NCBI GenBank assembly: GCA_945929845.1 | Contig: CAMEON010000001.1 | Span: 8,060-72,059, forward strand | Source of the DNA: an uncultured Clostridia bacterium | GTDB lineage: Bacteria; Bacillota; Clostridia; Oscillospirales; CAG-272 | Length of the DNA: 64,000 nucleotides | Direction of reading: 5' to 3' | Part shown: positions 1-64,000 of the stretch, in pieces | How positions within the stretch are numbered: position 1 is the stretch's first letter | Layout of the letters: each line of letters starts with the position of its first letter | The notes under the pieces: model-generated | Seen by the model: only the letters and a program-made list of their open reading frames with translations | Told to the model about the DNA's origin: nothing | The model's database searches: none | Position numbers and translations under genes: made by a program

Positions 1-440
1 TTGCCTTCAGCCAGTTTCTGCTTATCCAGCCCCAGCACAGTACCGACTCCTTCCAGGGAGAGCGGGAGGCCCATGTATGCAGACCAAATCATGGTACAAT
101 GCCATGAAGCTGGATTTAGGTAATCGCCCAGGGTATCTTCCGGGATGCTGTAGCCGGTATTGTCAAAGCTGCCATGGTCCCGGAGCCAACGGGACAGGCA
201 GATCCGTTCAAACTGGGCATTGAAGGCCCATTTAATAACGGTGTCATCAGTCAAGGCGGCAACGACCTCGTCCGGGATCGTTTCTCCGGTGGCGAGATCC
301 ACCACTTGAACCGGAGCGCCATCTGCGGAATAACCGAACAGCAGAATTTCAAAATCTGGTGCTTCGGCATATTTGTAAACCCCACATTTGGAGAGATCTG
401 CGCTGCTGAACGTTTCGATATCAATACTGAGTGTTCTCAT
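1..440 (-). CDS. Phage-type DNA polymerase, N-terminal 3'-5' exonuclease part (partial, continues left of window)
   Basis: My translation of the minus strand from ATG 438-440 (SD GAGGTG upstream) gives MRTLSIDIETFSSADLSKCGVYKYAEAPDFEILLFGYS... DIET matches the ExoI motif of DnaQ/PolA-type exonucleases. The frame stays open to the window edge. The gene lies downstream of DUF2800/DUF2815, as in phage replication modules. Confidence 0.55.
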   Translation of the reverse strand, partial: MRTLSIDIETFSSADLSKCGVYKYAEAPDFEILLFGYSADGAPVQVVDLATGETIPDEVVAALTDDTVIKWAFNAQFERICLSRWLRDHGSFDNTGYSIPEDTLGDYLNPASWHCTMIWSAYMGLPLSLEGVGTVLGLDKQKLAEG

Positions 441-496
441 ATTCTTCACCTCAAAAAAGGAGTGGCAGCAGGGTTGGTGCCGCCACTCCATCGGTC

Positions 497-700
497 TTAC
501 TTCAGGGATTCCATGCGCTTCTGGTGGTACTCCAGGTCTCGGGCACTACGTTCCTCGTCACGCTTAGCCTGCTCCCGTTCGCGCTTTTCACGCTTGCGAT
601 CATAGACTAGGGACTGCACCGCTGTGATCAGAAATACGACGCTGAAGCAGAGCCAGGTGGCAAGGATTGCGGTCAGGATAATCGTCTGAATCGTTGTCAT
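497..700 (-). CDS. Small membrane protein, hypothetical
   Basis: ORF track 497..709. ATG 698-700 has GGAGG 8 nt upstream. One hydrophobic helix (IILTAILATWLCFSVVFLITAV) is followed by a K/E/R-rich tail. Confidence 0.45.
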   Translation of the reverse strand: MTTIQTIILTAILATWLCFSVVFLITAVQSLVYDRKREKREREQAKRDEERSARDLEYHQKRMESLK

Positions 701-717
701 AGTTGGCACCTCCTCAA

Positions 718-1290
718 TTAAGCCAGAAAGTCATCTTCAGCATCGGTGGCAAAGTCAGATGCGGCACTTGCTTTACCGCCGAGGGGCTCGCCATCCCGGA
801 TCTTCTGCAGGTTGTTCAGACCACAGGCGATACCTTTGTTGCCGTTGGAGTTAAACGCGTAGAAGCTGATGCTGGCACGGCCATACACACCGCTGTACAC
901 CTCGGAGCGGGTCAGAATGGGATTGCAGTCTGCATCCACGATGCCCGGAGCGGTGGCGGAGTTGGCGTTGATGAAGTAGCAACCAGCGTAGGCAGGATCG
1001 TCCGGGCGCTCGGTATCCCCATCCCGCAAGGGCGTCTTGATGGCACTCAGCGGAGGCACGCTCTTGCCGTTGCCGCGCAGTTTGCCCTGGCCCTCCTCAT
1101 AAGCTGCCTGAATGGCGGCCTTGATCTTCCCCACCGTGACGGTATCGGTCTTGGGGATGATGAGGGATACGGAGAACTTGGGGGCACCACCATTGATGGA
1201 CTTTGCCTCCCAGACGTTGGCATAGGACCAGCGGGTGTCCTTGCCGGTGATAACTTTCATAGGGTTGGTGGGTTTTGTGTTGGTTTTCAT
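718..1290 (-). CDS. DUF2815-family phage protein (ssDNA-binding-like)
   Basis: 190-aa ORF with SD AAGGAGG. The pattern MKVITGKDTRWSYANVWEAKSINGG...FYAFNSNGNKGIACGLNNLQ is as in DUF2815 proteins that pair with DUF2800. Confidence 0.7.
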   Translation of the reverse strand: MKTNTKPTNPMKVITGKDTRWSYANVWEAKSINGGAPKFSVSLIIPKTDTVTVGKIKAAIQAAYEEGQGKLRGNGKSVPPLSAIKTPLRDGDTERPDDPAYAGCYFINANSATAPGIVDADCNPILTRSEVYSGVYGRASISFYAFNSNGNKGIACGLNNLQKIRDGEPLGGKASAASDFATDAEDDFLA

Positions 1291-1291
1291 A

Positions 1292-2416
1292 TCAGTTGTC
1301 CTCCTTAAAATCGTCGATGATGGTTGTCATGGCCGGACGTTTATCATTTTCCGGCACGAGGGTGGGTTTGCCTTGGGGCTTGGTAATCAGGCCTCCAAGG
1401 ATGTCGTTGAATTGCTTTTTCCCGAGAAGCGTAGTCATGGCAGTAACTCCAAGGAGCTTCTGCTCGTATGGGTCATACCCGGCGGCTTTGACAGCATTCA
1501 CCACAGCATTCTCATCTGTGTACCTGCGGTTGGCACGGCCTTCCACCAGCTTGTAGCCAGACCAGTGTTTCCCGCTGATCGCTGCCTGCAGGGCATATTC
1601 CTTAATATCGGATGCCCAGCTGATCAGCTCGTCCAACTGCCCGAGGATCGTTTCCACTTCTTCATCGGTGAGTAAGGGCGGCTGCCGGAACTCGTATTGT
1701 GCCAGCGCCATGTTGGCTTTGGCTCGCTCCCGGCAGTCGGCTTTGGCCTTGCAGAACTGGCACCACTCGCCGCAGTGAAATTCACCGCCGCCATTGAAGG
1801 CCAGTTTTGCGGTTGGCATCAGAACCTGGTTTGCCCAATCCAGTAGCTCCTGCCTGGGAACCGTACAGGTACTGATGTTGGCCCGGCGGGGCTGATAGAT
1901 GGTCATGCTGATGGTAGAAATATCATAGAGACAGTCGAAAATCTCCAAGGCTCCCAGCACATAGAGCCGCATCTGGGGATTGCCCTCGGCTTCCACCAGC
2001 ACTCCGCGACCATGCTTGTAGTCCACGATGTGTAGCGTATCATCCGCAACGATCACGCAGTCGCCGGTTCCGAAGCCGGACTCCACGTATTTGGAATAGT
2101 CCAGCTTTTGCTCGATCAGGACGATCGGGTCCGGGCAGTTTTGCTTGGCCTGCTCAACCAGCTCCAGCGCGAAGGCTGCATACCCGTTGGCGCATTCCTC
2201 CATCTCACCGTTGTAATAGGTGAGATTTTCAGTGGGATCTTCGGCCTCCATGCCCAGCGCCTTGCGGAGCTTGTACTCGCAGAGGCTGTGGGCATCAGTG
2301 CCCTCGGCGGCAAAATCGCTGCTTTTATCCTCATAGTTCTCGCAGAGCCGTGCCGAAGGTGGGCAGTTCAGCCACCGGCGGGAAGAGGAAGCGGAGAGAA
2401 GCGCATGTTTACCCAT
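1292..2416 (-). CDS. DUF2800-family PD-(D/E)XK (Cas4-like) phage nuclease
   Basis: 374-aa ORF. The N-terminus HALLSASSSRRWLNCPPSARL and the C-terminal Cys cluster CGEWCQFCKAKADC are characteristic of DUF2800. Confidence 0.7.
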   Translation of the reverse strand: MGKHALLSASSSRRWLNCPPSARLCENYEDKSSDFAAEGTDAHSLCEYKLRKALGMEAEDPTENLTYYNGEMEECANGYAAFALELVEQAKQNCPDPIVLIEQKLDYSKYVESGFGTGDCVIVADDTLHIVDYKHGRGVLVEAEGNPQMRLYVLGALEIFDCLYDISTISMTIYQPRRANISTCTVPRQELLDWANQVLMPTAKLAFNGGGEFHCGEWCQFCKAKADCRERAKANMALAQYEFRQPPLLTDEEVETILGQLDELISWASDIKEYALQAAISGKHWSGYKLVEGRANRRYTDENAVVNAVKAAGYDPYEQKLLGVTAMTTLLGKKQFNDILGGLITKPQGKPTLVPENDKRPAMTTIIDDFKEDN

Positions 2417-2726
2417 GGGTCAGGCCCTCCGCATCTGCGACCAGCGCCTTGTAATTTACCGGGTCAATCTCGGAGAGCTTATGGGCCCCATACCTTTGAA
2501 GAAGGGCACGAATTTGAGCGGTAAAGCCGTCACGAGACTTGGCTGCCAAGATGGCGCGAACATCCTCAAAGGCGAGCTGGGGTTCCGGAGCAGCTGGAGC
2601 AGGTTCTGCTTCGTGTTCAGCATCGGCACTGAACAAGCCGGTCAAGTAGTTGGCAATGTCATTAATAGAAGCAGCAATGTCCCGCAGTTCTTTGATGGTG
2701 GCATCCATCTCGCTCATTTTGCTCAT
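2409..2726 (-). CDS. Hypothetical phage protein
   Basis: 105-aa ORF with strong SD (AGGAGG) before ATG 2726. Its stop overlaps the DUF2800 start. I recognise no motif. Confidence 0.45.
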   Translation of the reverse strand: MSKMSEMDATIKELRDIAASINDIANYLTGLFSADAEHEAEPAPAAPEPQLAFEDVRAILAAKSRDGFTAQIRALLQRYGAHKLSEIDPVNYKALVADAEGLTHG

Positions 2727-2871
2727 AACGGTTTCCTCCTTCCTGAGATTGACTTGCCTGAGCCACGCGGATCATCTTGTGCGCCAGGCGTTTTGATACG
2801 GTACTAATTGCCATGAGCAGCCCGATGATTTCCTCATTTGCCGCCCTGGTATCCGCTTTGGATTGATACAT
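2662..2871 (-). CDS. Small hypothetical protein
   Basis: Internal ATG 2869-2871 of ORF 2662..3231 is preceded by AGGAGG. It encodes 69 aa starting MYQSKADTRAANEEIIGLLMAIS. It overlaps the next gene by 65 nt, so the call is tentative. Confidence 0.3.
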   Translation of the reverse strand: MYQSKADTRAANEEIIGLLMAISTVSKRLAHKMIRVAQASQSQEGGNRYEQNERDGCHHQRTAGHCCFY

Positions 2872-3022
2872 CGGCGGTTCCTCCTTTCTAAGGACTTGTC
2901 CGTTCCTGTCCTCAGTACCCACTGGAGGAAAGCTGCTGTTTTGAACGAAAATATCTGAGACTTTTTTGAGAAAAATCTGGCCACCGCAGAATGTACCTGC
3001 AGTGGCCGGTTTGGTTACATTG

Positions 3023-3526
3023 TTATAAGTAGAGATCCTCCAGTGCTTCACGCAGTGCTGCAAGGACTTTCCGTTTCTGGTAGTTGACGGTGGACTGCCG
3101 CCTGCCCATGGCCGCTGCAATCTCCCGTTCCGACATCCCCGCCATGATGAGCTGGCAGATGCGCTTGCCGTCCGGGTCCAACCGTTCCAGTTCAGCGTAC
3201 AGTGCCTGAAGCAGTTCCCGGTCAGCGACAATGGATTCTGGACTGGGAGCTCCGGCGGTCAGGGTATCGCCGAGCGTCAGATCATCGTCCTCACCGCCAA
3301 TGGGAGTGTCGATGGAGACTTTCTTTCCGGCAGCATAGTACGGACAGCCAGGGCAGATGCCATCACATTTCCAGAGCTGGGCCTTGGTGCAGCGGCACTC
3401 GCCGTTTTTCTGCGCGTGATATCGGGTGTTCCAAATTGGCTGGTAATAGGCGCGATAGACTTCCTCGGTAACCTCGACGAGCTCACCGTCGACGGGAATA
3501 AAGTACTGCTTGTCCTTGTTTTTCAT
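3023..3526 (-). CDS. Sigma-70 family (region 4) phage/ICE-type sigma factor
   Basis: ORF track 3023..3541. ATG 3524-3526 lies 8 nt after GGAGG. The C-terminal LERLDPDGKRICQLIMAGMSEREIAAAMGRRQSTVNYQKRKVLAALR is a sigma region-4 HTH. Confidence 0.65.
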   Translation of the reverse strand: MKNKDKQYFIPVDGELVEVTEEVYRAYYQPIWNTRYHAQKNGECRCTKAQLWKCDGICPGCPYYAAGKKVSIDTPIGGEDDDLTLGDTLTAGAPSPESIVADRELLQALYAELERLDPDGKRICQLIMAGMSEREIAAAMGRRQSTVNYQKRKVLAALREALEDLYL

Positions 3527-3530
3527 TGAA

Positions 3531-3631
3531 ATTTCCTCCATTCGATTTGCTTGGAATGGAGGAAATCTCGTGGTCAGCTGCCAAGTGGCAATAGTAATCC
3601 AACCGCAGTCCTGATGGAGTCACCTCCATTC
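3531..3631 (-). promoter_or_regulatory. Possible RBS-sequestering leader of the sigma gene (mutually exclusive pairings)
   Basis: A 13-bp perfect inverted repeat, 3531-3543 with 3554-3566, covers the SD. Segment 3553-3562 can alternatively pair with 3622-3631 (10 bp). Confidence 0.3.
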
Positions 3632-3974
3632 CGGATTGCAGCTTCCCGCTCAATAGGCAGCTGTAGATATTCGGTTTTACCGTCATCTATCGTTGAGCCA
3701 TCGCTGATCAAACGACGCGATGTTTGACAGGCATGTACCAAGATGCAATCGCAAAAATCCTGCTGCTTAGCGAAATTTACTTTCGCGTTTACAAAATTAT
3801 GTAGATTTTTGCGAAATCTCATGATACAATAAGTAGTGTCGGATTTTAGCTGATAATTTGTCGCCACCATCGGTTCACTACACCACTAATTTTAGTGAGA
3901 CAAGCCCAAAAAGTAATTAGTGCAGAGTTCGAGTAGAATTCGATAATATTTCGAGTTAGAAAGGAGAGAGCGCA

Positions 3975-5186
3975 GTGACAGAACTTTGTTTCGCTGAATT
4001 CGCAAAATGCCTTCAAAGCGCTATGCAGCCGCCCAATGACGACAAAGATGTTGTTGAACTTTTATTGGGTTGGATCACTGACATGCCAAGCGTTGTTGAT
4101 AAGAAAGGTAATCCAATCCATATTGCACCGTCACTGGTCAGCGATCTCCTTAACCGAAAAGTGGATGTTCCAAAAGCAATTAAAAATATTTGCAGTACAA
4201 GAAAGGTTCTAACTGAAGCGAAAAAGCATTTTGAATATCAGGTCCTGCCCTACCTGAATCCGATTGTCAGCGACGACATGTTTGAGGCAATGGGAAAAGA
4301 TGTAGAGGGTGATGAGATAATGGCCTCCAAAAAGAAAAAGGAACTGGCGTCTCTTCTCGAAAATGGAAAAGAAGCCGAGTTCCTTGGGCAGTTACTCATG
4401 TATGTAATCAATAGAGAAAATCGTCTTTCTAACAAACCTGTTGTAAGCGAGGATATTCCTCTACTGGCAGAGGCGGATTTTGAATGTCCAATTTGCCATG
4501 CTCCATTGGTAGAGTATGTAAAGAATACACCGGTTAAAAAATATGAAGTAGTTAAACTATATCCTGACAACGCCACAGAGTTTGTTTCAGAATTCGCTTT
4601 GATTCCAAGGCCAAAGCGGGTAGATGCGCCTGGAAACAAAATGGCATTATGCCGTGAGCACGCAGAGGAATACATGCTAGAGCCTACTGCAGAGGAATAT
4701 GGCCAGTTGCGGGAAATCAAAGATCGGTTGGCTGCAGCATACTCTTTGCGTGTAGATGTTAATGACTCTGCTCTTGAAGATGAAATCCAAAACGTGTTAT
4801 ATGGCTTGGCAGGGATTACCGATGATACGGAGTTAAAAGAACTACCACTGAATGCCTTGCGTTTGGACCAGAAGATCCTACCAGAGAATCGCCTGTTGAA
4901 AAATGATGAAATGACGCGGGTCTTACGCTATTACAATTTTATAGATGACCTGTTTTCTGCAATGGATCGCGATGGTACTGGTGATTTTGACCTTATAGCA
5001 TCCGAAGTTGCGACGGCATATAAAAAGCTTGATAATGGCCAACTCTCTCAAGATGAGATTGTAAATCAGTTGGCAGAGTGGATAAAGAATAAATCAGGTG
5101 TTGGTAGTAAGAATATGCGGGCTTGCCATATCGTGGTCGCATATTTCATACAGAACTGTGAGGTGTTCCGTGAAATTTCCAAGTAA
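3975..5186 (+). CDS. ABC-3C / Lamassu-like effector component (LmuA-like position), catalytic domain unrecognised
   Basis: 403-aa ORF with a GTG start 6 nt after AAGGAGAG. It is the first gene of a tightly overlapping trio. There is a Cys/His cluster, CPICH...GNKMALCREH. The C-terminus ...ACHIVVAYFIQNCEVF resembles the coupling domains of ABC-3C effectors; this rests on memory, not a search. Confidence 0.6.
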   Translation: MTELCFAEFAKCLQSAMQPPNDDKDVVELLLGWITDMPSVVDKKGNPIHIAPSLVSDLLNRKVDVPKAIKNICSTRKVLTEAKKHFEYQVLPYLNPIVSDDMFEAMGKDVEGDEIMASKKKKELASLLENGKEAEFLGQLLMYVINRENRLSNKPVVSEDIPLLAEADFECPICHAPLVEYVKNTPVKKYEVVKLYPDNATEFVSEFALIPRPKRVDAPGNKMALCREHAEEYMLEPTAEEYGQLREIKDRLAAAYSLRVDVNDSALEDEIQNVLYGLAGITDDTELKELPLNALRLDQKILPENRLLKNDEMTRVLRYYNFIDDLFSAMDRDGTGDFDLIASEVATAYKKLDNGQLSQDEIVNQLAEWIKNKSGVGSKNMRACHIVVAYFIQNCEVFREISK

Positions 5187-5397
5187 AGTGACGCCTTATC
5201 AGGCGAGTATTTTGGCTAAGTTTCCTGTGGTTTTGTCCTGCTTGGAAACGGAAGACATGAAGCCTGACATGCTATATAAAAAAGTGAAATCTAAGGTTTC
5301 AGATGTCGGGGAGTTCTTGGAGATACTAGATTGCCTGTATGCATTAGGTAAGATTGAATTGTACCCGGAAGGAGGTGTGCTTCATTATGTTGGTTGA
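5170..5397 (+). CDS. ABC-3C middle component / LmuC-like small protein
   Basis: A 75-aa reading from GTG 5170 (SD GAGGTG just upstream; alternative starts GTG 5188 or ATG 5098). The pattern ASILAKFPVVLSCLE...ML...EFLEILDCLYALGKIEL is typical of small winged-helix middle components. It overlaps both neighbours. Confidence 0.5.
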   Translation: MKFPSKVTPYQASILAKFPVVLSCLETEDMKPDMLYKKVKSKVSDVGEFLEILDCLYALGKIELYPEGGVLHYVG

Positions 5398-7036
5398 GAT
5401 TATGTGTGAGGAATTCAAAGATCATGGAACGCCACGAGGTCGCATTCAGCTACATTCTGGACTTAATACCGTCATGGGCAGTTCGTCCGGCTCAAATTCG
5501 ATTGGTAAATCCACGTTTCTCATGATTATCGATTTTGTGTTTGGCGGCGATGACTATGTTGAGAAACTGACTGACGTGCAAACAGAAGTCGGTGAACATA
5601 GGATCTGCTTTGCCTTTCAATTTAAAGATGGAGTACACTATTTCTCTCGATCTAATGTCGACTATAAAAACGTGCAGAAGTGTGACAAGGATTATAGACC
5701 GCTTAAAGATGGCCTGATCTCTATAACTCAGTATCTATCGTTCCTACAAACGCATTACGACATGGACTTGGATGGATTGACATTCAGAAATGCGATAGGT
5801 CGATCAATACGAGTGTATAAACGTGAGACGCTGGATGAAGAGCATCCTCTCCACCAAGCCAAGCAAGAAACAGCCAAGTCTGCTATCGAAGGTCTACTAA
5901 AGCTGACGGATTTGTATTCAGGGATTGAGGCGCAGTCCAAAGTTACCGCAGAGGCGAAAGATAAATATTCCACTTTCAAGAAAGCTCAAAAGTATCAGTA
6001 TATCCCATTCGTTACAAAGCAGTCAGATTACAACAAGAATGAAGGCCGCATTGCCGAGTTAACCGCGCAAGCAGAGGAACTTGCTCGTAAAAGCTCTAGC
6101 GGATTATTGGATTTGGATTCTGTTCAGGCAGAACAGCTTTCTATCCTTCAGGGTAAGCTGTCAAATTTCAAAAGGCAACGTTCCCATTTGTTAGCACAAT
6201 TGCGGGCAATCCGAGCCGATCAGAATTTGGGTAAAAAGAGCTTTAAACGAAATTATGATGACCTTCTTCGCTTTTTCCCAGAAGTAAATCTGCAGCGTAT
6301 CGAGGCTATCGAAGGATTCCATAAGCAGTTAGTTGGAATATTGAAAAAGGAGTTTTCGGAAACTGAAGAAAGTATTCAGGCCACGCTGGCGCTTATTGAA
6401 TCTGAAATGGCACAGATTGAAGCGTCTATCTCGCAGATGGCCAAAACAACGGATTTGTCTAAGGTTGTACTGGAACAGTATGCAGCTATTGACAAAGAGC
6501 TTAAAACGCTTCAGACTGCAAATGAAAATTATTTGAAGACGATGGAGCTGTCCCAGGTTGCAAAGGCATATGAGGAAGAATTAAATCGTCTTGTGGTAGA
6601 GCAGATCACTATTATGCAGCAAGAGATCAACGCCGAAATGGTGAGAATAAATAACGAAATTTATGGGGGTCGAAAAACATCTCCTACGCTCACAATATCG
6701 GACGCCTCGCATTATGTGTTTTTCACACCGAGAGATGGTGGGACTGGTGCGCAGTATAAAGGTCTTGTTGTGTTTGACTTGGCAATGCTAGAGTTGACGA
6801 GGCTGCCCGTTATAGCGCATGACTCGGTTATGCTGAAGCACATTGAAGACGATGCAATAGAAAAAATAGTGGAATTGTATGCCAGTACACCTAAACAGGT
6901 ATTTATCGCTATGGATAAGGAAGGCTCATATACACCCAAAACCCAGAAAATTCTGGAGGCCACAAAAATATTGCAACTGAGTCCTGGCGCGGGTGCTCTA
7001 TTTGGACGCACTTGGAACGACGTGGAAAGAACGTAA
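5387..7036 (+). CDS. Coiled-coil ABC (SMC/Rad50-like) ATPase, DUF2326-like; ABC-3C ATPase / LmuB-like
   Basis: The start MLVEIMCEEF (ATG 5387) overlaps the stop of the small ORF. Walker A is GSNSIGKST (~5477-5515). A long E/K/Q/L-rich central region is coiled-coil-like. The C-terminal part has DGGTGAQYKG followed by LPVIAHDS (signature and Walker B-like). Confidence 0.75.
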   Translation: MLVEIMCEEFKDHGTPRGRIQLHSGLNTVMGSSSGSNSIGKSTFLMIIDFVFGGDDYVEKLTDVQTEVGEHRICFAFQFKDGVHYFSRSNVDYKNVQKCDKDYRPLKDGLISITQYLSFLQTHYDMDLDGLTFRNAIGRSIRVYKRETLDEEHPLHQAKQETAKSAIEGLLKLTDLYSGIEAQSKVTAEAKDKYSTFKKAQKYQYIPFVTKQSDYNKNEGRIAELTAQAEELARKSSSGLLDLDSVQAEQLSILQGKLSNFKRQRSHLLAQLRAIRADQNLGKKSFKRNYDDLLRFFPEVNLQRIEAIEGFHKQLVGILKKEFSETEESIQATLALIESEMAQIEASISQMAKTTDLSKVVLEQYAAIDKELKTLQTANENYLKTMELSQVAKAYEEELNRLVVEQITIMQQEINAEMVRINNEIYGGRKTSPTLTISDASHYVFFTPRDGGTGAQYKGLVVFDLAMLELTRLPVIAHDSVMLKHIEDDAIEKIVELYASTPKQVFIAMDKEGSYTPKTQKILEATKILQLSPGAGALFGRTWNDVERT

Positions 7037-7066
7037 TAACTTATAAAAATCAACCAGGAGGGAACT

Positions 7067-7315
7067 ATGCGTTTCAGTTACAACAAACTCTTTAAATTGC
7101 TAATAGACAAGGGAATCAAAAAAAGAGAGCTCTGCGAGATGGCTGAAATAAGTGCCACCTCTATAGCAAAGCTTGGTCATGGGGGAAATGTTAACACAGA
7201 AGTTTTAATGAAAATCTGTAATGCGCTGAACTGTGATGTGGGGGACATTATGGAATTTGTTAAAGACGATTTGACTGACGCCAAATCGGAAAGGCTTGAG
7301 AACGGAGGCAAATGA
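7067..7315 (+). CDS. XRE-family helix-turn-helix transcriptional regulator
   Basis: 82-aa ORF with SD AGGAGGG. KRELCEMAEISATSIAKLGHGGNVNTEVLMKICNALNCDVGDIMEF is a classic Cro/C1-type HTH. It abuts the hsdM start. Confidence 0.8.
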   Translation: MRFSYNKLFKLLIDKGIKKRELCEMAEISATSIAKLGHGGNVNTEVLMKICNALNCDVGDIMEFVKDDLTDAKSERLENGGK

Positions 7316-7317
7316 TC

Positions 7318-8820
7318 ATGGCAGAGAAAAATACCGCTGACATCGGGTTCGAAAAGCAAATATGGGATGCTGCCTGCGTTCTCCGTGGCAACATGGATGC
7401 ATCTGAGTATAAAAATGTGGTTTTGGGCCTGATTTTTCTGAAATATATATCAGATCGCTTTGATGAGAAACATAGGGAATTGGTTGCCGAAGGCGATGGT
7501 TTCGAAGAAGATATTGATGAGTATACATCCGAAGGAATCTTTTTCGTTCCTGCTGGTGCGAGGTGGAACGAGATTTCGGCTAAGGCGCATACACCGGAAA
7601 TTGGCACTGTCATCGATGATGCCATGCGGGCCATTGAGAAAGAAAATAAGCGTCTTAAGGATATTCTTCCCAAAAATTTTGCACGTCCTGAGTTGGACAA
7701 GCGCCGCCTGGGTGATGTTGTGGATCTATTCACCAATATCCAGATGATCGAACATGGAAGCGAGAAGGACATCTTAGGCCGTACCTACGAGTATTGCCTT
7801 TCTATGTTTGCGGAGCAGGAAGGCAAGCGTGGCGGTGAATTTTTCACGCCTTCTTGCGTTGTACGAACGCTCGTTGAAGTGCTCCAGCCATTTAAGGGAC
7901 GTGTATACGATCCTTGCTGTGGATCCGGTGGCATGTTCGTGCAGTCGGCAAAATTTGTAGAAAACCACAGCGGAAACATCAGCAATATTTCCATCTATGG
8001 TCAGGACTCCAATCCAACTACATGGAAGATGGCGCAGATGAATCTGGCGATCCGAGGGATCGAACCAGATCTTGGTGCGTATGCGGCAGATACGTTTCTT
8101 GAGGACCAGCATCCGACCATGCGCGCAGATTACATTATGGCCAATCCCCCTTTTAATCTCTCGGACTGGGGTGCGGACAAATTAAAGGATGATGTTCGCT
8201 GGCAATACGGTATGCCTCCGGCAGGCAATGCCAACTTTGCATGGTTGCAGCACATGATTTATCACCTAGCTCCTGCCGGGAAAATTGGAATGGTGCTTGC
8301 CAACGGTTCCCTCTCCTCCCAATCTGGCGGCGAAGGTGAAATTCGGAAAAACATCATCAACGCGGATCTGGTGGAGTGTATTGTGGCCATGCCGACGCAG
8401 TTGTTTTACACCACCCAGATTCCGGTTTCTCTGTGGTTCCTGAACAAGCAGAAAAAGCAGCCGGGTAAGACTTTATTTATTGACGCGCGGAAGCTGGGAA
8501 CAATGGTGAGCCGCAAGCTGCGTGAGTTGACGGATGAGGACATTGCAAAAATTGCCGATACCTACAAAACGTATGTTGCAGGCAACCTTGAGAATCAAAG
8601 AGGATTCTGCGCGGTTGTCACCACGCAGGACATAGCCAAGCAGGACTATATTCTCACGCCGGGCCGCTATGTTGGTATCGAGGATCAGGAAGATGACGGA
8701 GAACCTTTTGAAGAAAAAATGAGCCGCTTGACCGCTGAGCTTTCTGAACTCTTTGCAAAGTCTCATGAACTTGAGGCTGAAATCAAGGAGAGACTGGGGG
8801 CGATTGGGTATGACATCTAA
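7318..8820 (+). CDS. hsdM: Type I restriction-modification system, DNA methyltransferase subunit M
   Basis: ORF track 7312..8820. ATG 7318 has better SD spacing (GGAGG at 7304-7308). The HsdM N-terminus is FEKQIWDAACVLRGNMDASEYKNVVLGLIFLKYISD. The SAM motif is DPCCGSGGMF and the catalytic motif is NPPF. Confidence 0.95.
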   Translation: MAEKNTADIGFEKQIWDAACVLRGNMDASEYKNVVLGLIFLKYISDRFDEKHRELVAEGDGFEEDIDEYTSEGIFFVPAGARWNEISAKAHTPEIGTVIDDAMRAIEKENKRLKDILPKNFARPELDKRRLGDVVDLFTNIQMIEHGSEKDILGRTYEYCLSMFAEQEGKRGGEFFTPSCVVRTLVEVLQPFKGRVYDPCCGSGGMFVQSAKFVENHSGNISNISIYGQDSNPTTWKMAQMNLAIRGIEPDLGAYAADTFLEDQHPTMRADYIMANPPFNLSDWGADKLKDDVRWQYGMPPAGNANFAWLQHMIYHLAPAGKIGMVLANGSLSSQSGGEGEIRKNIINADLVECIVAMPTQLFYTTQIPVSLWFLNKQKKQPGKTLFIDARKLGTMVSRKLRELTDEDIAKIADTYKTYVAGNLENQRGFCAVVTTQDIAKQDYILTPGRYVGIEDQEDDGEPFEEKMSRLTAELSELFAKSHELEAEIKERLGAIGYDI

Positions 8821-9997
8821 ATGGCATGAAGTTCCTCTTCGAGATTTAGTGGGATATATTTCTAAAGGCATTGCTCCTTCGTATGCTGATGATGAAACAG
8901 ATACAACCATTAGAGTCCTCAATCAAAAGTGCAATAGAAATTATCAGATAAGTTATTCTGAGTCAAGGCTACATGACACAGCAAAAAAGAAAGTTCCTGC
9001 TGAACGATATGTTAAAAGAGATGACATTCTCATTAACTCAACCGGAGCAGGAACAGCCGGGCGCATCGCGCAGATTGGGGCCGTCCCTTGCGATACAACC
9101 GTTGATGGTCACATGATTATTCTCCGTGCAAACGAAAAGGTTATGCAACGGTATCTCGGATATGCCCTCAAAGCCCATCAACGGGAAGTTTTACAGTTAG
9201 ATGAAGGCTCTACCGGACAAACCGAGTTAAACAGAGAAAGATTGCTTGACGAGATCAGAATTTGCTATCCAGAGTCTTTTTCTGAGCAAGAAGAGATTGT
9301 GCTGATGCTTGAAAGCATAGACCACAAAACGCTTATCAACAAGAAGATAAACGATAATTTACAGCAGCAAGCATTCGCTCTGTTTGACAAGCTCATGATT
9401 GACGCTGACAATGATGAATGTACGGTATCTGATTATGCGTATCTCAATCCGAAGCGAGTATTGGCAAAGAATCAGATTGCCCGAAGTATTGACATGAGTC
9501 AATTATCAACAAGCGGAGCATTCCCTTTGGGATGGGATATAAAACCATTTAACGGAGGAATGCGTTTTGCCAATGGTGATACCCTTTTAGCACGTATTAC
9601 CCCATGTCTTGAAAACGGCAAGACTGCCTTCGTTGACTTTCTTGATAAAGACGAGGTTGCGTTTGGCTCGACAGAGTATATTGTTCTTGCACCCAGAAAT
9701 GGTGTACCACCTGAGATGCTGTACTGTCTGGCTCGTTACCCTGCATTTGTCGATTACGCAGTCAAAAACATGAATGGTAGCAGCGGAAGACAGCGTGTTT
9801 CTGCTGAAACAATAGGACAATTCCATCTTCCGAAATTTGTTAAACAAAGCCTATCGGCATTTAGAGAAGCGGTAACACCAATGTTCTTAAAAATGCGTTA
9901 TAACTCTCTTGAAAACATGAGGTTGGCCGAACTGCGCGATGCGCTCTTGCCCAAGCTCATGTCAGGTGAGATTGATGTCTCTGACATCCAGCTCTAA
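8810..9997 (+). CDS. hsdS: Type I R-M specificity subunit S (full length: TRD1 - central repeat - TRD2 - C-terminal repeat)
   Basis: ATG 8810 overlaps the hsdM stop. There are two target-recognition domains, separated by ...INKKINDNLQQQAFALFDKLM... and ending ...LRDALLPKLMSGEIDVSDIQL. Confidence 0.9.
   Translation: MTSKWHEVPLRDLVGYISKGIAPSYADDETDTTIRVLNQKCNRNYQISYSESRLHDTAKKKVPAERYVKRDDILINSTGAGTAGRIAQIGAVPCDTTVDGHMIILRANEKVMQRYLGYALKAHQREVLQLDEGSTGQTELNRERLLDEIRICYPESFSEQEEIVLMLESIDHKTLINKKINDNLQQQAFALFDKLMIDADNDECTVSDYAYLNPKRVLAKNQIARSIDMSQLSTSGAFPLGWDIKPFNGGMRFANGDTLLARITPCLENGKTAFVDFLDKDEVAFGSTEYIVLAPRNGVPPEMLYCLARYPAFVDYAVKNMNGSSGRQRVSAETIGQFHLPKFVKQSLSAFREAVTPMFLKMRYNSLENMRLAELRDALLPKLMSGEIDVSDIQL
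9347..9361 (+). repeat. Shufflon core repeat R1 (ATAAACGATAATTTA) inside the hsdS central conserved region
   Basis: Read directly. The same 15-mer recurs at 11577-11591 and, inverted, at 12221-12235. A 14/15 inverted match lies at 10002-10016. Confidence 0.85.
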
Positions 9998-10016
9998 GCC
10001 GCTAAATTATCGTTTA
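9994..10016 (-). repeat. Shufflon repeat R2 (inverted), starting at the hsdS stop
   Basis: CTAAGCCGCTAAATTATCGTTTA is the exact reverse complement of 11578-11600 (23 nt). Confidence 0.85.
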
Positions 10017-10107
10017 CCGCTTTAATAACTCTCACCAGTGGCGAGAGTTCTACCAAAGGAACTGCCACTGATTGTCGTTCTCTTAATCTACACGAAGGAG
10101 ATACGAC

Positions 10108-11091
10108 ATGAACGAAGAAATCATTCAAGAGATAGTGCGTAAAATGCTGCCTCATCTCAACAACGAACAGCTCAAAAAGCTGAAAAATGTGCTGGAGGAC
10201 ACGCTCCACGGCTTTACTGTACTTTCAAGCGAAGATGCACCGAAGCCAAAAGAGCGAGATGCGGTTGATGCTTTTATCGTTGCAAAACGCATTGAAGGAT
10301 GTTCCGAGAAGACCCTGACCTATTACCGAAAGACTATAGAGGCGATGATCTCCGGTATTGGAAAAACACCGCAGCAAATCACAACAGATGATCTCCGCAA
10401 GTACTTGACGAGCTATCAGGTCCAACGGAAATCCAGCAAAGTCACGATTGATAACATCCGCCGCATTCTGTCTAGTTTCTTCTCTTGGCTGGAAGACGAA
10501 GACTTTATTGTGAAAAGTCCGGTTCGCCGGATTCACAAAGTCAAAACAGCTAAGGTTATCAAGGACACTTATACGGATGAGGCGTTGGAGCAGATGAGGG
10601 ATAGCTGCACTACGGCAAGAGATTTGGCTATTATTGATCTTCTCGCGTCCTCTGGGATACGTGTTGGCGAGATGGTTATGCTAAACAGAGATGATATCAA
10701 CTTCATTGAGCGGGAATGCGTCGTCTTTGGTAAAGGGAATAAGGAACGGCTTGTCTATTTCGATGCCAGGACGAAAATTCACTTGCAGAACTATCTTGAA
10801 AGTCGCACAGATGACAACCCCGCCTTATTCGTCTCGCTTAAAGCCCCCTATGAACGCTTGATGATTGGTGGCGTGGAGACCAGACTCCGAGAACTCGGAA
10901 AACGCTTGAACCTCCCGAAGGTCCATCCGCACAAGTTCCGCCGGACGCTGGCTACATCAGCCATAGACAAAGGAATGCCCATAGAACAAGTCCAGCAGCT
11001 CTTGGGGCATCAGAAGATCGACACCACCATGCACTATGCGATGGTGAAACAACAGAATGTGAAGCTGGCGCACAGAAAATACATCGGATAG
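10108..11091 (+). CDS. Tyrosine site-specific recombinase (hsdS shufflon invertase)
   Basis: 327-aa ORF with SD GAAGGAG. It carries phage-integrase family motifs: ...HPHKFRRTLAT... and LLGHQKIDTTMHY (catalytic Tyr). It is flanked by the inverted repeats R2 and R3. Confidence 0.9.
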   Translation: MNEEIIQEIVRKMLPHLNNEQLKKLKNVLEDTLHGFTVLSSEDAPKPKERDAVDAFIVAKRIEGCSEKTLTYYRKTIEAMISGIGKTPQQITTDDLRKYLTSYQVQRKSSKVTIDNIRRILSSFFSWLEDEDFIVKSPVRRIHKVKTAKVIKDTYTDEALEQMRDSCTTARDLAIIDLLASSGIRVGEMVMLNRDDINFIERECVVFGKGNKERLVYFDARTKIHLQNYLESRTDDNPALFVSLKAPYERLMIGGVETRLRELGKRLNLPKVHPHKFRRTLATSAIDKGMPIEQVQQLLGHQKIDTTMHYAMVKQQNVKLAHRKYIG

Positions 11092-11102
11092 GAGTGCAAA
11101 AC

Positions 11103-11600
11103 ATGGAACTTAAAGAATACCGGTTTGATGAAGTAACCATTAACTTTGATAAGAAGAGAGTTCCACTTTCTGGCGCACAGCGCGAAAAAAGGAAAGGAAA
11201 ATATCGCTATTACGGAGCGCAGGGCGTAATTGATCATATTGATGATTTCATCTTTGACGGTACTTATCTTCTGATTGCCGAAGATGGTGAAAACCTAAAA
11301 TCGAAAAAACAAAACATAGCTCAAGTCGTTGAAGGGCAATTCTGGGTAAATAACCATGCTCACATTGTTCAGGGCAACGAACTATGTGATACTCGGTATC
11401 TAAGCTATTTATTAAACAGCATAGACTTGTCTGGCTATGTTACCGGATCGGCACAACCGAAATTGAGCCAAGCTAATTTGAATGCGGTCACGCTATTTTT
11501 GCCGCCTATCTTCATTCAGAAGAAGATTGTAGATTATCTGTATCTGTTTGACAAGAAGATTGCCGTTAATCAACAGATAAACGATAATTTAGCGGCTTAG
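11103..11600 (+). CDS. hsdS: Half-size HsdS (single TRD, TRD1-type) ending in the central repeat plus AA-stop
   Basis: ORF track 11094..11600. ATG 11103 lies 8 nt after AGGAG and 12 nt after the recombinase stop. The TRD-like sequence ends ...KKIAVNQQINDNLAA*. Confidence 0.75.
   Translation: MELKEYRFDEVTINFDKKRVPLSGAQREKRKGKYRYYGAQGVIDHIDDFIFDGTYLLIAEDGENLKSKKQNIAQVVEGQFWVNNHAHIVQGNELCDTRYLSYLLNSIDLSGYVTGSAQPKLSQANLNAVTLFLPPIFIQKKIVDYLYLFDKKIAVNQQINDNLAA
11577..11600 (+). repeat. Shufflon repeat R3
   Basis: ATAAACGATAATTTAGCGGCTTAG. It shares 23 nt with R2 (inverted) and 17 nt with R4 (inverted). Confidence 0.85.
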
Positions 11601-12238
11601 AATTTGACCTCAGAAACGTCAAGTTCACCAGACATCAGCTTAGGCAAAAGTGCGTCCCTTACTGCGGATAGCCTCTTGTTCTCGCCTCTATTGGAATGGA
11701 TTTGCATTAGAATGTGAAAGGCAAGAGCGTTAAACTCTTCCAGTTCCTCGTCGGATGGGAGTGCAACTGGATATGTCATGATCTGCTGCTTATCTCCACG
11801 GGGCATTTTTGTCCCTTTTGATCCAGCAACCATGAAGGCGAAGAATTTGTCGGCATATAGCGTACTGAATAGGTATGCCGCATATCGCGGTTGAGCTGGT
11901 GTGAAGCAAAGAACATCGGTTGAGCAGCCGCATTCGCCCTCACAGTAGACAATTTTTTTGAAGTAAGGACGAATATTGGAAATCAAGGTATCTCCCTCAT
12001 GACAAGCGGTGGTCTGCGGCGTAGTTGGAAGGCTTGTAGCCTCGGTTGCACCAAACTTTCCCGGTAACATATTCTCCGTTGAGAAGTAAGTGCTGACATC
12101 CAGCTTGGAAACAGCTACTTTATCCTTGGAAAACGAGCATATATCAGAGAGGATTCCCTGATCTGCTGCCGAGATGACATCTCCAAAATGCTCTTGATAT
12201 ACTGTTTGAAGGAGATCAGCTAAATTATCGTTTATCAT
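11597..12238 (-). CDS. hsdS: Silent or alternative hsdS 3' cassette (central repeat - TRD2-type domain - C-terminal repeat) on the opposite strand
   Basis: 213-aa ORF. It begins MINDNLADLL (the central-repeat sequence) and ends ...VRDALLPKLMSGELDVSEVKF*, parallel to the C-terminus of the full hsdS. It overlaps the 11103-11600 ORF tail-to-tail by 4 nt. Confidence 0.75.
   Translation of the reverse strand: MINDNLADLLQTVYQEHFGDVISAADQGILSDICSFSKDKVAVSKLDVSTYFSTENMLPGKFGATEATSLPTTPQTTACHEGDTLISNIRPYFKKIVYCEGECGCSTDVLCFTPAQPRYAAYLFSTLYADKFFAFMVAGSKGTKMPRGDKQQIMTYPVALPSDEELEEFNALAFHILMQIHSNRGENKRLSAVRDALLPKLMSGELDVSEVKF
12219..12235 (-). repeat. Shufflon repeat R4 (inverted)
   Basis: GCTAAATTATCGTTTAT is the reverse complement of ATAAACGATAATTTAGC (matching R3 over 17 nt and R1 over 15 nt). 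Confidence 0.85.
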
Positions 12239-12262
12239 TCATTTTATGAACGGAGGTCGAAT

Positions 12263-15200
12263 ATGCCAAGTTTATTTACAGAGGATACCTACGAGCAAGC
12301 TATCATCGAATTGTTCGAGAATATGGGCTATGAGCACCTCTATGCTCCGGATTTGGATCGGGATTATACCAGTCCTCTTTTGGATGCAGTTCTGCAAGCC
12401 AGCTTGGTGCGCATAAACCGTGGCCTTCCTGCCGAAGCCATTGATGAGGCAATTTCCAAGCTGCGCAATTTCGACACGGGCAGCCTTGTCCAGAAAAACG
12501 CCATCTTCATGGATTACTTACAGAATGGTATCACGGTCAAGTTCTTTGTAAAGGGCGAAGAGCGGTCCTCAATTGTTCGCTTGATTGATTATATGAATGT
12601 GGATCATAATACCTTCTATGCAGTCAATCAATTCACCTATATAGAAAATGGCAATAATCGCCGGCCAGATATCATCCTCTTCATCAACGGTCTTCCGCTG
12701 GTTCTGATGGAACTGAAAAGCCCTTCAAAGGATGAAGTGGGCGCGGAAAATGCATATCATCAGATTCGTAACTATATGCAGGACATCCCGTCTATGTTCT
12801 ACTACAATGCAATCTGTGTGATCAGCGACCTGTCCACCAACAAGGCAGGTACGATCACTTCCGGTTTAGATCGCTTCATGGAGTGGAAAACAAAAGACGG
12901 CAACTACGAGAATACCGCCTATGCCCAGTTCGACACATTTTATGAGGGAATGTTCCAGAAGGAGCGGCTGCTGGATATTCTGAAGAACTTTATTCTCTTC
13001 TCCGGCAGCGGGCAAGGCCGATTTAAGGTTCTGGCGGGTTACCATCAATACTTTGCAGTGCGTAAAGCAATCGAAAAGGCCAAAGTCGCTACGAAAACAG
13101 ATGGGAAAGGCGGCGTATTTTGGCATACACAAGGCAGCGGAAAATCCCTGTCTATGGTTTTCTATGCCCACTTGCTACAGGATGTACTGGATAACCCTAC
13201 AATCGTAGTGATGACGGATCGAATTGATCTGGATGATCAGCTTTATACACAGTTCTCCCAATGTGCGGATTTCCTCCGTCAGACCCCCGTACAGGCAGAG
13301 AGCAAGGAGCATTTGAAATCACTTCTGGATGGGCGCAATGCCAATGGGATCATCTTTACAACCATGTTCAAGTTTGAACGTGGCGAGAAGCCATTGTCCG
13401 AGCGGAGAAATATCGTTGTGATGGCCGATGAAGCGCATCGCGGGCAGTATGGATTCAATGAGAAAATCGTAATGTCTGAAAATGAGTATGGCCAGAAAGA
13501 AGCACATACTGTGATCGGCAACGCCCGGATTATCCACGATGCCCTTCCGAATGCAACCTTTATCGGCTTTACCGGTACGCCCATCTCCGCAAAGGACCGC
13601 AATACCCGTGAGGTTTTTGGCGACTATATTGATATCTATGATATGACCCAAGCTGTAGAGGACGGCGCAACCCGTCCGGTTTATTATGAGAGTCGCGTTG
13701 TCCACCTGAAACTTGACCAGAACACCTTGGCGCTGATTGATTCCACATATGATATTCTTGAGCAGCAATCGGATGCAGTTACCATCGAGAAAAGCAAAAA
13801 GATGCTGGGTCAGATGGAAAGCGTGCTGGGTGCCGATTCTACAATTGAGTCACTGTGCGATGACATTGTAGAACACTATGAAAAATATCGCGCAAACCTG
13901 TTGACCGGAAAGGCCATGATTGTTGCCTATTCCCGCCCCATTGCCATGAAAATTTACCGTAGAATTCTTGAGATTCGACCGACATGGAAAGAGAAAGTCG
14001 GTGTGGTTATGACCAGCGGTAACAACGACCCGGAAGACTGGAAAGAGATTATCGGCACAAAGTCTCACAAGGAAGAGTTGGCGCGCAAATTCAAGGATAA
14101 CAATGATCCGATGAAGATTGCCATTGTTGTCGACATGTGGCTGACAGGCTTTGACGTACCCTCGCTGGCGACAATGTATGTATATAAGCCGATGCATGGG
14201 TACAACCTCATGCAGGCAATCGCCAGAGTCGACCGTGTATTTAAGGACAAAGAAGGTGGCCTCATTGTTGATTACGTTGGTATTGCTTCTGCGTTGAAGT
14301 CTGCAATGAAGGAGTACACCAAGCGGGATCAATCCAAGTACGGCGATATGAATATCGCCAAAGTTGCCTATCCGAAATTTCAAGAGAAGCTTCAGGTTTG
14401 CAAAGATCTTTTGCACGGGTTCGATTTCAGTGGATTTGTTGGCGGTTCGCCTTTGACGATGGCCAAGCTCATCACCGGCGGTGTAAACTTTGTACTGGAT
14501 GCAAAGAAGCCGGAACGAAAAGACTTATTTCTGAAAGAAGCCATGCTCTTAAAGCAATCTCATTCCCTGTGCTCCAGCATGACTACAGACACAGAAAGGC
14601 ATGAAGCAGCCTATATGGAAGCTGTTCGCTCCACAATCATTAAAATAACGTATGGCGGAACAGGAGGCAAAACGCTTTCGCTGAAAGAAATCAACGATCA
14701 AATCAATGAACTACTGAAAGCGGCCGTTCAGAGCGAAGGAGTCATCAGCCTGTTTGACAGCAAAAAAACGGCAGGAGAGAATTTTAGCTTATTTGATCCC
14801 GCAGTACTCGAAGAGATCTCCAAGATGAAGGAGAAGAACATTGCCGTTGAGATCTTGAAAAAGCTGATGGCCGAACAGGTATCTCTGTATAAGCGGACAA
14901 ACGTTGTCCAATCACAGAAACTCTCTGAGAAAATTTCACAGTTGATGAATGCTTATTACAACGGCCTGATTTCTAATGAAGAAGTCATTAAAGAACTTCT
15001 AAAGACCGCTGAGGAAATCTCCAATCTATATAAAAATGGGCAAAAGCTCGGCCTTTCTCAGGAGGAATTAGCATTTTATGACGCTCTCACAAAGCCTGAG
15101 CATATCAAGGATTTTTACCATAACGATGAATTAGTGGCCTTAACAAAGGAACTCACAGAAATGCTCCGTAAAAATCGTACGATCGACTGGCAGAAAAAAG

Positions 15201-15340
15201 AGACAGCCAGGGCAACGATGCGGAAAATGGTCAAACGGCTGTTGAAGAAATACAAGTACCCGCCGGAAGATTACGATTTTGCAATCAACACGGTTATCAG
15301 CCAGTGTGAATTGTGGACAGATAATGCTTCAATGGCATAA
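12263..15340 (+). CDS. hsdR: Type I restriction enzyme, endonuclease/translocase subunit R
   Basis: 1025-aa ORF with SD GGAGG. Walker A is HTQGSGKSLSM and the DEAH box is VVMADEAHRGQYG. The HsdR-type N-terminus is MPSLFTEDTYEQAIIELFENMGYE. Confidence 0.95.
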   Translation: MPSLFTEDTYEQAIIELFENMGYEHLYAPDLDRDYTSPLLDAVLQASLVRINRGLPAEAIDEAISKLRNFDTGSLVQKNAIFMDYLQNGITVKFFVKGEERSSIVRLIDYMNVDHNTFYAVNQFTYIENGNNRRPDIILFINGLPLVLMELKSPSKDEVGAENAYHQIRNYMQDIPSMFYYNAICVISDLSTNKAGTITSGLDRFMEWKTKDGNYENTAYAQFDTFYEGMFQKERLLDILKNFILFSGSGQGRFKVLAGYHQYFAVRKAIEKAKVATKTDGKGGVFWHTQGSGKSLSMVFYAHLLQDVLDNPTIVVMTDRIDLDDQLYTQFSQCADFLRQTPVQAESKEHLKSLLDGRNANGIIFTTMFKFERGEKPLSERRNIVVMADEAHRGQYGFNEKIVMSENEYGQKEAHTVIGNARIIHDALPNATFIGFTGTPISAKDRNTREVFGDYIDIYDMTQAVEDGATRPVYYESRVVHLKLDQNTLALIDSTYDILEQQSDAVTIEKSKKMLGQMESVLGADSTIESLCDDIVEHYEKYRANLLTGKAMIVAYSRPIAMKIYRRILEIRPTWKEKVGVVMTSGNNDPEDWKEIIGTKSHKEELARKFKDNNDPMKIAIVVDMWLTGFDVPSLATMYVYKPMHGYNLMQAIARVDRVFKDKEGGLIVDYVGIASALKSAMKEYTKRDQSKYGDMNIAKVAYPKFQEKLQVCKDLLHGFDFSGFVGGSPLTMAKLITGGVNFVLDAKKPERKDLFLKEAMLLKQSHSLCSSMTTDTERHEAAYMEAVRSTIIKITYGGTGGKTLSLKEINDQINELLKAAVQSEGVISLFDSKKTAGENFSLFDPAVLEEISKMKEKNIAVEILKKLMAEQVSLYKRTNVVQSQKLSEKISQLMNAYYNGLISNEEVIKELLKTAEEISNLYKNGQKLGLSQEELAFYDALTKPEHIKDFYHNDELVALTKELTEMLRKNRTIDWQKKETARATMRKMVKRLLKKYKYPPEDYDFAINTVISQCELWTDNASMA

Positions 15341-15384
15341 TCGGGGCTATCAGGTTGACGAAGAATACCAAGGAGAGATAGAAT

Positions 15385-17451
15385 ATGGACGCACGGAAGG
15401 GAAACATTTTCGAGATCTTGAACGGCAATAAGCAGTTCCTGATCCCGGTATATCAGCGATACTATAGTTGGGATATTGAGCAGTGCCGCAGACTCTGGAA
15501 CGATATTGTGGATATGCAAAAACGAAACAAGGCTGGGCATTTTGTTGGTTCTATTGTAAACATCGCCGAGCAGGCTATGCCTACTGGCGTCCAGAAGTAT
15601 ATGATTATTGATGGACAGCAGAGGATGACGACGCTGACCTTGCTGCTCCTGGCGCTGAGAGATTATGCCATTCAGCACCCAGAAGATACCACAATCAATT
15701 CCAGGCGTATCGATAATATGCTCCTGAAAAATGAGTATGAAGTGGGCGATGAACGGTACAAGCTCTTGCTGACCGAAACAGATCGCGATATTCTGATTCG
15801 CCTTGTGGAGTCGAAGCCTATTCCTGATGGTACGAAATCGCGTCTGATTGATAACTACAAATTCTTTTCCGGCAAAATCGCCGATCGTGATTTGCAGCCC
15901 GCAGAGATTTATGAATCGATCGGAAAACTGCAGATCGTCAATATTACGCTGGATAGGACCATGGATGATGCACAGGCTATTTTTGAAAGTCTGAATTCCA
16001 CGGGAAAAGAACTATCTGAGTCGGATCTGATCCGAAACTATGTCCTTATGGGATTGGAGCCTTCGGAGCAGACCTATGTCTATGAGCATCTATGGAGACC
16101 GATGGAACAGCTTTTTGTCTACGAGACACAGGATTCTGTCATGGATAGCTTTTTCCGCCATTATCTGACGATGAAGCTCACCCGTATTCCGAAGCAGGGC
16201 CGGGTATATGAAGAATTCAAGTTGTATCATTTGAACTGCGAATTTGGCACCATTAGGGAACTCTGTCAGGATTTGCTGAACTATGCCAAGTTCTACACAG
16301 ACATTGTGTTTAAGCGAAGCAACAATGCAGAACTGAAACGACTCTATGAAGATATCGTCGACCTGAGAATGGAGGTTTCCTATCCATTCCTGCTGAAAGT
16401 GCATAATGACTGCGCAGAGGGCACCATTACTGAGGACAATTTGAAGGAAATACTGCGTCTTTGCATCAGCTATGTTCTCAGACGCAGCATCTGTGATATC
16501 CCAACGAATTCCATGAACAAGACCTTTGCCACCCTCCGGAATTCTATCAGACCGGATGATTACATGAATTCCGTCAAGGCGTTTTTCGTTTTGCAGGATA
16601 CATACAAGGAATTCCCGGATAATGATAAATTCATGGCTGCATTTATGTCCCGGGATATCTATACAATGCGTGCAAGAAACTATATTCTCAGCCGTCTTGA
16701 AAATTTCGGGAATAAAGCGCCGATTATCATCGAAAACTATACGATTGAACATATCATGCCGCAGAACACCAGTCTTTCCCCAGAATGGCAGCATGATCTG
16801 GGCGTCAACTGGAAGGAAATCCAGAAGACCTATATTCACACCATCGGAAACCTGACACTGACAGCTTATAACTCTGAAATGAGTGATCGTCCATTTATGG
16901 ATAAAATGAATATGCCCGGCGGATTTAAAGAAAGTGCGCTGAGGCTCAATGCGTATTTGGTTAAGCTGACAGAATGGAATGAAGACCACATCAAGGAAAG
17001 AGCACAACAGCTTGCTGCCAAAGCTGTGCAGATTTGGCCCTATCCCAGCTTGACAAATGCGGAATTGGCACCTTACACGGCCGAGGAGAAGTCTGCACCG
17101 AAATATACTCTCGAAACCTATGATATTAACGCATTTACCAAAATACTGTTTGAAACTCTGGATAGACGGATTATGAATTTGTCTCCGGCTGTAAAGAGAG
17201 AATATAAGAAACTGTATATTGCGTATAAGCTTGATACCAATTTTGTAGATATTGTCGTTCAGAAACAGCGGCTGCGTATTTCGGTAAACATGAAGTTCTC
17301 CGAAGTGTATGACCCGAATGGAATATGTCGCGATGTCACCGGCCTTGGACGCTGGGGAAATGGCGATGTCGAGCTGTTCATGGAACATACATCGGATATT
17401 GATCGGGTGATGGAGATTATTGAACAGTCGTACAAATTGCAGGCGGATTGA
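15385..17451 (+). CDS. DUF262 (ParB/NTPase-like) - DUF1524 (His-Me finger nuclease) protein, GmrSD-like type IV restriction candidate
   Basis: 688-aa ORF with SD AAGGAGAG. The N-terminus has FLIPVYQRYYSW and IIDGQQRMTTL (the DUF262 DGQQR motif). IEHIMPQN...HTIGNLTLT...NSEMSDRPF is DUF1524-like. An extra C-terminal ~130 aa follows. Confidence 0.85.
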   Translation: MDARKGNIFEILNGNKQFLIPVYQRYYSWDIEQCRRLWNDIVDMQKRNKAGHFVGSIVNIAEQAMPTGVQKYMIIDGQQRMTTLTLLLLALRDYAIQHPEDTTINSRRIDNMLLKNEYEVGDERYKLLLTETDRDILIRLVESKPIPDGTKSRLIDNYKFFSGKIADRDLQPAEIYESIGKLQIVNITLDRTMDDAQAIFESLNSTGKELSESDLIRNYVLMGLEPSEQTYVYEHLWRPMEQLFVYETQDSVMDSFFRHYLTMKLTRIPKQGRVYEEFKLYHLNCEFGTIRELCQDLLNYAKFYTDIVFKRSNNAELKRLYEDIVDLRMEVSYPFLLKVHNDCAEGTITEDNLKEILRLCISYVLRRSICDIPTNSMNKTFATLRNSIRPDDYMNSVKAFFVLQDTYKEFPDNDKFMAAFMSRDIYTMRARNYILSRLENFGNKAPIIIENYTIEHIMPQNTSLSPEWQHDLGVNWKEIQKTYIHTIGNLTLTAYNSEMSDRPFMDKMNMPGGFKESALRLNAYLVKLTEWNEDHIKERAQQLAAKAVQIWPYPSLTNAELAPYTAEEKSAPKYTLETYDINAFTKILFETLDRRIMNLSPAVKREYKKLYIAYKLDTNFVDIVVQKQRLRISVNMKFSEVYDPNGICRDVTGLGRWGNGDVELFMEHTSDIDRVMEIIEQSYKLQAD

Positions 17452-17774
17452 TGAAATCTGCTGAGACAACATCTGCTTCGGGTCGAGTGCATAAGGCGTT
17501 TGCGGAAACCAGTCACCGTGGACTTATCCCCCAAACAGACAGGCAGGGTTGAGGCAATGGCATATTATACATTTCGTTCTCGCTGGTATTATATAGTAGC
17601 GAAAGAAATATATTGACCTGTTTCCGAGAACAGCGGCCCTTTAGGCTTTGGATTTGATGTCAGCCTTATCTCGCCCATTTCGGGTGTAGAGCAGTTCCCA
17701 CGGACACACGGAGAATCTGACATCATTTCCGGCCTGTCGAGCCATGTGGAGACGGTATGCCTTATGTCCAAACT

Positions 17775-17805
17775 AAGGAACCGCTGATTTATTCAGCGGT
17801 TCCTT
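17775..17805. repeat. Perfect 12-bp-stem palindromic hairpin (AAGGAACCGCTG / ATTTATT / CAGCGGTTCCTT); part of a 23-nt repeat shared with 26602-26624
   Basis: Read directly. It lies at the right edge of the low-GC island. Confidence 0.7.
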
Positions 17806-18013
17806 AACACAGCCGTCAGTTTTGTTACAAACACGAACTGGCAGCTTTCTTTTTAGGAGAAAATATCTTTTCTTATGTAGCAAAAATACCGCACGCTGTT
17901 TGCTGCCGAGCATCATTGAATATTTTGAAAGCGAAGAAGAGAAGAAAGCCTTTGCCGAGTGGATGGAAAAGAAAAATGCCCTGCAGAACGAAAAACTTGT
18001 AGTGCAAAGCAAA

Positions 18014-18036
18014 AGGACGGGGAATAACCTCGTCCT
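18014..18036 (-). terminator. Weak hairpin plus T-run downstream of tRNA-Glu (minus strand)
   Basis: AGGACG...CGTCCT stem, with TTTTGCTTTG following on the minus strand. Confidence 0.3.
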
Positions 18037-18128
18037 AATTCATTTCAGGCGTTTTCAGCCTCTAAATTCATATAAAAAACGAATCCGAATACCTTGTTTG
18101 TTACAAAGTAGTTCGGATACGTTTGTTT

Positions 18129-18203
18129 TGGTGACCCCAGCGGGAATCGAACCCACGCCTTCGCCGTGAGAGGGCGACGTCTTAGCCGCTTGACTATGGG
18201 GCC
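18129..18203 (-). tRNA. tRNA-Glu (anticodon CUC)
   Basis: The reverse complement folds as a cloverleaf: GGCCCCATAGTCAAGCGGCTAAGACGTCGCCCTCTCACGGCGAAGGCGTGGGTTCGATTCCCGCTGGGGTCACCA. The anticodon loop is CTCTCAC with stem TCGCC/GGCGA. The T-loop is TTCGATT and the CCA is encoded. Confidence 0.9.
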
Positions 18204-18222
18204 ATGTCCTGACGACTCACTT

Positions 18223-18251
18223 ATTATATCACAGCTTTCGTCATTTGTCAA
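18223..18251 (-). promoter_or_regulatory. Sigma-A-type promoter of tRNA-Glu
   Basis: The minus strand reads TTGACA - 17 nt - TATAAT, about 20 nt upstream of the tRNA 5' end, with an A/T-rich tract further upstream. Confidence 0.55.
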
Positions 18252-18405
18252 TAGCTTTTTTGAAAAAAAGAAAAATTTTTGATCAGAGCCGGATATGGCG
18301 GTTTATAACAGACAAAGTACGGCCGGAAAAAGGAATGTTCACTTCAGAAAGTGACTATACCATGACCAATTATCACAAATTTCACAGATTTTTCTGCAAA
18401 ACAAC

Positions 18406-18434
18406 TTTACAAAATCACAAAAATATGGTATACT
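18406..18434 (+). promoter_or_regulatory. Candidate promoter of hpf
   Basis: TTTACA - 17 nt - TATACT, with TGG immediately before the -10. Confidence 0.45.
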
Positions 18435-18553
18435 GTATGTGCACAGGGGAGTGAAATACTCTTCGGCGGCAGGTGAACCGTTACGAAACCGTTTACCGTT
18501 TTTCCCAGAAGTTTCAGAAAAGCAACAGTCATGCAGAAAGGAAGGTCATGATC

Positions 18554-19114
18554 ATGAAGGTGAACATTGTAGGCAGACAAATGAATGTGTACGAGGAGAC
18601 AAAGGAGATCATCGGGAAAAAGCTGTCCAAGCTGGATAAGTATTTCCCGGGAGACAGAGAACCGGAGGCCGTCGTCACACTCTCCCGCAAACGGAATGTG
18701 TCCACCATGGAGGTGACCATCAACGCAGGCGGTACGCTGTTCCGTAGTGAGGTGGATTCCGATGACTTCCGGAGTGCCGTGGATAAAACCGTGGACAACA
18801 TAGAGAGGCAGATCCGTAAGAACAAGACCCGCCTGGAGAAGCGGATGCGGGACAGCTCCTGGGAGATGCTGTTCCCGGAGGATAAAGGTCAGGATAACGG
18901 GCAGGCCCTGGGGCAAGGGGAGGAAGAGGATCCGGGCACAATCATACGGGTCAAGAAGTTCGAGTATAAGCCCATGAGCTCGGAGGACGCTATCATGCAG
19001 ATGAACCTGCTGGGGCACAGCTTCTTCGTGTACAACGACATAGACACCGGAGATACCTGCGTGGTATACCGGCGGAAGGACGGCACCTACGGGCTGATCG
19101 AACCGGCTAAGTAA
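18554..19114 (+). CDS. hpf: Ribosome hibernation promoting factor (long form)
   Basis: The start MKVNIVGRQMNVYEETKEII follows AAAGGAAGG. The C-terminal dimerisation domain is RVKKFEYKPMSSEDAIMQMNLLGHSFFVYNDIDTGDTCVVYRRKDGTYGLIE. Confidence 0.9.
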   Translation: MKVNIVGRQMNVYEETKEIIGKKLSKLDKYFPGDREPEAVVTLSRKRNVSTMEVTINAGGTLFRSEVDSDDFRSAVDKTVDNIERQIRKNKTRLEKRMRDSSWEMLFPEDKGQDNGQALGQGEEEDPGTIIRVKKFEYKPMSSEDAIMQMNLLGHSFFVYNDIDTGDTCVVYRRKDGTYGLIEPAK

Positions 19115-19244
19115 GTGATATGAAACCTGCATCGGGGCTGCTACTTTTGTAGTAGCCCCTCATTCATGGCGATAAGGTGTAGTGCGAGCAAGAGGATGCG
19201 CTGATCGCACAAATTATGAGCGCAAAATTTGTATAAGATAACCA

Positions 19245-19273
19245 TTGACAAATCCGTAAGTTTGCCGTATAAT
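19245..19273 (+). promoter_or_regulatory. Consensus promoter of the T-box leader
   Basis: TTGACA (19245-19250) - 17 nt - TATAAT (19268-19273). Confidence 0.6.
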
Positions 19274-19289
19274 ATTGTAAACCGTTGAG

Positions 19290-19576
19290 GAAGAGAAGTA
19301 GTTCCTGTCCCTGCTTCCAAAGAGAGCTGCCGTTGGTGAGAGTGCAGTGGGGCATACGGGTGCGAATGGACTTCTGAGGGCGAGAGGAAACGGCTCTGCG
19401 AAGGCAAGGCCGGAGTATGGGAGACGGAGCATGACTCTCCGTGAACAAAGGTCTGTGCATGCGTTGCGTGTGCGCAAAGAGGATATGTCATTGACATATC
19501 AAGCCGGGTGGCACCGCAGGATGTTCGTCCTGTCCCAGCAGATTTTTATTCTGAGGGACGGGGCTGTTTTTGTTTG
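19290..19576 (+). ncRNA. T-box riboswitch leader, probable tryptophan specifier (UGG)
   Basis: Stem-I elements AGAGAG and GGTGAGAG are present. The candidate specifier is GAA-UGG-A (UGG at 19367-19369). The T-box motif is AAGCCGGGTGGCACCGCAG (19501-19519). A GC-rich hairpin and a TTTTTGTTTG run (19567-19576) lie just before the TrpB2 SD. Confidence 0.75.
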
Positions 19577-19612
19577 TCCACCGTTCTCTCAGGGAAAGCG
19601 GAGGGTAAAACC

Positions 19613-20986
19613 ATGAAGAACAAAGAGATCCCCTACAAGATTTATCTGGAAGAGAAGGACATGCCGACGGCATGGTACAATGTGCGAGCCGATATGAAGA
19701 ATAAGCCTGCACCCCTGCTCAATCCGGGTACTCATCAGCCCATGAAGGCCGAGGAACTGGCCGGTGTGTTCTGCGATGAACTGATCAAGCAGGAGCTGGA
19801 CAATGACACGGCGTATTTTGAGATCCCGGAAGAGATACGGAATTTCTACCGGATGTACCGTCCCTCCCCACTGATCCATGCTACTTTCCTGGAGAAAAAG
19901 CTGGGCACACCCGCCAAGATCTTCTATAAGTTTGAAGGCAACAACACCAGCGGCTCTCACAAGCTGAACTCCGCCATCGCCCAGGCCTACTACGCCAAAA
20001 AGCAGGGTCTGCGTGGCGTCACTACCGAAACCGGTGCCGGACAGTGGGGCACCGCCCTGTCCATGGCCTGCTCCTACTTCGGCCTGGACTGCAAGGTGTT
20101 CATGGTCAAGTGCTCCTATGAGCAGAAGCCCTTCCGCCGGGAGGTCATGCGCACCTACGGCGCTTCTGTGACCCCGTCACCCTCTATGGAGACAGAGGTC
20201 GGAAAGCGAATCCTGGCCGCTCATCCCGGCACCACCGGCAGTTTGGGCTGTGCCATTTCCGAGGCTGTGGAAAAGGCCGTCACCACCGAGGGGTACCGGT
20301 ATGTGCTGGGCAGTGTGCTGAATCAGGTGCTCCTGCACCAGTCCATCATCGGACTGGAAACCAAGATCGCCCTGGATAAATACGGCGTCAAGCCGGATAT
20401 CATCATCGGATGCGCTGGCGGCGGCTCCAACCTGGGCGGCCTGATCTCCCCCTTCATGGGCGAAAAGCTTCGTGGGGAGGCTGATTACCGCTTCATCGCC
20501 GTAGAACCTGCTTCCTGCCCCAGCTTCACCCGTGGCGTGTACGCCTACGACTTCTGCGATACCGGTATGGTTTGCCCTCTGGCCAAGATGTACACCCTGG
20601 GCAGTGACTTCATCCCCTCGCCCAACCATGCCGGCGGCCTGCGCTACCACGGCATGAGTTCCATTCTGTCCCAGCTGTATGATGACGGCCTGATGGAGGC
20701 CGTGTCCGTGAAGCAAACGGATGTGTTCCGGGCCGCAGAGCAGTTTGCCCGTGTGGAGGGTATCCTGCCCGCTCCGGAGAGCTCCCACGCCATCCGGGTG
20801 GCCATTGACGAAGCCCTCAAGTGCAAGGAGACCGGGGAGGAGAAGACCATCGTGTTCGGTTTGACCGGCACCGGTTACTTCGACATGGTAGCCTATGAGA
20901 AATTCCATGACGGGAAAATGGACGATTATATTCCTACCGATGAGGAGCTTCAGGTCTACCGTGACAAGCTGCCCAAGATCGACTGA
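19613..20986 (+). CDS. TrpB-like PLP-dependent enzyme (TrpB2-type tryptophan synthase beta chain)
   Basis: The start MKNKEIPYKIYLEEKDMPTAWYNVRADM follows GGAGGG. The PLP-lysine motif is NTSGSHKLNSA. The length and N-terminal extension are typical of TrpB2. Confidence 0.85.
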   Translation: MKNKEIPYKIYLEEKDMPTAWYNVRADMKNKPAPLLNPGTHQPMKAEELAGVFCDELIKQELDNDTAYFEIPEEIRNFYRMYRPSPLIHATFLEKKLGTPAKIFYKFEGNNTSGSHKLNSAIAQAYYAKKQGLRGVTTETGAGQWGTALSMACSYFGLDCKVFMVKCSYEQKPFRREVMRTYGASVTPSPSMETEVGKRILAAHPGTTGSLGCAISEAVEKAVTTEGYRYVLGSVLNQVLLHQSIIGLETKIALDKYGVKPDIIIGCAGGGSNLGGLISPFMGEKLRGEADYRFIAVEPASCPSFTRGVYAYDFCDTGMVCPLAKMYTLGSDFIPSPNHAGGLRYHGMSSILSQLYDDGLMEAVSVKQTDVFRAAEQFARVEGILPAPESSHAIRVAIDEALKCKETGEEKTIVFGLTGTGYFDMVAYEKFHDGKMDDYIPTDEELQVYRDKLPKID

Positions 20987-21010
20987 TCCATGACAAACAC
21001 ATGAAAAGAG

Positions 21011-21048
21011 GCCCTTTGCCAACCGAACGGAAGGCAGAGGGCTTTTTT
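21011..21048 (+). terminator. Rho-independent terminator after TrpB2
   Basis: GCCCTTTGCC ... GGCAGAGGGC stem (one G-U pair) followed by TTTTTT. Confidence 0.7.
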
Positions 21049-21069
21049 GTACAACATGGCTGTCAGCGG

Positions 21070-21717
21070 TTATGTCGGTTCACCTGTTGATTGGGCAAGT
21101 TTCATCGGCGCATCGGAAAAGAAGTGCGCCTCCGTTTTCTCGTGGGTGATGAGCAACAGCGTTTTTCCTTCCGTGGCTTGCCTGACAAAGTCCATGACCT
21201 GTCTGCGTGTCTCCCCGTCCAGCCCCCGGAATGGCTCATCCAAAAGGAGCAGGTGGGAGGGGAAGGCCAGCGCACGGCAGAGGGACACCCGCTGAGCCAT
21301 CCCCCCGGACAGTGCTTCGGGGTACAAGTCGGCGGCCCCGGCAAGGCCGACCCTGGCCAACAACGCCCGGGCTTGATCCAGCGTTTTCCGACTGTCCGAC
21401 AGGACGGTATTCACATTATCGGCGGCTGTCAGCCAGGGGAGCAGGCGTGGCTCCTGAAATTGCACCGCCACCCGGTACGGACTGGCACGCCCCACCTCGA
21501 CAGGATGCCCGTCAAGGAGCACTGCCCCCTCCGTGGGCGGTAGGAGTCCGGCGGCCATCCGCAGGAGGGAGGTCTTCCCACTGCCCGAGGCACCCATGAG
21601 GACAGCATGACCTCCGGCGGGAACGGCCAGGTTAAAATGGGAAAGCACCGTATGTTGGCCGAAGCACAGGGTCACATCCCGGAACTCCAGAGACACAGGT
21701 TTGTATTCATTGTTCAT
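21070..21717 (-). CDS. ABC transporter ATP-binding protein (NitT/TauT-type)
   Basis: The start is MNNEYKPVSLEF. Walker A is GASGSGKTSLL, the signature is LSGGMAQRVSL and Walker B is LLLLDEPF. Confidence 0.9.
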   Translation of the reverse strand: MNNEYKPVSLEFRDVTLCFGQHTVLSHFNLAVPAGGHAVLMGASGSGKTSLLRMAAGLLPPTEGAVLLDGHPVEVGRASPYRVAVQFQEPRLLPWLTAADNVNTVLSDSRKTLDQARALLARVGLAGAADLYPEALSGGMAQRVSLCRALAFPSHLLLLDEPFRGLDGETRRQVMDFVRQATEGKTLLLITHEKTEAHFFSDAPMKLAQSTGEPT

Positions 21718-22542
21718 GGATGACCTCCGCAGGAGAAACACACCGGTTTTGTCGGCTGTCGTTCGCACCACGCCGGGAGCGCAGACCCTTCATGATGCCC
21801 AGCATACACAGCTCCAAAAGAAGGCTGAGCAGGATTACCGTCAGCGTCCAGGCAAACAGATCCACGCTCTCCAGGTACAGCTTGGCATCACTGAGCTGTC
21901 GGCCGATGGACAGTGCCGGAACCGTCAGCACCTCAGCGGCGATCCCCGCCTTCCAGGCAAGTCCCACAGAGGAGCGGCAGGAGGCCAGAAAGGCAGGGAC
22001 AACAGCGGGCAGGTAGACCCGCCGCAGCTTCTGCCAGGGGGAGAAGCGGAAGACCTTCGCCATGTCCAGAAGATCCCGATCCACCGCTCCCAGTGCCTCA
22101 TGCAGGTTGGCCCATACCACCGGGAGGACCAGCAGGACCGAGATGAAGGTGGGCAGGGAGTCCCGCCCGATCCACAGGTAGGCCAGAATGATGAAGGAGG
22201 CCACCGGGGTGGAGCGAATGACCGAGATCAGCGGGTAAAAGAGCGTGTAAAGAGGCGGGACAAAGTGGGTGATCAGGGACAAGAGCCCCCCGGCTACCGT
22301 GCCGATGAGGATCCCGGCCAGGATGCGGAGAAGGGAAGTCATCACCACCAGCCAGAAGTCGGAGGTAGCGGCCAGCGCAAGAGCCGATGCACTACGGAAA
22401 AGGGATCCGGCAGGAGGATGGCTTCATCCACCCGCCGTGCGGCTAACCACCATACACCGACCCAGAAGACCAGCACACCCAGGTAGGAAAGTACCTTCTT
22501 CAGCCAATCCGGCAGGGAGGACAAGCGGGAGCGGGGTGTCAT
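21707..22542 (-). pseudogene. ABC transporter permease, split by an apparent 1-nt deletion (or sequencing error)
   Basis: ATG 22540-22542 overlaps the binding-protein stop (ATGA) and encodes MTPRSRLSSLPDWLKKVLSYLGVLVFWVGVWWLAARRVDEAILLPDPFSVVHRL. That frame then hits a stop at 22342. The permease continues in the other frame as LALAATSDFWLVVMTSLLRILAG... The span is 836 nt, not a multiple of 3. Confidence 0.7.
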
Positions 22543-23600
22543 TTGGAAAGACCGTAGTACAGCCCCCGGCCAGGCAGGGCACCGCCCACGGAGGCGGGAG
22601 CCACCCCGTATAGAGCCTGATAGAATGTGTCCAGCTTGGCTGCCATTTCCTCCCCGGTCAGGAAACAGAGATTGCAACCGGGCAGAGCCTTGGCGGCAAC
22701 GGCACCGTTGGTGAAGATGCCCTGGGTCTGGATCATCTCACCGGCTTCGGTGGGGCTTTCTTTGGCAAAGGCAATGGATGCGGCATACTCTTCCAGGAAG
22801 GCGGCTACTTCGGCTGGGTGTTCTTCTGCAAAGGCGGTGCGCACCACCACGCATCCCTGCGCCAGGGCACCGGCATCCCCGAAGGCGTTGGCCCACTCGG
22901 CGGTCAGGTCAAGGGCGATCGTCAGGGACGGGTTGGCGGACTGAGCGATAGTCACCATCGGCTCCGGCAGGACGGCAATGTCCACCTGCCCGGCGGCCAG
23001 AGCGGTGCGCAGGTCGGCGGGTTGGGCATAGGTGTTGTCAATGGTGATACCCTCACCGGGGGTCAGACCGTTTTTGGTGCAAAGGGCGGAGAAAATGAAG
23101 GTGGGATTCTGGGCAGGGCAGTAAACCGTCTTCCCTGCCAGATCGGCAAAGGAGGACACCGTCACACCTTCCCCGGTGACTACATACAGCACACCAAGGG
23201 TATTGACGGCAAGGATCTGTATGGAATCGGCCTTCTTTGCATACAGGGTGGCGGCGGCGTTGGTGGGCAGGGCGGCAATGTCCACCGACCCGTTCAGGAG
23301 GGCCGGGGTGATGTTGGACGCATCATTCTCCACAGAAAAGCTGTATGTCAGGGCGGAGGAACCGTTGGCGGCCTTGTCCATCAGGGGAGCCATGCCAAAG
23401 CCGGTGGTGCCGCTGAGCACCATGATACGAACACTGAGGTTTTTGTCAGGTGCCGCTTCGATGCCGGAATTGTCCTCCGGCGCTTGCGTTTCCGAACCAG
23501 TTGTCTCCGGCTCCACGCCGGGGGTACAGGAAGACAGAACGAAGGTAAAGGTCAGAACCAGTGCGAGAAAAAGGGGGAGCAATTGGAAAGAGCGTTTCAT
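22539..23600 (-). CDS. ABC transporter substrate-binding lipoprotein (NMT1/THI5-like)
   Basis: The start MKRSFQLLPLFLALVLTFTFVLSSC is a signal peptide with a Cys. It heads the operon with the permease and ATPase. Confidence 0.8.
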   Translation of the reverse strand: MKRSFQLLPLFLALVLTFTFVLSSCTPGVEPETTGSETQAPEDNSGIEAAPDKNLSVRIMVLSGTTGFGMAPLMDKAANGSSALTYSFSVENDASNITPALLNGSVDIAALPTNAAATLYAKKADSIQILAVNTLGVLYVVTGEGVTVSSFADLAGKTVYCPAQNPTFIFSALCTKNGLTPGEGITIDNTYAQPADLRTALAAGQVDIAVLPEPMVTIAQSANPSLTIALDLTAEWANAFGDAGALAQGCVVVRTAFAEEHPAEVAAFLEEYAASIAFAKESPTEAGEMIQTQGIFTNGAVAAKALPGCNLCFLTGEEMAAKLDTFYQALYGVAPASVGGALPGRGLYYGLSK

Positions 23601-23659
23601 AAAAATATATCCTTTCAGTTGATTGGTGACAAATGTGAGCAAACAGAGCGGCGGTGCGG

Positions 23660-24358
23660 CTACAGCAGGCCAAAATCCTGCCGCATGCCTGCCCGGTCAA
23701 GGAAGAGAATGTTCTTGCCCTCCCGACGCACATACCCCTTTTCCTCCAGCTCATCAAAGGCCCGGTACAGGGTAGCACGGCCAAGGCTCAGGGCATCGGC
23801 CAGGCGGCTCAAGGAGAGGGGAACAGAAAAGCAGGCGGCATCGTCCGGGGCCGTGGTGTCCAGCCATGCGGCCAGACGGCGGGGAGCGGACCCGGCACTG
23901 AGGCATGCCAGCCGCCGGTTGAGAAAGCGGATCCTGTCAGACAGGAAACCGATATACCGCATGGCCAGTGCCGGGTCGGCGGTAAGCAGTTCCCTGACCG
24001 TGTCCTGCTCCATACAGAGCAGCCGGAGGGGCTTGACAGCGACCACACGGGTCACAGACCTGACCGGGGAGAACAGGTTGGCCACACCGAAGGTGTCTCC
24101 GGTGTGGAGCACCCGTAAGAGGCATTCACTCCCCTCGCCGGGGGCGTAGACAGCGGCAGTCCCCCGGAGAATGATGCTCAAAAAGGGCATATCGGATCCC
24201 GCCCCCTCCCTGTCAGGGCAATCGGGGGGCAATGATACGGCCTGCCCGGAATCAAAGCAGGCCACGGAGCAACCTGCGGCTGCCCTGTCGATGAGGGCAG
24301 GTGAACAGCCGCCGAACAGAAAGTGATCGGCGAGAATATTTTTGAGAACCATGGACAC
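23660..24358 (-). CDS. Crp/Fnr-family transcriptional regulator
   Basis: 232-aa ORF with a cNMP-binding-like N-terminal half and the C-terminal HTH LSRLADALSLGRATLYRAFDELEEKGYV. Confidence 0.8.
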   Translation of the reverse strand: MSMVLKNILADHFLFGGCSPALIDRAAAGCSVACFDSGQAVSLPPDCPDREGAGSDMPFLSIILRGTAAVYAPGEGSECLLRVLHTGDTFGVANLFSPVRSVTRVVAVKPLRLLCMEQDTVRELLTADPALAMRYIGFLSDRIRFLNRRLACLSAGSAPRRLAAWLDTTAPDDAACFSVPLSLSRLADALSLGRATLYRAFDELEEKGYVRREGKNILFLDRAGMRQDFGLL

Positions 24359-24598
24359 CCACCTTTCCGGCTGAGATGCGTTTTACCTGCAAAAACTGTC
24401 CCATTTGATACAAAACATCGAGTATTATACACCATAAGGCAGGATTTGTCAAGGATCATTGTGAATAAACTGTAAATAATTTTGAAAAGGGGATGAAAAA
24501 ATACCGGGAATGAGGTATAATGTAAAAGTTAAAATGCGTTGGTGTGCACATTTTCAGGTGTGTATCGGTCGTATTTCATTTTGTGGAGGTATTGAATC

Positions 24599-25528
24599 AT
24601 GACTTTGGTTATTCTTGCGGCGGGCATGGGTTCCCGCTACGGCGGCTTGAAACAGATGGATCCCATGACAGAGGACGGAAACTTCATCATTGACTTTTCC
24701 ATCTATGATGCTATCCGAGCAGGATTCGATGAAGTGGTCTTCATCATCAAGAAGGAGAATTACGAGGCTTTCCGGGAGACCATCGGTGCCCGGATCGAGA
24801 AGAAGGTCAAAGTGACCTATGTGTTCCAGGATCTGACGGACATTCCCGAAGGATATACCGTTCCCGAAGAACGGGTCAAGCCCTGGGGAACCACCCACGC
24901 CCTGCTGGCGGCACGGGATGTCATCCACGGCCCCTATGGTGTCATCAATGCCGATGACTTTTACGGACGGGACACCTTTGAAAAGCTGGCCGCCCACCTG
25001 CGCAAGATGGAGAGTGCTGAAAAAGGCGATGACACCGTGGATCACTGCTGTGCCATCGGCTTCAAGGTGAAAAATACATTGACAGATAAGGGGACCTGCT
25101 CCCGTGGCGTATGCCAGGTGGACGGGGACGGGATGCTGACCTCTATCGTAGAGCGGTTGAAGATAAAGAAGGTCGGCAACGATGCGGCATACCTGGACGA
25201 GAACGACCAGTGGGTGGACCTGCCCGGGGAGACCACCGTCTCCATGAACTGCTGGGGGCTGTCCGCCCGCACCATTGACTTCTACAGGGATGAGTTCAGA
25301 ACCTTCATGGCTGACCTCCCCAAGGCACCCAATCCTCTGAAGGCAGAGTGCCTCCTGCCCAACTCTGTGGATAAGATGATGAAGGCGGGTCTTATTGATG
25401 TAAAGGTGTACAGAACCGAGTCCGCCTGGTTCGGCGTGACCTACCCGGAGGATAAGCCCTGGGTCGTGGCCTCCATCAAGGAGCTGACTGAGAAGGGCGA
25501 GTACCCCGCACACCTGTGGGCTGACTGA
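24599..25528 (+). CDS. Sugar-phosphate nucleotidyltransferase family protein
   Basis: The N-terminal LAAGMGSRYGGLKQ (GxGxR) motif is present. It sits next to galE and galM. Confidence 0.75.
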   Translation: MTLVILAAGMGSRYGGLKQMDPMTEDGNFIIDFSIYDAIRAGFDEVVFIIKKENYEAFRETIGARIEKKVKVTYVFQDLTDIPEGYTVPEERVKPWGTTHALLAARDVIHGPYGVINADDFYGRDTFEKLAAHLRKMESAEKGDDTVDHCCAIGFKVKNTLTDKGTCSRGVCQVDGDGMLTSIVERLKIKKVGNDAAYLDENDQWVDLPGETTVSMNCWGLSARTIDFYRDEFRTFMADLPKAPNPLKAECLLPNSVDKMMKAGLIDVKVYRTESAWFGVTYPEDKPWVVASIKELTEKGEYPAHLWAD

Positions 25529-25586
25529 AAAGCCGCCATTCGGTAACTGAAAGCAACTATCTTACTTACACATGAGGTGATTTCCT

Positions 25587-26606
25587 ATGTCCATTCTTGT
25601 AACCGGGGGAACCGGATTCATTGGGTCTCATACTGCGGTGGAATTTCTGAACCGGGGTGAGAAGCTGATCATCGTAGACAACTTTGTCAACAGCAAGCCG
25701 GTGGTGCTGGACAGGATCCAGACCATCACCGGGAAGCGTCCCACCTTCTATGAGGCAGACTGCGCAGATGAGCAGGCGCTGGAACGCATCTTCTCCGAGA
25801 ACCCGGATATTGAGAGTTGTATTCATTTCGCAGGCCTGAAGGCGGTGGCCGAATCCGTTTCCCAGCCGGTACGCTACTACAGGAATAACCTGCTGTCCAC
25901 CCTGAGCCTGTGTAAGGTCATGCAGGCTCACGGTGTCAAGCGCATGGTGTTCTCCTCCTCGGCTACCGTGTACGGCAACCCGGAAAGGGTGCCTGTAAGG
26001 GAGGACAGCAAGGTAGGAGGCACCACCAACCCGTACGGGGAGACCAAGCTGATGATCGAGCGGATCCTGAAGGATATATGGGTGGCTGACCCGGCGTGGA
26101 GCATTTCCATCCTGCGATACTTCAATCCCGTGGGTGCTCACCAGTCCGGGCTCATCGGTGAGGATCCCTGCGGGATCCCCAACAACCTGTTCCCCTATGT
26201 GACTCAGGTCGCCCAGGGAAAGCTCCCCTACCTGCATGTGTATGGAAATGATTATGATACGCCGGACGGTACTGGCGTCAGGGACTACATCCATGTGGTG
26301 GATCTGGCCCGTGCGCACCTGAAGGCATTGGATCGTGCCCGTAAGGTCACAGGGGTGGAGTACTACAACATCGGCACCGGTGTGGGTTACTCGGTTCTGG
26401 ACATTGTCAAAGCGTATGAGTCCGCCACGGGGAAAAAGGTTCCGTACCGGATCGGGCCACGCCGCCCCGGCGATGTGCCCACGAGCTATGCCGATCCCTC
26501 AAAGGCGGCGGAGATCCTCGGCTGGAAGGCGGAATATGACCTGCATGATATGTGCCGGGATGCCAACCGGTGGCAGACCATGAACCCGAACGGGTACGGA
26601 GACTAA
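25587..26606 (+). CDS. galE: UDP-glucose 4-epimerase
   Basis: MSILVTGGTGFIGSH is a Rossmann motif and YGETK is the YxxxK motif. The 339-aa length is typical. Confidence 0.9.
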   Translation: MSILVTGGTGFIGSHTAVEFLNRGEKLIIVDNFVNSKPVVLDRIQTITGKRPTFYEADCADEQALERIFSENPDIESCIHFAGLKAVAESVSQPVRYYRNNLLSTLSLCKVMQAHGVKRMVFSSSATVYGNPERVPVREDSKVGGTTNPYGETKLMIERILKDIWVADPAWSISILRYFNPVGAHQSGLIGEDPCGIPNNLFPYVTQVAQGKLPYLHVYGNDYDTPDGTGVRDYIHVVDLARAHLKALDRARKVTGVEYYNIGTGVGYSVLDIVKAYESATGKKVPYRIGPRRPGDVPTSYADPSKAAEILGWKAEYDLHDMCRDANRWQTMNPNGYGD

Positions 26607-26624
26607 GGAACCGCTGATTTATTC
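26602..26624 (+). repeat. Second copy of the 23-nt repeat ACTAAGGAACCGCTGATTTATTC (includes the galE stop codon)
   Basis: Identical to 17772-17794. Here the right arm of the hairpin is degenerate. Confidence 0.8.
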
Positions 26625-26798
26625 GGCGGCACATCTTCGGCACATCTTTTCCCGCCTGCTTCTTGCCGAAAAACTCGATGTACATCCAGTACATCTTGAG
26701 TTTTTCGCAATCGCAGACGAAAAAATCTGCACCGAATCTGCACCACCTCATTCAATCAGCGTTTCCCTAAAAAACCAGACGAAAAGGAGACATAGTCC

Positions 26799-27872
26799 AT
26801 GGGCATCACCAAAAGACCTTTTGGCACCCTGCCGGACGGGCAGGAGGCAACCTTATATACACTGCGCAACGCCGGAGGCTTTTCCGTCTCGGTGTCGGAC
26901 TTCGGCGGCACCATCGTCCATATCCTTGCCCCGGACAGGAAAGGACAGTTCCAGAATGTTGTCTGCGGCTACGATTCCGTGGAGGAGTATGTGGTGGCTG
27001 ACGGCTATCTGGGCGCCACGGTTGGCCGGTTCTGCAACCGGATCGCCAGGGGACGCTTCACCCTTGAGGGGAAGGTGTATGACGACCTGTACATCAACGA
27101 CGGACCGAACCATCTGCACGGCGGCAAGGTCGGCTTCTCCCACCGCCTGTGGTCGGTGGCCGGGACGGAAGAGGGGGAGGAGCCTTCCCTGACACTGCGC
27201 CTTGTCTCACCGGACGGGGAGGAGGGCTATCCCGGACGGCTTGATGTGTCCGTCACCTTCACGGTGCGTGCAGATCATGCGCTGGCCATCCACTATGAGG
27301 CAAGAACGGATCAGACCACCGTAGTGAACCTGACCAACCATGCCTACTTCAACCTGGGCGGGTACGCATCCGGGGATGTGCTGGATCAGGTGCTGTGGCT
27401 GGATGCCCAGTCCTACCTGCGGGGAGACGAAAATCTGATCCCCACCGGGGAGATGATCCCTGTGGACGGGACTCCCTTTGATTTCCGTACCCCCAAAGCC
27501 ATCGGTCGGGATTTCTTTGCTGATGATGCCGACCTGAAAAAGGCCGGCGGGTATGACCATTGCTTCAATTTTACCGATTGGCAGTCGGCGGGGAGAGAAC
27601 TCCGTCTCCGGGGCACTGCCTTTGACCCGGCGACAGGCCGGAAGCTGGAGCTGTTCACCAACTCCCCTTGCGTCCAGTTGTACACCGCCAATTTCCTGAA
27701 GAACCCTGCCTTCCCCCTATCCGGCGGGTACCCCCAGATGACCCAGCACGCCTTCTGCCTGGAGACCCAGAAAATGCCGGACTCCCCCAATCACGAGGGC
27801 TTTACGGACACGACGCTGTGCCCGGGGGAAGTCTTTGACTATACCACCGTGTACCGTTTCTCTGCGGAATAA
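26799..27872 (+). CDS. galM: Aldose 1-epimerase (galactose mutarotase)
   Basis: 357-aa ORF. The features GPNHLHGG, LTNHAYFNL and FCLETQ are typical of mutarotases. Confidence 0.85.
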   Translation: MGITKRPFGTLPDGQEATLYTLRNAGGFSVSVSDFGGTIVHILAPDRKGQFQNVVCGYDSVEEYVVADGYLGATVGRFCNRIARGRFTLEGKVYDDLYINDGPNHLHGGKVGFSHRLWSVAGTEEGEEPSLTLRLVSPDGEEGYPGRLDVSVTFTVRADHALAIHYEARTDQTTVVNLTNHAYFNLGGYASGDVLDQVLWLDAQSYLRGDENLIPTGEMIPVDGTPFDFRTPKAIGRDFFADDADLKKAGGYDHCFNFTDWQSAGRELRLRGTAFDPATGRKLELFTNSPCVQLYTANFLKNPAFPLSGGYPQMTQHAFCLETQKMPDSPNHEGFTDTTLCPGEVFDYTTVYRFSAE

Positions 27873-27945
27873 GGGCAAAGGATCCCTTTTCCCAATCATG
27901 TTTTCCCGCACCACCGCATAGAATCAAGCGAGAGGTGGTGTCAAT

Positions 27946-29202
27946 ATGCTTCATAAACATGTATTCCGTTTTGCGGCCCGACACAGACAGCGGGCCGCTC
28001 TGTTTCTCTCCTGTCTTTGCGTCCTCGCCTTCAGCCTGTCCATGCCCCTGAAAACAGGGGCGGAATCGTCAGGCCAGGCAAGTGGAACAGCGGGGCAGGA
28101 CGACGCAGGAACCGCCCTGACCGGGCTGACCGCCGTGGAGGCACCTGCGGCCTTTGACTGTAAGAGTGCTGTCCTGATGGAGGCTTCCACCGGCAAGCTT
28201 CTGTATGAGCAGAACCCGACCGAAGCCATGCCGCCCGCATCCGTGACCAAGATCATGACCCTCCTTCTGGTCATGGAAGCCATAGATGCCGGTGTTCTGC
28301 ACTGGGATGACATGGTGACCACCAGTGCCCATGCCGCATCCATGGGTGGATCTCAGATCTACCTGAAGGAAGGGGAGCAGATGAGCGTACGGGACATGGT
28401 CAAAAGCGTGGTGATCGCCTCGGCCAACGATGCCGCTCTGGCACTGGCGGAGGCAGTGGCCGGGAGCGAGGAGACCTTTGTCAACCGGATGAATCAGCGT
28501 GCCTCAGAGCTTGACATGGAGAACACCCATTTTGAAAACACCAACGGGCTGGACGATACAGCCACCAACCATGTGACATCTGCCCGGGATATTGCCATCA
28601 TGTCACGGACGCTGATCGCCCATAAGGAGATTCTGGAGTACAGCTCCACCTGGATGGACACCGTGCGGGATGGGGCCTTCGGGCTGACCAACACCAACCG
28701 GCTGGTGCGCTTTTACCGGGGTTGCAACGGTCTGAAAACAGGTTCCACGGCCAAGGCCGGCTTCTGCATTTCCGTGACAGCCGAGCGGGAGGGCATGACC
28801 CTGATCTGTGTGATCATGGGGGCAGAAAACCGGGATATCCGGAATCAGGCCGCCGCCGCACTGCTGGACTGGGGCTTTGCCAACTACGGCCTTTACACCT
28901 GCCCGGAGGGGGAGCCTGACCCTCTACGGGTGACGGGAGGCGTGGTGCCGCAGGTCAGGGTGAGTTACCCATCCTTCTCCTGCGTACTGCCCCGGGCGGA
29001 TCTGTCAGCGGTGGAAATGAACCTGACCCTGCCGGAGTCTGTGCCAGCCCCGGTTCGGGTGGGGGAGACAGTAGGCTCGCTGTCCTTCACCTGCCGCGGG
29101 GAGCCGCTGGGGGAGGTCTGCGTGACGGCCTCCGAGGCATCCGATAAGATCAGCTTCGGCGGCATCCTCCTGCGCCTGTTGGCCAGATTTCTGCTGGTAT
29201 GA
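27946..29202 (+). CDS. D-alanyl-D-alanine carboxypeptidase (PBP5/DacB-like, S11)
   Basis: It has a signal sequence. The motifs are SVTKIMT (SxxK), SANDAA (SxN) and KTGST (KTG). Confidence 0.85.
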   Translation: MLHKHVFRFAARHRQRAALFLSCLCVLAFSLSMPLKTGAESSGQASGTAGQDDAGTALTGLTAVEAPAAFDCKSAVLMEASTGKLLYEQNPTEAMPPASVTKIMTLLLVMEAIDAGVLHWDDMVTTSAHAASMGGSQIYLKEGEQMSVRDMVKSVVIASANDAALALAEAVAGSEETFVNRMNQRASELDMENTHFENTNGLDDTATNHVTSARDIAIMSRTLIAHKEILEYSSTWMDTVRDGAFGLTNTNRLVRFYRGCNGLKTGSTAKAGFCISVTAEREGMTLICVIMGAENRDIRNQAAAALLDWGFANYGLYTCPEGEPDPLRVTGGVVPQVRVSYPSFSCVLPRADLSAVEMNLTLPESVPAPVRVGETVGSLSFTCRGEPLGEVCVTASEASDKISFGGILLRLLARFLLV

Positions 29203-29228
29203 GTGCTTCATAGGAAACGGGGGTACGC

Positions 29229-29258
29229 CTTGGGAACTTTCTGAAGAAAGTTCCCAAG
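29229..29258 (+). terminator. Perfect 12-bp hairpin after the carboxypeptidase gene (no T-run)
   Basis: CTTGGGAACTTT / CTGAAG / AAAGTTCCCAAG. Confidence 0.4.
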
Positions 29259-29315
29259 ACCCTTCAATGACTTTCAAAGTAATTTTTCGGAGTAAAATAA
29301 AATTCCGTTTCCCCC

Positions 29316-29344
29316 TTGACGGGGAAACATTTTTATTGTATAAT
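29316..29344 (+). promoter_or_regulatory. Candidate promoter of the PduO-like gene
   Basis: TTGACG - 17 nt - TATAAT. Confidence 0.5.
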
Positions 29345-29399
29345 ATACAGTGACTGAGAATGGGTGTCTATCGGATCAAGAAGGAGCGGAAGCCACAGC

Positions 29400-30473
29400 A
29401 TGGAGATAAAGGATTCAAAAGTGAAAAAGGGGAACGGCGATAAGGGGTTGACCTCCCTGCTGCCTGGATCGCAGGTGTCCAAGGCGGATGAGCGGGTCGG
29501 TGCCATTGGAGGCATTGACGAGATCGTAGCCGCCTTGGGCAGTGTCCGGGTGGTCACGGATTGCCCCATCTTTGACGGCAAGCTGACCCGTGTACAGAAG
29601 ACTCTGCGCACGCTGGCCGCCGGTCTCAAGGATCCCCGGAGCGGCAAGTTCGTCTTCTCCTCCGAGGAGGTTGCCTTCCTGGAATCAGATATGGAGAAGA
29701 TGCTGGACAAGCTGACGGACAGCGACTGGCAGACGGCGCTTCCGGGTGGCTGTGAACAGTCCGCCCGGCTGGATGTGGCCCGGGCTGTGACCCGGCGGGC
29801 GGAGCACGCCCTGATCACCATGGATCGCCGGTACGCCGTGCCGGACACCTTCAAGCAGTATATCAACCGCTTGAGCGATTGGCTACAGGTGGCCGCCCGA
29901 TATGCAGACCAGAGACACAGCGAGCAAGAGAGTGCCGCCGAGGCCGCAACGCCGACCCAAGCGGCGTCCACTCCCGCACCCGCAACCCCGGCAGTCACGG
30001 TTCCGCATCCTGATACATCCCCCACAGCCCAGGACATGGTAAGCCAGGTGCTGGCTCGTCTGGGCGTGGGTCATGCACTGGATCTGGAGAAAGCGACACG
30101 CCTCATCCGAGCCGTGGAGGAAAAAGCCATATCGGAGGGCAAACGGGCCGTGGTGGCCGTGGTCAACCGGGAGGGCAACCCGGTGGCCGTTCATGTCATG
30201 GACGGGGCGTTCCTGGTAAGCTACGAAGTGGCTGTCCGAAAGGCTTACACGGCCGTGGCCGTAAAGATGTCCACCATGGAGCTGTCCCGGCTGGTACAGC
30301 CCGGGCAGACCTTCTACGGGTTACAGAACCTGGACAGGATCGTGACCTTCGGCGGCGGCGTTCCCCTGTATGCTGGCGGTGAGATCGTAGGCGGACTGGG
30401 TGTCAGCGGCGGTACGGGGGAAGAAGACCATCAGCTGGCCGCATACGGTGCCGGGTTGTTGCCATCATTATGA
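29400..30473 (+). CDS. pduO: PduO-type ATP:cob(I)alamin adenosyltransferase fused to a GlcG/DUF336 domain
   Basis: The N-terminus is GDKGLTSLLPGSQVSKADERVGAIGGIDE. An Ala/Pro/Thr-rich linker follows. The C-terminal GGGVPLYAGGEIVGGLGVSGGTGEEDHQLA is DUF336-like. The start is uncertain: GTG 29364 or ATG 29400. Confidence 0.8.
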   Translation: MEIKDSKVKKGNGDKGLTSLLPGSQVSKADERVGAIGGIDEIVAALGSVRVVTDCPIFDGKLTRVQKTLRTLAAGLKDPRSGKFVFSSEEVAFLESDMEKMLDKLTDSDWQTALPGGCEQSARLDVARAVTRRAEHALITMDRRYAVPDTFKQYINRLSDWLQVAARYADQRHSEQESAAEAATPTQAASTPAPATPAVTVPHPDTSPTAQDMVSQVLARLGVGHALDLEKATRLIRAVEEKAISEGKRAVVAVVNREGNPVAVHVMDGAFLVSYEVAVRKAYTAVAVKMSTMELSRLVQPGQTFYGLQNLDRIVTFGGGVPLYAGGEIVGGLGVSGGTGEEDHQLAAYGAGLLPSL

Positions 30474-30517
30474 AAATTGTAACATAAAAAACAGGAAAAT
30501 GACAAGGAGGATATATC

Positions 30518-32374
30518 ATGAGTATTCGCAGGATCACGGATGATCTTTTGTATGTCGGTGTTTCGGAACGCCGTCTGGCTCTTTTCGAAAATGTGTACCC
30601 CATCCCGGCAGGGGTGTCCTACAATTCCTACCTGCTCCTTGACCAGCAGACAGTTCTTCTGGACACGGTGGATCGCCGCCTTTCGGATTGCTTCTACGAC
30701 AATGTGAAGGAAGCACTGGGCGGAAGGAAGCTTGATTTCGTGGTCGTCCAGCATATGGAGCCGGATCACTGCGCATCGCTGGCCGGTCTGCTTCTGCGCT
30801 GGCCGGAGGCCATCATCGTCTGCAACAAAAAGACTGTTGTCATGATGAAGCAGTTCTTCCCGGAACTGAAGCAGGAAGGGCGTCTTTATGTGGTGGGCGA
30901 GGGGGATGTGCTCAGCGTTGGAAAGCATACCCTAACCTTCGTGATGGCACCGATGGTTCACTGGCCGGAGGTGATGGTCACTTTTGATTCCACGGACGGG
31001 ACGCTGTTCTCCGCCGACGGCTTCGGCGGCTTCGGTGCCATCAACGGCAACCTGTTTGCCGACCAGGTGGATCTGACAGCCGGATACATGGACGAGATGC
31101 GTCGGTACTATACCAACATCGTCGGCAAGTATGGCACCCAGGTGCAGGCCCTGCTCAAGAAAGCCGCCGCACTACCCATCAAGAGGATCTGCCCGCTTCA
31201 CGGCCTGGTCTGGCGGGAAGACCTTGATCAGATTCTGGGGAAGTACGACCTTTGGAGCCGCTACATTCCCGAAGAGAAGGGCGTGGTCATCGCCTACGCC
31301 TCCGTGTATGGGAACACCGAGCAGACCGTGAACCTGCTGGCCGGGTATCTGGCCGATGCCGGTGTCAGAAACATCAAAATGTACGATGTGTCGGCGACCC
31401 ATCCCTCCTATATACTGGCGGATGCCTTCCGCTACAGCCATGTGGTGTTCGCTTCCACGACTTATAATGCCGGGATCTTTGTCAACATGGAGAATCTGTT
31501 GCACGATCTGGCTGCCCACAACTGGCAGGGACGCACCCTGGCCTTCATCGAGAACGGCACCTGGGCACCTACCTCTGGCAAGCTGATGCGGGACATCGTC
31601 GGCGGCCTGAAGGGCATGACTGTACTGGATGAGACCCTGACCCTGAAGTCCTCCCTGGCTCCCGGACAGGAGGAGCAGTTGCAGGTTATGGCCACTGCCA
31701 TTGCCTCCGGCATCCTGCCGACATCCGCCCAGCCGGTGGAAACGACCGCTTCCACCCTGGATCCTTCCGCTATGTTCAAGCTGTCCTACGGTCTGTTCCT
31801 GCTCAGCACCAAGGAAAAGGGAAAGGACAACGGCTGTATCATCAACACGGTGACCCAGTTGACCAGCAAACCCCAGCAGGTGGCCATCGCCGTCAACAAG
31901 GCCAACCTGACCCACGACATGGTCAAAGCCGCCGGTATCTTCAATGTATCGGTGCTGACGGAGAGGGTACCCTTTGAAGTCTTCAAGCAGTTCGGCTTCC
32001 AGAGCGGACGGGACACGGATAAGTTTGAGGGTGTCAACAGCGTGGCTCGGTCTGAGAATGGCCTTCTGTACCTGACGGAATACACCAATGCTTACCTGTC
32101 CTGCCAAGTGGTCTCCACCATTGATTGCGGAACCCATACCCTGTTCATCGCTCAGGTCACCGCCGGTGCCGTGCTGTCCTCCGACCCGTCTGTCACCTAT
32201 GCCTACTACTTCGCCCACATCAAGCCCAGACCCAGGCCTGCGCAGGAGAAGGAGAAGAAGAAGGGGTATGTGTGCAAGATCTGCGGGTATGTGTACGAGG
32301 GAGAGACACTGCCGGATGACTTTGTCTGCCCGCTGTGCAAGCACGGAGCCGAGGATTTTGAAAAGATAGAGTAA
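30518..32374 (+). CDS. Multidomain flavodiiron protein (metallo-beta-lactamase-like diiron + flavodoxin + flavin reductase-like + rubredoxin)
   Basis: The diiron motif is HMEPDH. VVIAYASVYGNTEQ marks the flavodoxin domain and NGCIINTVTQLTSKPQQVAIAVNK is flavin-reductase-like. The C-terminal CKICGYVYEG...CPLCKHG is a rubredoxin. Confidence 0.85.
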   Translation: MSIRRITDDLLYVGVSERRLALFENVYPIPAGVSYNSYLLLDQQTVLLDTVDRRLSDCFYDNVKEALGGRKLDFVVVQHMEPDHCASLAGLLLRWPEAIIVCNKKTVVMMKQFFPELKQEGRLYVVGEGDVLSVGKHTLTFVMAPMVHWPEVMVTFDSTDGTLFSADGFGGFGAINGNLFADQVDLTAGYMDEMRRYYTNIVGKYGTQVQALLKKAAALPIKRICPLHGLVWREDLDQILGKYDLWSRYIPEEKGVVIAYASVYGNTEQTVNLLAGYLADAGVRNIKMYDVSATHPSYILADAFRYSHVVFASTTYNAGIFVNMENLLHDLAAHNWQGRTLAFIENGTWAPTSGKLMRDIVGGLKGMTVLDETLTLKSSLAPGQEEQLQVMATAIASGILPTSAQPVETTASTLDPSAMFKLSYGLFLLSTKEKGKDNGCIINTVTQLTSKPQQVAIAVNKANLTHDMVKAAGIFNVSVLTERVPFEVFKQFGFQSGRDTDKFEGVNSVARSENGLLYLTEYTNAYLSCQVVSTIDCGTHTLFIAQVTAGAVLSSDPSVTYAYYFAHIKPRPRPAQEKEKKKGYVCKICGYVYEGETLPDDFVCPLCKHGAEDFEKIE

Positions 32375-32392
32375 GTTCCACCCGGTTCATAG

Positions 32393-32433
32393 AAAACGGC
32401 TTATGAGCAAATGCGTCTCATAAGCCGTTTTTT
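32393..32433. terminator. Bidirectional rho-independent terminator
   Basis: A 15-bp perfect stem, AAAACGGCTTATGAG / CTCATAAGCCGTTTT, is followed by a T-run. An A-run on the other side serves the convergent minus-strand gene. Confidence 0.8.
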
Positions 32434-32455
32434 CGATGGCAGAAATAGCAAAGGT

Positions 32456-33742
32456 TCAATATCTCCCCGGTAACGCCCGGATGCGCCGTACCAGTGCCTC
32501 CGCATCCTCCTTTGTGTTGAACCAGCCGAAGCTGGCCCGCACGGCACCGCCCTCCGGCGTACCCAGCGTCCGGTGACCCAGAGCCGCACAGTGGAAGCCG
32601 GGACGCACGCAAATGCTCTGCCCGGGGCGAACCGTGCGGCGGGAGCCGCTCATGCCCGTGTCCGTCGGCGCACTGTCCAGGTATCCCGCCACCTCCTCGG
32701 AGTCGTAGCCGTCCACCGTAAAGAGCAGCGTGGAGCCGGACAGGTGGGGCAGGAAGACACGCACGCCGGGGGTAGCGAGCAGTCCGTCCCTGGCCAGGGT
32801 ACACAGCCGTGTTTCCTTCTCACGGATGGCCGCAGGCGTGACAGACTGCACATATTCGATACCCGCCCGCAGGCCGGCGATGGCCGGGAGGGGGAGCGTG
32901 CCCGCCTCGTATCGCTCCGGCAAGTCAAGAGCCATCTCCCCGGACAGGGAGTCCAGGCCGTTGCCGCCCTCCAACAGCGTATCCGGCAGGATGTCGGGAG
33001 ACAAGAGGAGCATACCGCACCCCATTGGTCCCATCAGCCCCTTGTGCCCGGGCACACACAGTGCATCAATGTGCATGGCCTCCATGTCAATGTCCAGTAC
33101 ACCGGCTGACTGCGCTCCGTCCACCACGAACAGAACGCCCCGCTGGTGACACAACTGACCCATGCGGGCCAGCGGAAGCGTGAGAGGGCATATATTGGAT
33201 GCATGAGCGCAGACCAAAAGCCGGGTGCCCGGCTGTAAGTGACGCTCCAGCGAGGATAGGATCATGTCATCCGTGCGATCCCGACGGGTGGCGTAGGTGT
33301 CGAAAATGTCCAGCGTGATCACGCCGTCAGAAACCAGACGGTACAGGGGACGGAACACCGCATTGTGCTCCATGTCCGAGCAGACTGCCCTGTCCCCCGG
33401 GCGCAAAAGACCCTTCAGGACAAGATTCAGGGCGTGGGTGGTATTCAGGGTGAAGATCACCCGTTCCGGATGGGAAAAGCCGAACAGACGGGCGGCCGCC
33501 TCCCGGCAGGCATACACCTCCTCCGCCGCCCGCAGGGCAAGGGCATGAGAGCCACGGCCAGGGTTCCCGCCGTACAGCTCTATGCTTTCCTCCACAGCCT
33601 GTATGACCGAGGGCGGTTTGGGGAAGCTGGTGGCGGCATTGTCCAGATACACCGGGCCGGAATTGTAGACTATTTCCGGAGCCTGCCGTGGGAGTCGGTT
33701 CCTTCCACCGGAAGGATGCTTCGCGGCGTCAGACAGATTCAC
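32456..33742 (-). CDS. Class V aminotransferase / cysteine desulfurase family protein
   Basis: Motifs are VYLDNAATSFPKP, the PLP-Lys region PGHKGLMGPMG and the catalytic-Cys region GFHCAALGH. The start is probably GTG 33742 (SD GGAGAGG). The ORF track extends to 33811. Confidence 0.8.
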   Translation of the reverse strand: MNLSDAAKHPSGGRNRLPRQAPEIVYNSGPVYLDNAATSFPKPPSVIQAVEESIELYGGNPGRGSHALALRAAEEVYACREAAARLFGFSHPERVIFTLNTTHALNLVLKGLLRPGDRAVCSDMEHNAVFRPLYRLVSDGVITLDIFDTYATRRDRTDDMILSSLERHLQPGTRLLVCAHASNICPLTLPLARMGQLCHQRGVLFVVDGAQSAGVLDIDMEAMHIDALCVPGHKGLMGPMGCGMLLLSPDILPDTLLEGGNGLDSLSGEMALDLPERYEAGTLPLPAIAGLRAGIEYVQSVTPAAIREKETRLCTLARDGLLATPGVRVFLPHLSGSTLLFTVDGYDSEEVAGYLDSAPTDTGMSGSRRTVRPGQSICVRPGFHCAALGHRTLGTPEGGAVRASFGWFNTKEDAEALVRRIRALPGRY

Positions 33743-33749
33743 TTCACTG

Positions 33750-34040
33750 TCACCCCTCTCCAAGAACCTGGCGGATGGCAATGCCGGCGTCCGAAAGGAC
33801 AGCGGAGACATTGCCTGACTGTATGCAGGGATATATCAAACCATAGGCACAGCCATGGTGGGTCTTTGCAGAACTGATTTTGGTGACGGATGTCCGGATG
33901 GAGGCATCCGCCAGAATACTTTGTGCTCGCAAGGTAAGGGTCATGGAGCCGATGACGGCGGTACAGGTACCGGGGTACTGAATGAAGGTACCCCCACCGC
34001 CCTCCGGCCCTGTGCTTCTACCGGAGCGTACATTACCCAT
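33750..34040 (-). CDS. DUF3343-like small protein (putative Se/S carrier)
   Basis: ATG 34038-34040 follows GAGGAGG. ...MTLTLRAQSILADASIRTSVTKISSAKTHHGCAYGLIY... fits the DUF3343 pattern. It sits immediately upstream of the desulfurase. Confidence 0.55.
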   Translation of the reverse strand: MGNVRSGRSTGPEGGGGTFIQYPGTCTAVIGSMTLTLRAQSILADASIRTSVTKISSAKTHHGCAYGLIYPCIQSGNVSAVLSDAGIAIRQVLGEG

Positions 34041-34125
34041 ATGCAACACCTCCTCACAGGCAGGATATGTCGCTCTGTGACGAAAGGTGACAGATGGAGC
34101 AAAAAGGACTCTGAATGTAAGCGTA

Positions 34126-35394
34126 CTACAAAGCCTGCGCTGTCTTTTCCTTCCACTGCCGAATGATCCAAACGCCCCACCCGAGGATGAAACTGCCGTT
34201 GCCCAGGAGGATCGGGACGCTGACACTGTCCTTGGCCAGCTGCATGGCCTCACTGAGATCCAGAATGGTGCGCACCATGGTGTCCGCCGCCGGGCCCAAC
34301 CAGCCGGGCGATATGACCTTCAGGAGGAAGGCCATGATGAGGGCACACAGGACGCTCTGACAGGCCTTGGCAATCAGATAGGGCTTGAAGGACAGTCCCC
34401 GGCCGGAGCAAAGCGTCATGATCTGACAGTGGACGGACAGACCGGACCACCCGGCGATGGCCGCCGACAGGATCAGTGCCGTGTGGCTGTTTGGCAGAGC
34501 CGATGCCTCACTGATACCGCCGGACAGCTCCAGAAAACCGCAGAGTATGGCGTACAGCCGCTGATCCATGCCCCCGGCCGCCTTGGCAAGGCAGGCCAGT
34601 GTACCGGACAGGGTGGAGAAAAAAATGACATAGGCACACACCAACAGCATACTGGAGGCGGCGCTGGAGACTGCCCCGGTGAACATCTCCACCCCGCCGG
34701 GATGCAGTCCGGAGGGGAAGTGGGGATGGGCCCGCTCCCCCCGCCTGCCACGGATGAAAAACCGGGCCAGGAAACCGACGGTCAGGGAACTGCCCAGCAC
34801 CGTAAAGTATAGCACGGTGCCCAACCGCCGGTTCCCGAACAGGGATACACCCACGGCAGTGATGAGAAAGGCGGAGCTGGGGTTGTTGGAAAAGGTCAGC
34901 AGATGCTCGCACTCGGACTTGGAGATCATGTTCCTGTCAAGCAGGGAAACAGCCGTCCGGGCACCCACAGGAAAGCCGCACAGGGAACCCAGTACCACAG
35001 CGGTGCTTCCGGCTCCGGACAGCCCGAAGACACCCCGCATGATGCGGGAGAAGATGCGACCCAGAGCCTCGCCGGCTCCGCTTTGTACCAACAGCTCGGA
35101 TATGACCATGATGGGGAACAGGGAGGGGATGACCGTGCGGGCGCACAGCACAAGGCCGCGGCCCATGTATTCCACCGCCACATCGGCGTTGTGCAGGATC
35201 AGGATCAGGCAAAAGGTGGACATGATGCAGAAGAAAGCCTGCCCTGCCGAGGGGATCTTGCGTGAGCGGCGGGTGTTGCCCCGGTCAGCATGGGTCTTTA
35301 TCTGCTTTTTTATATGCGGACCGGCGTGGCCAGGGGGCGAACCCTCTCCCCCTTTCGCTTTCTCCTCCTCCTTTGCTGTCTCCGTATTTGTCAT
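34126..35394 (-). CDS. ylbJ: Sporulation integral membrane protein YlbJ (nucleoside-recognition/Gate domains)
   Basis: A polytopic ORF containing ARTVIPSLFPIMVISELL. The start was chosen at ATG 35394 because ATG 35454 would overlap the divergent yqfC. Confidence 0.7.
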   Translation of the reverse strand: MTNTETAKEEEKAKGGEGSPPGHAGPHIKKQIKTHADRGNTRRSRKIPSAGQAFFCIMSTFCLILILHNADVAVEYMGRGLVLCARTVIPSLFPIMVISELLVQSGAGEALGRIFSRIMRGVFGLSGAGSTAVVLGSLCGFPVGARTAVSLLDRNMISKSECEHLLTFSNNPSSAFLITAVGVSLFGNRRLGTVLYFTVLGSSLTVGFLARFFIRGRRGERAHPHFPSGLHPGGVEMFTGAVSSAASSMLLVCAYVIFFSTLSGTLACLAKAAGGMDQRLYAILCGFLELSGGISEASALPNSHTALILSAAIAGWSGLSVHCQIMTLCSGRGLSFKPYLIAKACQSVLCALIMAFLLKVISPGWLGPAADTMVRTILDLSEAMQLAKDSVSVPILLGNGSFILGWGVWIIRQWKEKTAQAL

Positions 35395-35452
35395 GCAGCG
35401 TCCCCCCTTTGCATAGAATGCTGTAGAAATATATGACGAAAGAGGCAGGAAC

Positions 35453-35764
35453 ATGAGTCAGAAGGAAAAGAAACACCGCCCCCTGCCGGAGTGGCTGGCT
35501 GTCCGGCTGGATATTCCGCCGGATCTGTTCTCCGGAGGTGTACGGCTGGAATTGCGGGGGCAGGAGTCACTCACCGTGCATGGATGCCGCCGGATCACAG
35601 GGTATGAGCCAACCTGCATCCGGCTGGAGCTGAAAGATACCACGCTTCATATCCGTGGATGCCGTCTTGTCTGCACCTCCTACCTTGGCGGTGCGGTGGG
35701 AATCGATGGCCATATTGACGGGCTGTCCTTTGAAAAGCGAGGCGAAAAGGAGGAAGACCCATGA
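35453..35764 (+). CDS. yqfC: Sporulation protein YqfC (YabP family)
   Basis: 103 aa, with LELRGQESLTVHGCRRITGYEPTCIRLELKDTTLHIRGCRL typical of YabP/YqfC. It is followed by yqfD. Confidence 0.85.
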   Translation: MSQKEKKHRPLPEWLAVRLDIPPDLFSGGVRLELRGQESLTVHGCRRITGYEPTCIRLELKDTTLHIRGCRLVCTSYLGGAVGIDGHIDGLSFEKRGEKEEDP

Positions 35765-36984
35765 ATATCGCCTACAGCGTCACCGGGTGGCGACAGGTGT
35801 GTACGGATGCCTGTCATGCCGCCGGCTTGCTGGAGCTGTGTCGTGTGGGCGGGATCCCCTACGACGGTTTCACCGCCTGTGCGGACGGGGGGATCGCCAT
35901 CCGCCTGCGGTGCCACCCGGCCCACCGTCTTTTGACAGCCTGCCAGGAAAGGGAACTGCCTGTCACCGTTTCCCCGGTGCGGGGCCTGCCTGCCCTGCTT
36001 CCTCTCATCAAGCGGCGCGCCGGCATCCTTGTGGGAATGGCTCTGGGGATGGTTCTGCTTGTCCTTTCGTCTCAGATCGTCTGGGATATACGGGTCAGCG
36101 GGACACAGAACCTGTCCGCCCGGGATGTCAAGGATACCCTGGCGGCCTGCGGGTTCACAGTGGGAACCTCCCTCCGGCATTTCGCCGCCGATGTGACGGA
36201 GAACCGTGCCCTGCTCTATGACAGCCGCCTGGCATGGATCTCCATCAATCGCCGTGGCTGTGTGGCCTATGTGCAGGTGAGGGAGTCTGCCTACCCGCCA
36301 GAGGATGAGCAGGAGCGACCGGCTAACCTGGTGGCCGACCGGGCAGGCATCGTGGAGCGGGTGGAGCTTGTCCGTGGGAACCTGCTGGTATCAGCGGGAC
36401 AGCAAGTGGATCAGGGTCAGCTCCTGGTCAGCGGTCTGTACGACAGCGAGCGGGTAGGGTTCCGCTGGACCCATGCCGAAGGCAGGGTATTTGCACGAAC
36501 CGTGCGGGAATATCTCATTGAAATACCGCTTTCCTACCGGCAGGCACAGATAACGCACCCGTTGGATCTGTCTGCGGGGGGATATGAGAAGGAGATGACG
36601 CTGATTTTTTTCGGAAAAAACATAAAATTTTCAAAAAAGACTGGAAATGAGGGGGTAAAGTGTGATACAATAGAGAGTGAGAAAAATCTCAGCCTGATTC
36701 CGGGGATAGGATTCCCCATTTCCATCCGGACGACCTGGTACCTACCTACCGCCGAGGGGACGGAGGAAGACTTCGGAGCGGTACTCATGACACGAACACC
36801 GGCCGAGGCCGAGGAGCTGGCCTACATGGAACTGGCCCGCCGGATCTCGGAGATACCGGGCGGGGCGGAGCTGTTGAAGAAAACGGTGATCCCCACCCTG
36901 ACAGAGGACTGCTTCCGGTTGCAGGTCACGCTGGTCTGCGTGGAGGACATCGCCCGGGAGTCGGTCTTTGAAGTCACGGAATGA
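35761..36984 (+). CDS. yqfD: Sporulation protein YqfD
   Basis: 407 aa. The start overlaps the yqfC stop. A central TM segment is followed by IWDIRVSGTQNLSARDVKDTLAACGF. Confidence 0.85.
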   Translation: MNIAYSVTGWRQVCTDACHAAGLLELCRVGGIPYDGFTACADGGIAIRLRCHPAHRLLTACQERELPVTVSPVRGLPALLPLIKRRAGILVGMALGMVLLVLSSQIVWDIRVSGTQNLSARDVKDTLAACGFTVGTSLRHFAADVTENRALLYDSRLAWISINRRGCVAYVQVRESAYPPEDEQERPANLVADRAGIVERVELVRGNLLVSAGQQVDQGQLLVSGLYDSERVGFRWTHAEGRVFARTVREYLIEIPLSYRQAQITHPLDLSAGGYEKEMTLIFFGKNIKFSKKTGNEGVKCDTIESEKNLSLIPGIGFPISIRTTWYLPTAEGTEEDFGAVLMTRTPAEAEELAYMELARRISEIPGGAELLKKTVIPTLTEDCFRLQVTLVCVEDIARESVFEVTE

Positions 36985-37029
36985 GACCGCATATCAGGCA
37001 CGCATATACAGAAAGGGCAAGCTACATTC

Positions 37030-38082
37030 ATGATCCAGAGAGTTATCAGAATAGAAAATGCAGAAACCACTGCCGCCATCTTTGGGGCCTACGATGTCAA
37101 CACCCGGCTGATCGAGGGCCGGTTTGGCGTGGGCCTGCACAATAAGTCCGGGGAGGATGGCAGTGATGCGGTGGTCATCACCGGTGAGGATCAGGAGGCG
37201 GTCAACGCCGCCGCCTCCGCCGTGGAGTACCTGCGGGACATGGTGCGCTACAACGACCACCTGACCGAGCAGTCGGTGCGGTATGTGGTGGACATGATCG
37301 CCGACGGCCACAGCGGGGAGCTTACCCAGATCAGCCCGGACTGCATTTTCGTCACGGCCAAGGGAAAGCCGGTGAAGGCCAAAACCGCCGGACAGGTCCG
37401 GTATGTGGAGGCCATCCGGAAGAACACCATCGTGCTGGGGGTCGGCCCGGCCGGCACCGGAAAGACCTTCCTGGCCGTAGCCATGGCGGTCAAGGCCTTG
37501 CGGGACAAGCAGGTGTCACGGATCATCCTGACCCGACCGGCCATTGAAGCCGGCGAGCGGTTGGGCTTCCTTCCCGGTGACCTGCTCTCCAAGATCGACC
37601 CGTATCTGAGGCCCCTGTACGATGCGCTGGGGGAGATGCTCGGGGCGGAGGGACACCAGCGGCTGGTAGAGAAGGGCGTGATTGAGGTGGCTCCGCTGGC
37701 ATACATGCGAGGACGCACCCTGGACGATGCCTTCATCATTCTGGACGAGGCGCAGAACGCCACCCCGGAGCAGGTGAAAATGTTTCTGACCCGCCTGGGC
37801 TTCGGCTCCAAGGTGGTTGTCACCGGAGACCTTACCCAGACCGACCTGCCGAACGGGCAGAAGTCAGGGCTTGCCTCGGCGGTGAAGATCCTGGACGGGA
37901 TCGACGACATCGCCATCCAGTACCTGACCGAGAAGGATGTGGTCAGGCACCACCTGGTGCAGAAGATCATCCTTGCCTATGATAAGTATGACCGGGCCGA
38001 GGCGGAGAAGAACGCCCGGCGACAGTCAGCGGGGAAGCGTACCTACCGGCCCGGAGGACATGACAGCGGGCCGAGATCATGA
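37030..38082 (+). CDS. phoH: PhoH-family ATPase
   Basis: Walker A is GPAGTGKTFLAVAMAV and Walker B is FIILDEAQN. The context yqfD-phoH-ybeY is conserved. Confidence 0.9.
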   Translation: MIQRVIRIENAETTAAIFGAYDVNTRLIEGRFGVGLHNKSGEDGSDAVVITGEDQEAVNAAASAVEYLRDMVRYNDHLTEQSVRYVVDMIADGHSGELTQISPDCIFVTAKGKPVKAKTAGQVRYVEAIRKNTIVLGVGPAGTGKTFLAVAMAVKALRDKQVSRIILTRPAIEAGERLGFLPGDLLSKIDPYLRPLYDALGEMLGAEGHQRLVEKGVIEVAPLAYMRGRTLDDAFIILDEAQNATPEQVKMFLTRLGFGSKVVVTGDLTQTDLPNGQKSGLASAVKILDGIDDIAIQYLTEKDVVRHHLVQKIILAYDKYDRAEAEKNARRQSAGKRTYRPGGHDSGPRS

Positions 38083-38621
38083 ATCATAAAACAAAAGAAA
38101 AACAAAAAGGAGATACCGCCATGCAAACCGTCAGCCGTATGATCTACTTTTCCAACAATCAGGATAAGGAGCCCATTACATACAAGCTCAAAATGCTCAT
38201 GCGCCGGGCTGTGGATGCCACCCTGGATCACGAGCAGTACACCAACCCCTGCGAGGTGTCCCTGACTTTCACAGACAACCAGCAGATCCACGCCCTGAAC
38301 CTGCAATACAGGCAGGTGGACAGACCCACCGATGTGCTGTCCTTCCCCCTGACGGATTACAGCGGAGGCAGTGAGGAGCCGGTGGCGGATGAGCCGGTGG
38401 TGTCCCTGGGTGACATTGTCATCTCTCTGGAGAAGGCCAGGGAGCAGGCACAGGAGTACGGGCATTCCTTCGAGCGGGAGGTGGCCTTCCTTTGCGTCCA
38501 CTCCATGCTCCATCTGCTGGGGTACGACCACGAGACCGAGGCAGAGGAGACGGATATGCGGGAGAGACAGCGCCGGATCATGGAGGAAATGGGCCTGGGT
38601 CTGCCTGCGGAGCAGTCATGA
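38079..38621 (+). CDS. ybeY: rRNA maturation endoribonuclease YbeY
   Basis: The zinc motif is HSMLHLLGYDH. An ATGA overlap with the phoH stop supports the start. Alternative internal starts exist at M15 and M21. Confidence 0.9.
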   Translation: MNHKTKEKQKGDTAMQTVSRMIYFSNNQDKEPITYKLKMLMRRAVDATLDHEQYTNPCEVSLTFTDNQQIHALNLQYRQVDRPTDVLSFPLTDYSGGSEEPVADEPVVSLGDIVISLEKAREQAQEYGHSFEREVAFLCVHSMLHLLGYDHETEAEETDMRERQRRIMEEMGLGLPAEQS

Positions 38622-39079
38622 GATGGCAGTACCGTGACCTTGAGACCAGGCGGCGGAACCGATTGATCCTCCTGGCCGTGTTGGTCATCCTTGCCATGAG
38701 TGTCCTGCTTCTGGTAGGGCCTACCAGCGTGGCCCAGTTGATCACCCTGAAGGATCTGGAGCTTTCCTCCGGCGGCCTGCCGGAGGACACAGTGACCAAC
38801 CCGACCAAGAATCTGACCCTGGAGGATGTGCGGGATGTGGTCACAATCCACCAGCCTCAACTGTACTACTTCAATGAATACTTCCACACCACCGTTGTGA
38901 AGCAGGAATGGACCTACACGCAATTCCCCATCGGCGAGGAGTATGAGATACTGTTTGTGGAGCGTGACGGCTCCCTCTTGGAGGTGTCCATCATGAACAT
39001 CGCCGCCGGGGATCGGCTGGATCTGACCTGCGGCGTGTCGGAGTCATCCTTCGATGCCTTTGTCAAGGCCCATGAATAA
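38618..39079 (+). CDS. Hypothetical membrane-anchored protein
   Basis: ATG 38618 overlaps the ybeY stop (ATGA). One N-terminal TM segment (LILLAVLVILAMSVLLLV) is followed by a soluble domain. I recognise no motif. Confidence 0.6.
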   Translation: MRWQYRDLETRRRNRLILLAVLVILAMSVLLLVGPTSVAQLITLKDLELSSGGLPEDTVTNPTKNLTLEDVRDVVTIHQPQLYYFNEYFHTTVVKQEWTYTQFPIGEEYEILFVERDGSLLEVSIMNIAAGDRLDLTCGVSESSFDAFVKAHE

Positions 39080-39090
39080 AGGAAAAACCA

Positions 39091-40011
39091 ATGAACCAAA
39101 AGGAATATAACAATATGAATACAAGAAAGACCGGATGTATCGCCATTGTGGGGCGACCCAATGTGGGCAAGTCCACCCTGCTCAACGCCATCCTGGGGGA
39201 GAAGGTGGCCATCGTGTCCGCCAAGCCCCAGACCACCCGCAACCGCATCACAGGGATCCTGACCCGTGGGGAGGAGCAGTTTGTCTTCCTGGACACCCCC
39301 GGTATCTTCCAGCCCAGAAACTCACTGAACAGCTACATGGTCAGGACAGCCAACGCCTCCATTCAGGACGCTGACGCTGTGGTTCTGGTCGCCGATGCCG
39401 GGCGGGAGGTCTCCCAGGTGGAGAGCCGGGTAATGGAACACTGCAAAAAGCAGGAGGTGCCCTGTATTCTGGCCCTGTCCAAGGCAGACCTGTACACCGG
39501 GCAGGAGGTAGCGGAAGCCATCCTGCGGTACGCACCGCTCCATGACTTCGCCGCCGTGGTGCCCCTGTCAGCCAAAACAGGGAAGGGCGTGTCCGATCTT
39601 CTGGATGAATGCCGTCATTTCCTGCATGAGTCGGACTGGTTCTTCCCGGAGGACATCGCCACCGACCAGACCGAGCGTCAGATGGCGGCGGAGATCATCC
39701 GGGAGAAGATCCTGCGCACCCTGAATAAGGAGATTCCCCATGGCGTAGCCGTGGTGATCGAGCAGTTCACAGAGGATGCCAAGACAGGCATGATCAGCAT
39801 CCGGGCGGAAATATACTGCGAGAAGGCCTCCCACAAGGGGATCATTGTCGGCAAGGGCGGAGAGGAGCTGAAGCGCATCGGCTCCTATGCCAGGGCTGAC
39901 ATGGAGGCATTGTTCGGCACCAAGGTATACCTGGATCTGTGGGTCAAGGTGAAGGAGAACTGGCGGGAGAGCGAGGTCAGCGTGACCAATTTCGGGTACA
40001 GGGACAACTGA
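39091..40011 (+). CDS. era: GTPase Era
   Basis: The G1 motif is GRPNVGKSTLLN and DTPG is present. There is a C-terminal KH domain. The context ybeY-era-recO is conserved. Confidence 0.95.
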   Translation: MNQKEYNNMNTRKTGCIAIVGRPNVGKSTLLNAILGEKVAIVSAKPQTTRNRITGILTRGEEQFVFLDTPGIFQPRNSLNSYMVRTANASIQDADAVVLVADAGREVSQVESRVMEHCKKQEVPCILALSKADLYTGQEVAEAILRYAPLHDFAAVVPLSAKTGKGVSDLLDECRHFLHESDWFFPEDIATDQTERQMAAEIIREKILRTLNKEIPHGVAVVIEQFTEDAKTGMISIRAEIYCEKASHKGIIVGKGGEELKRIGSYARADMEALFGTKVYLDLWVKVKENWRESEVSVTNFGYRDN

Positions 40012-40042
40012 AGCACTGACCTGACGGGAAAGGAGGGACGGT

Positions 40043-40867
40043 ATGCTGATCACCACTGACGGTCTGGTGGCTCGGGTGTTTGACGGGAGCGGCACCGACC
40101 GATACATACATCTGCTCACACCGACCAGAGGGCGACTGACTGTCACCATCAAGAACGGGCAGAGCGGCCGTGCCTCCATCGCTTCCTACACCCAGCTTTT
40201 CACCTACGGGAATTATGAGCTATACGAAAAGAATAAAAGGTACTGGTTGCGGAACGGATCCGTGGCGCATACCTTCTACAACCTGACCACAGACCTTGAG
40301 AAAATGGCACTGGCTTCCTATCTCTGCGACCTGACCTGCGAGATGACCAACGACGAGGAGGGGGAGGAGACAGACCCGGCCGAGGAGAGCGGGGCACTCT
40401 TGCGGATGCTGCTCAACGCCCTGTATGTGATCCACACGGGGGAGAAACCGATGTCCATCGTCAAGGGCGTGTTTGAACTGCGGGCGGCGGCCATGGCGGG
40501 GTATGCCCCATCGGTGGTAGGATGTGCCCTGTGCCATGAGGGACACCCGGCGGAGAGCTACCTGGATGTCATGAACGGCAGGCTGATCTGCGCCGACTGC
40601 CAGACAAAGCGCAACCGGGCGGGGGGCATGATCACGCAAATGCAGGACAATGAACTCGGAGAGCGAAGCATTCTCCTGCCCCTGTCGTCATCGGTGCTGG
40701 CCGCCGTCCGGTATGCGCTGGGTGCCCAGGAAAAGAAGATCTTTTCCTTTACCCTCAAAGACAAGGGAGAGGAAGCCGCCTTTGCCAAGGTGGCGGAGAC
40801 TTTCCTGCTCAATCATCTGGAACGGGGCTTTGATACGCTGGATTTTTACCATTCGGTGAAAAAATAG
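40043..40867 (+). CDS. recO: DNA repair protein RecO
   Basis: 274 aa, located downstream of era. It has the zinc-finger pairs CALCHEG...CADCQTK. Confidence 0.85.
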   Translation: MLITTDGLVARVFDGSGTDRYIHLLTPTRGRLTVTIKNGQSGRASIASYTQLFTYGNYELYEKNKRYWLRNGSVAHTFYNLTTDLEKMALASYLCDLTCEMTNDEEGEETDPAEESGALLRMLLNALYVIHTGEKPMSIVKGVFELRAAAMAGYAPSVVGCALCHEGHPAESYLDVMNGRLICADCQTKRNRAGGMITQMQDNELGERSILLPLSSSVLAAVRYALGAQEKKIFSFTLKDKGEEAAFAKVAETFLLNHLERGFDTLDFYHSVKK

Positions 40868-40869
40868 GA

Positions 40870-40892
40870 AAGGGCGGTCAACCGCCCTTTTT
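40870..40892. terminator. Terminator between convergent recO and the DUF2079-like gene
   Basis: AAGGGCGG / TCAA / CCGCCCTT followed by TTTTT. Confidence 0.6.
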
Positions 40893-42782
40893 GAGTATGA
40901 TAAACAGATCCTGATCCGCATAGGCCGGGTCTTCCACATAGCCCTGCGCCAGGTACGCATCAATGTGCGCCTTGTAGGAATTCTTATACCGGCTGTCCAC
41001 TACCACATAGTCCACATCCGCCGCATCGCCGTGGTAGTTCAGCTCGTATACCTCATCCCGGTCGGCTACATGGGAGACGATCCAGGTCGTGGTACAAATG
41101 GACGCATCCTCGGGCAGGGTGTCCAGGATTGCATCCATCTGCCGGTAGGTGTCCTTGCCACCTGACCAGCGTTCGGTATAAGTGCCCAGAGAGGGCAGAA
41201 CCGTGACGATGTACAGGCAACAGCAGGCGGCGGCTCCAAAGGCGAGCAGGTTCCTGCGCAGGGGCACCTTCAGCTCCGGCAGGTTCTGGATCATGGCGTA
41301 GAACAGGAAAGCCGTAATGCCGAACTGGTACTGGAAGCCGATGTCGTACTGGTACTTGTACATGGTCAAAAGGTTCATGAGAATGGGTGTAATCAACAGC
41401 CAGCGGGAGGGCTTCTTGGTACAGAACGGGATGAACCCCAGGGGCAGGAACATCTGGAGGAAGTAGACCACCTTCTCCCAGTTGTAGTTGTCCGCGGAAG
41501 TCCAAGTGTTCTTGGAGGTGGAGAAAAGCTGGGTCAAAAGGTACCCGGGATTCTTCAGAGCAGTTTTCACCGCACCCCAAAGCCCGTCCTCCGAGGAAAG
41601 AATCAGGTTATTGAACCGGTTGACCATCGGCCCGGCGATGGCGGGACTGGCGGTCAGCCCCAGTTCCTCATAGTATGCGGCATAGTGGGAGCTGGTTTTG
41701 GTGAGGATCAGCATGGCCACCCCGAACCAGGCCATGGCGCCCACAGCCAGGATCGTGCCGTGCAGATACTTCTTTTTTGAAAGCAGGACATACAGCGCAA
41801 AGAGGATCACATAGACAGCCGCATCCTCCTTGACCATCAGCACGCCCACGGCGAAAAGGTACATGGGCAGGTACTTCTCCCGCTCAAAGAAGTAGAACAT
41901 CCAAAGGAGCAGGGGAGCCAGGAAGCAGTTCTCATGGATGTCGTAGAAGCACCCGGCGGACAGGGCTGGGTACAGGGAGTAGATGAGACAGACCAGCAAG
42001 GTGGACTTTCCGGACAGCTGGAAGTGACGGCAGAGGAGCAGGATGGGAATGACTCCACTGCACAGGATCACCGCCTGCCCGATCTGTAGGGTCATGGGGG
42101 AGGGGAAGATAAAGTAGAAGGGAAGAAGCAGGTAGTAAATGGGCGAGATGTGTACCACGAAATGGGACAGCAGGACATTCCGCTCACTGGTCACCAGGGG
42201 CAGTCCGGTCTCCTTCATGTAATGGAACATGTTGCAGAACAGGCCGAAGTCAAAGTTGGGAGAGGAGAAGGTGGCATATCGCAGACAGGTAATGACGGCA
42301 ATGACCGTGCCGCCGGTCAGACCGCACACCGTCGCCACGATGATCTGCGTTTTCTTGCCAGGCTTCCACTTTTCAAAGAGTAGGTCGTTCTGCTGGATGA
42401 AGTAGACCAAAAACAGCGCATAGGCCACCAGCACGGCCAGAACGAACAGGAAGGTGTTGTTGTCGCCGGGGTAGTCGGTCAGCCACTTGCACACGCAGAG
42501 GGTGGCCGCCAATAACAGGAACCAGGTGTCCGTTTCATACCGGGGAAGCAGAACGGAAATGACCGTATAGACCAGAAAGGACAGGACGCAACACAGTAGC
42601 AGGCTACCCATAGAGGTGTCTGCCAGGAAAGAGAGGTCGGTGAAGACAACCTCACTGTCCGCAAAGATCAGGGAGAAGGCCGCAAAGGTACACCAGGCGG
42701 CAATGATCCGGCAGATGACACGCTCCCGGGTCAGGGCGGGCTTCAGCTTTTCCAGAAAAAACTGTGCGGAAGACTGCCTCAT
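40878..42782 (-). CDS. Large polytopic membrane protein (DUF2079-like)
   Basis: 634 aa with many hydrophobic helices and a soluble C-terminal domain. The family assignment is from memory of similar proteins, not a search. Confidence 0.6.
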   Translation of the reverse strand: MRQSSAQFFLEKLKPALTRERVICRIIAAWCTFAAFSLIFADSEVVFTDLSFLADTSMGSLLLCCVLSFLVYTVISVLLPRYETDTWFLLLAATLCVCKWLTDYPGDNNTFLFVLAVLVAYALFLVYFIQQNDLLFEKWKPGKKTQIIVATVCGLTGGTVIAVITCLRYATFSSPNFDFGLFCNMFHYMKETGLPLVTSERNVLLSHFVVHISPIYYLLLPFYFIFPSPMTLQIGQAVILCSGVIPILLLCRHFQLSGKSTLLVCLIYSLYPALSAGCFYDIHENCFLAPLLLWMFYFFEREKYLPMYLFAVGVLMVKEDAAVYVILFALYVLLSKKKYLHGTILAVGAMAWFGVAMLILTKTSSHYAAYYEELGLTASPAIAGPMVNRFNNLILSSEDGLWGAVKTALKNPGYLLTQLFSTSKNTWTSADNYNWEKVVYFLQMFLPLGFIPFCTKKPSRWLLITPILMNLLTMYKYQYDIGFQYQFGITAFLFYAMIQNLPELKVPLRRNLLAFGAAACCCLYIVTVLPSLGTYTERWSGGKDTYRQMDAILDTLPEDASICTTTWIVSHVADRDEVYELNYHGDAADVDYVVVDSRYKNSYKAHIDAYLAQGYVEDPAYADQDLFIILKKGG

Positions 42783-43327
42783 GCCTTGCCCTCCTTTGAT
42801 GCGGAAAACTTTTCGTTGTAGAGTTCAATACAGTTGCTGACGATCTCCTGGGCCTCCCGGTAGTTGAACAGTTCCTTGACAGCGGTCTGCTTGTTTTCCA
42901 GTTGCTTGTACACCGAGAAGAAGTGCATGATTTCGTCAAAGATGTGGGACGGCAGTTCGTCGATGGATGTGACTCCCCGGTAGGTGGGATCAGAGAAGGG
43001 GACGGCAATAATCTTGTCGTCCAGCTTGCCGCCGTCGATCATCCGCAGGGCACCGATGGGGTAGACCCGTACCAGCGTCAGGGGGTACAGCGGTTCGGAG
43101 CAGAGCACCAGCACATCCAGAGGGTCGCCGTCGTCGGCGTAGGTGCGGGGGATGAACCCGTAATTGGCGGGATAGTGGGTGGCGGTGTACAGCACCCTGT
43201 CCAGACGGACAAGACCGGTCTTCTTGTCCAGCTCGTACTTACAGGAACTGCCTTTGGGAATCTCCACCACAGCGGAAAAATCGGTGGGTGTGATCTCTGC
43301 CGGATCCATGTCATGCCAGATATTCAT
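42779..43327 (-). CDS. ppa: Inorganic pyrophosphatase (family I)
   Basis: The start MNIWHDMDP follows GGAGGA. VVEIPKGSSCKYELDK and the DGDPLDVLVL motifs are present. Confidence 0.9.
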   Translation of the reverse strand: MNIWHDMDPAEITPTDFSAVVEIPKGSSCKYELDKKTGLVRLDRVLYTATHYPANYGFIPRTYADDGDPLDVLVLCSEPLYPLTLVRVYPIGALRMIDGGKLDDKIIAVPFSDPTYRGVTSIDELPSHIFDEIMHFFSVYKQLENKQTAVKELFNYREAQEIVSNCIELYNEKFSASKEGKA

Positions 43328-43382
43328 TGCTTCGTGTCCTCCGTATTCATACATTCAATGGTGGGTGGTTCGGTGCAGACGC

Positions 43383-44681
43383 TCACTTGATATAGTCAAA
43401 GGCGAAATCATAGATGGAGACGGTATCGCCGTCCTTGCAGCCCTTCTCCTCCAGCATGTCAAACACGCCGCTGGACTGGAGTACCCGCTGGAAGTAGTTG
43501 AGGGACTCGTAATCGTCAAAGTTGATGCGCCCCATCAGGTTGTAGATCCAGTCGCCCTCCACATAGAAGGTGTTATTTTCTCGCCGGATGACGGTTTCCT
43601 TGACCCCGGCTCCGGGCAGGTCGGACAGGAGGGCTTCGCCCGGCTCCAGCTCGCTTTCATACACCGTGATGGGCGGCAGGAGCTTCAGCCGTTCATAGAC
43701 CCGGTGGATCATATCCTTGATGCCCTCATGGGTCACGGCGGAGACATACATCATCTCCCAGCCATTTTCGTCCACAAAGTCTTCAAAGGCTTTCACATCC
43801 ACCACCGATTCATCCAGGCTGTCGCACTTGTTGGCCAGGATGATCTGCGGCCTTGTGGCCAGGGTGGGGGAGTATTTCTCCAGCTCTGCGTTGATGTTCT
43901 TCACATCCTGGATGGGATCCCGCCCCTCAAAACAGGAGATGTCCACCACATGGAGAAGCAGGCGGCAACGGTCAATGTGTCGGAGAAAATCGTGACCAAG
44001 CCCCGCCCCCTCGGCGGCTCCGTCGATCAGCCCGGGGATGTCTGCCACCACGAAGCCCTGCCCGTCCTCCACCTGCACCACGCCCAGATTGGGGGAGAGG
44101 GTGGTGAAATGGTAGTCCGCAATCTTGGGTCTTGCGGCACTGATAGCCGCCAGCAGGGAGGATTTTCCCACGCTGGGGTACCCAATCAGACCCACATCGG
44201 CGATCATCTTCAGCTCCAGCAGTACCTCCCGCTCCTGCCCCCGGGTGCCGTTCTTGGCGAACATGGGGGCCTGACGGGTGGGGGTGGCAAAATGGGCGTT
44301 GCCCCAGCCGCCCCGGCCACCTCGACAGCAGACATAGTCCGCCCCGCCATTCTCGGACATATCGTGTATGACCTTCCCGGTGGCGGCGTCCTTGATCAGG
44401 GTGCCCTCCGGCACAGTCAGGATCAGATCCTCCGCATTGGCCCCGTGAAAACGCTCGCCGGAGCCGTTTTCACCGTTCGGTGCCACGAAACGGTGCCGGT
44501 ACCGGTAGGCCAGCAGGGTATTGGTGCCCTTGTCCGTGCGGAAGATGATGTTGCCGCCGTGACCGCCGTCCCCGCCCGCCGGGCCGCCGTGGGAGATATA
44601 CTTCTCCCGGTGGAAGGCAATGGCCCCGTTGCCACCGTCCCCGGCCTTGATGGATATTTTCACATGATCAAAAAATTGCAT
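43383..44681 (-). CDS. obg: GTPase Obg/CgtA
   Basis: The N-terminus is MQFFDHVKISIKAGDGGNGAIAFHREK. The G1 motif is GYPSVGKSSLL. There is a C-terminal OCT-like domain. Confidence 0.95.
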   Translation of the reverse strand: MQFFDHVKISIKAGDGGNGAIAFHREKYISHGGPAGGDGGHGGNIIFRTDKGTNTLLAYRYRHRFVAPNGENGSGERFHGANAEDLILTVPEGTLIKDAATGKVIHDMSENGGADYVCCRGGRGGWGNAHFATPTRQAPMFAKNGTRGQEREVLLELKMIADVGLIGYPSVGKSSLLAAISAARPKIADYHFTTLSPNLGVVQVEDGQGFVVADIPGLIDGAAEGAGLGHDFLRHIDRCRLLLHVVDISCFEGRDPIQDVKNINAELEKYSPTLATRPQIILANKCDSLDESVVDVKAFEDFVDENGWEMMYVSAVTHEGIKDMIHRVYERLKLLPPITVYESELEPGEALLSDLPGAGVKETVIRRENNTFYVEGDWIYNLMGRINFDDYESLNYFQRVLQSSGVFDMLEEKGCKDGDTVSIYDFAFDYIK

Positions 44682-44728
44682 GACAGTCTCGCATCCTTTA
44701 CGGTTGGTGTGATTGGTGTGAATCTGTG

Positions 44729-46102
44729 TCAGTTTTCCTCCGGCCGCCGGGGGCTGATATTCCCGTCCTCGCCCTTCTGCTTGATCAGGAGGCGGATAGG
44801 CGTGCCGGAAAAGCCGTAGGTTTCCCGCAGGCAGTTTTCAATGTACCGCTGGTAGGAGAAGTGGAACAGCTCTGCCGAGTTGCAGAAGAGAACGAAGGTG
44901 GGCGGTGCCACGGCAGACTGGGTCATATAGTATATCTTCAGCCGCCGTCCCTTATCCGTAGGGGGCTGAACCCGCATCATAGCCTCTCCCAGCACATCGT
45001 TGAGGGCGCCGGTAGTCACCCGCAGATGAGCCTGGTCGTAGACCGACCGGATCATGTCATAGAGGTTGTCCACCCGCTGGCCGGTCTTGGCGGACACGAA
45101 CAGGATGGGCGCATAGGGCATATAGGCCAGGGCCGTGCGTATCTTGTCCGTGAACTCTTTCACTGTGCTGTTGTCCTTGACCACGGTGTCCCACTTGTTG
45201 ACCACGATGATGGTGGCCTTGCCTGCCTCGTGGGCAATGCCGGCGATCTTCTCATCCTGCTCGGTGATGCCCACCGAGGCATCGATCAGAAGCAGGCAGA
45301 CATCCGCCCGCTCCACCGCCATGTGAGCCCGGAGCACGCTGTACTTCTCCACCTGGTCGCCGATCCTGGCGGCCCGGCGGATCCCGGCTGTGTCAATGAA
45401 GGTGAAGATTCCGTGTTGATTCACAAGGCGGGTGTCCACTGCGTCCCGGGTGGTACCGGCTATGTCAGAGACGATCATGCGGTTCTCGCCGAGAAAGCGG
45501 TTCACAATGGAGGATTTCCCGGCGTTGGGCTTCCCGATGACGGCGATGCGGATGCCGCTGTCCTCCGGTTCGTTGTCCTCCCAGTCAGCCAGTGCACTGA
45601 CGCAGGCATCCAGCAGGTCGCCGGTGCCGCTGCCGTGAATGGAGGAGACCGCTACCGGATCGGTGTCAAATCCCAGCTCGTAAAATTCGTAGTACTCATA
45701 GGGCAAATCGCCGATCCGGTCGCACTTGTTGATACAGGGCACCACCGGCTTGCCGCTCTTCTTGAGCATGACGGCAATGTCCCGGTCGTCCGCTGTCAGC
45801 CCGGTGCGCACATCGCACAGGAACACGATGACATCGGCATCATCGATGGCGATCTGAGCCTGGGTCTTCATCTGGGACAGGATCACATCGTCTGTCTTCG
45901 GCTCAATGCCGCCGGTATCAATGAGAATGAGCTGGCGACCCCGCCACTCACACTCGCCGTATATACGGTCACGGGTCACACCGGGGGTGTCCTCCACAAT
46001 GGAGCGACGCTCGCCGATCAGCTTGTTGAACAGGGTGGACTTGCCCACATTGGGGCGGCCCACGATGGCAATGACAGGCTTGGACATACTGTTTCCTTTC
46101 AA
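44729..46102 (-). CDS. der: Ribosome biogenesis GTPase Der (EngA)
   Basis: There are two GTPase domains (GRPNVGKSTLFN and GKPNAGKSSIVN) plus a KH-like C-terminus. Confidence 0.95.
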   Translation of the reverse strand: MKGNSMSKPVIAIVGRPNVGKSTLFNKLIGERRSIVEDTPGVTRDRIYGECEWRGRQLILIDTGGIEPKTDDVILSQMKTQAQIAIDDADVIVFLCDVRTGLTADDRDIAVMLKKSGKPVVPCINKCDRIGDLPYEYYEFYELGFDTDPVAVSSIHGSGTGDLLDACVSALADWEDNEPEDSGIRIAVIGKPNAGKSSIVNRFLGENRMIVSDIAGTTRDAVDTRLVNQHGIFTFIDTAGIRRAARIGDQVEKYSVLRAHMAVERADVCLLLIDASVGITEQDEKIAGIAHEAGKATIIVVNKWDTVVKDNSTVKEFTDKIRTALAYMPYAPILFVSAKTGQRVDNLYDMIRSVYDQAHLRVTTGALNDVLGEAMMRVQPPTDKGRRLKIYYMTQSAVAPPTFVLFCNSAELFHFSYQRYIENCLRETYGFSGTPIRLLIKQKGEDGNISPRRPEEN

Positions 46103-46139
46103 TTTCTGTATTTTCAGGGGGAGGAATCATATACCTGTA

Positions 46140-47456
46140 TCAGTCAACGATCCCCAACATTTCCCGGACAAAGGCAGCCCCGTCGTTCTTGCTGACAAGG
46201 ACGGGAACGCCCAGCTTTTCTGACAGCTCTTCCGGTGTCATGTCGTCCAGGAACATATCTTCATCTGCCCGCAGGGTGTTCTCCGGGATGAACAGTGCCT
46301 GACCCAGGTCTTTGCCGGACAGTTGTTCCGCCATGTCCGTACCTGTCAGAAGCCCAGCCACTGTAATGGTCTCTCCGAAGAAGTGGTTGATGATCTCGTA
46401 GACCATGATCTCAAGCCCCTCCACCCGTGCCTCCATCCGGGCGGCCATGGACTTGATGGTGGGGTAGGCGGCCACGCCGGTGCAGACCGACACTCGCCGG
46501 GGGCCGTGGTAATTCTCCAGATCCTCGTCCAGGAAGGCCATCTCCTGCTCGAACTCAGAGAGCAGGGAGGTGATCATCCCCACACCGTTTTCCAACTGGG
46601 CATACCCCTCGTAGTATGACTCATCCGGCAGGGGGAGACCTGCCGTCAGGTACAGCTCATCGGCGCAGAAGAACTTCCGGGAGCCGCATGCGGCAAGACA
46701 CTTCTCTGCAAAAGCCTCCACCTGGCGGATGGTGGCGGCGGCCTCCACTCTGGTGTACGGCTCCAGCGGGTAGAGCTTCTGGCGGTAGCGGGTCAGCCCG
46801 GCGGGCACGATGGACACACTCTCCAGAGCGTCCCCCAGGGCGTACAGGTCAGAGAGGGAGCGGTCAAGCTCCGGCCCGTCGTTGATGCCCCGGCACAGCA
46901 CGATCTGCCCGCACAGGGTGATACCAGCCTGAGCCAGCCGGGTCATGTAGGAGAGTACCTCCCCGGCCCGCTTGTTGTGCATCATCTTGACCCGGAGTTC
47001 CGGGTTGGTGGTGTGGACAGACACATTGATGGGAGAGATGTGCATCTCAATGATCCGGTCAATGTCCGCATCATGCAGGTTGGTCATGGTGATGAAATTG
47101 CCGTGGAGGAAGGACAGCCGGGAGTCGTCGTCCTTGAAGTACAGCGTCTCCCGCATACCCCGGGGAAGCTGGTCAATGAAACAGAAGATACACTTATTCT
47201 CGCAGGAATGCTTTCGATCCATCAGCGGCGTATCAAAATCCAGGCCGATGTCGTCATACTCCCGCTTGTGAATGGTCACATCCAAAGGCGCACCGTCCCG
47301 CAACAGTCCCAGACGCACCTGGGTGTCGGCCAGGAAGAAGCGGTAATCCAGCACATCGGTGATGGGCCTGTCATTGATGCTGACCAGCACATCGCCCGCC
47401 CGTACACCGTGCCGATCCGCACGGCTTCCGGGAAAGACCTCCTTGATCGTGACCAT
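46140..47456 (-). CDS. PDZ + radical-SAM-like DUF512 protein
   Basis: The start MVTIKEVFPGSRADRHGVRAGD (PDZ) follows AAGGAG. The CxxxCxxC motif is CENKCIFC. Confidence 0.75.
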   Translation of the reverse strand: MVTIKEVFPGSRADRHGVRAGDVLVSINDRPITDVLDYRFFLADTQVRLGLLRDGAPLDVTIHKREYDDIGLDFDTPLMDRKHSCENKCIFCFIDQLPRGMRETLYFKDDDSRLSFLHGNFITMTNLHDADIDRIIEMHISPINVSVHTTNPELRVKMMHNKRAGEVLSYMTRLAQAGITLCGQIVLCRGINDGPELDRSLSDLYALGDALESVSIVPAGLTRYRQKLYPLEPYTRVEAAATIRQVEAFAEKCLAACGSRKFFCADELYLTAGLPLPDESYYEGYAQLENGVGMITSLLSEFEQEMAFLDEDLENYHGPRRVSVCTGVAAYPTIKSMAARMEARVEGLEIMVYEIINHFFGETITVAGLLTGTDMAEQLSGKDLGQALFIPENTLRADEDMFLDDMTPEELSEKLGVPVLVSKNDGAAFVREMLGIVD

Positions 47457-47525
47457 AGCGTTCTCCTTTACCTCCGGGAAAAAATCACACCTGTCTATTA
47501 TAGCACAAATTTCCCTGCGTGTCAA

Positions 47526-48056
47526 TTATTTCTTTTCCCGGCGGATGATATTGACCTCGTCCCACCGGGCTATCTCGAATATGCCGATATGTACCCCGCT
47601 GACCCTGTCCCGCAGGGAAATGGGGCTGTTCAGCCGGGCAAGCAGGGCAGTCAACGCCGCCCCGTCGGAGTCGTCCCCGTCCTCGCCGTCCGGGAGGATC
47701 TGGAACACCCACTGCTGACCGGAGGGATGCCTGTCCTCAAAGGTGGCCTGATTCTTGAACCGGATGACAGTCACGATCTCCCCGGAAAGCACGGAGGAAA
47801 GGGCAGGGATGGCATCGACCGCCGGAAGATTCCCTGAAAGCTCGCACTGCCCGAACCAAAGCTGCCCAGTGATGTCGCCGCCCCTGTCCTGCTCCGCCTC
47901 ATAGGATACCCCATAGGCGGGAAACTGCGGGTTGGGGATGAGGAATTGCAAAAGCTCTGCGCCCCGGTCAGTATGATCCCTTGTGACAGTGGGGTGATGG
48001 GTGCGAAAAGTAGCCATGAGCGCCTGGGACAACTCATCCAGACTACGGTAGGACAT
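47526..48056 (-). CDS. Hypothetical protein
   Basis: ATG 48056 follows AAGGAG. 176 aa with an acidic patch, DGEDGDDSDG. I recognise no motif. Confidence 0.5.
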   Translation of the reverse strand: MSYRSLDELSQALMATFRTHHPTVTRDHTDRGAELLQFLIPNPQFPAYGVSYEAEQDRGGDITGQLWFGQCELSGNLPAVDAIPALSSVLSGEIVTVIRFKNQATFEDRHPSGQQWVFQILPDGEDGDDSDGAALTALLARLNSPISLRDRVSGVHIGIFEIARWDEVNIIRREKK

Positions 48057-48239
48057 AAAAGTCAGCTCCTTGTTTTTGGTTTCAGACCGATTCAGACGGC
48101 TTTCTGAAAATCTCATTTTCCCCCTTGAAAAACGCCGGGGAATGTGGTATCATATAGTATAAACGATTTTGCCCGGAATTGCAAGACCCTGAAGAAAAAA
48201 AGAAGGGCACAACCGTCACGCATTGGAAAAGGAGCCGGA

Positions 48240-48962
48240 ATGGAACAGATATACACGATACCCGTCAATGAGGCTTTTGAGCAGTCGGCCGCAGACCCGT
48301 CCTGCGGTTGTCCTCTCTGCACCCTGTACAGACGCCTGGAGGAAAACGAGCTGGATCTCATCCTGGGTGCCTCCATGATGGAGCCGGATGTGCGGATCAA
48401 GACCAATCAAGAGGGCTTCTGCCGCCTGCACTACGATCTGATGTTCGTGCGGAAAAACCGACTGGGCATGGCACTGACGCTGGAGAGCCACCTGAAGGAA
48501 CTGCAAAAGGACATCAAGGAGGGCGGACTGGGCGCACCCGGCGCAAAGCCGATCAAACGCATCCAGGCGCTGGAGTCCGGCTGTTATGTCTGCCGCCGCA
48601 TAGAATTCAACTTTGAACATATGGTGGAGACAGCCGTCCTGCTCTGGGACACGGACGAAGCCTTCCCGGCCAAGCTGGATGCACAGCCGTACTTCTGCCT
48701 GCCTCACTATCGCCGTCTGTTGGAGTACGGTCAGAAGCGGCTGGGGAAGAAGAAACAGGCCGCCTTCGCCGCCGCCTGCGGCAAGGTGGTGAACAGCTAC
48801 ATGGAGACTTTGACCGAGGATATCAGTTGGTTTTGCAAAAAGTTCGACTACCGGTATGACCAGGAACCCTGGTATAACTCCAAGGATGCCGTGGAGCGGG
48901 CCATCCGCTTCCTGCGCTCGGATATTCACACGGGGGAAACGCAAAAGGCCAAGGGCAAGTGA
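48240..48962 (+). CDS. Cys-rich hypothetical protein (conserved DUF-type)
   Basis: The start MEQIYTIPVNEAF follows AAAGGAG. There are four Cys/His pairs: CGCPLC, FCRLH, CYVCRR and FCLPH. Confidence 0.6.
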   Translation: MEQIYTIPVNEAFEQSAADPSCGCPLCTLYRRLEENELDLILGASMMEPDVRIKTNQEGFCRLHYDLMFVRKNRLGMALTLESHLKELQKDIKEGGLGAPGAKPIKRIQALESGCYVCRRIEFNFEHMVETAVLLWDTDEAFPAKLDAQPYFCLPHYRRLLEYGQKRLGKKKQAAFAAACGKVVNSYMETLTEDISWFCKKFDYRYDQEPWYNSKDAVERAIRFLRSDIHTGETQKAKGK

Positions 48963-49019
48963 ATACAGCCCCGCACAGATACAACATAATCGTACAGGTA
49001 AGAAAGCAGGAATTGTATT

Positions 49020-49580
49020 ATGATCGACCTTCTGGAATTGCATAAATACTTCATTGGCCAGCATCTGCACGCAGGGGATGTGGCGGTGGACTTTACCATG
49101 GGCAACGGGCACGATACGGAGTATCTGTCCAAGACCGTTGGCCCGGAGGGCTTTGTCTACGCCTTTGACATTCAGGAACAGGCACTGGCCTCCACCCAGG
49201 AGAGGCTGGTCAACGCCGGGTGTCCGGATAACTACCAGCTCATTCTGGATTCACATTCCCATGTCAAAAAGTATGTGGATGTGCCCTTCAAGGCCGGGAT
49301 GTTCAACCTGGGCTGGCTCCCCGGCGGGGACAAGTCCATTACCACCCTGCGGGAGACCACCCTGCCGGCCATCCGGGATGCCATTGACCTGATGGACAAG
49401 GATGCCATCCTCAACATCGCCGTATACCCGGGACATGCGGAGGGGGATGCCGAGGGAAAGCTGATACAGGAGTACCTATCCTCCGTCAGCAGACACAGGA
49501 TCTGCGCCACCATGGTGAAAATTCTCAATTCTCCGACCTCCCCCTACTTCATTGTGGTGGAGACGAAACCCGCCAAATAG
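49020..49580 (+). CDS. Class I SAM-dependent methyltransferase (YtqB/MnmM-like)
   Basis: 186 aa. VDFTMGNGHDTEYL and FNLGWLPGGDKSITT are typical of the putative rRNA/tRNA methylase family. Confidence 0.7.
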   Translation: MIDLLELHKYFIGQHLHAGDVAVDFTMGNGHDTEYLSKTVGPEGFVYAFDIQEQALASTQERLVNAGCPDNYQLILDSHSHVKKYVDVPFKAGMFNLGWLPGGDKSITTLRETTLPAIRDAIDLMDKDAILNIAVYPGHAEGDAEGKLIQEYLSSVSRHRICATMVKILNSPTSPYFIVVETKPAK

Positions 49581-49597
49581 AAAGGGAAAACCATATC

Positions 49598-50422
49598 ATG
49601 AAAGGTATTATGAAAGTTCAAAAACCCATGCACCGCCGCGCCGTGCGCCTCTGCGCCGGTGCCCTGTCCGCCCTTCTCCTCCTTTGCAGTACACTGACCG
49701 GTTGCCAAGGCGGAGAGCCTGGCGGGGAGACGAAAACCGATCAGACAGGCATCCCCGGCGATGACTCCTACACCTATCGCATTGACATGGGAAAGTATTG
49801 GAGTGCCATCAACGCCGGCGGATCCGACTACCTGACGCTTGTCAATAAGTCCGTGACCGTCAGTGCCTCCTACGCACCGTCCACCCTTGTGACGCTGGAT
49901 CCGTCCTATACTCTGTACGGCAAGGAAATTCAGATGGAATCCAATGCGGCTCTTGCCGCCGAGGCCATGCTTCTGGAGCTGTGGTCCTACGGCTGGACGG
50001 ACATCCTGATAACCAGCGGCTACCGTTCCTACCAGTATCAGTCCACGCTGTTCAATACCTACCTGGCAAGGGAGCAGGAAGCACACCCCGCATGGAGTAC
50101 CGCCCGGTGCGAGCAGGAGGTGCTGACCTACTCGGCAAGGCCCGGCACCAGCGAGCATCATACCGGCCTTTGTATGGATCTGATCGTCAATGACAGCAAC
50201 CCGGTGCTGGATGAGAGCTTTGCCAAGCACCCGGCGTATGCCTGGCTGCAGGAGAACGCCTACCGCTTCGGCTTCATCCTCCGCTACCCGGACGGGAAGG
50301 AAAGCGTGACCGGCTACCAGTATGAGCCGTGGCATTACCGCTTTGTGGGGATAGAGGCCGCTACGGCCATTCACGCCGGAGGACTTACGCTGGAGGAGTA
50401 TCTGTCCCGCTCCGGCGGGTGA
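49598..50422 (+). CDS. VanY/M15B-family D-alanyl-D-alanine carboxypeptidase lipoprotein
   Basis: The lipobox is LTGC. The motifs SGYRSYQYQ, SEHHTGLCMD and EPWHYRFVG are present. Confidence 0.85.
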   Translation: MKGIMKVQKPMHRRAVRLCAGALSALLLLCSTLTGCQGGEPGGETKTDQTGIPGDDSYTYRIDMGKYWSAINAGGSDYLTLVNKSVTVSASYAPSTLVTLDPSYTLYGKEIQMESNAALAAEAMLLELWSYGWTDILITSGYRSYQYQSTLFNTYLAREQEAHPAWSTARCEQEVLTYSARPGTSEHHTGLCMDLIVNDSNPVLDESFAKHPAYAWLQENAYRFGFILRYPDGKESVTGYQYEPWHYRFVGIEAATAIHAGGLTLEEYLSRSGG

Positions 50423-50433
50423 TCTTGCTTGCT

Positions 50434-50694
50434 TCACACAGTGCCCATTTTTTGGCCGCTGTCCTGTGCCGGTTCTCTCTCCTGCTCCTGCATGCGCCGG
50501 ATCATCCGGACAGCGTCCGAGGCCGTGTTGGGATATACCTGCATGGAGATTTCGCAACTGTCCAGGACGGCCTCTGTCATATGGGTGATATATTTCTCCC
50601 CCTCCAGCCGCAGAGAGCGGGGCGGGGCGACGCCTACATGTGTGTGAACAAGGGTGTCAGGGTCGGGGTAACAACGGTCTTGTCTGTGAATCAT
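50434..50694 (-). CDS. Small hypothetical protein (tentative)
   Basis: This is the internal ATG 50692-50694 of ORF 50434..51006, with a weak SD (AAAGGA). It encodes 86 aa. The AT-rich region upstream could be a shared promoter zone. Confidence 0.25.
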   Translation of the reverse strand: MIHRQDRCYPDPDTLVHTHVGVAPPRSLRLEGEKYITHMTEAVLDSCEISMQVYPNTASDAVRMIRRMQEQEREPAQDSGQKMGTV

Positions 50695-50929
50695 ACGATC
50701 ATCATCCTTTCTTTGGTCAGAATATAGTGTGCCCGGGGCAGAGCACTCGCACAGTGGTAAATTCAGGATACCTGCTTGCCCATTCATTACATAATTTTCA
50801 ATTCTCAGTGCCATATCGGTCATATAATCTTCACAAATGGCAGATATAATAGAGCCAGTTGGTGGGAGATGACCAAATTGCCAAAGACCGGATCCACAAG
50901 CATCCCGCCGGAAATGTGAGGTACCTGTC

Positions 50930-52570
50930 ATGGAAGGGAACTTTGATGAAAAGAATGAAGGAAACGGGCAACACGAAGCGATGTCCGGAACACAGGCATC
51001 ACACAATGACCTGACAGACCAGGGGGAAAACTGTTCCCAGGTCTATACAGCGGCCGAGCGTAGCTTCGCCTTCAACGGAAACGCTACCCCGGATGGGAGC
51101 GGCTACACCACACCCACCGGAGGACATGGCTATGTCTACGCTCCCGGCCCGTCCGGGAAAGGAAACGGGAACGGGACGAAAAAACAAAAAATTCTGGTGG
51201 TGGCGTCCTGCCTGATCATAGCGGCGTTGTTCATTGCCTGTTTCTCTCTGGGTGCCTTGCTGTTCTCCGAAAAGCAAACGCCGGAAAATGAGCACAAGTA
51301 TGAACAGACAAAAGCCGAGGTTGACACGGAATTCAATACCACCAACGGTGTCTTTGTAGTCATAGACCCGAACGATACCTATGCGCCGGAGACTGACACA
51401 GATGCAGTGCAGGGCGTACAGGAGACCCAGACGGGTGTGGTGCAGGATGCCACGGGCACCACGGGCGAGATACTCATCCCCCAGAAACCAATGCCTACCA
51501 CGGCCACCCTGTTCAAAAAATCCTCTCTGCGGGTGGATGCCAACGGGGACGGCAAGGCGGATGTAGCGCTGGATGAAAAGGGATATGTGCTTACATCTGC
51601 AGATACCAATATCCTTCCGGCGGCGACTGTGGTGCATAGGGTGGCACAGTCGGTGGTGGAGATCACCACGGAGACCGTCGTACAGTCCGGCCGCCTCGGG
51701 CAGTATGTGACCAGCGGAGCCGGAAGCGGCGTGATTATTTCAAAAGAAGGCTTCATCATTACCAATAACCATGTGATCGAGGGGGCGGACTCCATCACGG
51801 TCACGCTGACTGATGGTACCCGGTATACCGCTGTGCTGGTGGGCACGGATGCCAAGACGGATGTGGCTCTGCTCTGGATCGACCCCCTGGGCAGGGAGCT
51901 GACGGTGGCTACCCTGGGTTCCAGCTTTGATCTGGTGGTTGGCGAGGAGATCCTGGCTATAGGAAACCCGCTTGGTTCCCTGGGCGGCACCGTGACGGAG
52001 GGCATCATCAGTGCCACCGCCCGGCAGATCATCATGGATGGCACCTACATGACCTTGCTTCAGGTGTCCTCTCCCATCAATCCCGGCAACTCCGGCGGCG
52101 GGTTGTTCAATATGGCCGGGGAATTGGTAGGCATTGTAAACGCCAAGTATGCAGACGAGGAGGTAGAGGGACTGGGCTTCGCCATTCCCATTGACACGGC
52201 TTACGATGTGGTCTGCGAGCTGTACCAGTACGGCTATGTCCGTGGCCGACCCACCACCGGACTGACCCTGATCGATGCCACTTCCACTTCTATGGCCATG
52301 TACTACTTCCATTCCCCCTATACCGGTGTGTATGTGTATACTTCCTCCTTGACGGACGAATTGCAGACCGGAGACCTGATCCTCTCCTTCGGCGGTGTGG
52401 AGGTCACATCCTCCCCTCAGATCACCAGCGTGGTGGAAGGCATGGCTGTCGGAGATCAGGTGGAGGTGATTGTTTACCGGGGAGGCAAACAGCTGACAGT
52501 CACATTGACGCTGGGGGAATATAAACCTCAGACCGCAACCAATGGCACCTCTGAAACGCCGGCGGCGTGA
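50930..52570 (+). CDS. htrA: HtrA/DegP-family serine protease with PDZ domain
   Basis: There is a TM anchor. The trypsin-like motifs are TNNHV and GNSGGGLF. A C-terminal PDZ domain is present. Confidence 0.9.
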   Translation: MEGNFDEKNEGNGQHEAMSGTQASHNDLTDQGENCSQVYTAAERSFAFNGNATPDGSGYTTPTGGHGYVYAPGPSGKGNGNGTKKQKILVVASCLIIAALFIACFSLGALLFSEKQTPENEHKYEQTKAEVDTEFNTTNGVFVVIDPNDTYAPETDTDAVQGVQETQTGVVQDATGTTGEILIPQKPMPTTATLFKKSSLRVDANGDGKADVALDEKGYVLTSADTNILPAATVVHRVAQSVVEITTETVVQSGRLGQYVTSGAGSGVIISKEGFIITNNHVIEGADSITVTLTDGTRYTAVLVGTDAKTDVALLWIDPLGRELTVATLGSSFDLVVGEEILAIGNPLGSLGGTVTEGIISATARQIIMDGTYMTLLQVSSPINPGNSGGGLFNMAGELVGIVNAKYADEEVEGLGFAIPIDTAYDVVCELYQYGYVRGRPTTGLTLIDATSTSMAMYYFHSPYTGVYVYTSSLTDELQTGDLILSFGGVEVTSSPQITSVVEGMAVGDQVEVIVYRGGKQLTVTLTLGEYKPQTATNGTSETPAA

Positions 52571-52678
52571 TCGCCGACAGTCCGAGTTGCCATATCGTAC
52601 AGACCATCAAATTTTTGCACCGTGCGCCGTCGGATGCCATGCAAGGCTGGAAACGGACGCACAGAAAGGCGGACGACC

Positions 52679-53371
52679 ATGTACCATATCCTTGTTGTTG
52701 ACGATGAGACCCGTATCCGTTCCCTGATCCGCAAGTATGCGGAATTTGAAGGACACACCGTGACCGAGGCCGGGGACGGCATGGAGGCGGTGCGCCTCTG
52801 CCGGACAGAGACCTTCGACCTGATCATCATGGACATCATGATGCCGGAGCTGGACGGCTTTTCAGCCTGCCGGGAAATACGGAAGATCACCCAGACGCCC
52901 ATCATCATGCTGTCCGCCCGGGGGGAAGAGTATGACAAGATCAACGGCTTTGAACTGGGCATTGACGACTATGTGGTCAAGCCCTTCTCGCCCAAGGAGC
53001 TGATGCTCCGGGTGGATGCTGTGATGAAGCGGGTGAAGCGGACGGCTTCCGATGTGGTCAAGGCACCCAATCAGGTCATCGAACTGGATCACGGCGGCCT
53101 GAAGGCTGATGTGACGGCACGGATCGTCTATGTGGACGGCCAGCGGGTGGACATGTCTCCCAAGGAGTACGATCTGTTCTTCTATATGCTGGAGAACCGC
53201 AATATTGCTCTGTCCAGGGAAAAGCTGATCAGCGAGGTCTGGGGGTATGATTTCTATGGGGATGCCCGCACGCTGGACACCCACATCAAGCTGCTCCGCA
53301 AGAGCCTTGGCAGGTACGCCTCCTACATTGTCACCCTGCGGGGCGTGGGCTACCGTTTTGAAGGGGAATAA
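52679..53371 (+). CDS. OmpR-family response regulator
   Basis: The receiver domain has MYHILVVDDE and DLIIMDIMMPELDG. The C-terminal winged helix has TLRGVGYRF. Confidence 0.9.
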   Translation: MYHILVVDDETRIRSLIRKYAEFEGHTVTEAGDGMEAVRLCRTETFDLIIMDIMMPELDGFSACREIRKITQTPIIMLSARGEEYDKINGFELGIDDYVVKPFSPKELMLRVDAVMKRVKRTASDVVKAPNQVIELDHGGLKADVTARIVYVDGQRVDMSPKEYDLFFYMLENRNIALSREKLISEVWGYDFYGDARTLDTHIKLLRKSLGRYASYIVTLRGVGYRFEGE

Positions 53372-53558
53372 GTCTTCGTAAATGCGGAACAGCCCCGGCG
53401 AGGTGGGAAAGATCCGTATTATTCATGTGATGTGCGCCTTCCGGGGCGAGAATGCTCTCTCATACAGGGGGTCTTTCGCCGCCGGGAGGCAGGGTTGGTT
53501 CATAGACCCGGAGCGGCCTCACAGAGGACAAAGAAGCGGCAAGAGGAGGTATGTCAGC

Positions 53559-55157
53559 ATGCAGGACGCATACCAGGGAACAGAAGAAGAGCGCAAGCGG
53601 CCGAGGATCAGCATATCCTGGAAGCTGTTTGCGTATCTTTTGCTGTTTACGACCTTCATACTCATCGTGGTATGGGTCTTTCAGATCGGCCTGCTCAATT
53701 ACTTTTACCGGCAGAGTAAATACAATGAATTGAAGAACGCCGACAGGGTGCTGGTGAACACCATCCAATACGATATGGAGCATCTGCAGGATTGTGTCGA
53801 TACACTTGCTGATGAGTATTCCGTGAGCATCCGTATATTCAGCCTGAGTTGGGATGGAAACCACGGGTACGCAACGGATCTTTCCAGCAGCGCAGACCTG
53901 ACGCTGGGTAGTCCTATCAACGGTATTGACGAAGCCTATCTGACCTATCTCTACAATAAAGCTGTCAGTAATGACGGCCTGTATACCCTGTTGGTGGAAC
54001 CGGACAAGGAGGGGCTGACCGGCGATGGGACGACGCAGGTGCCAAATACCAAGCCAGGCAACCAGCGGTGGCAGAAACTGTTCTTCAGTAAGAATATGCT
54101 CCAGGTGCGGCTGGTCAAGACGGAGGGGGGCGAAGGCATCAGCCAGACATACCTGATCCTGCTCAACTCCGAACTGATGCCTCTCAATGCTACCGTGCAG
54201 ACACTGAAGACCCAGTTCTGGGTCATCGCTGCCATCCTTCTGTGCGGGGCTGTGGTGCTTGCCTTGCTCATTTCACGGAATATCTCCAGCCCCATACAGA
54301 AGATGAGCCGAGCCGCCGGACAGCTTGCCAAAGGACACTATGATGCGGACTTCCGTGTGAACGGATACCGGGAGGTCATGGAGCTGTCAGATGCTCTGAC
54401 CCACGCCGCCGGAGAATTATCCAAGAATGACGCACTGCAAAAGGAATTGCTGGCCAACATATCCCACGATCTGCGCACCCCGCTGACCATGATCGTCGGC
54501 TACAGCGAGGTCATGCGGGATATTCCCGGGGAAAACACGCCGGAGAATGTGCAGGTCATCATCGACGAGACAGAGCGACTGTCCAATCTTGTCAACGACC
54601 TGCTGGATCTGTCCAAGCTTCAGGCAGGAACCAGACAGCCAAAAATGGAGAGGTTCGGCCTGACGGAGACCGTGGAGAGCGTCATGTCAAGGTACGAGAA
54701 GCTGACGCAGAAGGATGGATACCGCATTGCGTTCAGTTATGATACCCGGGTGGATGTGATCGCAGACCGTACCATGATCCTACAGGTGATCTATAACCTG
54801 ATCAACAACGCCGTCAACTATACCGGAGAGGACAAGATGGTTCGTGTCACCCAGCGGGTTCTGACCGGCGGGGAACAGCTCCGGGTGCGCATATCCGTGA
54901 CGGATGACGGTGAGGGGATCCCGCCGGATCAGATCCCTCTGATATGGGACAGGTACTACAAGGTAGATAAGGTGCACCGGCGGGCTATGATCGGCACCGG
55001 ACTGGGGCTTTCCATCGTCAAGCAGATTCTGGAACAGCATCATACCACCTATGGCGTGGAATCCAAGCTGGGGCAGGGCTCTACCTTCTGGTTTGAACTA
55101 CCCGTGGCTGAACGGGGAGATGACGGGGACAACGGTCAGAATAACAGACAGGGATAA
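53559..55157 (+). CDS. Sensor histidine kinase
   Basis: ATG 53559 follows AGAGGAGG. There are two TM segments, the H-box SHDLRTPLT and the N/G boxes NLINNAVNY and GTGLGLSIV. Confidence 0.85.
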   Translation: MQDAYQGTEEERKRPRISISWKLFAYLLLFTTFILIVVWVFQIGLLNYFYRQSKYNELKNADRVLVNTIQYDMEHLQDCVDTLADEYSVSIRIFSLSWDGNHGYATDLSSSADLTLGSPINGIDEAYLTYLYNKAVSNDGLYTLLVEPDKEGLTGDGTTQVPNTKPGNQRWQKLFFSKNMLQVRLVKTEGGEGISQTYLILLNSELMPLNATVQTLKTQFWVIAAILLCGAVVLALLISRNISSPIQKMSRAAGQLAKGHYDADFRVNGYREVMELSDALTHAAGELSKNDALQKELLANISHDLRTPLTMIVGYSEVMRDIPGENTPENVQVIIDETERLSNLVNDLLDLSKLQAGTRQPKMERFGLTETVESVMSRYEKLTQKDGYRIAFSYDTRVDVIADRTMILQVIYNLINNAVNYTGEDKMVRVTQRVLTGGEQLRVRISVTDDGEGIPPDQIPLIWDRYYKVDKVHRRAMIGTGLGLSIVKQILEQHHTTYGVESKLGQGSTFWFELPVAERGDDGDNGQNNRQG

Positions 55158-55250
55158 GAAAAATGGAATTGCCATACCTTGTCTGTGAATGTTGACTGTC
55201 TGAAATGCATCGAATTGTACAGCATCAATAAAGAAATTTTGCTAAAACTC

Positions 55251-55279
55251 TTGCAAAATCGGGTGAGATATGATATAAT
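55251..55279 (+). promoter_or_regulatory. Candidate extended -10 promoter
   Basis: TTGCAA - 17 nt - TATAAT with TGA immediately upstream of the -10. Confidence 0.5.
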
Positions 55280-55335
55280 TACCTTTGGAGAGTTGCAGGT
55301 ATCGGGTGTGATCCCGAGCCGGAGATGAGAAAGGT

Positions 55336-56022
55336 ATGGTATTTACCATGAAAATCAATGAGAAGAAAATTGTCCTGGCCCTTTTTGTCGGAGGAGCCAT
55401 TGTCTTGGTCGTGGGCATTCTGCTTCTGGCTTTGGCTGTTCCTGCTGTTGCATCCACCTTTCATAAAGTCATGTGGTCTCTGACAGCCGTCCTTTCCATG
55501 TTGCTGGGCGGCGTGCTTCTGTGGTTGGCCTATCTCTACAGGGATACAGATGCCAACTTTTTCCGCTATGATCCCCATACCGGTCGTAATATTCCACTGA
55601 AGGAAGTGGATTTTGACCGTATCAACAGCCGCATGGCCGCATATGAGAACAGAATATCTGCTTCCTATGATTCGCTTTGGAAAGGAGACATTTTCACAGA
55701 GTGCGACGCAGAACGCTTTGGCCCTGAGGAGGTGTACAGACCTCTGCTCGCCTATAAAATGCTGTACGACCTGGCGGAGATCGACCGGGATGAAAGCTGG
55801 GAGCTTTTCACCGGTGCCGAGCCGGAGCTTGTCAATTCACTGGCAGATGCTCTCCGGGATGCCGGGGAGGATAAGATGGCGGATGCGGTGGTCGATGCCT
55901 ACAATCGGGTAGAGGATGTGACAGAAATCGCCTGGATCCGTGATTTTATCAAGGGCAATCAGAAGTACATACAGCGCCGTGTGCTGCATTATGTCCATAA
56001 GAATGATGAACTTTTCTATTGA
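55336..56022 (+). CDS. Hypothetical membrane protein
   Basis: 228 aa with two N-terminal TM helices and a soluble acidic domain. I recognise no motif. Confidence 0.6.
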   Translation: MVFTMKINEKKIVLALFVGGAIVLVVGILLLALAVPAVASTFHKVMWSLTAVLSMLLGGVLLWLAYLYRDTDANFFRYDPHTGRNIPLKEVDFDRINSRMAAYENRISASYDSLWKGDIFTECDAERFGPEEVYRPLLAYKMLYDLAEIDRDESWELFTGAEPELVNSLADALRDAGEDKMADAVVDAYNRVEDVTEIAWIRDFIKGNQKYIQRRVLHYVHKNDELFY

Positions 56023-56045
56023 TCATCGCTCCGTATCAATCGTAT

Positions 56046-56078
56046 GCCGCCCTGTTCTGCGCAGGGCGGCGTTTTGTT
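56046..56078 (+). terminator. Rho-independent terminator
   Basis: GCCGCCCTG / TTCTGCG / CAGGGCGGC followed by GTTTTGTT. Confidence 0.7.
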
Positions 56079-56110
56079 ATACGAGCAAGAAAACAGTATA
56101 AGGCAAATGG

Positions 56111-57436
56111 TCAACGGCTCCCTCGCCGTTTCAGATCTCCTGTGGCCGGGTTATCCAACAGTTTGCCGTCCTCTGTAAACCTGGATCCGTGGCAGGGGCA
56201 ATCCCAGGTGTGCTCCTGAGGGTTCCACTTCAGCGCACAGCCCAAGTGCGGACAGCGGGGGGCGGTGGGCGTAAGAAGGTTCAGCACTGCCCCGGCAGCA
56301 TTGACGGCCAGTTGAGGCCGGAGGATGCTCCGTGAGGGAGAGAAGACTGACTCATAGGGGCTTCGGTGCCCGGCGATCCTGTCAGATAACATCAAAGCGG
56401 CCACCATAGCCGAGGTCATGCCCCACTTGTTGAAACCGGTAGCCACATACAGACCGGGTGTGCGGCGGGAATACTGCCCAATATATGGTACGCCATCCAG
56501 GGACATGCAGTCCTGGGTGGCCCAGTGCCTCACCTCCCGGGCTTGGGGGTAGTGGACTTTGGCAAAGTCCCGTAGCTCCTTCCAACCGCCGCCCTGCTGT
56601 CCGGTGCGGTGCCCGCCGCCGGTAAGGAGCAGAAGGTCGCCGAAGGAGCGGAAGGACAACCCCCGCTCGGATTCGTCCACATACATGCCGTGAACATCAG
56701 CGGCGTGTTCCAGGGCGATGACATAGGAACGGTGCTGGTACAATTTCAAAAAGTAACTGCCGTGCTTGTTCAGAAAGGGGAAGTGGGTGGCGACGATGAT
56801 AGCCTCCGCCCGGATCCGACCGCCGTCCGTCACCGCTGTTCTGTCCATCAACTCCCGCACTGTCGTGTGTTCATATATAGTCAACCCGTCAAGACCGTCC
56901 AGAAGCCCGGCTATAAATTTCAGGGGGTGGAATTGGGCTTGATCAGGAAAGGACACGGCATCTACCGTGGGGAAGGGCAGGGGAGTCCGGGGGACAGACA
57001 CCGCCGGGTACCCCAGACGGTGCAGAGCCGCCAGTTCCTGCTCGATCTTTTTCTTTCCCTTCGGTTCCCGGGTGTACACACAGGCCGACTGCTCCTCAAA
57101 GTCGCAGTCTATATCACGGGCGAGCGCACGGTAGCGATCCAACGCCGCTTGGTTGGCCTCCAGGTACAGCTTTGCCTTGCCCTCCCCGAATCGGCGGATC
57201 AACTGATGGTAGATCAGCCCGTGCTGGGCGGTAATCTTCGCAGTGGTACAGCCGGTGACACCGCCGCAGAGCCTGTCCGCCTCCACCAGGACGCACGGCA
57301 CCCCGATCTGCTTCAGCATGTAGGCACACAGAATGCCAGTTATCCCGCCGCCGATGACCAGCACACCAGTCTTTATATCCTTCTTCAAAGGCGGGAATGA
57401 TGGCAGCGATACACTTTGATTCCAAACGGTTTGCAT
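56111..57436 (-). CDS. FAD-dependent oxidoreductase with C-terminal Rieske [2Fe-2S] domain
   Basis: The FAD motif is VLVIGGGITGILCA. The C-terminal Rieske motif is CPHLGC...CPCHGSRF. Confidence 0.8.
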   Translation of the reverse strand: MQTVWNQSVSLPSFPPLKKDIKTGVLVIGGGITGILCAYMLKQIGVPCVLVEADRLCGGVTGCTTAKITAQHGLIYHQLIRRFGEGKAKLYLEANQAALDRYRALARDIDCDFEEQSACVYTREPKGKKKIEQELAALHRLGYPAVSVPRTPLPFPTVDAVSFPDQAQFHPLKFIAGLLDGLDGLTIYEHTTVRELMDRTAVTDGGRIRAEAIIVATHFPFLNKHGSYFLKLYQHRSYVIALEHAADVHGMYVDESERGLSFRSFGDLLLLTGGGHRTGQQGGGWKELRDFAKVHYPQAREVRHWATQDCMSLDGVPYIGQYSRRTPGLYVATGFNKWGMTSAMVAALMLSDRIAGHRSPYESVFSPSRSILRPQLAVNAAGAVLNLLTPTAPRCPHLGCALKWNPQEHTWDCPCHGSRFTEDGKLLDNPATGDLKRRGSR

Positions 57437-57533
57437 GATGGATCCTCCGCTTGATTTCCCTTATAGTTTCCCACGGAAGACCCGGATTATACGAAAAAGG
57501 AGCCTTGCATCTCGCATGGCTCCTTCTTGAATA

Positions 57534-59999
57534 TTATTCTCTGTTTGCAATCGTCACGGAAATCCTGTCCGGCTCCAGCACCCGCACTTCCCGGGGGAGA
57601 GTCAGCCGCCCGGTGTAACCGGCAGGCAGGGAAGCTGTGAGGGAGAAGCTGTCCCCATCGTACCGCCAGGAGACGGACAACAGACCCTCCGGCATCTCCA
57701 TGGTGCCTCTGGCCCACCGCAGGCCGCACAGATGCGGCGCAATGTCTACCGTTTTGTTCAGGCGGTCTGGGATGCCCATGCCCAGCACATCCCGCACAAG
57801 GTGTACCCCGGCGTGGGAGGTGAACCCGTGGCAACGGGAGGAGGTGCCAATGCCGGTGCTCTCCCACAGAGTGCCCGGCCCTTCTTTCAGCTGGGGCATA
57901 TAGATTGCCAGCAGATCCTCCCACAGCTTATCCGTGTGTCCACGGCGAGCCAGCATATCCAACCGGATGCACAGGCCGATGAAAAGCTGGCTTTGCCCGA
58001 TGTTCGGGTCGGCGGCAAAGCGGGGAGCCGGGCCCATGGTGTCCCGCACCGCCTTATCCAAGGCCGGTGTTTCCCCCGGGGCGAACAGCTCTGCCCAAAG
58101 CGCTGTGGCCATGCCGGTTTCCGAGATGCGTCCCCGCCCGTGCAGACGGCCATCTCCGGAGACGGTAAAGCTGTCCGGGAAGGAGGTCAGGGTGGAGAGG
58201 TTGCGGCCGCCGTCCCCGGCAATGGCGTCCCGGAGCAGACCACGGATGCGCTCACCTTCCGCAACCCAGGCAGAGCGGTCAAAGGTCTTTCCCAGTTGGA
58301 TCAGCATGTAGGCATACAGGGCATTGGCCGGGGTGGAGATGGGTGTCTGATACTCGCCAAAGTTGGACATGGACCAATCAATGAACAGCCAGGGCAGATT
58401 TTCAAGGAGGCCGCTTTCCCCGATGAAATCCTGACTGCCCCGGACAAAAGCGGCGATCCGGTCGGAGAAACGGTTCCGGAAGTCCATGTCCCCGGTGCGG
58501 CTGATGTACTCGCAGACCTGACACATCAGCCAGAAAGTCCAGGTGGTGATACCGGTCATGTCCTTGTAGGAGGGCTTGTTCCCCGGGTAGACCTCGGGGA
58601 AGAAGCCGTGGAACATACCGTCGGCGGGGGTCAGGAGGAAGTCCTCCAAAAACTCCTTTTCCACCCGTGTATCGGACAACATGAGGGCGGCGGCTCGGGC
58701 TGTCCACAGGGAGTCGCACAGCCACCCACCCCGCTCCCGGTCAGGACAGTCCATGAAAATGTCCAGCGTGTTGTTCAGGAGGGTGCGGTATGCGGCGCCA
58801 TACAGGCGGTTGATATTGTCATCGGAGCAGAGGAAGGAGGCCCTTTGCATATCCGGGTAGCTGTACGCCAGCATGGAGACACCGAGGACAGTTACCTGCC
58901 CGCATCCACGGAAATACACCTGGATGTACCGACCAAGCCCCGGCTCCATAGCCGCAAAAACAGTCTTTCCGGCCTGCACATGGAGGCGGGTCACATTGTT
59001 GTAATGATAGGCGATGCGCCCGTCGGTGTCCAACAGCTCGGTATGGACGATGTCAATGATGCCGGGAAACTCGCACAGGCAGGATATGGCGGGGAAGCCT
59101 ACCACATTCTCGCCGCCATGGCTGTCAAAGAGCACCCAGGTATCAGATGCCCCCGAAAGGGTCAACCCCGCCTGACTTCTTGTGGCGGTGATCCCGCCAT
59201 CACTGTCCGCTGTCCGGCGGCAGTCCATCAACGGGTGCTCCTTCAGAGAGGCGTAATATCCGGCGGGTGTGTAGGCAGGGTTGTCCTCAAAGAACAGAAG
59301 TTCCGGTTGGATGTCCTCCCGGATGGTACAGGTGCCGTACCCCACCACCCGGTCAAACTGGTGTGGTGCCAGCGTGGGCAGGGGAGAGGTGCGGGGAAGA
59401 AGGACAGGAGCTATGGCGGGGGCCGGATCGGTGAAAGTGCCTACCCCTTGCCGCCAGAGCGTGTATTCTTCATTCAGGTAGTATATTTCCGAAGCCTCCC
59501 GGCAGTGGGAGATCCGGCCGGTGCGCCCTTCTCTGGCAGGGAGGCGGCAGACCTTCCAGGAGCCATCGGTTCCGGTGGCGGTGAGGATGCTTCCGTCCCC
59601 CTCCAGCTCGGCCATGACAAAGCCGGGGCCGTCTGATAGGGTACAGTCGTTGGAGTACCCACAGTACAGGTCGCCGTAGGACATGACTTCAATGGCAAGG
59701 TGATTCACGCCGTCACACAACCGGTCAGCCACATCCACCTCATCCACACGGGCGTACCCGTGGGCGGTGCGGGCGGGGCCGTGCATGACGATCTCCCCGT
59801 TGATATACAGGCGGTACACATGACGGGCGGCGATACGGAACACCGCCTTTTGTGGGCGTGATCCGGTTTTTGCGTCGGTACCTGTAGAGGATAGGGGGAG
59901 CGCAGTATAGAAGCCGTACTGGCTGACCGCTTCCTCGGCCTGTTGCCTTTTGGCTTCGGCAGGGGACAGCGGGTAGAAGATAGCTTGGGCAGCAGTCAT
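57534..59999 (-). CDS. GH78-like (alpha-L-rhamnosidase family) glycoside hydrolase
   Basis: ATG 59999 follows AGGAAAGGAAG. MDCPDRERGGWLCDS matches the DCPxRER-GW-GD signature of the GH78 catalytic domain. Confidence 0.7.
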   Translation of the reverse strand: MTAAQAIFYPLSPAEAKRQQAEEAVSQYGFYTALPLSSTGTDAKTGSRPQKAVFRIAARHVYRLYINGEIVMHGPARTAHGYARVDEVDVADRLCDGVNHLAIEVMSYGDLYCGYSNDCTLSDGPGFVMAELEGDGSILTATGTDGSWKVCRLPAREGRTGRISHCREASEIYYLNEEYTLWRQGVGTFTDPAPAIAPVLLPRTSPLPTLAPHQFDRVVGYGTCTIREDIQPELLFFEDNPAYTPAGYYASLKEHPLMDCRRTADSDGGITATRSQAGLTLSGASDTWVLFDSHGGENVVGFPAISCLCEFPGIIDIVHTELLDTDGRIAYHYNNVTRLHVQAGKTVFAAMEPGLGRYIQVYFRGCGQVTVLGVSMLAYSYPDMQRASFLCSDDNINRLYGAAYRTLLNNTLDIFMDCPDRERGGWLCDSLWTARAAALMLSDTRVEKEFLEDFLLTPADGMFHGFFPEVYPGNKPSYKDMTGITTWTFWLMCQVCEYISRTGDMDFRNRFSDRIAAFVRGSQDFIGESGLLENLPWLFIDWSMSNFGEYQTPISTPANALYAYMLIQLGKTFDRSAWVAEGERIRGLLRDAIAGDGGRNLSTLTSFPDSFTVSGDGRLHGRGRISETGMATALWAELFAPGETPALDKAVRDTMGPAPRFAADPNIGQSQLFIGLCIRLDMLARRGHTDKLWEDLLAIYMPQLKEGPGTLWESTGIGTSSRCHGFTSHAGVHLVRDVLGMGIPDRLNKTVDIAPHLCGLRWARGTMEMPEGLLSVSWRYDGDSFSLTASLPAGYTGRLTLPREVRVLEPDRISVTIANRE

Positions 60000-60067
60000 A
60001 AGTCGAACTTCCTTTCCTGGGCATGTGGTTCCGTAGTATACCATAAAGGACAGGGCGTGTGTAACAT

Positions 60068-60667
60068 TTACACATCCTGCCGTCCTTGCAGGGCACGGTA
60101 CAGCGTCACCTCATCGGCGTACTCAATGTCCGTTCCTACCGAGATGCCGTAGGCCAAGCGAGTGACCTTGATGCCCAGCGGCTTCAGCAGACGGGCAATA
60201 TACATGGCGGTGGTTTCCCCCTCCACATCGGCGTTGGTGGCCACGATGACCTCCCGGACATCGCCCTGGTCGATGCGTGCCAACAGCTCCTTGATCTTCA
60301 GCTTATCCGGCGTGATCCCGTTGAGGGGGGACAGCACCCCGTGGAGCACATGGTAGACCCCCCGGTACTCCCGCACCCGCTCCATGGCCATGACCGTCCG
60401 CACATCCGACACGACACAGATGACCCCCCGATCCCGTGTCTCGTCGTCACAGACAGGACAAAGTTCCCGGTCAGTCAGATTCTGACACACCGGGCACAGG
60501 TGGATCTTCCGTTTGGCATCCAGAATGGCATCAGCAAAAGCGGCGGCATCCTCCGGGGTCATGTCCAGCACGGAGAAAGCCATCCGCAGTGCCGACTTCC
60601 GTCCCACGCCGCCCAGCTTGCCGAATTGCTCGGCCAGGTTCTGGAGCGATTCGATATATTCAGCCAT
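60068..60667 (-). CDS. recR: Recombination protein RecR
   Basis: The zinc finger is CPVCQNLTDRELCPVCDD and a Toprim domain is present. The context is dnaX-ybaB-recR. Confidence 0.95.
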   Translation of the reverse strand: MAEYIESLQNLAEQFGKLGGVGRKSALRMAFSVLDMTPEDAAAFADAILDAKRKIHLCPVCQNLTDRELCPVCDDETRDRGVICVVSDVRTVMAMERVREYRGVYHVLHGVLSPLNGITPDKLKIKELLARIDQGDVREVIVATNADVEGETTAMYIARLLKPLGIKVTRLAYGISVGTDIEYADEVTLYRALQGRQDV

Positions 60668-60698
60668 GATGCTTCCGCTTCTCCAGATTCTGCCGGGA

Positions 60699-61046
60699 TC
60701 AGAACATACCGGGCATACTCATCGGTCCGGTGATCTTCTCCATCTCGGCGGCGTTGGTCTCCTCCACCCGCTTGATGGCCTCGTTGATGCCCGCCACCAG
60801 AATGTCGGACAGCGTCTCAATATCGTCGGGATCCACGATCTCCGGCTGGATGTCGATGGACAGCACTTCCTTCTTGCCGTTGATCTTCACAGTGACAGCC
60901 CCGCCGCCAGCCTGGATGTCATACTCTCTGGCGTCCAGCTCCTCCTGCTTGGCCGCCATGTCCTCCTGCATCTTCTGCGCCTGACGGATCATGGCCTGCA
61001 TATTCTGGGGGCCGCCGCCCATTCCCTTGGGTAAATTCGCTCTCAT
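60699..61046 (-). CDS. ybaB: YbaB/EbfC nucleoid-associated protein
   Basis: The start MRANLPKGMGGGPQNMQAMIRQAQKMQEDM follows GGAGGA. Confidence 0.9.
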   Translation of the reverse strand: MRANLPKGMGGGPQNMQAMIRQAQKMQEDMAAKQEELDAREYDIQAGGGAVTVKINGKKEVLSIDIQPEIVDPDDIETLSDILVAGINEAIKRVEETNAAEMEKITGPMSMPGMF

Positions 61047-61096
61047 GTCTTTTTCCTCCGATAATTGTGTGTAGATTTTTGGATGGCTCGTCGCCC

Positions 61097-62818
61097 TCAT
61101 GCCTGCTCTTCCGCCGCCTCCAGGATCAGATCCAGGGGGGAGGTAGGGTCGGCGGCAGTTTCCACCTCGACCAGAATATCATCTGCCGAAAGGGCACGCC
61201 CCAGGCACACCGACAGTGCCTTGCGCAGAGCCTCGGCGGTCTGTGCATCCATTGCCATCTGCCGGGAGAATTCATCGCTGAACTTGATGATCACCTGCCC
61301 GCTCTCAGCGGTGAAGGCCTTGGCCTGCTTGAGGTGGGCGGCAGACCAGGGGACACTCTCCATCACCCGGGAAACCGCTTCCGTCCACACCCGCAAAGGA
61401 CGCAGGACCCGCCGGGGTGAGGCTTCCGTACCCCCATGATTCCCCGAAGGAGCATCAGGCGGAACGGCTTTGCGAGGTTGTTCGGTTGCCCCTTCAGATA
61501 TGGTCGCCTTGGCCGGTGTCGCCCCATCACCGGGGCATGGCCTGTCACCGTCTACCACGGCGGTCACAGGACGGGGAGCCGATTCTGTGACCGGGGCATT
61601 CTCTTGCGTCAACGGGGCAGGGTGTGCCGTAGCAGGGGATCCTGCAGCAGGAATGCCAACCGGCACGCCGGCGGCTACCTGCTCCTCCAGCCGGGACAGG
61701 CGAGCCAGAATGGCGGGGGCAGAGGTATCCAACGCCGGGTCGCACAGGCGCACCAGCGTGACCTCCGCCACCGTGCGCTTGACGGCATAGGCTTTCTGCA
61801 TGGCGAACAGGGCATCCTCCAAAAGTCCGATATGGAACAGCAGTGTCTCCCGGTCAAACCGGGCCGCCACCGCACGCAGGGCTTCCTGCTCGCTGTCGGT
61901 CAGATCCAGGTACTGTCCCGCATCCTTGGTGGTGCGGATGACCAGCATATCCCGGTAAAAGGAGATCAGCTCCTGCCAGAACACGGAGAGATCCCGGGAG
62001 GAGGCGACCACCTCCTCCTCCACCGTGCCGAACAGCGTATCAAAATCACGGTCAGCAATGGCCGTCACCACCCGGCTCATCCCCTCCCGCCCGGTGTTGC
62101 CCAGGGTGTCCGTGACAAGGGTCGGCGTGACAGGCAGACGGGAGGAGGCGCACAGCTCAAGCAGGCTGATGGCATCCCGCATCCCGCCCTGAGCCTGCCG
62201 TGCGATGAGACGAGCGGCCTCCGGATCCAGGGAAATGTCCTCCTGCCCGGCGATGTATACAAGACGGGCGACCAGATCGGCGGTGGCGATCCGGCGGAAG
62301 TCAAACCGCTGGCACCGGGACACGATGGTGGCGGGGAGCTTTTGCAGCTCGGTGGTGGCCAGAATGAAGATCACATGCTCCGGCGGCTCCTCCAGCGTCT
62401 TCAGGAGGGCGTTGAAGGCACTCTGGGACAGCATGTGCACCTCGTCGATGATGTACACCCGGTACTTCAGATCCGAGGGGGTATAGACGACCTCCTCCCG
62501 GATGTCCCGGATGTCGTCCACACCATTGTTGGAGGCGGCATCCATCTCCAGCACATCAGCGGTGCTCCCCTCGTCAATGGAGCGGCAGGCGGGGCACTCC
62601 CCGCAAGGGCCGGCCGGCGTGGGGTGCAGGCAGTTGACAGCCTTGGCCAGGATCTTGGCACAGGAGGTCTTTCCGGTACCCCGGGAACCGCAGAACAGGT
62701 AGGCGTGGGAAAAGTGCCCGGTCTGACACTCATACTTCAGGATGGATGTGACATGATCCTGCCCGCACACCTCGTCAAAGTTGCGGGGTCGCCATTTCCT
62801 GTACAGAGCCTGGTGCAT
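61097..62818 (-). CDS. dnaX: DNA polymerase III subunit gamma/tau
   Basis: The N-terminus is MHQALYRKWRPRNFDEVCGQDHV. Walker A is GSRGTGKTSCAKILA. The zinc module is CGECPAC. Confidence 0.95.
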   Translation of the reverse strand: MHQALYRKWRPRNFDEVCGQDHVTSILKYECQTGHFSHAYLFCGSRGTGKTSCAKILAKAVNCLHPTPAGPCGECPACRSIDEGSTADVLEMDAASNNGVDDIRDIREEVVYTPSDLKYRVYIIDEVHMLSQSAFNALLKTLEEPPEHVIFILATTELQKLPATIVSRCQRFDFRRIATADLVARLVYIAGQEDISLDPEAARLIARQAQGGMRDAISLLELCASSRLPVTPTLVTDTLGNTGREGMSRVVTAIADRDFDTLFGTVEEEVVASSRDLSVFWQELISFYRDMLVIRTTKDAGQYLDLTDSEQEALRAVAARFDRETLLFHIGLLEDALFAMQKAYAVKRTVAEVTLVRLCDPALDTSAPAILARLSRLEEQVAAGVPVGIPAAGSPATAHPAPLTQENAPVTESAPRPVTAVVDGDRPCPGDGATPAKATISEGATEQPRKAVPPDAPSGNHGGTEASPRRVLRPLRVWTEAVSRVMESVPWSAAHLKQAKAFTAESGQVIIKFSDEFSRQMAMDAQTAEALRKALSVCLGRALSADDILVEVETAADPTSPLDLILEAAEEQA

Positions 62819-62863
62819 GGAAAGACCTCCTTTCAGCCGGGGCAGATGCCCGGAAAAATGAAT

Positions 62864-63412
62864 TTATGAGTCACGAACCACCACGACCGCCTGATGGGTG
62901 GAGCTGTCGCCGGTGGGAATGTAGGTCAGCTTGATATACACACGAGCCACGCCGGGTTCCAGGGATCTGACGGTGATCCCCGGGCATTCCGGCCCGCCGT
63001 TCAGTGCCGTATACTTGTCTACGGAAACAACCTCCAACGACTTCTCGTCGCCCTCAGCCAGCGTGACCTCCAGGTCAAAATCCTTGATGTGATAGCCAAG
63101 CGTGTAAAAGAGCGACATGGGAATATCAAAGTCCTGACCGGGATCGGCATATATCAGGTAGTATGATAGGCCAACACACAGATCAAAATCCTTTTCATCC
63201 CAACCGGGGCCGTAATCATATGTCTTGAGGGGGCCTATACATAAAGAATAATAGTATCTGTCCAGATCATTCTCCAATGAGCTTTTGTATTCAACGGCGG
63301 GGTGTGTTTCTTCTACAGATTCAATGGAGGGTTCTTTAGGGGAACTATTGCAGGCGCAGAAAACAGTCAAAAGAACAAAACTCATCAAAAGCGCTAAAAA
63401 ACGGCATTTCAT
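62864..63412 (-). CDS. Hypothetical secreted protein/lipoprotein (paralog 1)
   Basis: ATG 63412 follows AAAGGAG. The signal peptide is MKCRFLALLMSFVLLTVFCAC. The C-terminal ~90 aa are almost identical to paralog 2. Confidence 0.7.
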   Translation of the reverse strand: MKCRFLALLMSFVLLTVFCACNSSPKEPSIESVEETHPAVEYKSSLENDLDRYYYSLCIGPLKTYDYGPGWDEKDFDLCVGLSYYLIYADPGQDFDIPMSLFYTLGYHIKDFDLEVTLAEGDEKSLEVVSVDKYTALNGGPECPGITVRSLEPGVARVYIKLTYIPTGDSSTHQAVVVVRDS

Positions 63413-63529
63413 AAATTTTCTCCTTTCAAGTATGGTGCAATATGATTGCGCTATCACCGGCGTAATGTCTCGTACAACTCCGCATTGCTTTGTACAGGTT
63501 TTCCTCCGTGTCATTCCGGAAAAATGAAT

Positions 63530-64000
63530 TTATGAGTCACGAACCACCACGACCACCTGATGGGTGGAGCTGTCGCCGGTAGGAATGTAGGTCAGTTTGA
63601 TGTACACACGAGCCACACCCGGCTCCAGGGATCTGACGGTGATCCCCGGGCATTCCGGCCCGCCGTTCAGTGCCGTATACTTGTCTACGGAAACAACCTC
63701 CAACGACTTCTCGTCGCCCTCAGCCAGCGTGACCTCCAGGTCAAAATCCTTGATGTGATAGCCAAGCGTGTAAACAAGAAACATGGGAATATCAAAGTCC
63801 TGACCGGGATCGGCATATATCAGGTAATATGCCGGGCCAGCACTCAGATCGAAATCCTTTTCATACCAACCGGGGCCGTAATCAAATGTCTTAGTGGGGC
63901 CGATACACAAGGTATAATACTGTTGGTATAGATCGACATCTGATGTGTTTTTGTATTCCACTGCGGGGTGTGTTTCATCTTCGGAATTATTGGTGGTTTC
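63530..64000 (-). CDS. Hypothetical secreted protein (paralog 2; 5' end outside window)
   Basis: The reading frame stays open to position 64000. ...THPAVEYKNTSDVDLYQQYYTLCIGP... is parallel to paralog 1. Confidence 0.65.
   Translation of the reverse strand, partial: ETTNNSEDETHPAVEYKNTSDVDLYQQYYTLCIGPTKTFDYGPGWYEKDFDLSAGPAYYLIYADPGQDFDIPMFLVYTLGYHIKDFDLEVTLAEGDEKSLEVVSVDKYTALNGGPECPGITVRSLEPGVARVYIKLTYIPTGDSSTHQVVVVVRDS

Follow-up and report, generated by a model that had tools for sequence, protein, structure and literature searches.

Lamassu ranks with the commonest immune systems of bacteria, and to our knowledge mechanistic understanding of it is limited to the versions with a Cap4 nuclease. 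The 64,000-nucleotide stretch of DNA from an uncultured Clostridia bacterium analysed here (the window) contains a Lamassu-like module of three genes at positions 3975-7036, for which the initial annotation could name no effector motif and suggested an uncharacterised effector variant. What does this effector consist of, and which part of it acts? Our reading of the whole, to which we give a probability of about 0.62, is that a prophage carries a 'short' type II Lamassu system which acts by abortive infection or against mobile DNA, and in which the HNH nuclease domain of the effector is dead and an added N-terminal domain (N-domain) does the work. The Lamassu/ABC-3C chassis is already known; new here is a helical N-domain in the effector position of a Lamassu with a CTD11 coupling domain. 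The locus presents a natural experiment, since a conserved sensor chassis is combined with an inactivated ancestral nuclease and a widespread Pfam-less domain in the effector position.

Operon layout and family assignment

The three genes lie on the + strand with overlapping boundaries, at the coordinates first reported for them. ORF1 (3975..5186 in the ORF list), the LmuA-like effector component of 403 aa and three domains, starts at GTG 3975 and stops at TAA 5184-5186; a ribosome-binding site, AAAGGAGAG (3960..3968, + strand), can be read directly upstream. ORF2 (5170..5397, + strand), a LmuC-like middle component of 75 aa, starts at GTG 5170, preceded by GAGGTG, overlaps ORF1 by 17 nt and stops at TGA 5395-5397. 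ORF3 (5387..7036, + strand), assigned through Pfam and PADLOC as a LmuB-like Rad50/SMC-type ABC ATPase of 549 aa, starts at ATG 5387 within ATGTTGGTTGA, preceded by GGAGGTG, overlaps ORF2 by 11 nt and stops at TAA 7034-7036. Conservation supports the start codons of ORF2, whose relatives share the N-terminus M-x-x-P-x-K with P4 and K6 invariant, and of ORF3, whose relatives have an invariant M1-L2. The 403, 75 and 549 aa products match called genes in public assemblies exactly, and 412 contigs carry the exact ORF2 product. Every motif quoted earlier was found (GSNSIGKST, DGGTGAQYKG, LPVIAHDS, ILAKFPVVLSCL, FLEILDCLYALGKIEL and VAYFIQNCEVF).

The ABC-3C definitions used here are the Pfam names together with later papers; the Pfam families are reportedly derived from Krishnan et al. 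2020. All three proteins passed the proposed Pfam check with scores far above chance: CTD11 (PF20277) on ORF1 residues 259-398 (1.1e-32; 113.9 bits vs a cut-off of 27.7), MC7 (PF20292) on ORF2 residues 3-71 of 75 (2.8e-29; 101.4 vs 27) and DUF2326 on ORF3 (1.3e-16; 61 vs 28.7). The C-terminus of ORF1 is thus an ABC-3C coupling domain, as had been supposed. This coupling/oligomerisation domain covers residues 259-403 (4749..5186, + strand) and ends in FIQNCEVF; F391, Q393, N394, C395, V397 and F398 are invariant in the homologue alignment. Adjacency, the other proposed check, also held: in essentially all of the 80 loci fetched from different species the genes stand in the order ORF1-ORF2-ORF3 and either overlap or abut.

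The AF2 model of ORF3 (pLDDT 86) has a split head and a long helical hairpin. Walker A (GSNSIGKST, residues 35-43; 5489..5515, + strand) includes N37, S38, I39, G40 and K41, all invariant in 30 relatives. In the model an antiparallel coiled-coil arm spans residues 178-426 approximately (5918..6664, + strand), with helices at 178-281 and 302-426 and a conserved apex, F296-F297-P298 plus F311-H312, in which L293, F297, P298, F311 and H312 are invariant. A CxxC zinc hook is absent from ORF3, which has no Cys across residues 100-549; in short LmuB proteins the hook is variable (0-2 copies) and some clades have none. The Walker B motif is deviant (VIAHDS, residues 475-480; 6809..6826, + strand), and the relatives alignment shows no catalytic Glu; D479 does not vary at all, H478 and S480 hardly vary, and Q504 and D510 are conserved. 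Downstream, KQVFIAMD has Asp in place of the H-loop His. Published short LmuB proteins are ~600 aa long with Walker A Gx4GK[ST] and Walker B hhhhD[Q/S/T/E], a description that ORF3 fits (549 aa, GSNSIGKST, VIAHDS).

A sequence search of PDB chains with ORF3 gave no match, and the influenza hemagglutinin HA2 match in the profile search (E about 1e-3) was set aside as a coiled-coil artefact. Foldseek matched the model to LmuB chains 9ux7, 9hqu, 9uxh and 9hqx at 4e-12 to 1e-10, with the Smc head scoring close to them (2e-12). The best structural match was YydD of the Bacillus subtilis YydD-YydB pair (PDB 9a6c, an integrative model; E 4.9e-19, 611 aligned columns, sequence identity only 14%); YydB matched ORF1 marginally (E 3.6). 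Together with the DUF2326 score of 61 bits, these fold matches confirm the original description of ORF3 as a Rad50/SMC-type ATPase of the DUF2326 kind.

Taken together, Pfam scores, synteny in 80 loci, and the motifs and fold matches of ORF3 make ORF1-ORF3 very probably a Lamassu/ABC-3C system, in agreement with the initial annotation. A CTD-family effector end, an MC-family middle component and a coiled-coil ABC ATPase as third gene are the ABC-3C hallmarks; the order lmuA-lmuC-lmuB and an LmuA built of N-terminal effector, linker and C-terminal docking domain are those of type II Lamassu. The module is probably a 'short' type II Lamassu, and the unit probably has four genes, the fourth being the HTH gene described below. 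PADLOC Lamassu models matched weakly (LmuB at 1.3e-6 and 1.2e-5; LmuA at 4.4e-4, over the N-domain only), and its LmuC model matched none of the three proteins. PADLOC PDC-M68 (A, B) has weak full-length similarity to the window system (ORF1 residues 218-399 at 4e-5, ORF3 at 3e-5) and matches HNH-type relatives at 1e-12 and 1e-16; it is a related but distinct family with no middle-component model and no N-domain. The Lamassu systems with solved structures, Vibrio cholerae DdmABC/LmuACB and Salmonella LmuACB, share the architecture and the SMC-like sensor with deviant Walker B (ORF3 model vs their LmuB chains, 4e-11 to 1e-10) but differ in effector (Cap4 nuclease), CTD (CTD7) and middle component (MC3), and have no sequence-level PDB match to the window proteins. 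Our literature search found no experiment on any CTD11/MC7 system.

The N-terminal domain of ORF1

Homologues of ORF1 form 106 clusters of about 400 aa. We refer to relatives with the N-domain as long forms and to those of about 250 aa (HNH + CTD11), which occur in many phyla, as short forms. A sequence search of PDB chains with ORF1 gave no match, and its profile search against PDB returned only marginal zinc-finger or HNH matches (E >= 0.16). Structure prediction followed by Foldseek, as originally proposed, was partly informative: the AF2 model (pLDDT 90) gave HNH-type matches for the middle domain, while the N-domain had no fold match and CTD11 no credible partner in PDB or BFVD. Matches of the model to globin, phycobilisome and spidroin structures were rejected (probability below 0.2).

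The N-domain, a putative new effector module delimited by model and profile search, occupies residues 1-155 (3975..4439, + strand) and consists of eight helices in the AF2 model. Its profile retrieved 714 representative clusters (50% identity, E<=1e-3), and it stood at the protein N-terminus in 135/140. The partners that follow it are CTD11, CTD6, DUF2806 and NACHT/NB-ARC STAND NTPases, the last carrying TPR, WD40 or pentapeptide repeats. No Pfam family was common to >2/23 members, even at E<=10, and NCBIfam gave no match; the sole curated model to match was the N-terminal part of PADLOC LmuA PDLC03857. Proteins with N-domain plus CTD6 match PDLC03857 over their full length (6e-72). In the operons of this type (N-domain + CTD6, MC2, AAA_23 ATPase; for example P0134 in locus L081) the N-domain is the only domain of LmuA besides CTD6. 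They resemble the window in three-gene logic and in having the N-domain in the effector position, but use the coupling pair CTD6/MC2 rather than CTD11/MC7 and have no HNH relic. The L081 operon, which is unrelated to that of the window, also ends with a small HTH gene.

D113, N149, Y143, F136, L137 and D101 are conserved in the N-domain, and omega is about 0.08-0.17 where dS is measurable, as under purifying selection. Conserved polar residues are few, and no catalytic constellation could be identified. The domain is not HEPN, as the R-x4-6-H motif is absent, nor RNase III: 'EFLGQ' resembles ERLEFLGD, but the acidic residues are unconserved and no RNase III fold matched. It is not a membrane helix either (maximum 19-residue Kyte-Doolittle mean, 1.02), and it did not match Pfam EAD or death-like adaptor families. 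In the absence of a catalytic constellation, fold match and transmembrane segment, an effector role for the N-domain is argued from position and co-occurrence. On these grounds we lean, by a small measure, towards the N-domain itself as effector, rather than the HNH relic or a partner in trans. The Lamassu literature lists LmuA classes that include 'SMEK' and 'hypothetical'.

The alternative we take most seriously, though we hold it to be considerably less probable, is that the N-domain is a non-toxic adaptor or regulator which recruits a partner, in the manner of death-like effector-associated domains, or that the system does not kill and, for example, binds invading DNA. The scarcity of conserved polar residues and the lack of any fold match would suit such a role, as would the Lamassu clade without an effector domain reported in the literature. 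In three loci (L023, L025 and L030) a second, closely similar N-domain protein of 276 aa lies with a 280 aa partner 2-3 kb upstream, an arrangement that might stem from like domains pairing with each other. In the PADLOC HamA1 model a nuclease domain follows the N-domain, so that the N-domain can accompany a nuclease and need not replace one. Against this alternative, the window holds no second N-domain ORF, the HTH gene is the only conserved extra gene beside long forms, and neither the CTD6 operon nor the STAND proteins offer a candidate effector other than the N-domain.

The HNH relic

The original view that the effector lacks a recognisable nuclease motif did not survive comparison with short forms. 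Between N-domain and CTD11, at residues 156-258 approximately (4440..4748, + strand), alignment with intact HNH short forms identifies a degenerate beta-beta-alpha zinc domain (CPIC...N...CREH) from which both catalytic His have gone. The initial annotation was right to suspect an uncharacterised effector variant, and the reason would be effector replacement. Short forms carry CPxC..ExAHIYP..N.IALCxxCHxxFD and match CBASS Cap5-type HNH models at 1e-9. Examples of this HNH-type short Lamassu/ABC-3C, which combines an LmuA of about 250 aa (HNH + CTD11) with MC7 and a DUF2326 ATPase, occur in Bacillus pseudomycoides, Erwinia amylovora, Streptococcus prophages and a Shewanella plasmid; the annotation of the gene there reads 'HNH endonuclease' or 'ABC-three component system protein'. 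Families, gene order and overlaps are like those of the window; the difference lies in LmuA, which has both catalytic His and no N-domain in the short form, and an N-domain with a dead HNH in the window.

ORF1 retains C171, C174, C226, H229 and N221, and has K194 and A230 at the catalytic His positions. Among genomic loci, both catalytic His were present in 42/43 short forms and 0/36 long forms. Across 78 long forms C171, C174 and N221 are invariant, C226 is kept in 74/78 and 76/78 have His or Cys at position 229. In the model the relic forms strands at 179-194 and a helix at 227-235, and Foldseek matched it to Cap5, Cas9 HNH and phage HNHc (probability 0.96-1.0; E weak, 0.08-0.6). ORF1 thus has the zinc site and beta-beta-alpha fold of an HNH domain but not its catalytic residue set. 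Relic and N-domain are similarly conserved (mean pairwise identity, 0.44 vs 0.41); dS for the relic was saturated in every available sequence pair. In the ORF3 tree, long forms are a single clade nested among HNH-intact short forms, suggesting that the N-domain was gained once, with loss of the nuclease. From these comparisons the effector part of ORF1 is judged to descend from an HNH + CTD11 LmuA, and its HNH domain to be catalytically dead, surviving as a structural relic stabilised by zinc.

A nuclease that still works through non-canonical residues, with the N-domain merely assisting, is improbable. In its favour, the domain is under constraint and has retained its zinc ligands, N221 and its fold, and the first catalytic His persists in 8/36 long forms from genomic loci and in 16/78 of the wider alignment. 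That general-base position, however, accepts nine different residues in the 78 long forms (S16, H16, K15, Q12, N10, E3, Y3, P2, R1). The metal-binding His is replaced in all 78, by Ala (67) or Ser (11), and the Asp of the short-form CHxxFD has become an invariant Tyr. Long forms are also more acidic in this region, with a mean net charge of -3.5 vs +1.4 in short forms with an intact HNH.

A broader proposal, which we advance tentatively and at somewhat less than even odds, is that the N-domain represents a class of non-nuclease effectors activated by oligomerisation and common to CTD6 and CTD11 Lamassu, NLR-like STAND NTPases and some Hachiman HamA proteins. The window LmuA would then be a case of effector replacement, with the displaced HNH serving only as scaffold. 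The pair of short form (HNH intact, no N-domain) and long form (HNH dead, N-domain present) offers a clean example of modular effector exchange. Since the same N-domain is also found in STAND NTPases and in another lineage of Lamassu, its function would explain killing or signalling in several defence families.

Proposed mechanism and genomic setting

In the solved Lamassu complexes, LmuA is sequestered in an A1B2C1 assembly, DNA ends are sensed and LmuA tetramerises through its CTD. By analogy with these complexes we infer the following activation mechanism. The sensor would be an ORF3 dimer, whose coiled-coil arm measures roughly 100 residues and lacks a zinc hook and whose Walker B (HDS) is of the slow-hydrolysis kind. 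This dimer and ORF2 would jointly keep one ORF1 monomer inactive via CTD11. When DNA ends or replication intermediates from an incoming phage or plasmid are bound, ORF1 would be released, oligomerise through its CTD and so switch on its N-terminal effector part. The working effector would be the helical N-domain of ~155 residues added ahead of the HNH relic, predicted to be soluble.

The operon is carried by a prophage in a Clostridia lineage of the human gut (order Eubacteriales), which makes it relevant to competition there among phages and between phages and plasmids. As first described, the module heads a defence island; next come a type I RM system with an invertible hsdS region and then GmrSD. 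The three-gene description stands for ORF1-3, although the unit probably extends to a small Cro/C1-type HTH gene (82 aa; 7067..7315, + strand; Pfam HTH_26 at 1.6e-19). This gene starts 30 nt past ORF3, and its stop overlaps the hsdM start. A homologue lies directly downstream of ORF3 in 26 long-form loci, mostly at roughly 10-40 nt, whatever gene comes next. It is unlikely to be a simple type I RM controller, as it stays by ORF3 while the downstream genes vary. More probably it is a fourth, accessory gene, whose product is a regulator and which moves together with the module.

A decaying or non-defence prophage passenger, such as a remnant or an element-maintenance function, is a very improbable reading of the module: a frameshifted ORF1 is known from one relative, but in the window ORF1-3 are all intact, identical products occur on many contigs, purifying selection is strong and the genes head a defence island. 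Searches of phage and plasmid collections found no long form. The frameshifted copy, interrupted after about residue 287, belongs to Criibacterium bergeronii, the closest cultured relative. The position of the operon is a variable cargo slot common to related elements.

Gene boundaries, family membership and the ATPase

The three overlapping reading frames proposed in the initial annotation were reproduced in the sequence, with exactly the same coordinates and overlaps, and every motif that it had listed was found in the translated ORFs. ORF1 runs on the plus strand from a GTG at 3975 to a TAA at 5186 (403 aa), with AAAGGAGAG ahead of the start. ORF2 (plus strand, 75 aa) extends from a GTG at 5170, which follows GAGGTG and lies 17 nt before the ORF1 stop, to 5397, and ORF3 (plus strand, 549 aa) extends from an ATG at 5387, inside ATGTTGGTTGA and after GGAGGTG, to 7036. 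In alignments, all relatives of ORF3 begin with M-L at the same point and relatives of ORF2 share the N-terminus M-x-x-P-x-K, with P4 and K6 invariant; on sequence grounds, the short start codons of ORF2 and ORF3 are the genuine ones. Called genes identical to the 403, 75 and 549 aa proteins exist in public assemblies, where the exact ORF2 product is present on 412 contigs.

Matches to Pfam families were well over the curated cut-offs: CTD11 for ORF1 residues 259-398 (1.1e-32), MC7 for ORF2 (2.8e-29) and DUF2326 for ORF3 residues 421-540 (1.3e-16). When one genome per species was scanned, 126 confirmed relatives came up, and 80 loci were kept. The three genes stood in the same order, overlapping or abutting, in essentially every one of these loci with enough DNA. 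Given the conserved order and the Pfam families, the module is therefore a conserved ABC-3C-type operon, and the ABC-3C/Lamassu assignment made from the sequence stands; later papers treat ABC-3C and type II Lamassu as one and the same, with the order LmuA-LmuC-LmuB. The module has the features that define ABC-3C and short type II Lamassu, save the experimental ones and recognition by curated HMMs, the PADLOC matches being weak (LmuB, 1.3e-6; PDC-M68A/B, about 4e-5; LmuA on ORF1 residues 4-124, 4.4e-4). A scan of the module proteins against NCBIfam gave no useful match.

In 30 diverse relatives of ORF3, the Walker A motif NSIGKS/T, a GTG signature-like motif (residues 452-454) and D479 are invariant, while Walker B reads hhhHDS without the catalytic Glu and the H-loop strand reads KQxFIAxD, with the His absent. 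ORF3 (549 aa, HDS, no CxxC) agrees with a 2025 survey that describes the LmuB of short Lamassu as averaging about 600 aa, with Walker B hhhhD[Q/S/T/E] and 0-2 zinc hooks. At the coiled-coil apex, where a zinc hook would be, all 30 relatives carry FFP (residues 296-298) and FH (311-312); this tip (plus strand, 6272-6325) may offer another means of dimerisation or of contact with DNA. The AlphaFold2 model (pLDDT 86) has a split head and a helical hairpin at about residues 178-426. Its top match in the PDB was B. subtilis YydD (9a6c_A, E 4.9e-19), and then came an Smc head (2e-12) and LmuB chains (9ux7_A, 9hqu_A, 9uxh_F and 9hqx_B; 4e-12 to 1e-10), with Rad50 and SMC heads ranked after these. Judged from the model, the fold assignment is secure, and a specific closeness to LmuB is consistent with these matches but not exclusive.

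A modular N-terminal domain in ORF1

ORF1, whose homologues of about 400 aa fall into 106 clusters with CTD11 as their only annotation, is a mosaic of three domains, confidently modelled by AlphaFold2 (pLDDT 90). The first of these (N-domain, residues 1-155) is modelled as eight short helices. It contains no transmembrane segment and had no match in Pfam or NCBIfam, even when 23 members were scanned singly at E<=10. A profile of the N-domain searched against 1.84 billion representative proteins recovered 714 clusters at E<=1e-3, of which 364 also passed E<=1e-10. Of the 140 listed proteins beyond those already collected, 135 had the domain at the N-terminus. Its partners in a census of 109 proteins of at least 250 aa included CTD11 (38), CTD6 (34), DUF2806 (5) and CTD10 (2). 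The N-domain also heads STAND NTPases (NACHT, NB-ARC or nSTAND) with TPR, WD40 or pentapeptide arrays, and one class, of about 278 aa, is unannotated. The proteins with CTD6 (about 334 aa) match the PADLOC LmuA model PDLC03857 from end to end (6e-72) and, weakly, the first 150 positions of the PADLOC HamA1 model. One of them, P0134, belongs to an operon of the order CTD6 protein, MC2, 594-aa ABC ATPase and small HTH.

With several sets of partners, the N-domain thus stands in the effector slot of three or more sensor chassis. The best-conserved residues are D113 (94%), N149, Y143, F136, L137, D101 and S56, and omega was 0.08-0.17 for pairs with unsaturated dS. From its position and co-occurrence, we infer that the N-domain is the effector. 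The solved Lamassu complexes of V. cholerae, Salmonella and Bacillus provide, by analogy, a template for its action. Monomeric ORF1 would be sequestered through its CTD by an ORF3 dimer and ORF2, slow turnover of ATP, combined with DNA ends or replication intermediates, would lead to its release, and ORF1 would then oligomerise through the CTD, by which the N-terminal part would be activated.

The N-domain might instead be an adaptor or regulator. This finds some support in three related loci (L023, L025 and L030) that carry a second, very similar N-domain protein and a 280 aa partner just upstream, but no second copy of the domain is present in the window. The two genes (L023 positions 5251-6923) form a separate cassette 2-3 kb upstream of the Lamassu module. 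The first encodes a 276 aa protein, in which the N-domain is followed by about 120 beta-rich C-terminal residues that match nothing in Pfam, and overlaps the start of the gene for the 280 aa protein. The cassette may be a further candidate defence pair, or a partner through like-domain pairing.

Loss of HNH catalytic residues between the N-domain and CTD11

Many relatives from the genome scan match only residues ~150-403 of ORF1. These short forms (about 250-270 aa), found in Bacillus, Proteobacteria, Bacteroidota, Planctomycetota, Melainabacteria and one methanogen, carry the HNH motif CPxC...[FY]ExAHIYP...N.IALCxxCHxxFD in their N-terminal 100 residues and match CBASS Cap5-type HNH effector models at about 1e-9. 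Over the same region ORF1 aligns as CPIC...YEVVKLYP...NKMALCREHAEEY. This relic (about residues 156-258) keeps the four zinc ligands and the Asn, and has Lys for the general-base His, Ala for the metal-binding His and Tyr for the next Asp; by its catalytic residues, it does not qualify as an HNH nuclease. In 78 long forms (relatives of about 400 aa with all three domains), the first catalytic His position holds Ser (16), His (16), Lys (15), Gln (12), Asn (10), Glu (3), Tyr (3), Pro (2) or Arg (1) and the second Ala (67) or Ser (11), with C171, C174, N221 and Y233 invariant. Across the genomic loci, both His were kept in 42 of 43 short forms compared to none of 36 long forms. HNH domains (Cap5, Cas9 HNH and small phage HNHc proteins) were the only high-probability Foldseek matches of the ORF1 model, at probabilities of 0.96-1.0 over 77-121 columns with weak E-values (0.08-0.6).

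The mean pairwise identity of the relic (0.44) is level with that of the N-domain (0.41), and its mean net charge is -3.5, compared to +1.4 for intact HNH regions. Because the catalytic His are lost, conservation is held and the region is more acidic, we read the relic as a retained structural linker, probably neither a nuclease nor a DNA-binding module. A rival reading is that it is still a non-canonical nuclease. Going by its conservation, the relic is not in decay; a further rival reading, that the whole module is decaying, is improbable.

When the ATPases were placed on a midpoint-rooted neighbour-joining tree, built quickly from distances, all long-form systems fell into one clade that lies within the HNH-intact short-form systems. 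The first His is gone even from the most divergent of the long forms (locus L038), whose N-domain is nearer the PADLOC LmuA type. The simplest history suggested by this distribution would be a single event in which the N-domain was fused to an LmuA of the HNH + CTD11 kind, with nuclease catalysis lost afterwards. HNH is already among the effectors listed for short Lamassu, and an LmuA model in PADLOC already includes the N-domain. In the literature that we covered, which was incomplete, we found no description of the fusion, of systematic HNH inactivation within it, or of the breadth of the N-domain over STAND NTPases and two Lamassu lineages. Since both kinds of LmuA are known and it is their fusion that is undescribed, we class the system as a variant, not a new type, and as a solid lead to an effector mechanism.

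Prophage, defence island and HTH gene

Prophage replication and regulation genes occupy the minus strand at 718-3541 and encode an Enc34-type SSB, a DUF2800 PD-(D/E)XK exonuclease, a 105 aa ORF and a sigma-70 region-4 protein. The best matches of the exonuclease (64-70% identical) are in human-gut Oscillospiraceae and Acutalibacteraceae phages. In many long-form loci, genes of the sigma-like, DUF2800 or SSB kind are found close to the module, so the Lamassu position seems to be a conserved slot for cargo in one prophage family.

A Cro/C1-type HTH gene (7067-7315, plus strand, 82 aa; HTH_26, 1.6e-19) begins 30 nt after ORF3 and overlaps the start of hsdM. Homologues lie directly 3' of ORF3 in 26 long-form loci, in most with a gap of roughly 10-40 nt, and the gene that follows varies (156 to 1227 aa, different families). 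The HTH gene being constant and the next gene variable, it therefore travels with the Lamassu module and not with the restriction-modification (RM) system, and is likely the fourth gene of the module. A small HTH gene of another family (HTH_17; 4408-4620 of locus L081, which encodes P0134) ends the unrelated N-domain/CTD6/MC2 Lamassu operon, which hints that N-domain systems tend to carry their own regulator.

The type I RM region (7312-15340) contains hsdM (7312-8820), hsdS (8753-9997), a tyrosine recombinase gene (10108-11091), partial hsdS genes at 11094-11600 (plus strand) and 11597-12238 (minus strand), and hsdR (12263-15340). A 119-nt inverted repeat (9911-10029 and 11565-11683, 75% complementary) flanks the recombinase, and the specificity region is probably phase-variable. 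The third system of the island is a GmrSD-type modification-dependent restriction enzyme (15385-17451; GmrSD_N, GmrSD_C and a C-terminal DUF5655), whose exact product occurs on 145 contigs. Just past the island is a tRNA-Glu(CTC) gene (18129-18203, minus strand). Between about 4 and 19 kb the GC content is 42-48%, compared to 54-63% in most of the remaining window; near 19-20 kb it climbs from about 45% to about 60%. The tRNA-Glu gene and positions ~19000-20000 likely mark where the prophage and island integrated and where they end on the right; the left end of the prophage lies outside the window. These neighbours and the GC profile thus make the module the first cargo in a defence island, which lies at the end of a prophage that has inserted next to a tRNA gene.

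The closest ORF1 from a cultured strain (Criibacterium bergeronii CCRI-22567; locus L007, 8001-9213) is 81% identical and has a frameshift after about residue 287, so it is either a pseudogene or the product of a sequencing error. The neighbouring ORF2, ORF3, HTH and hsdM genes of this strain are intact.
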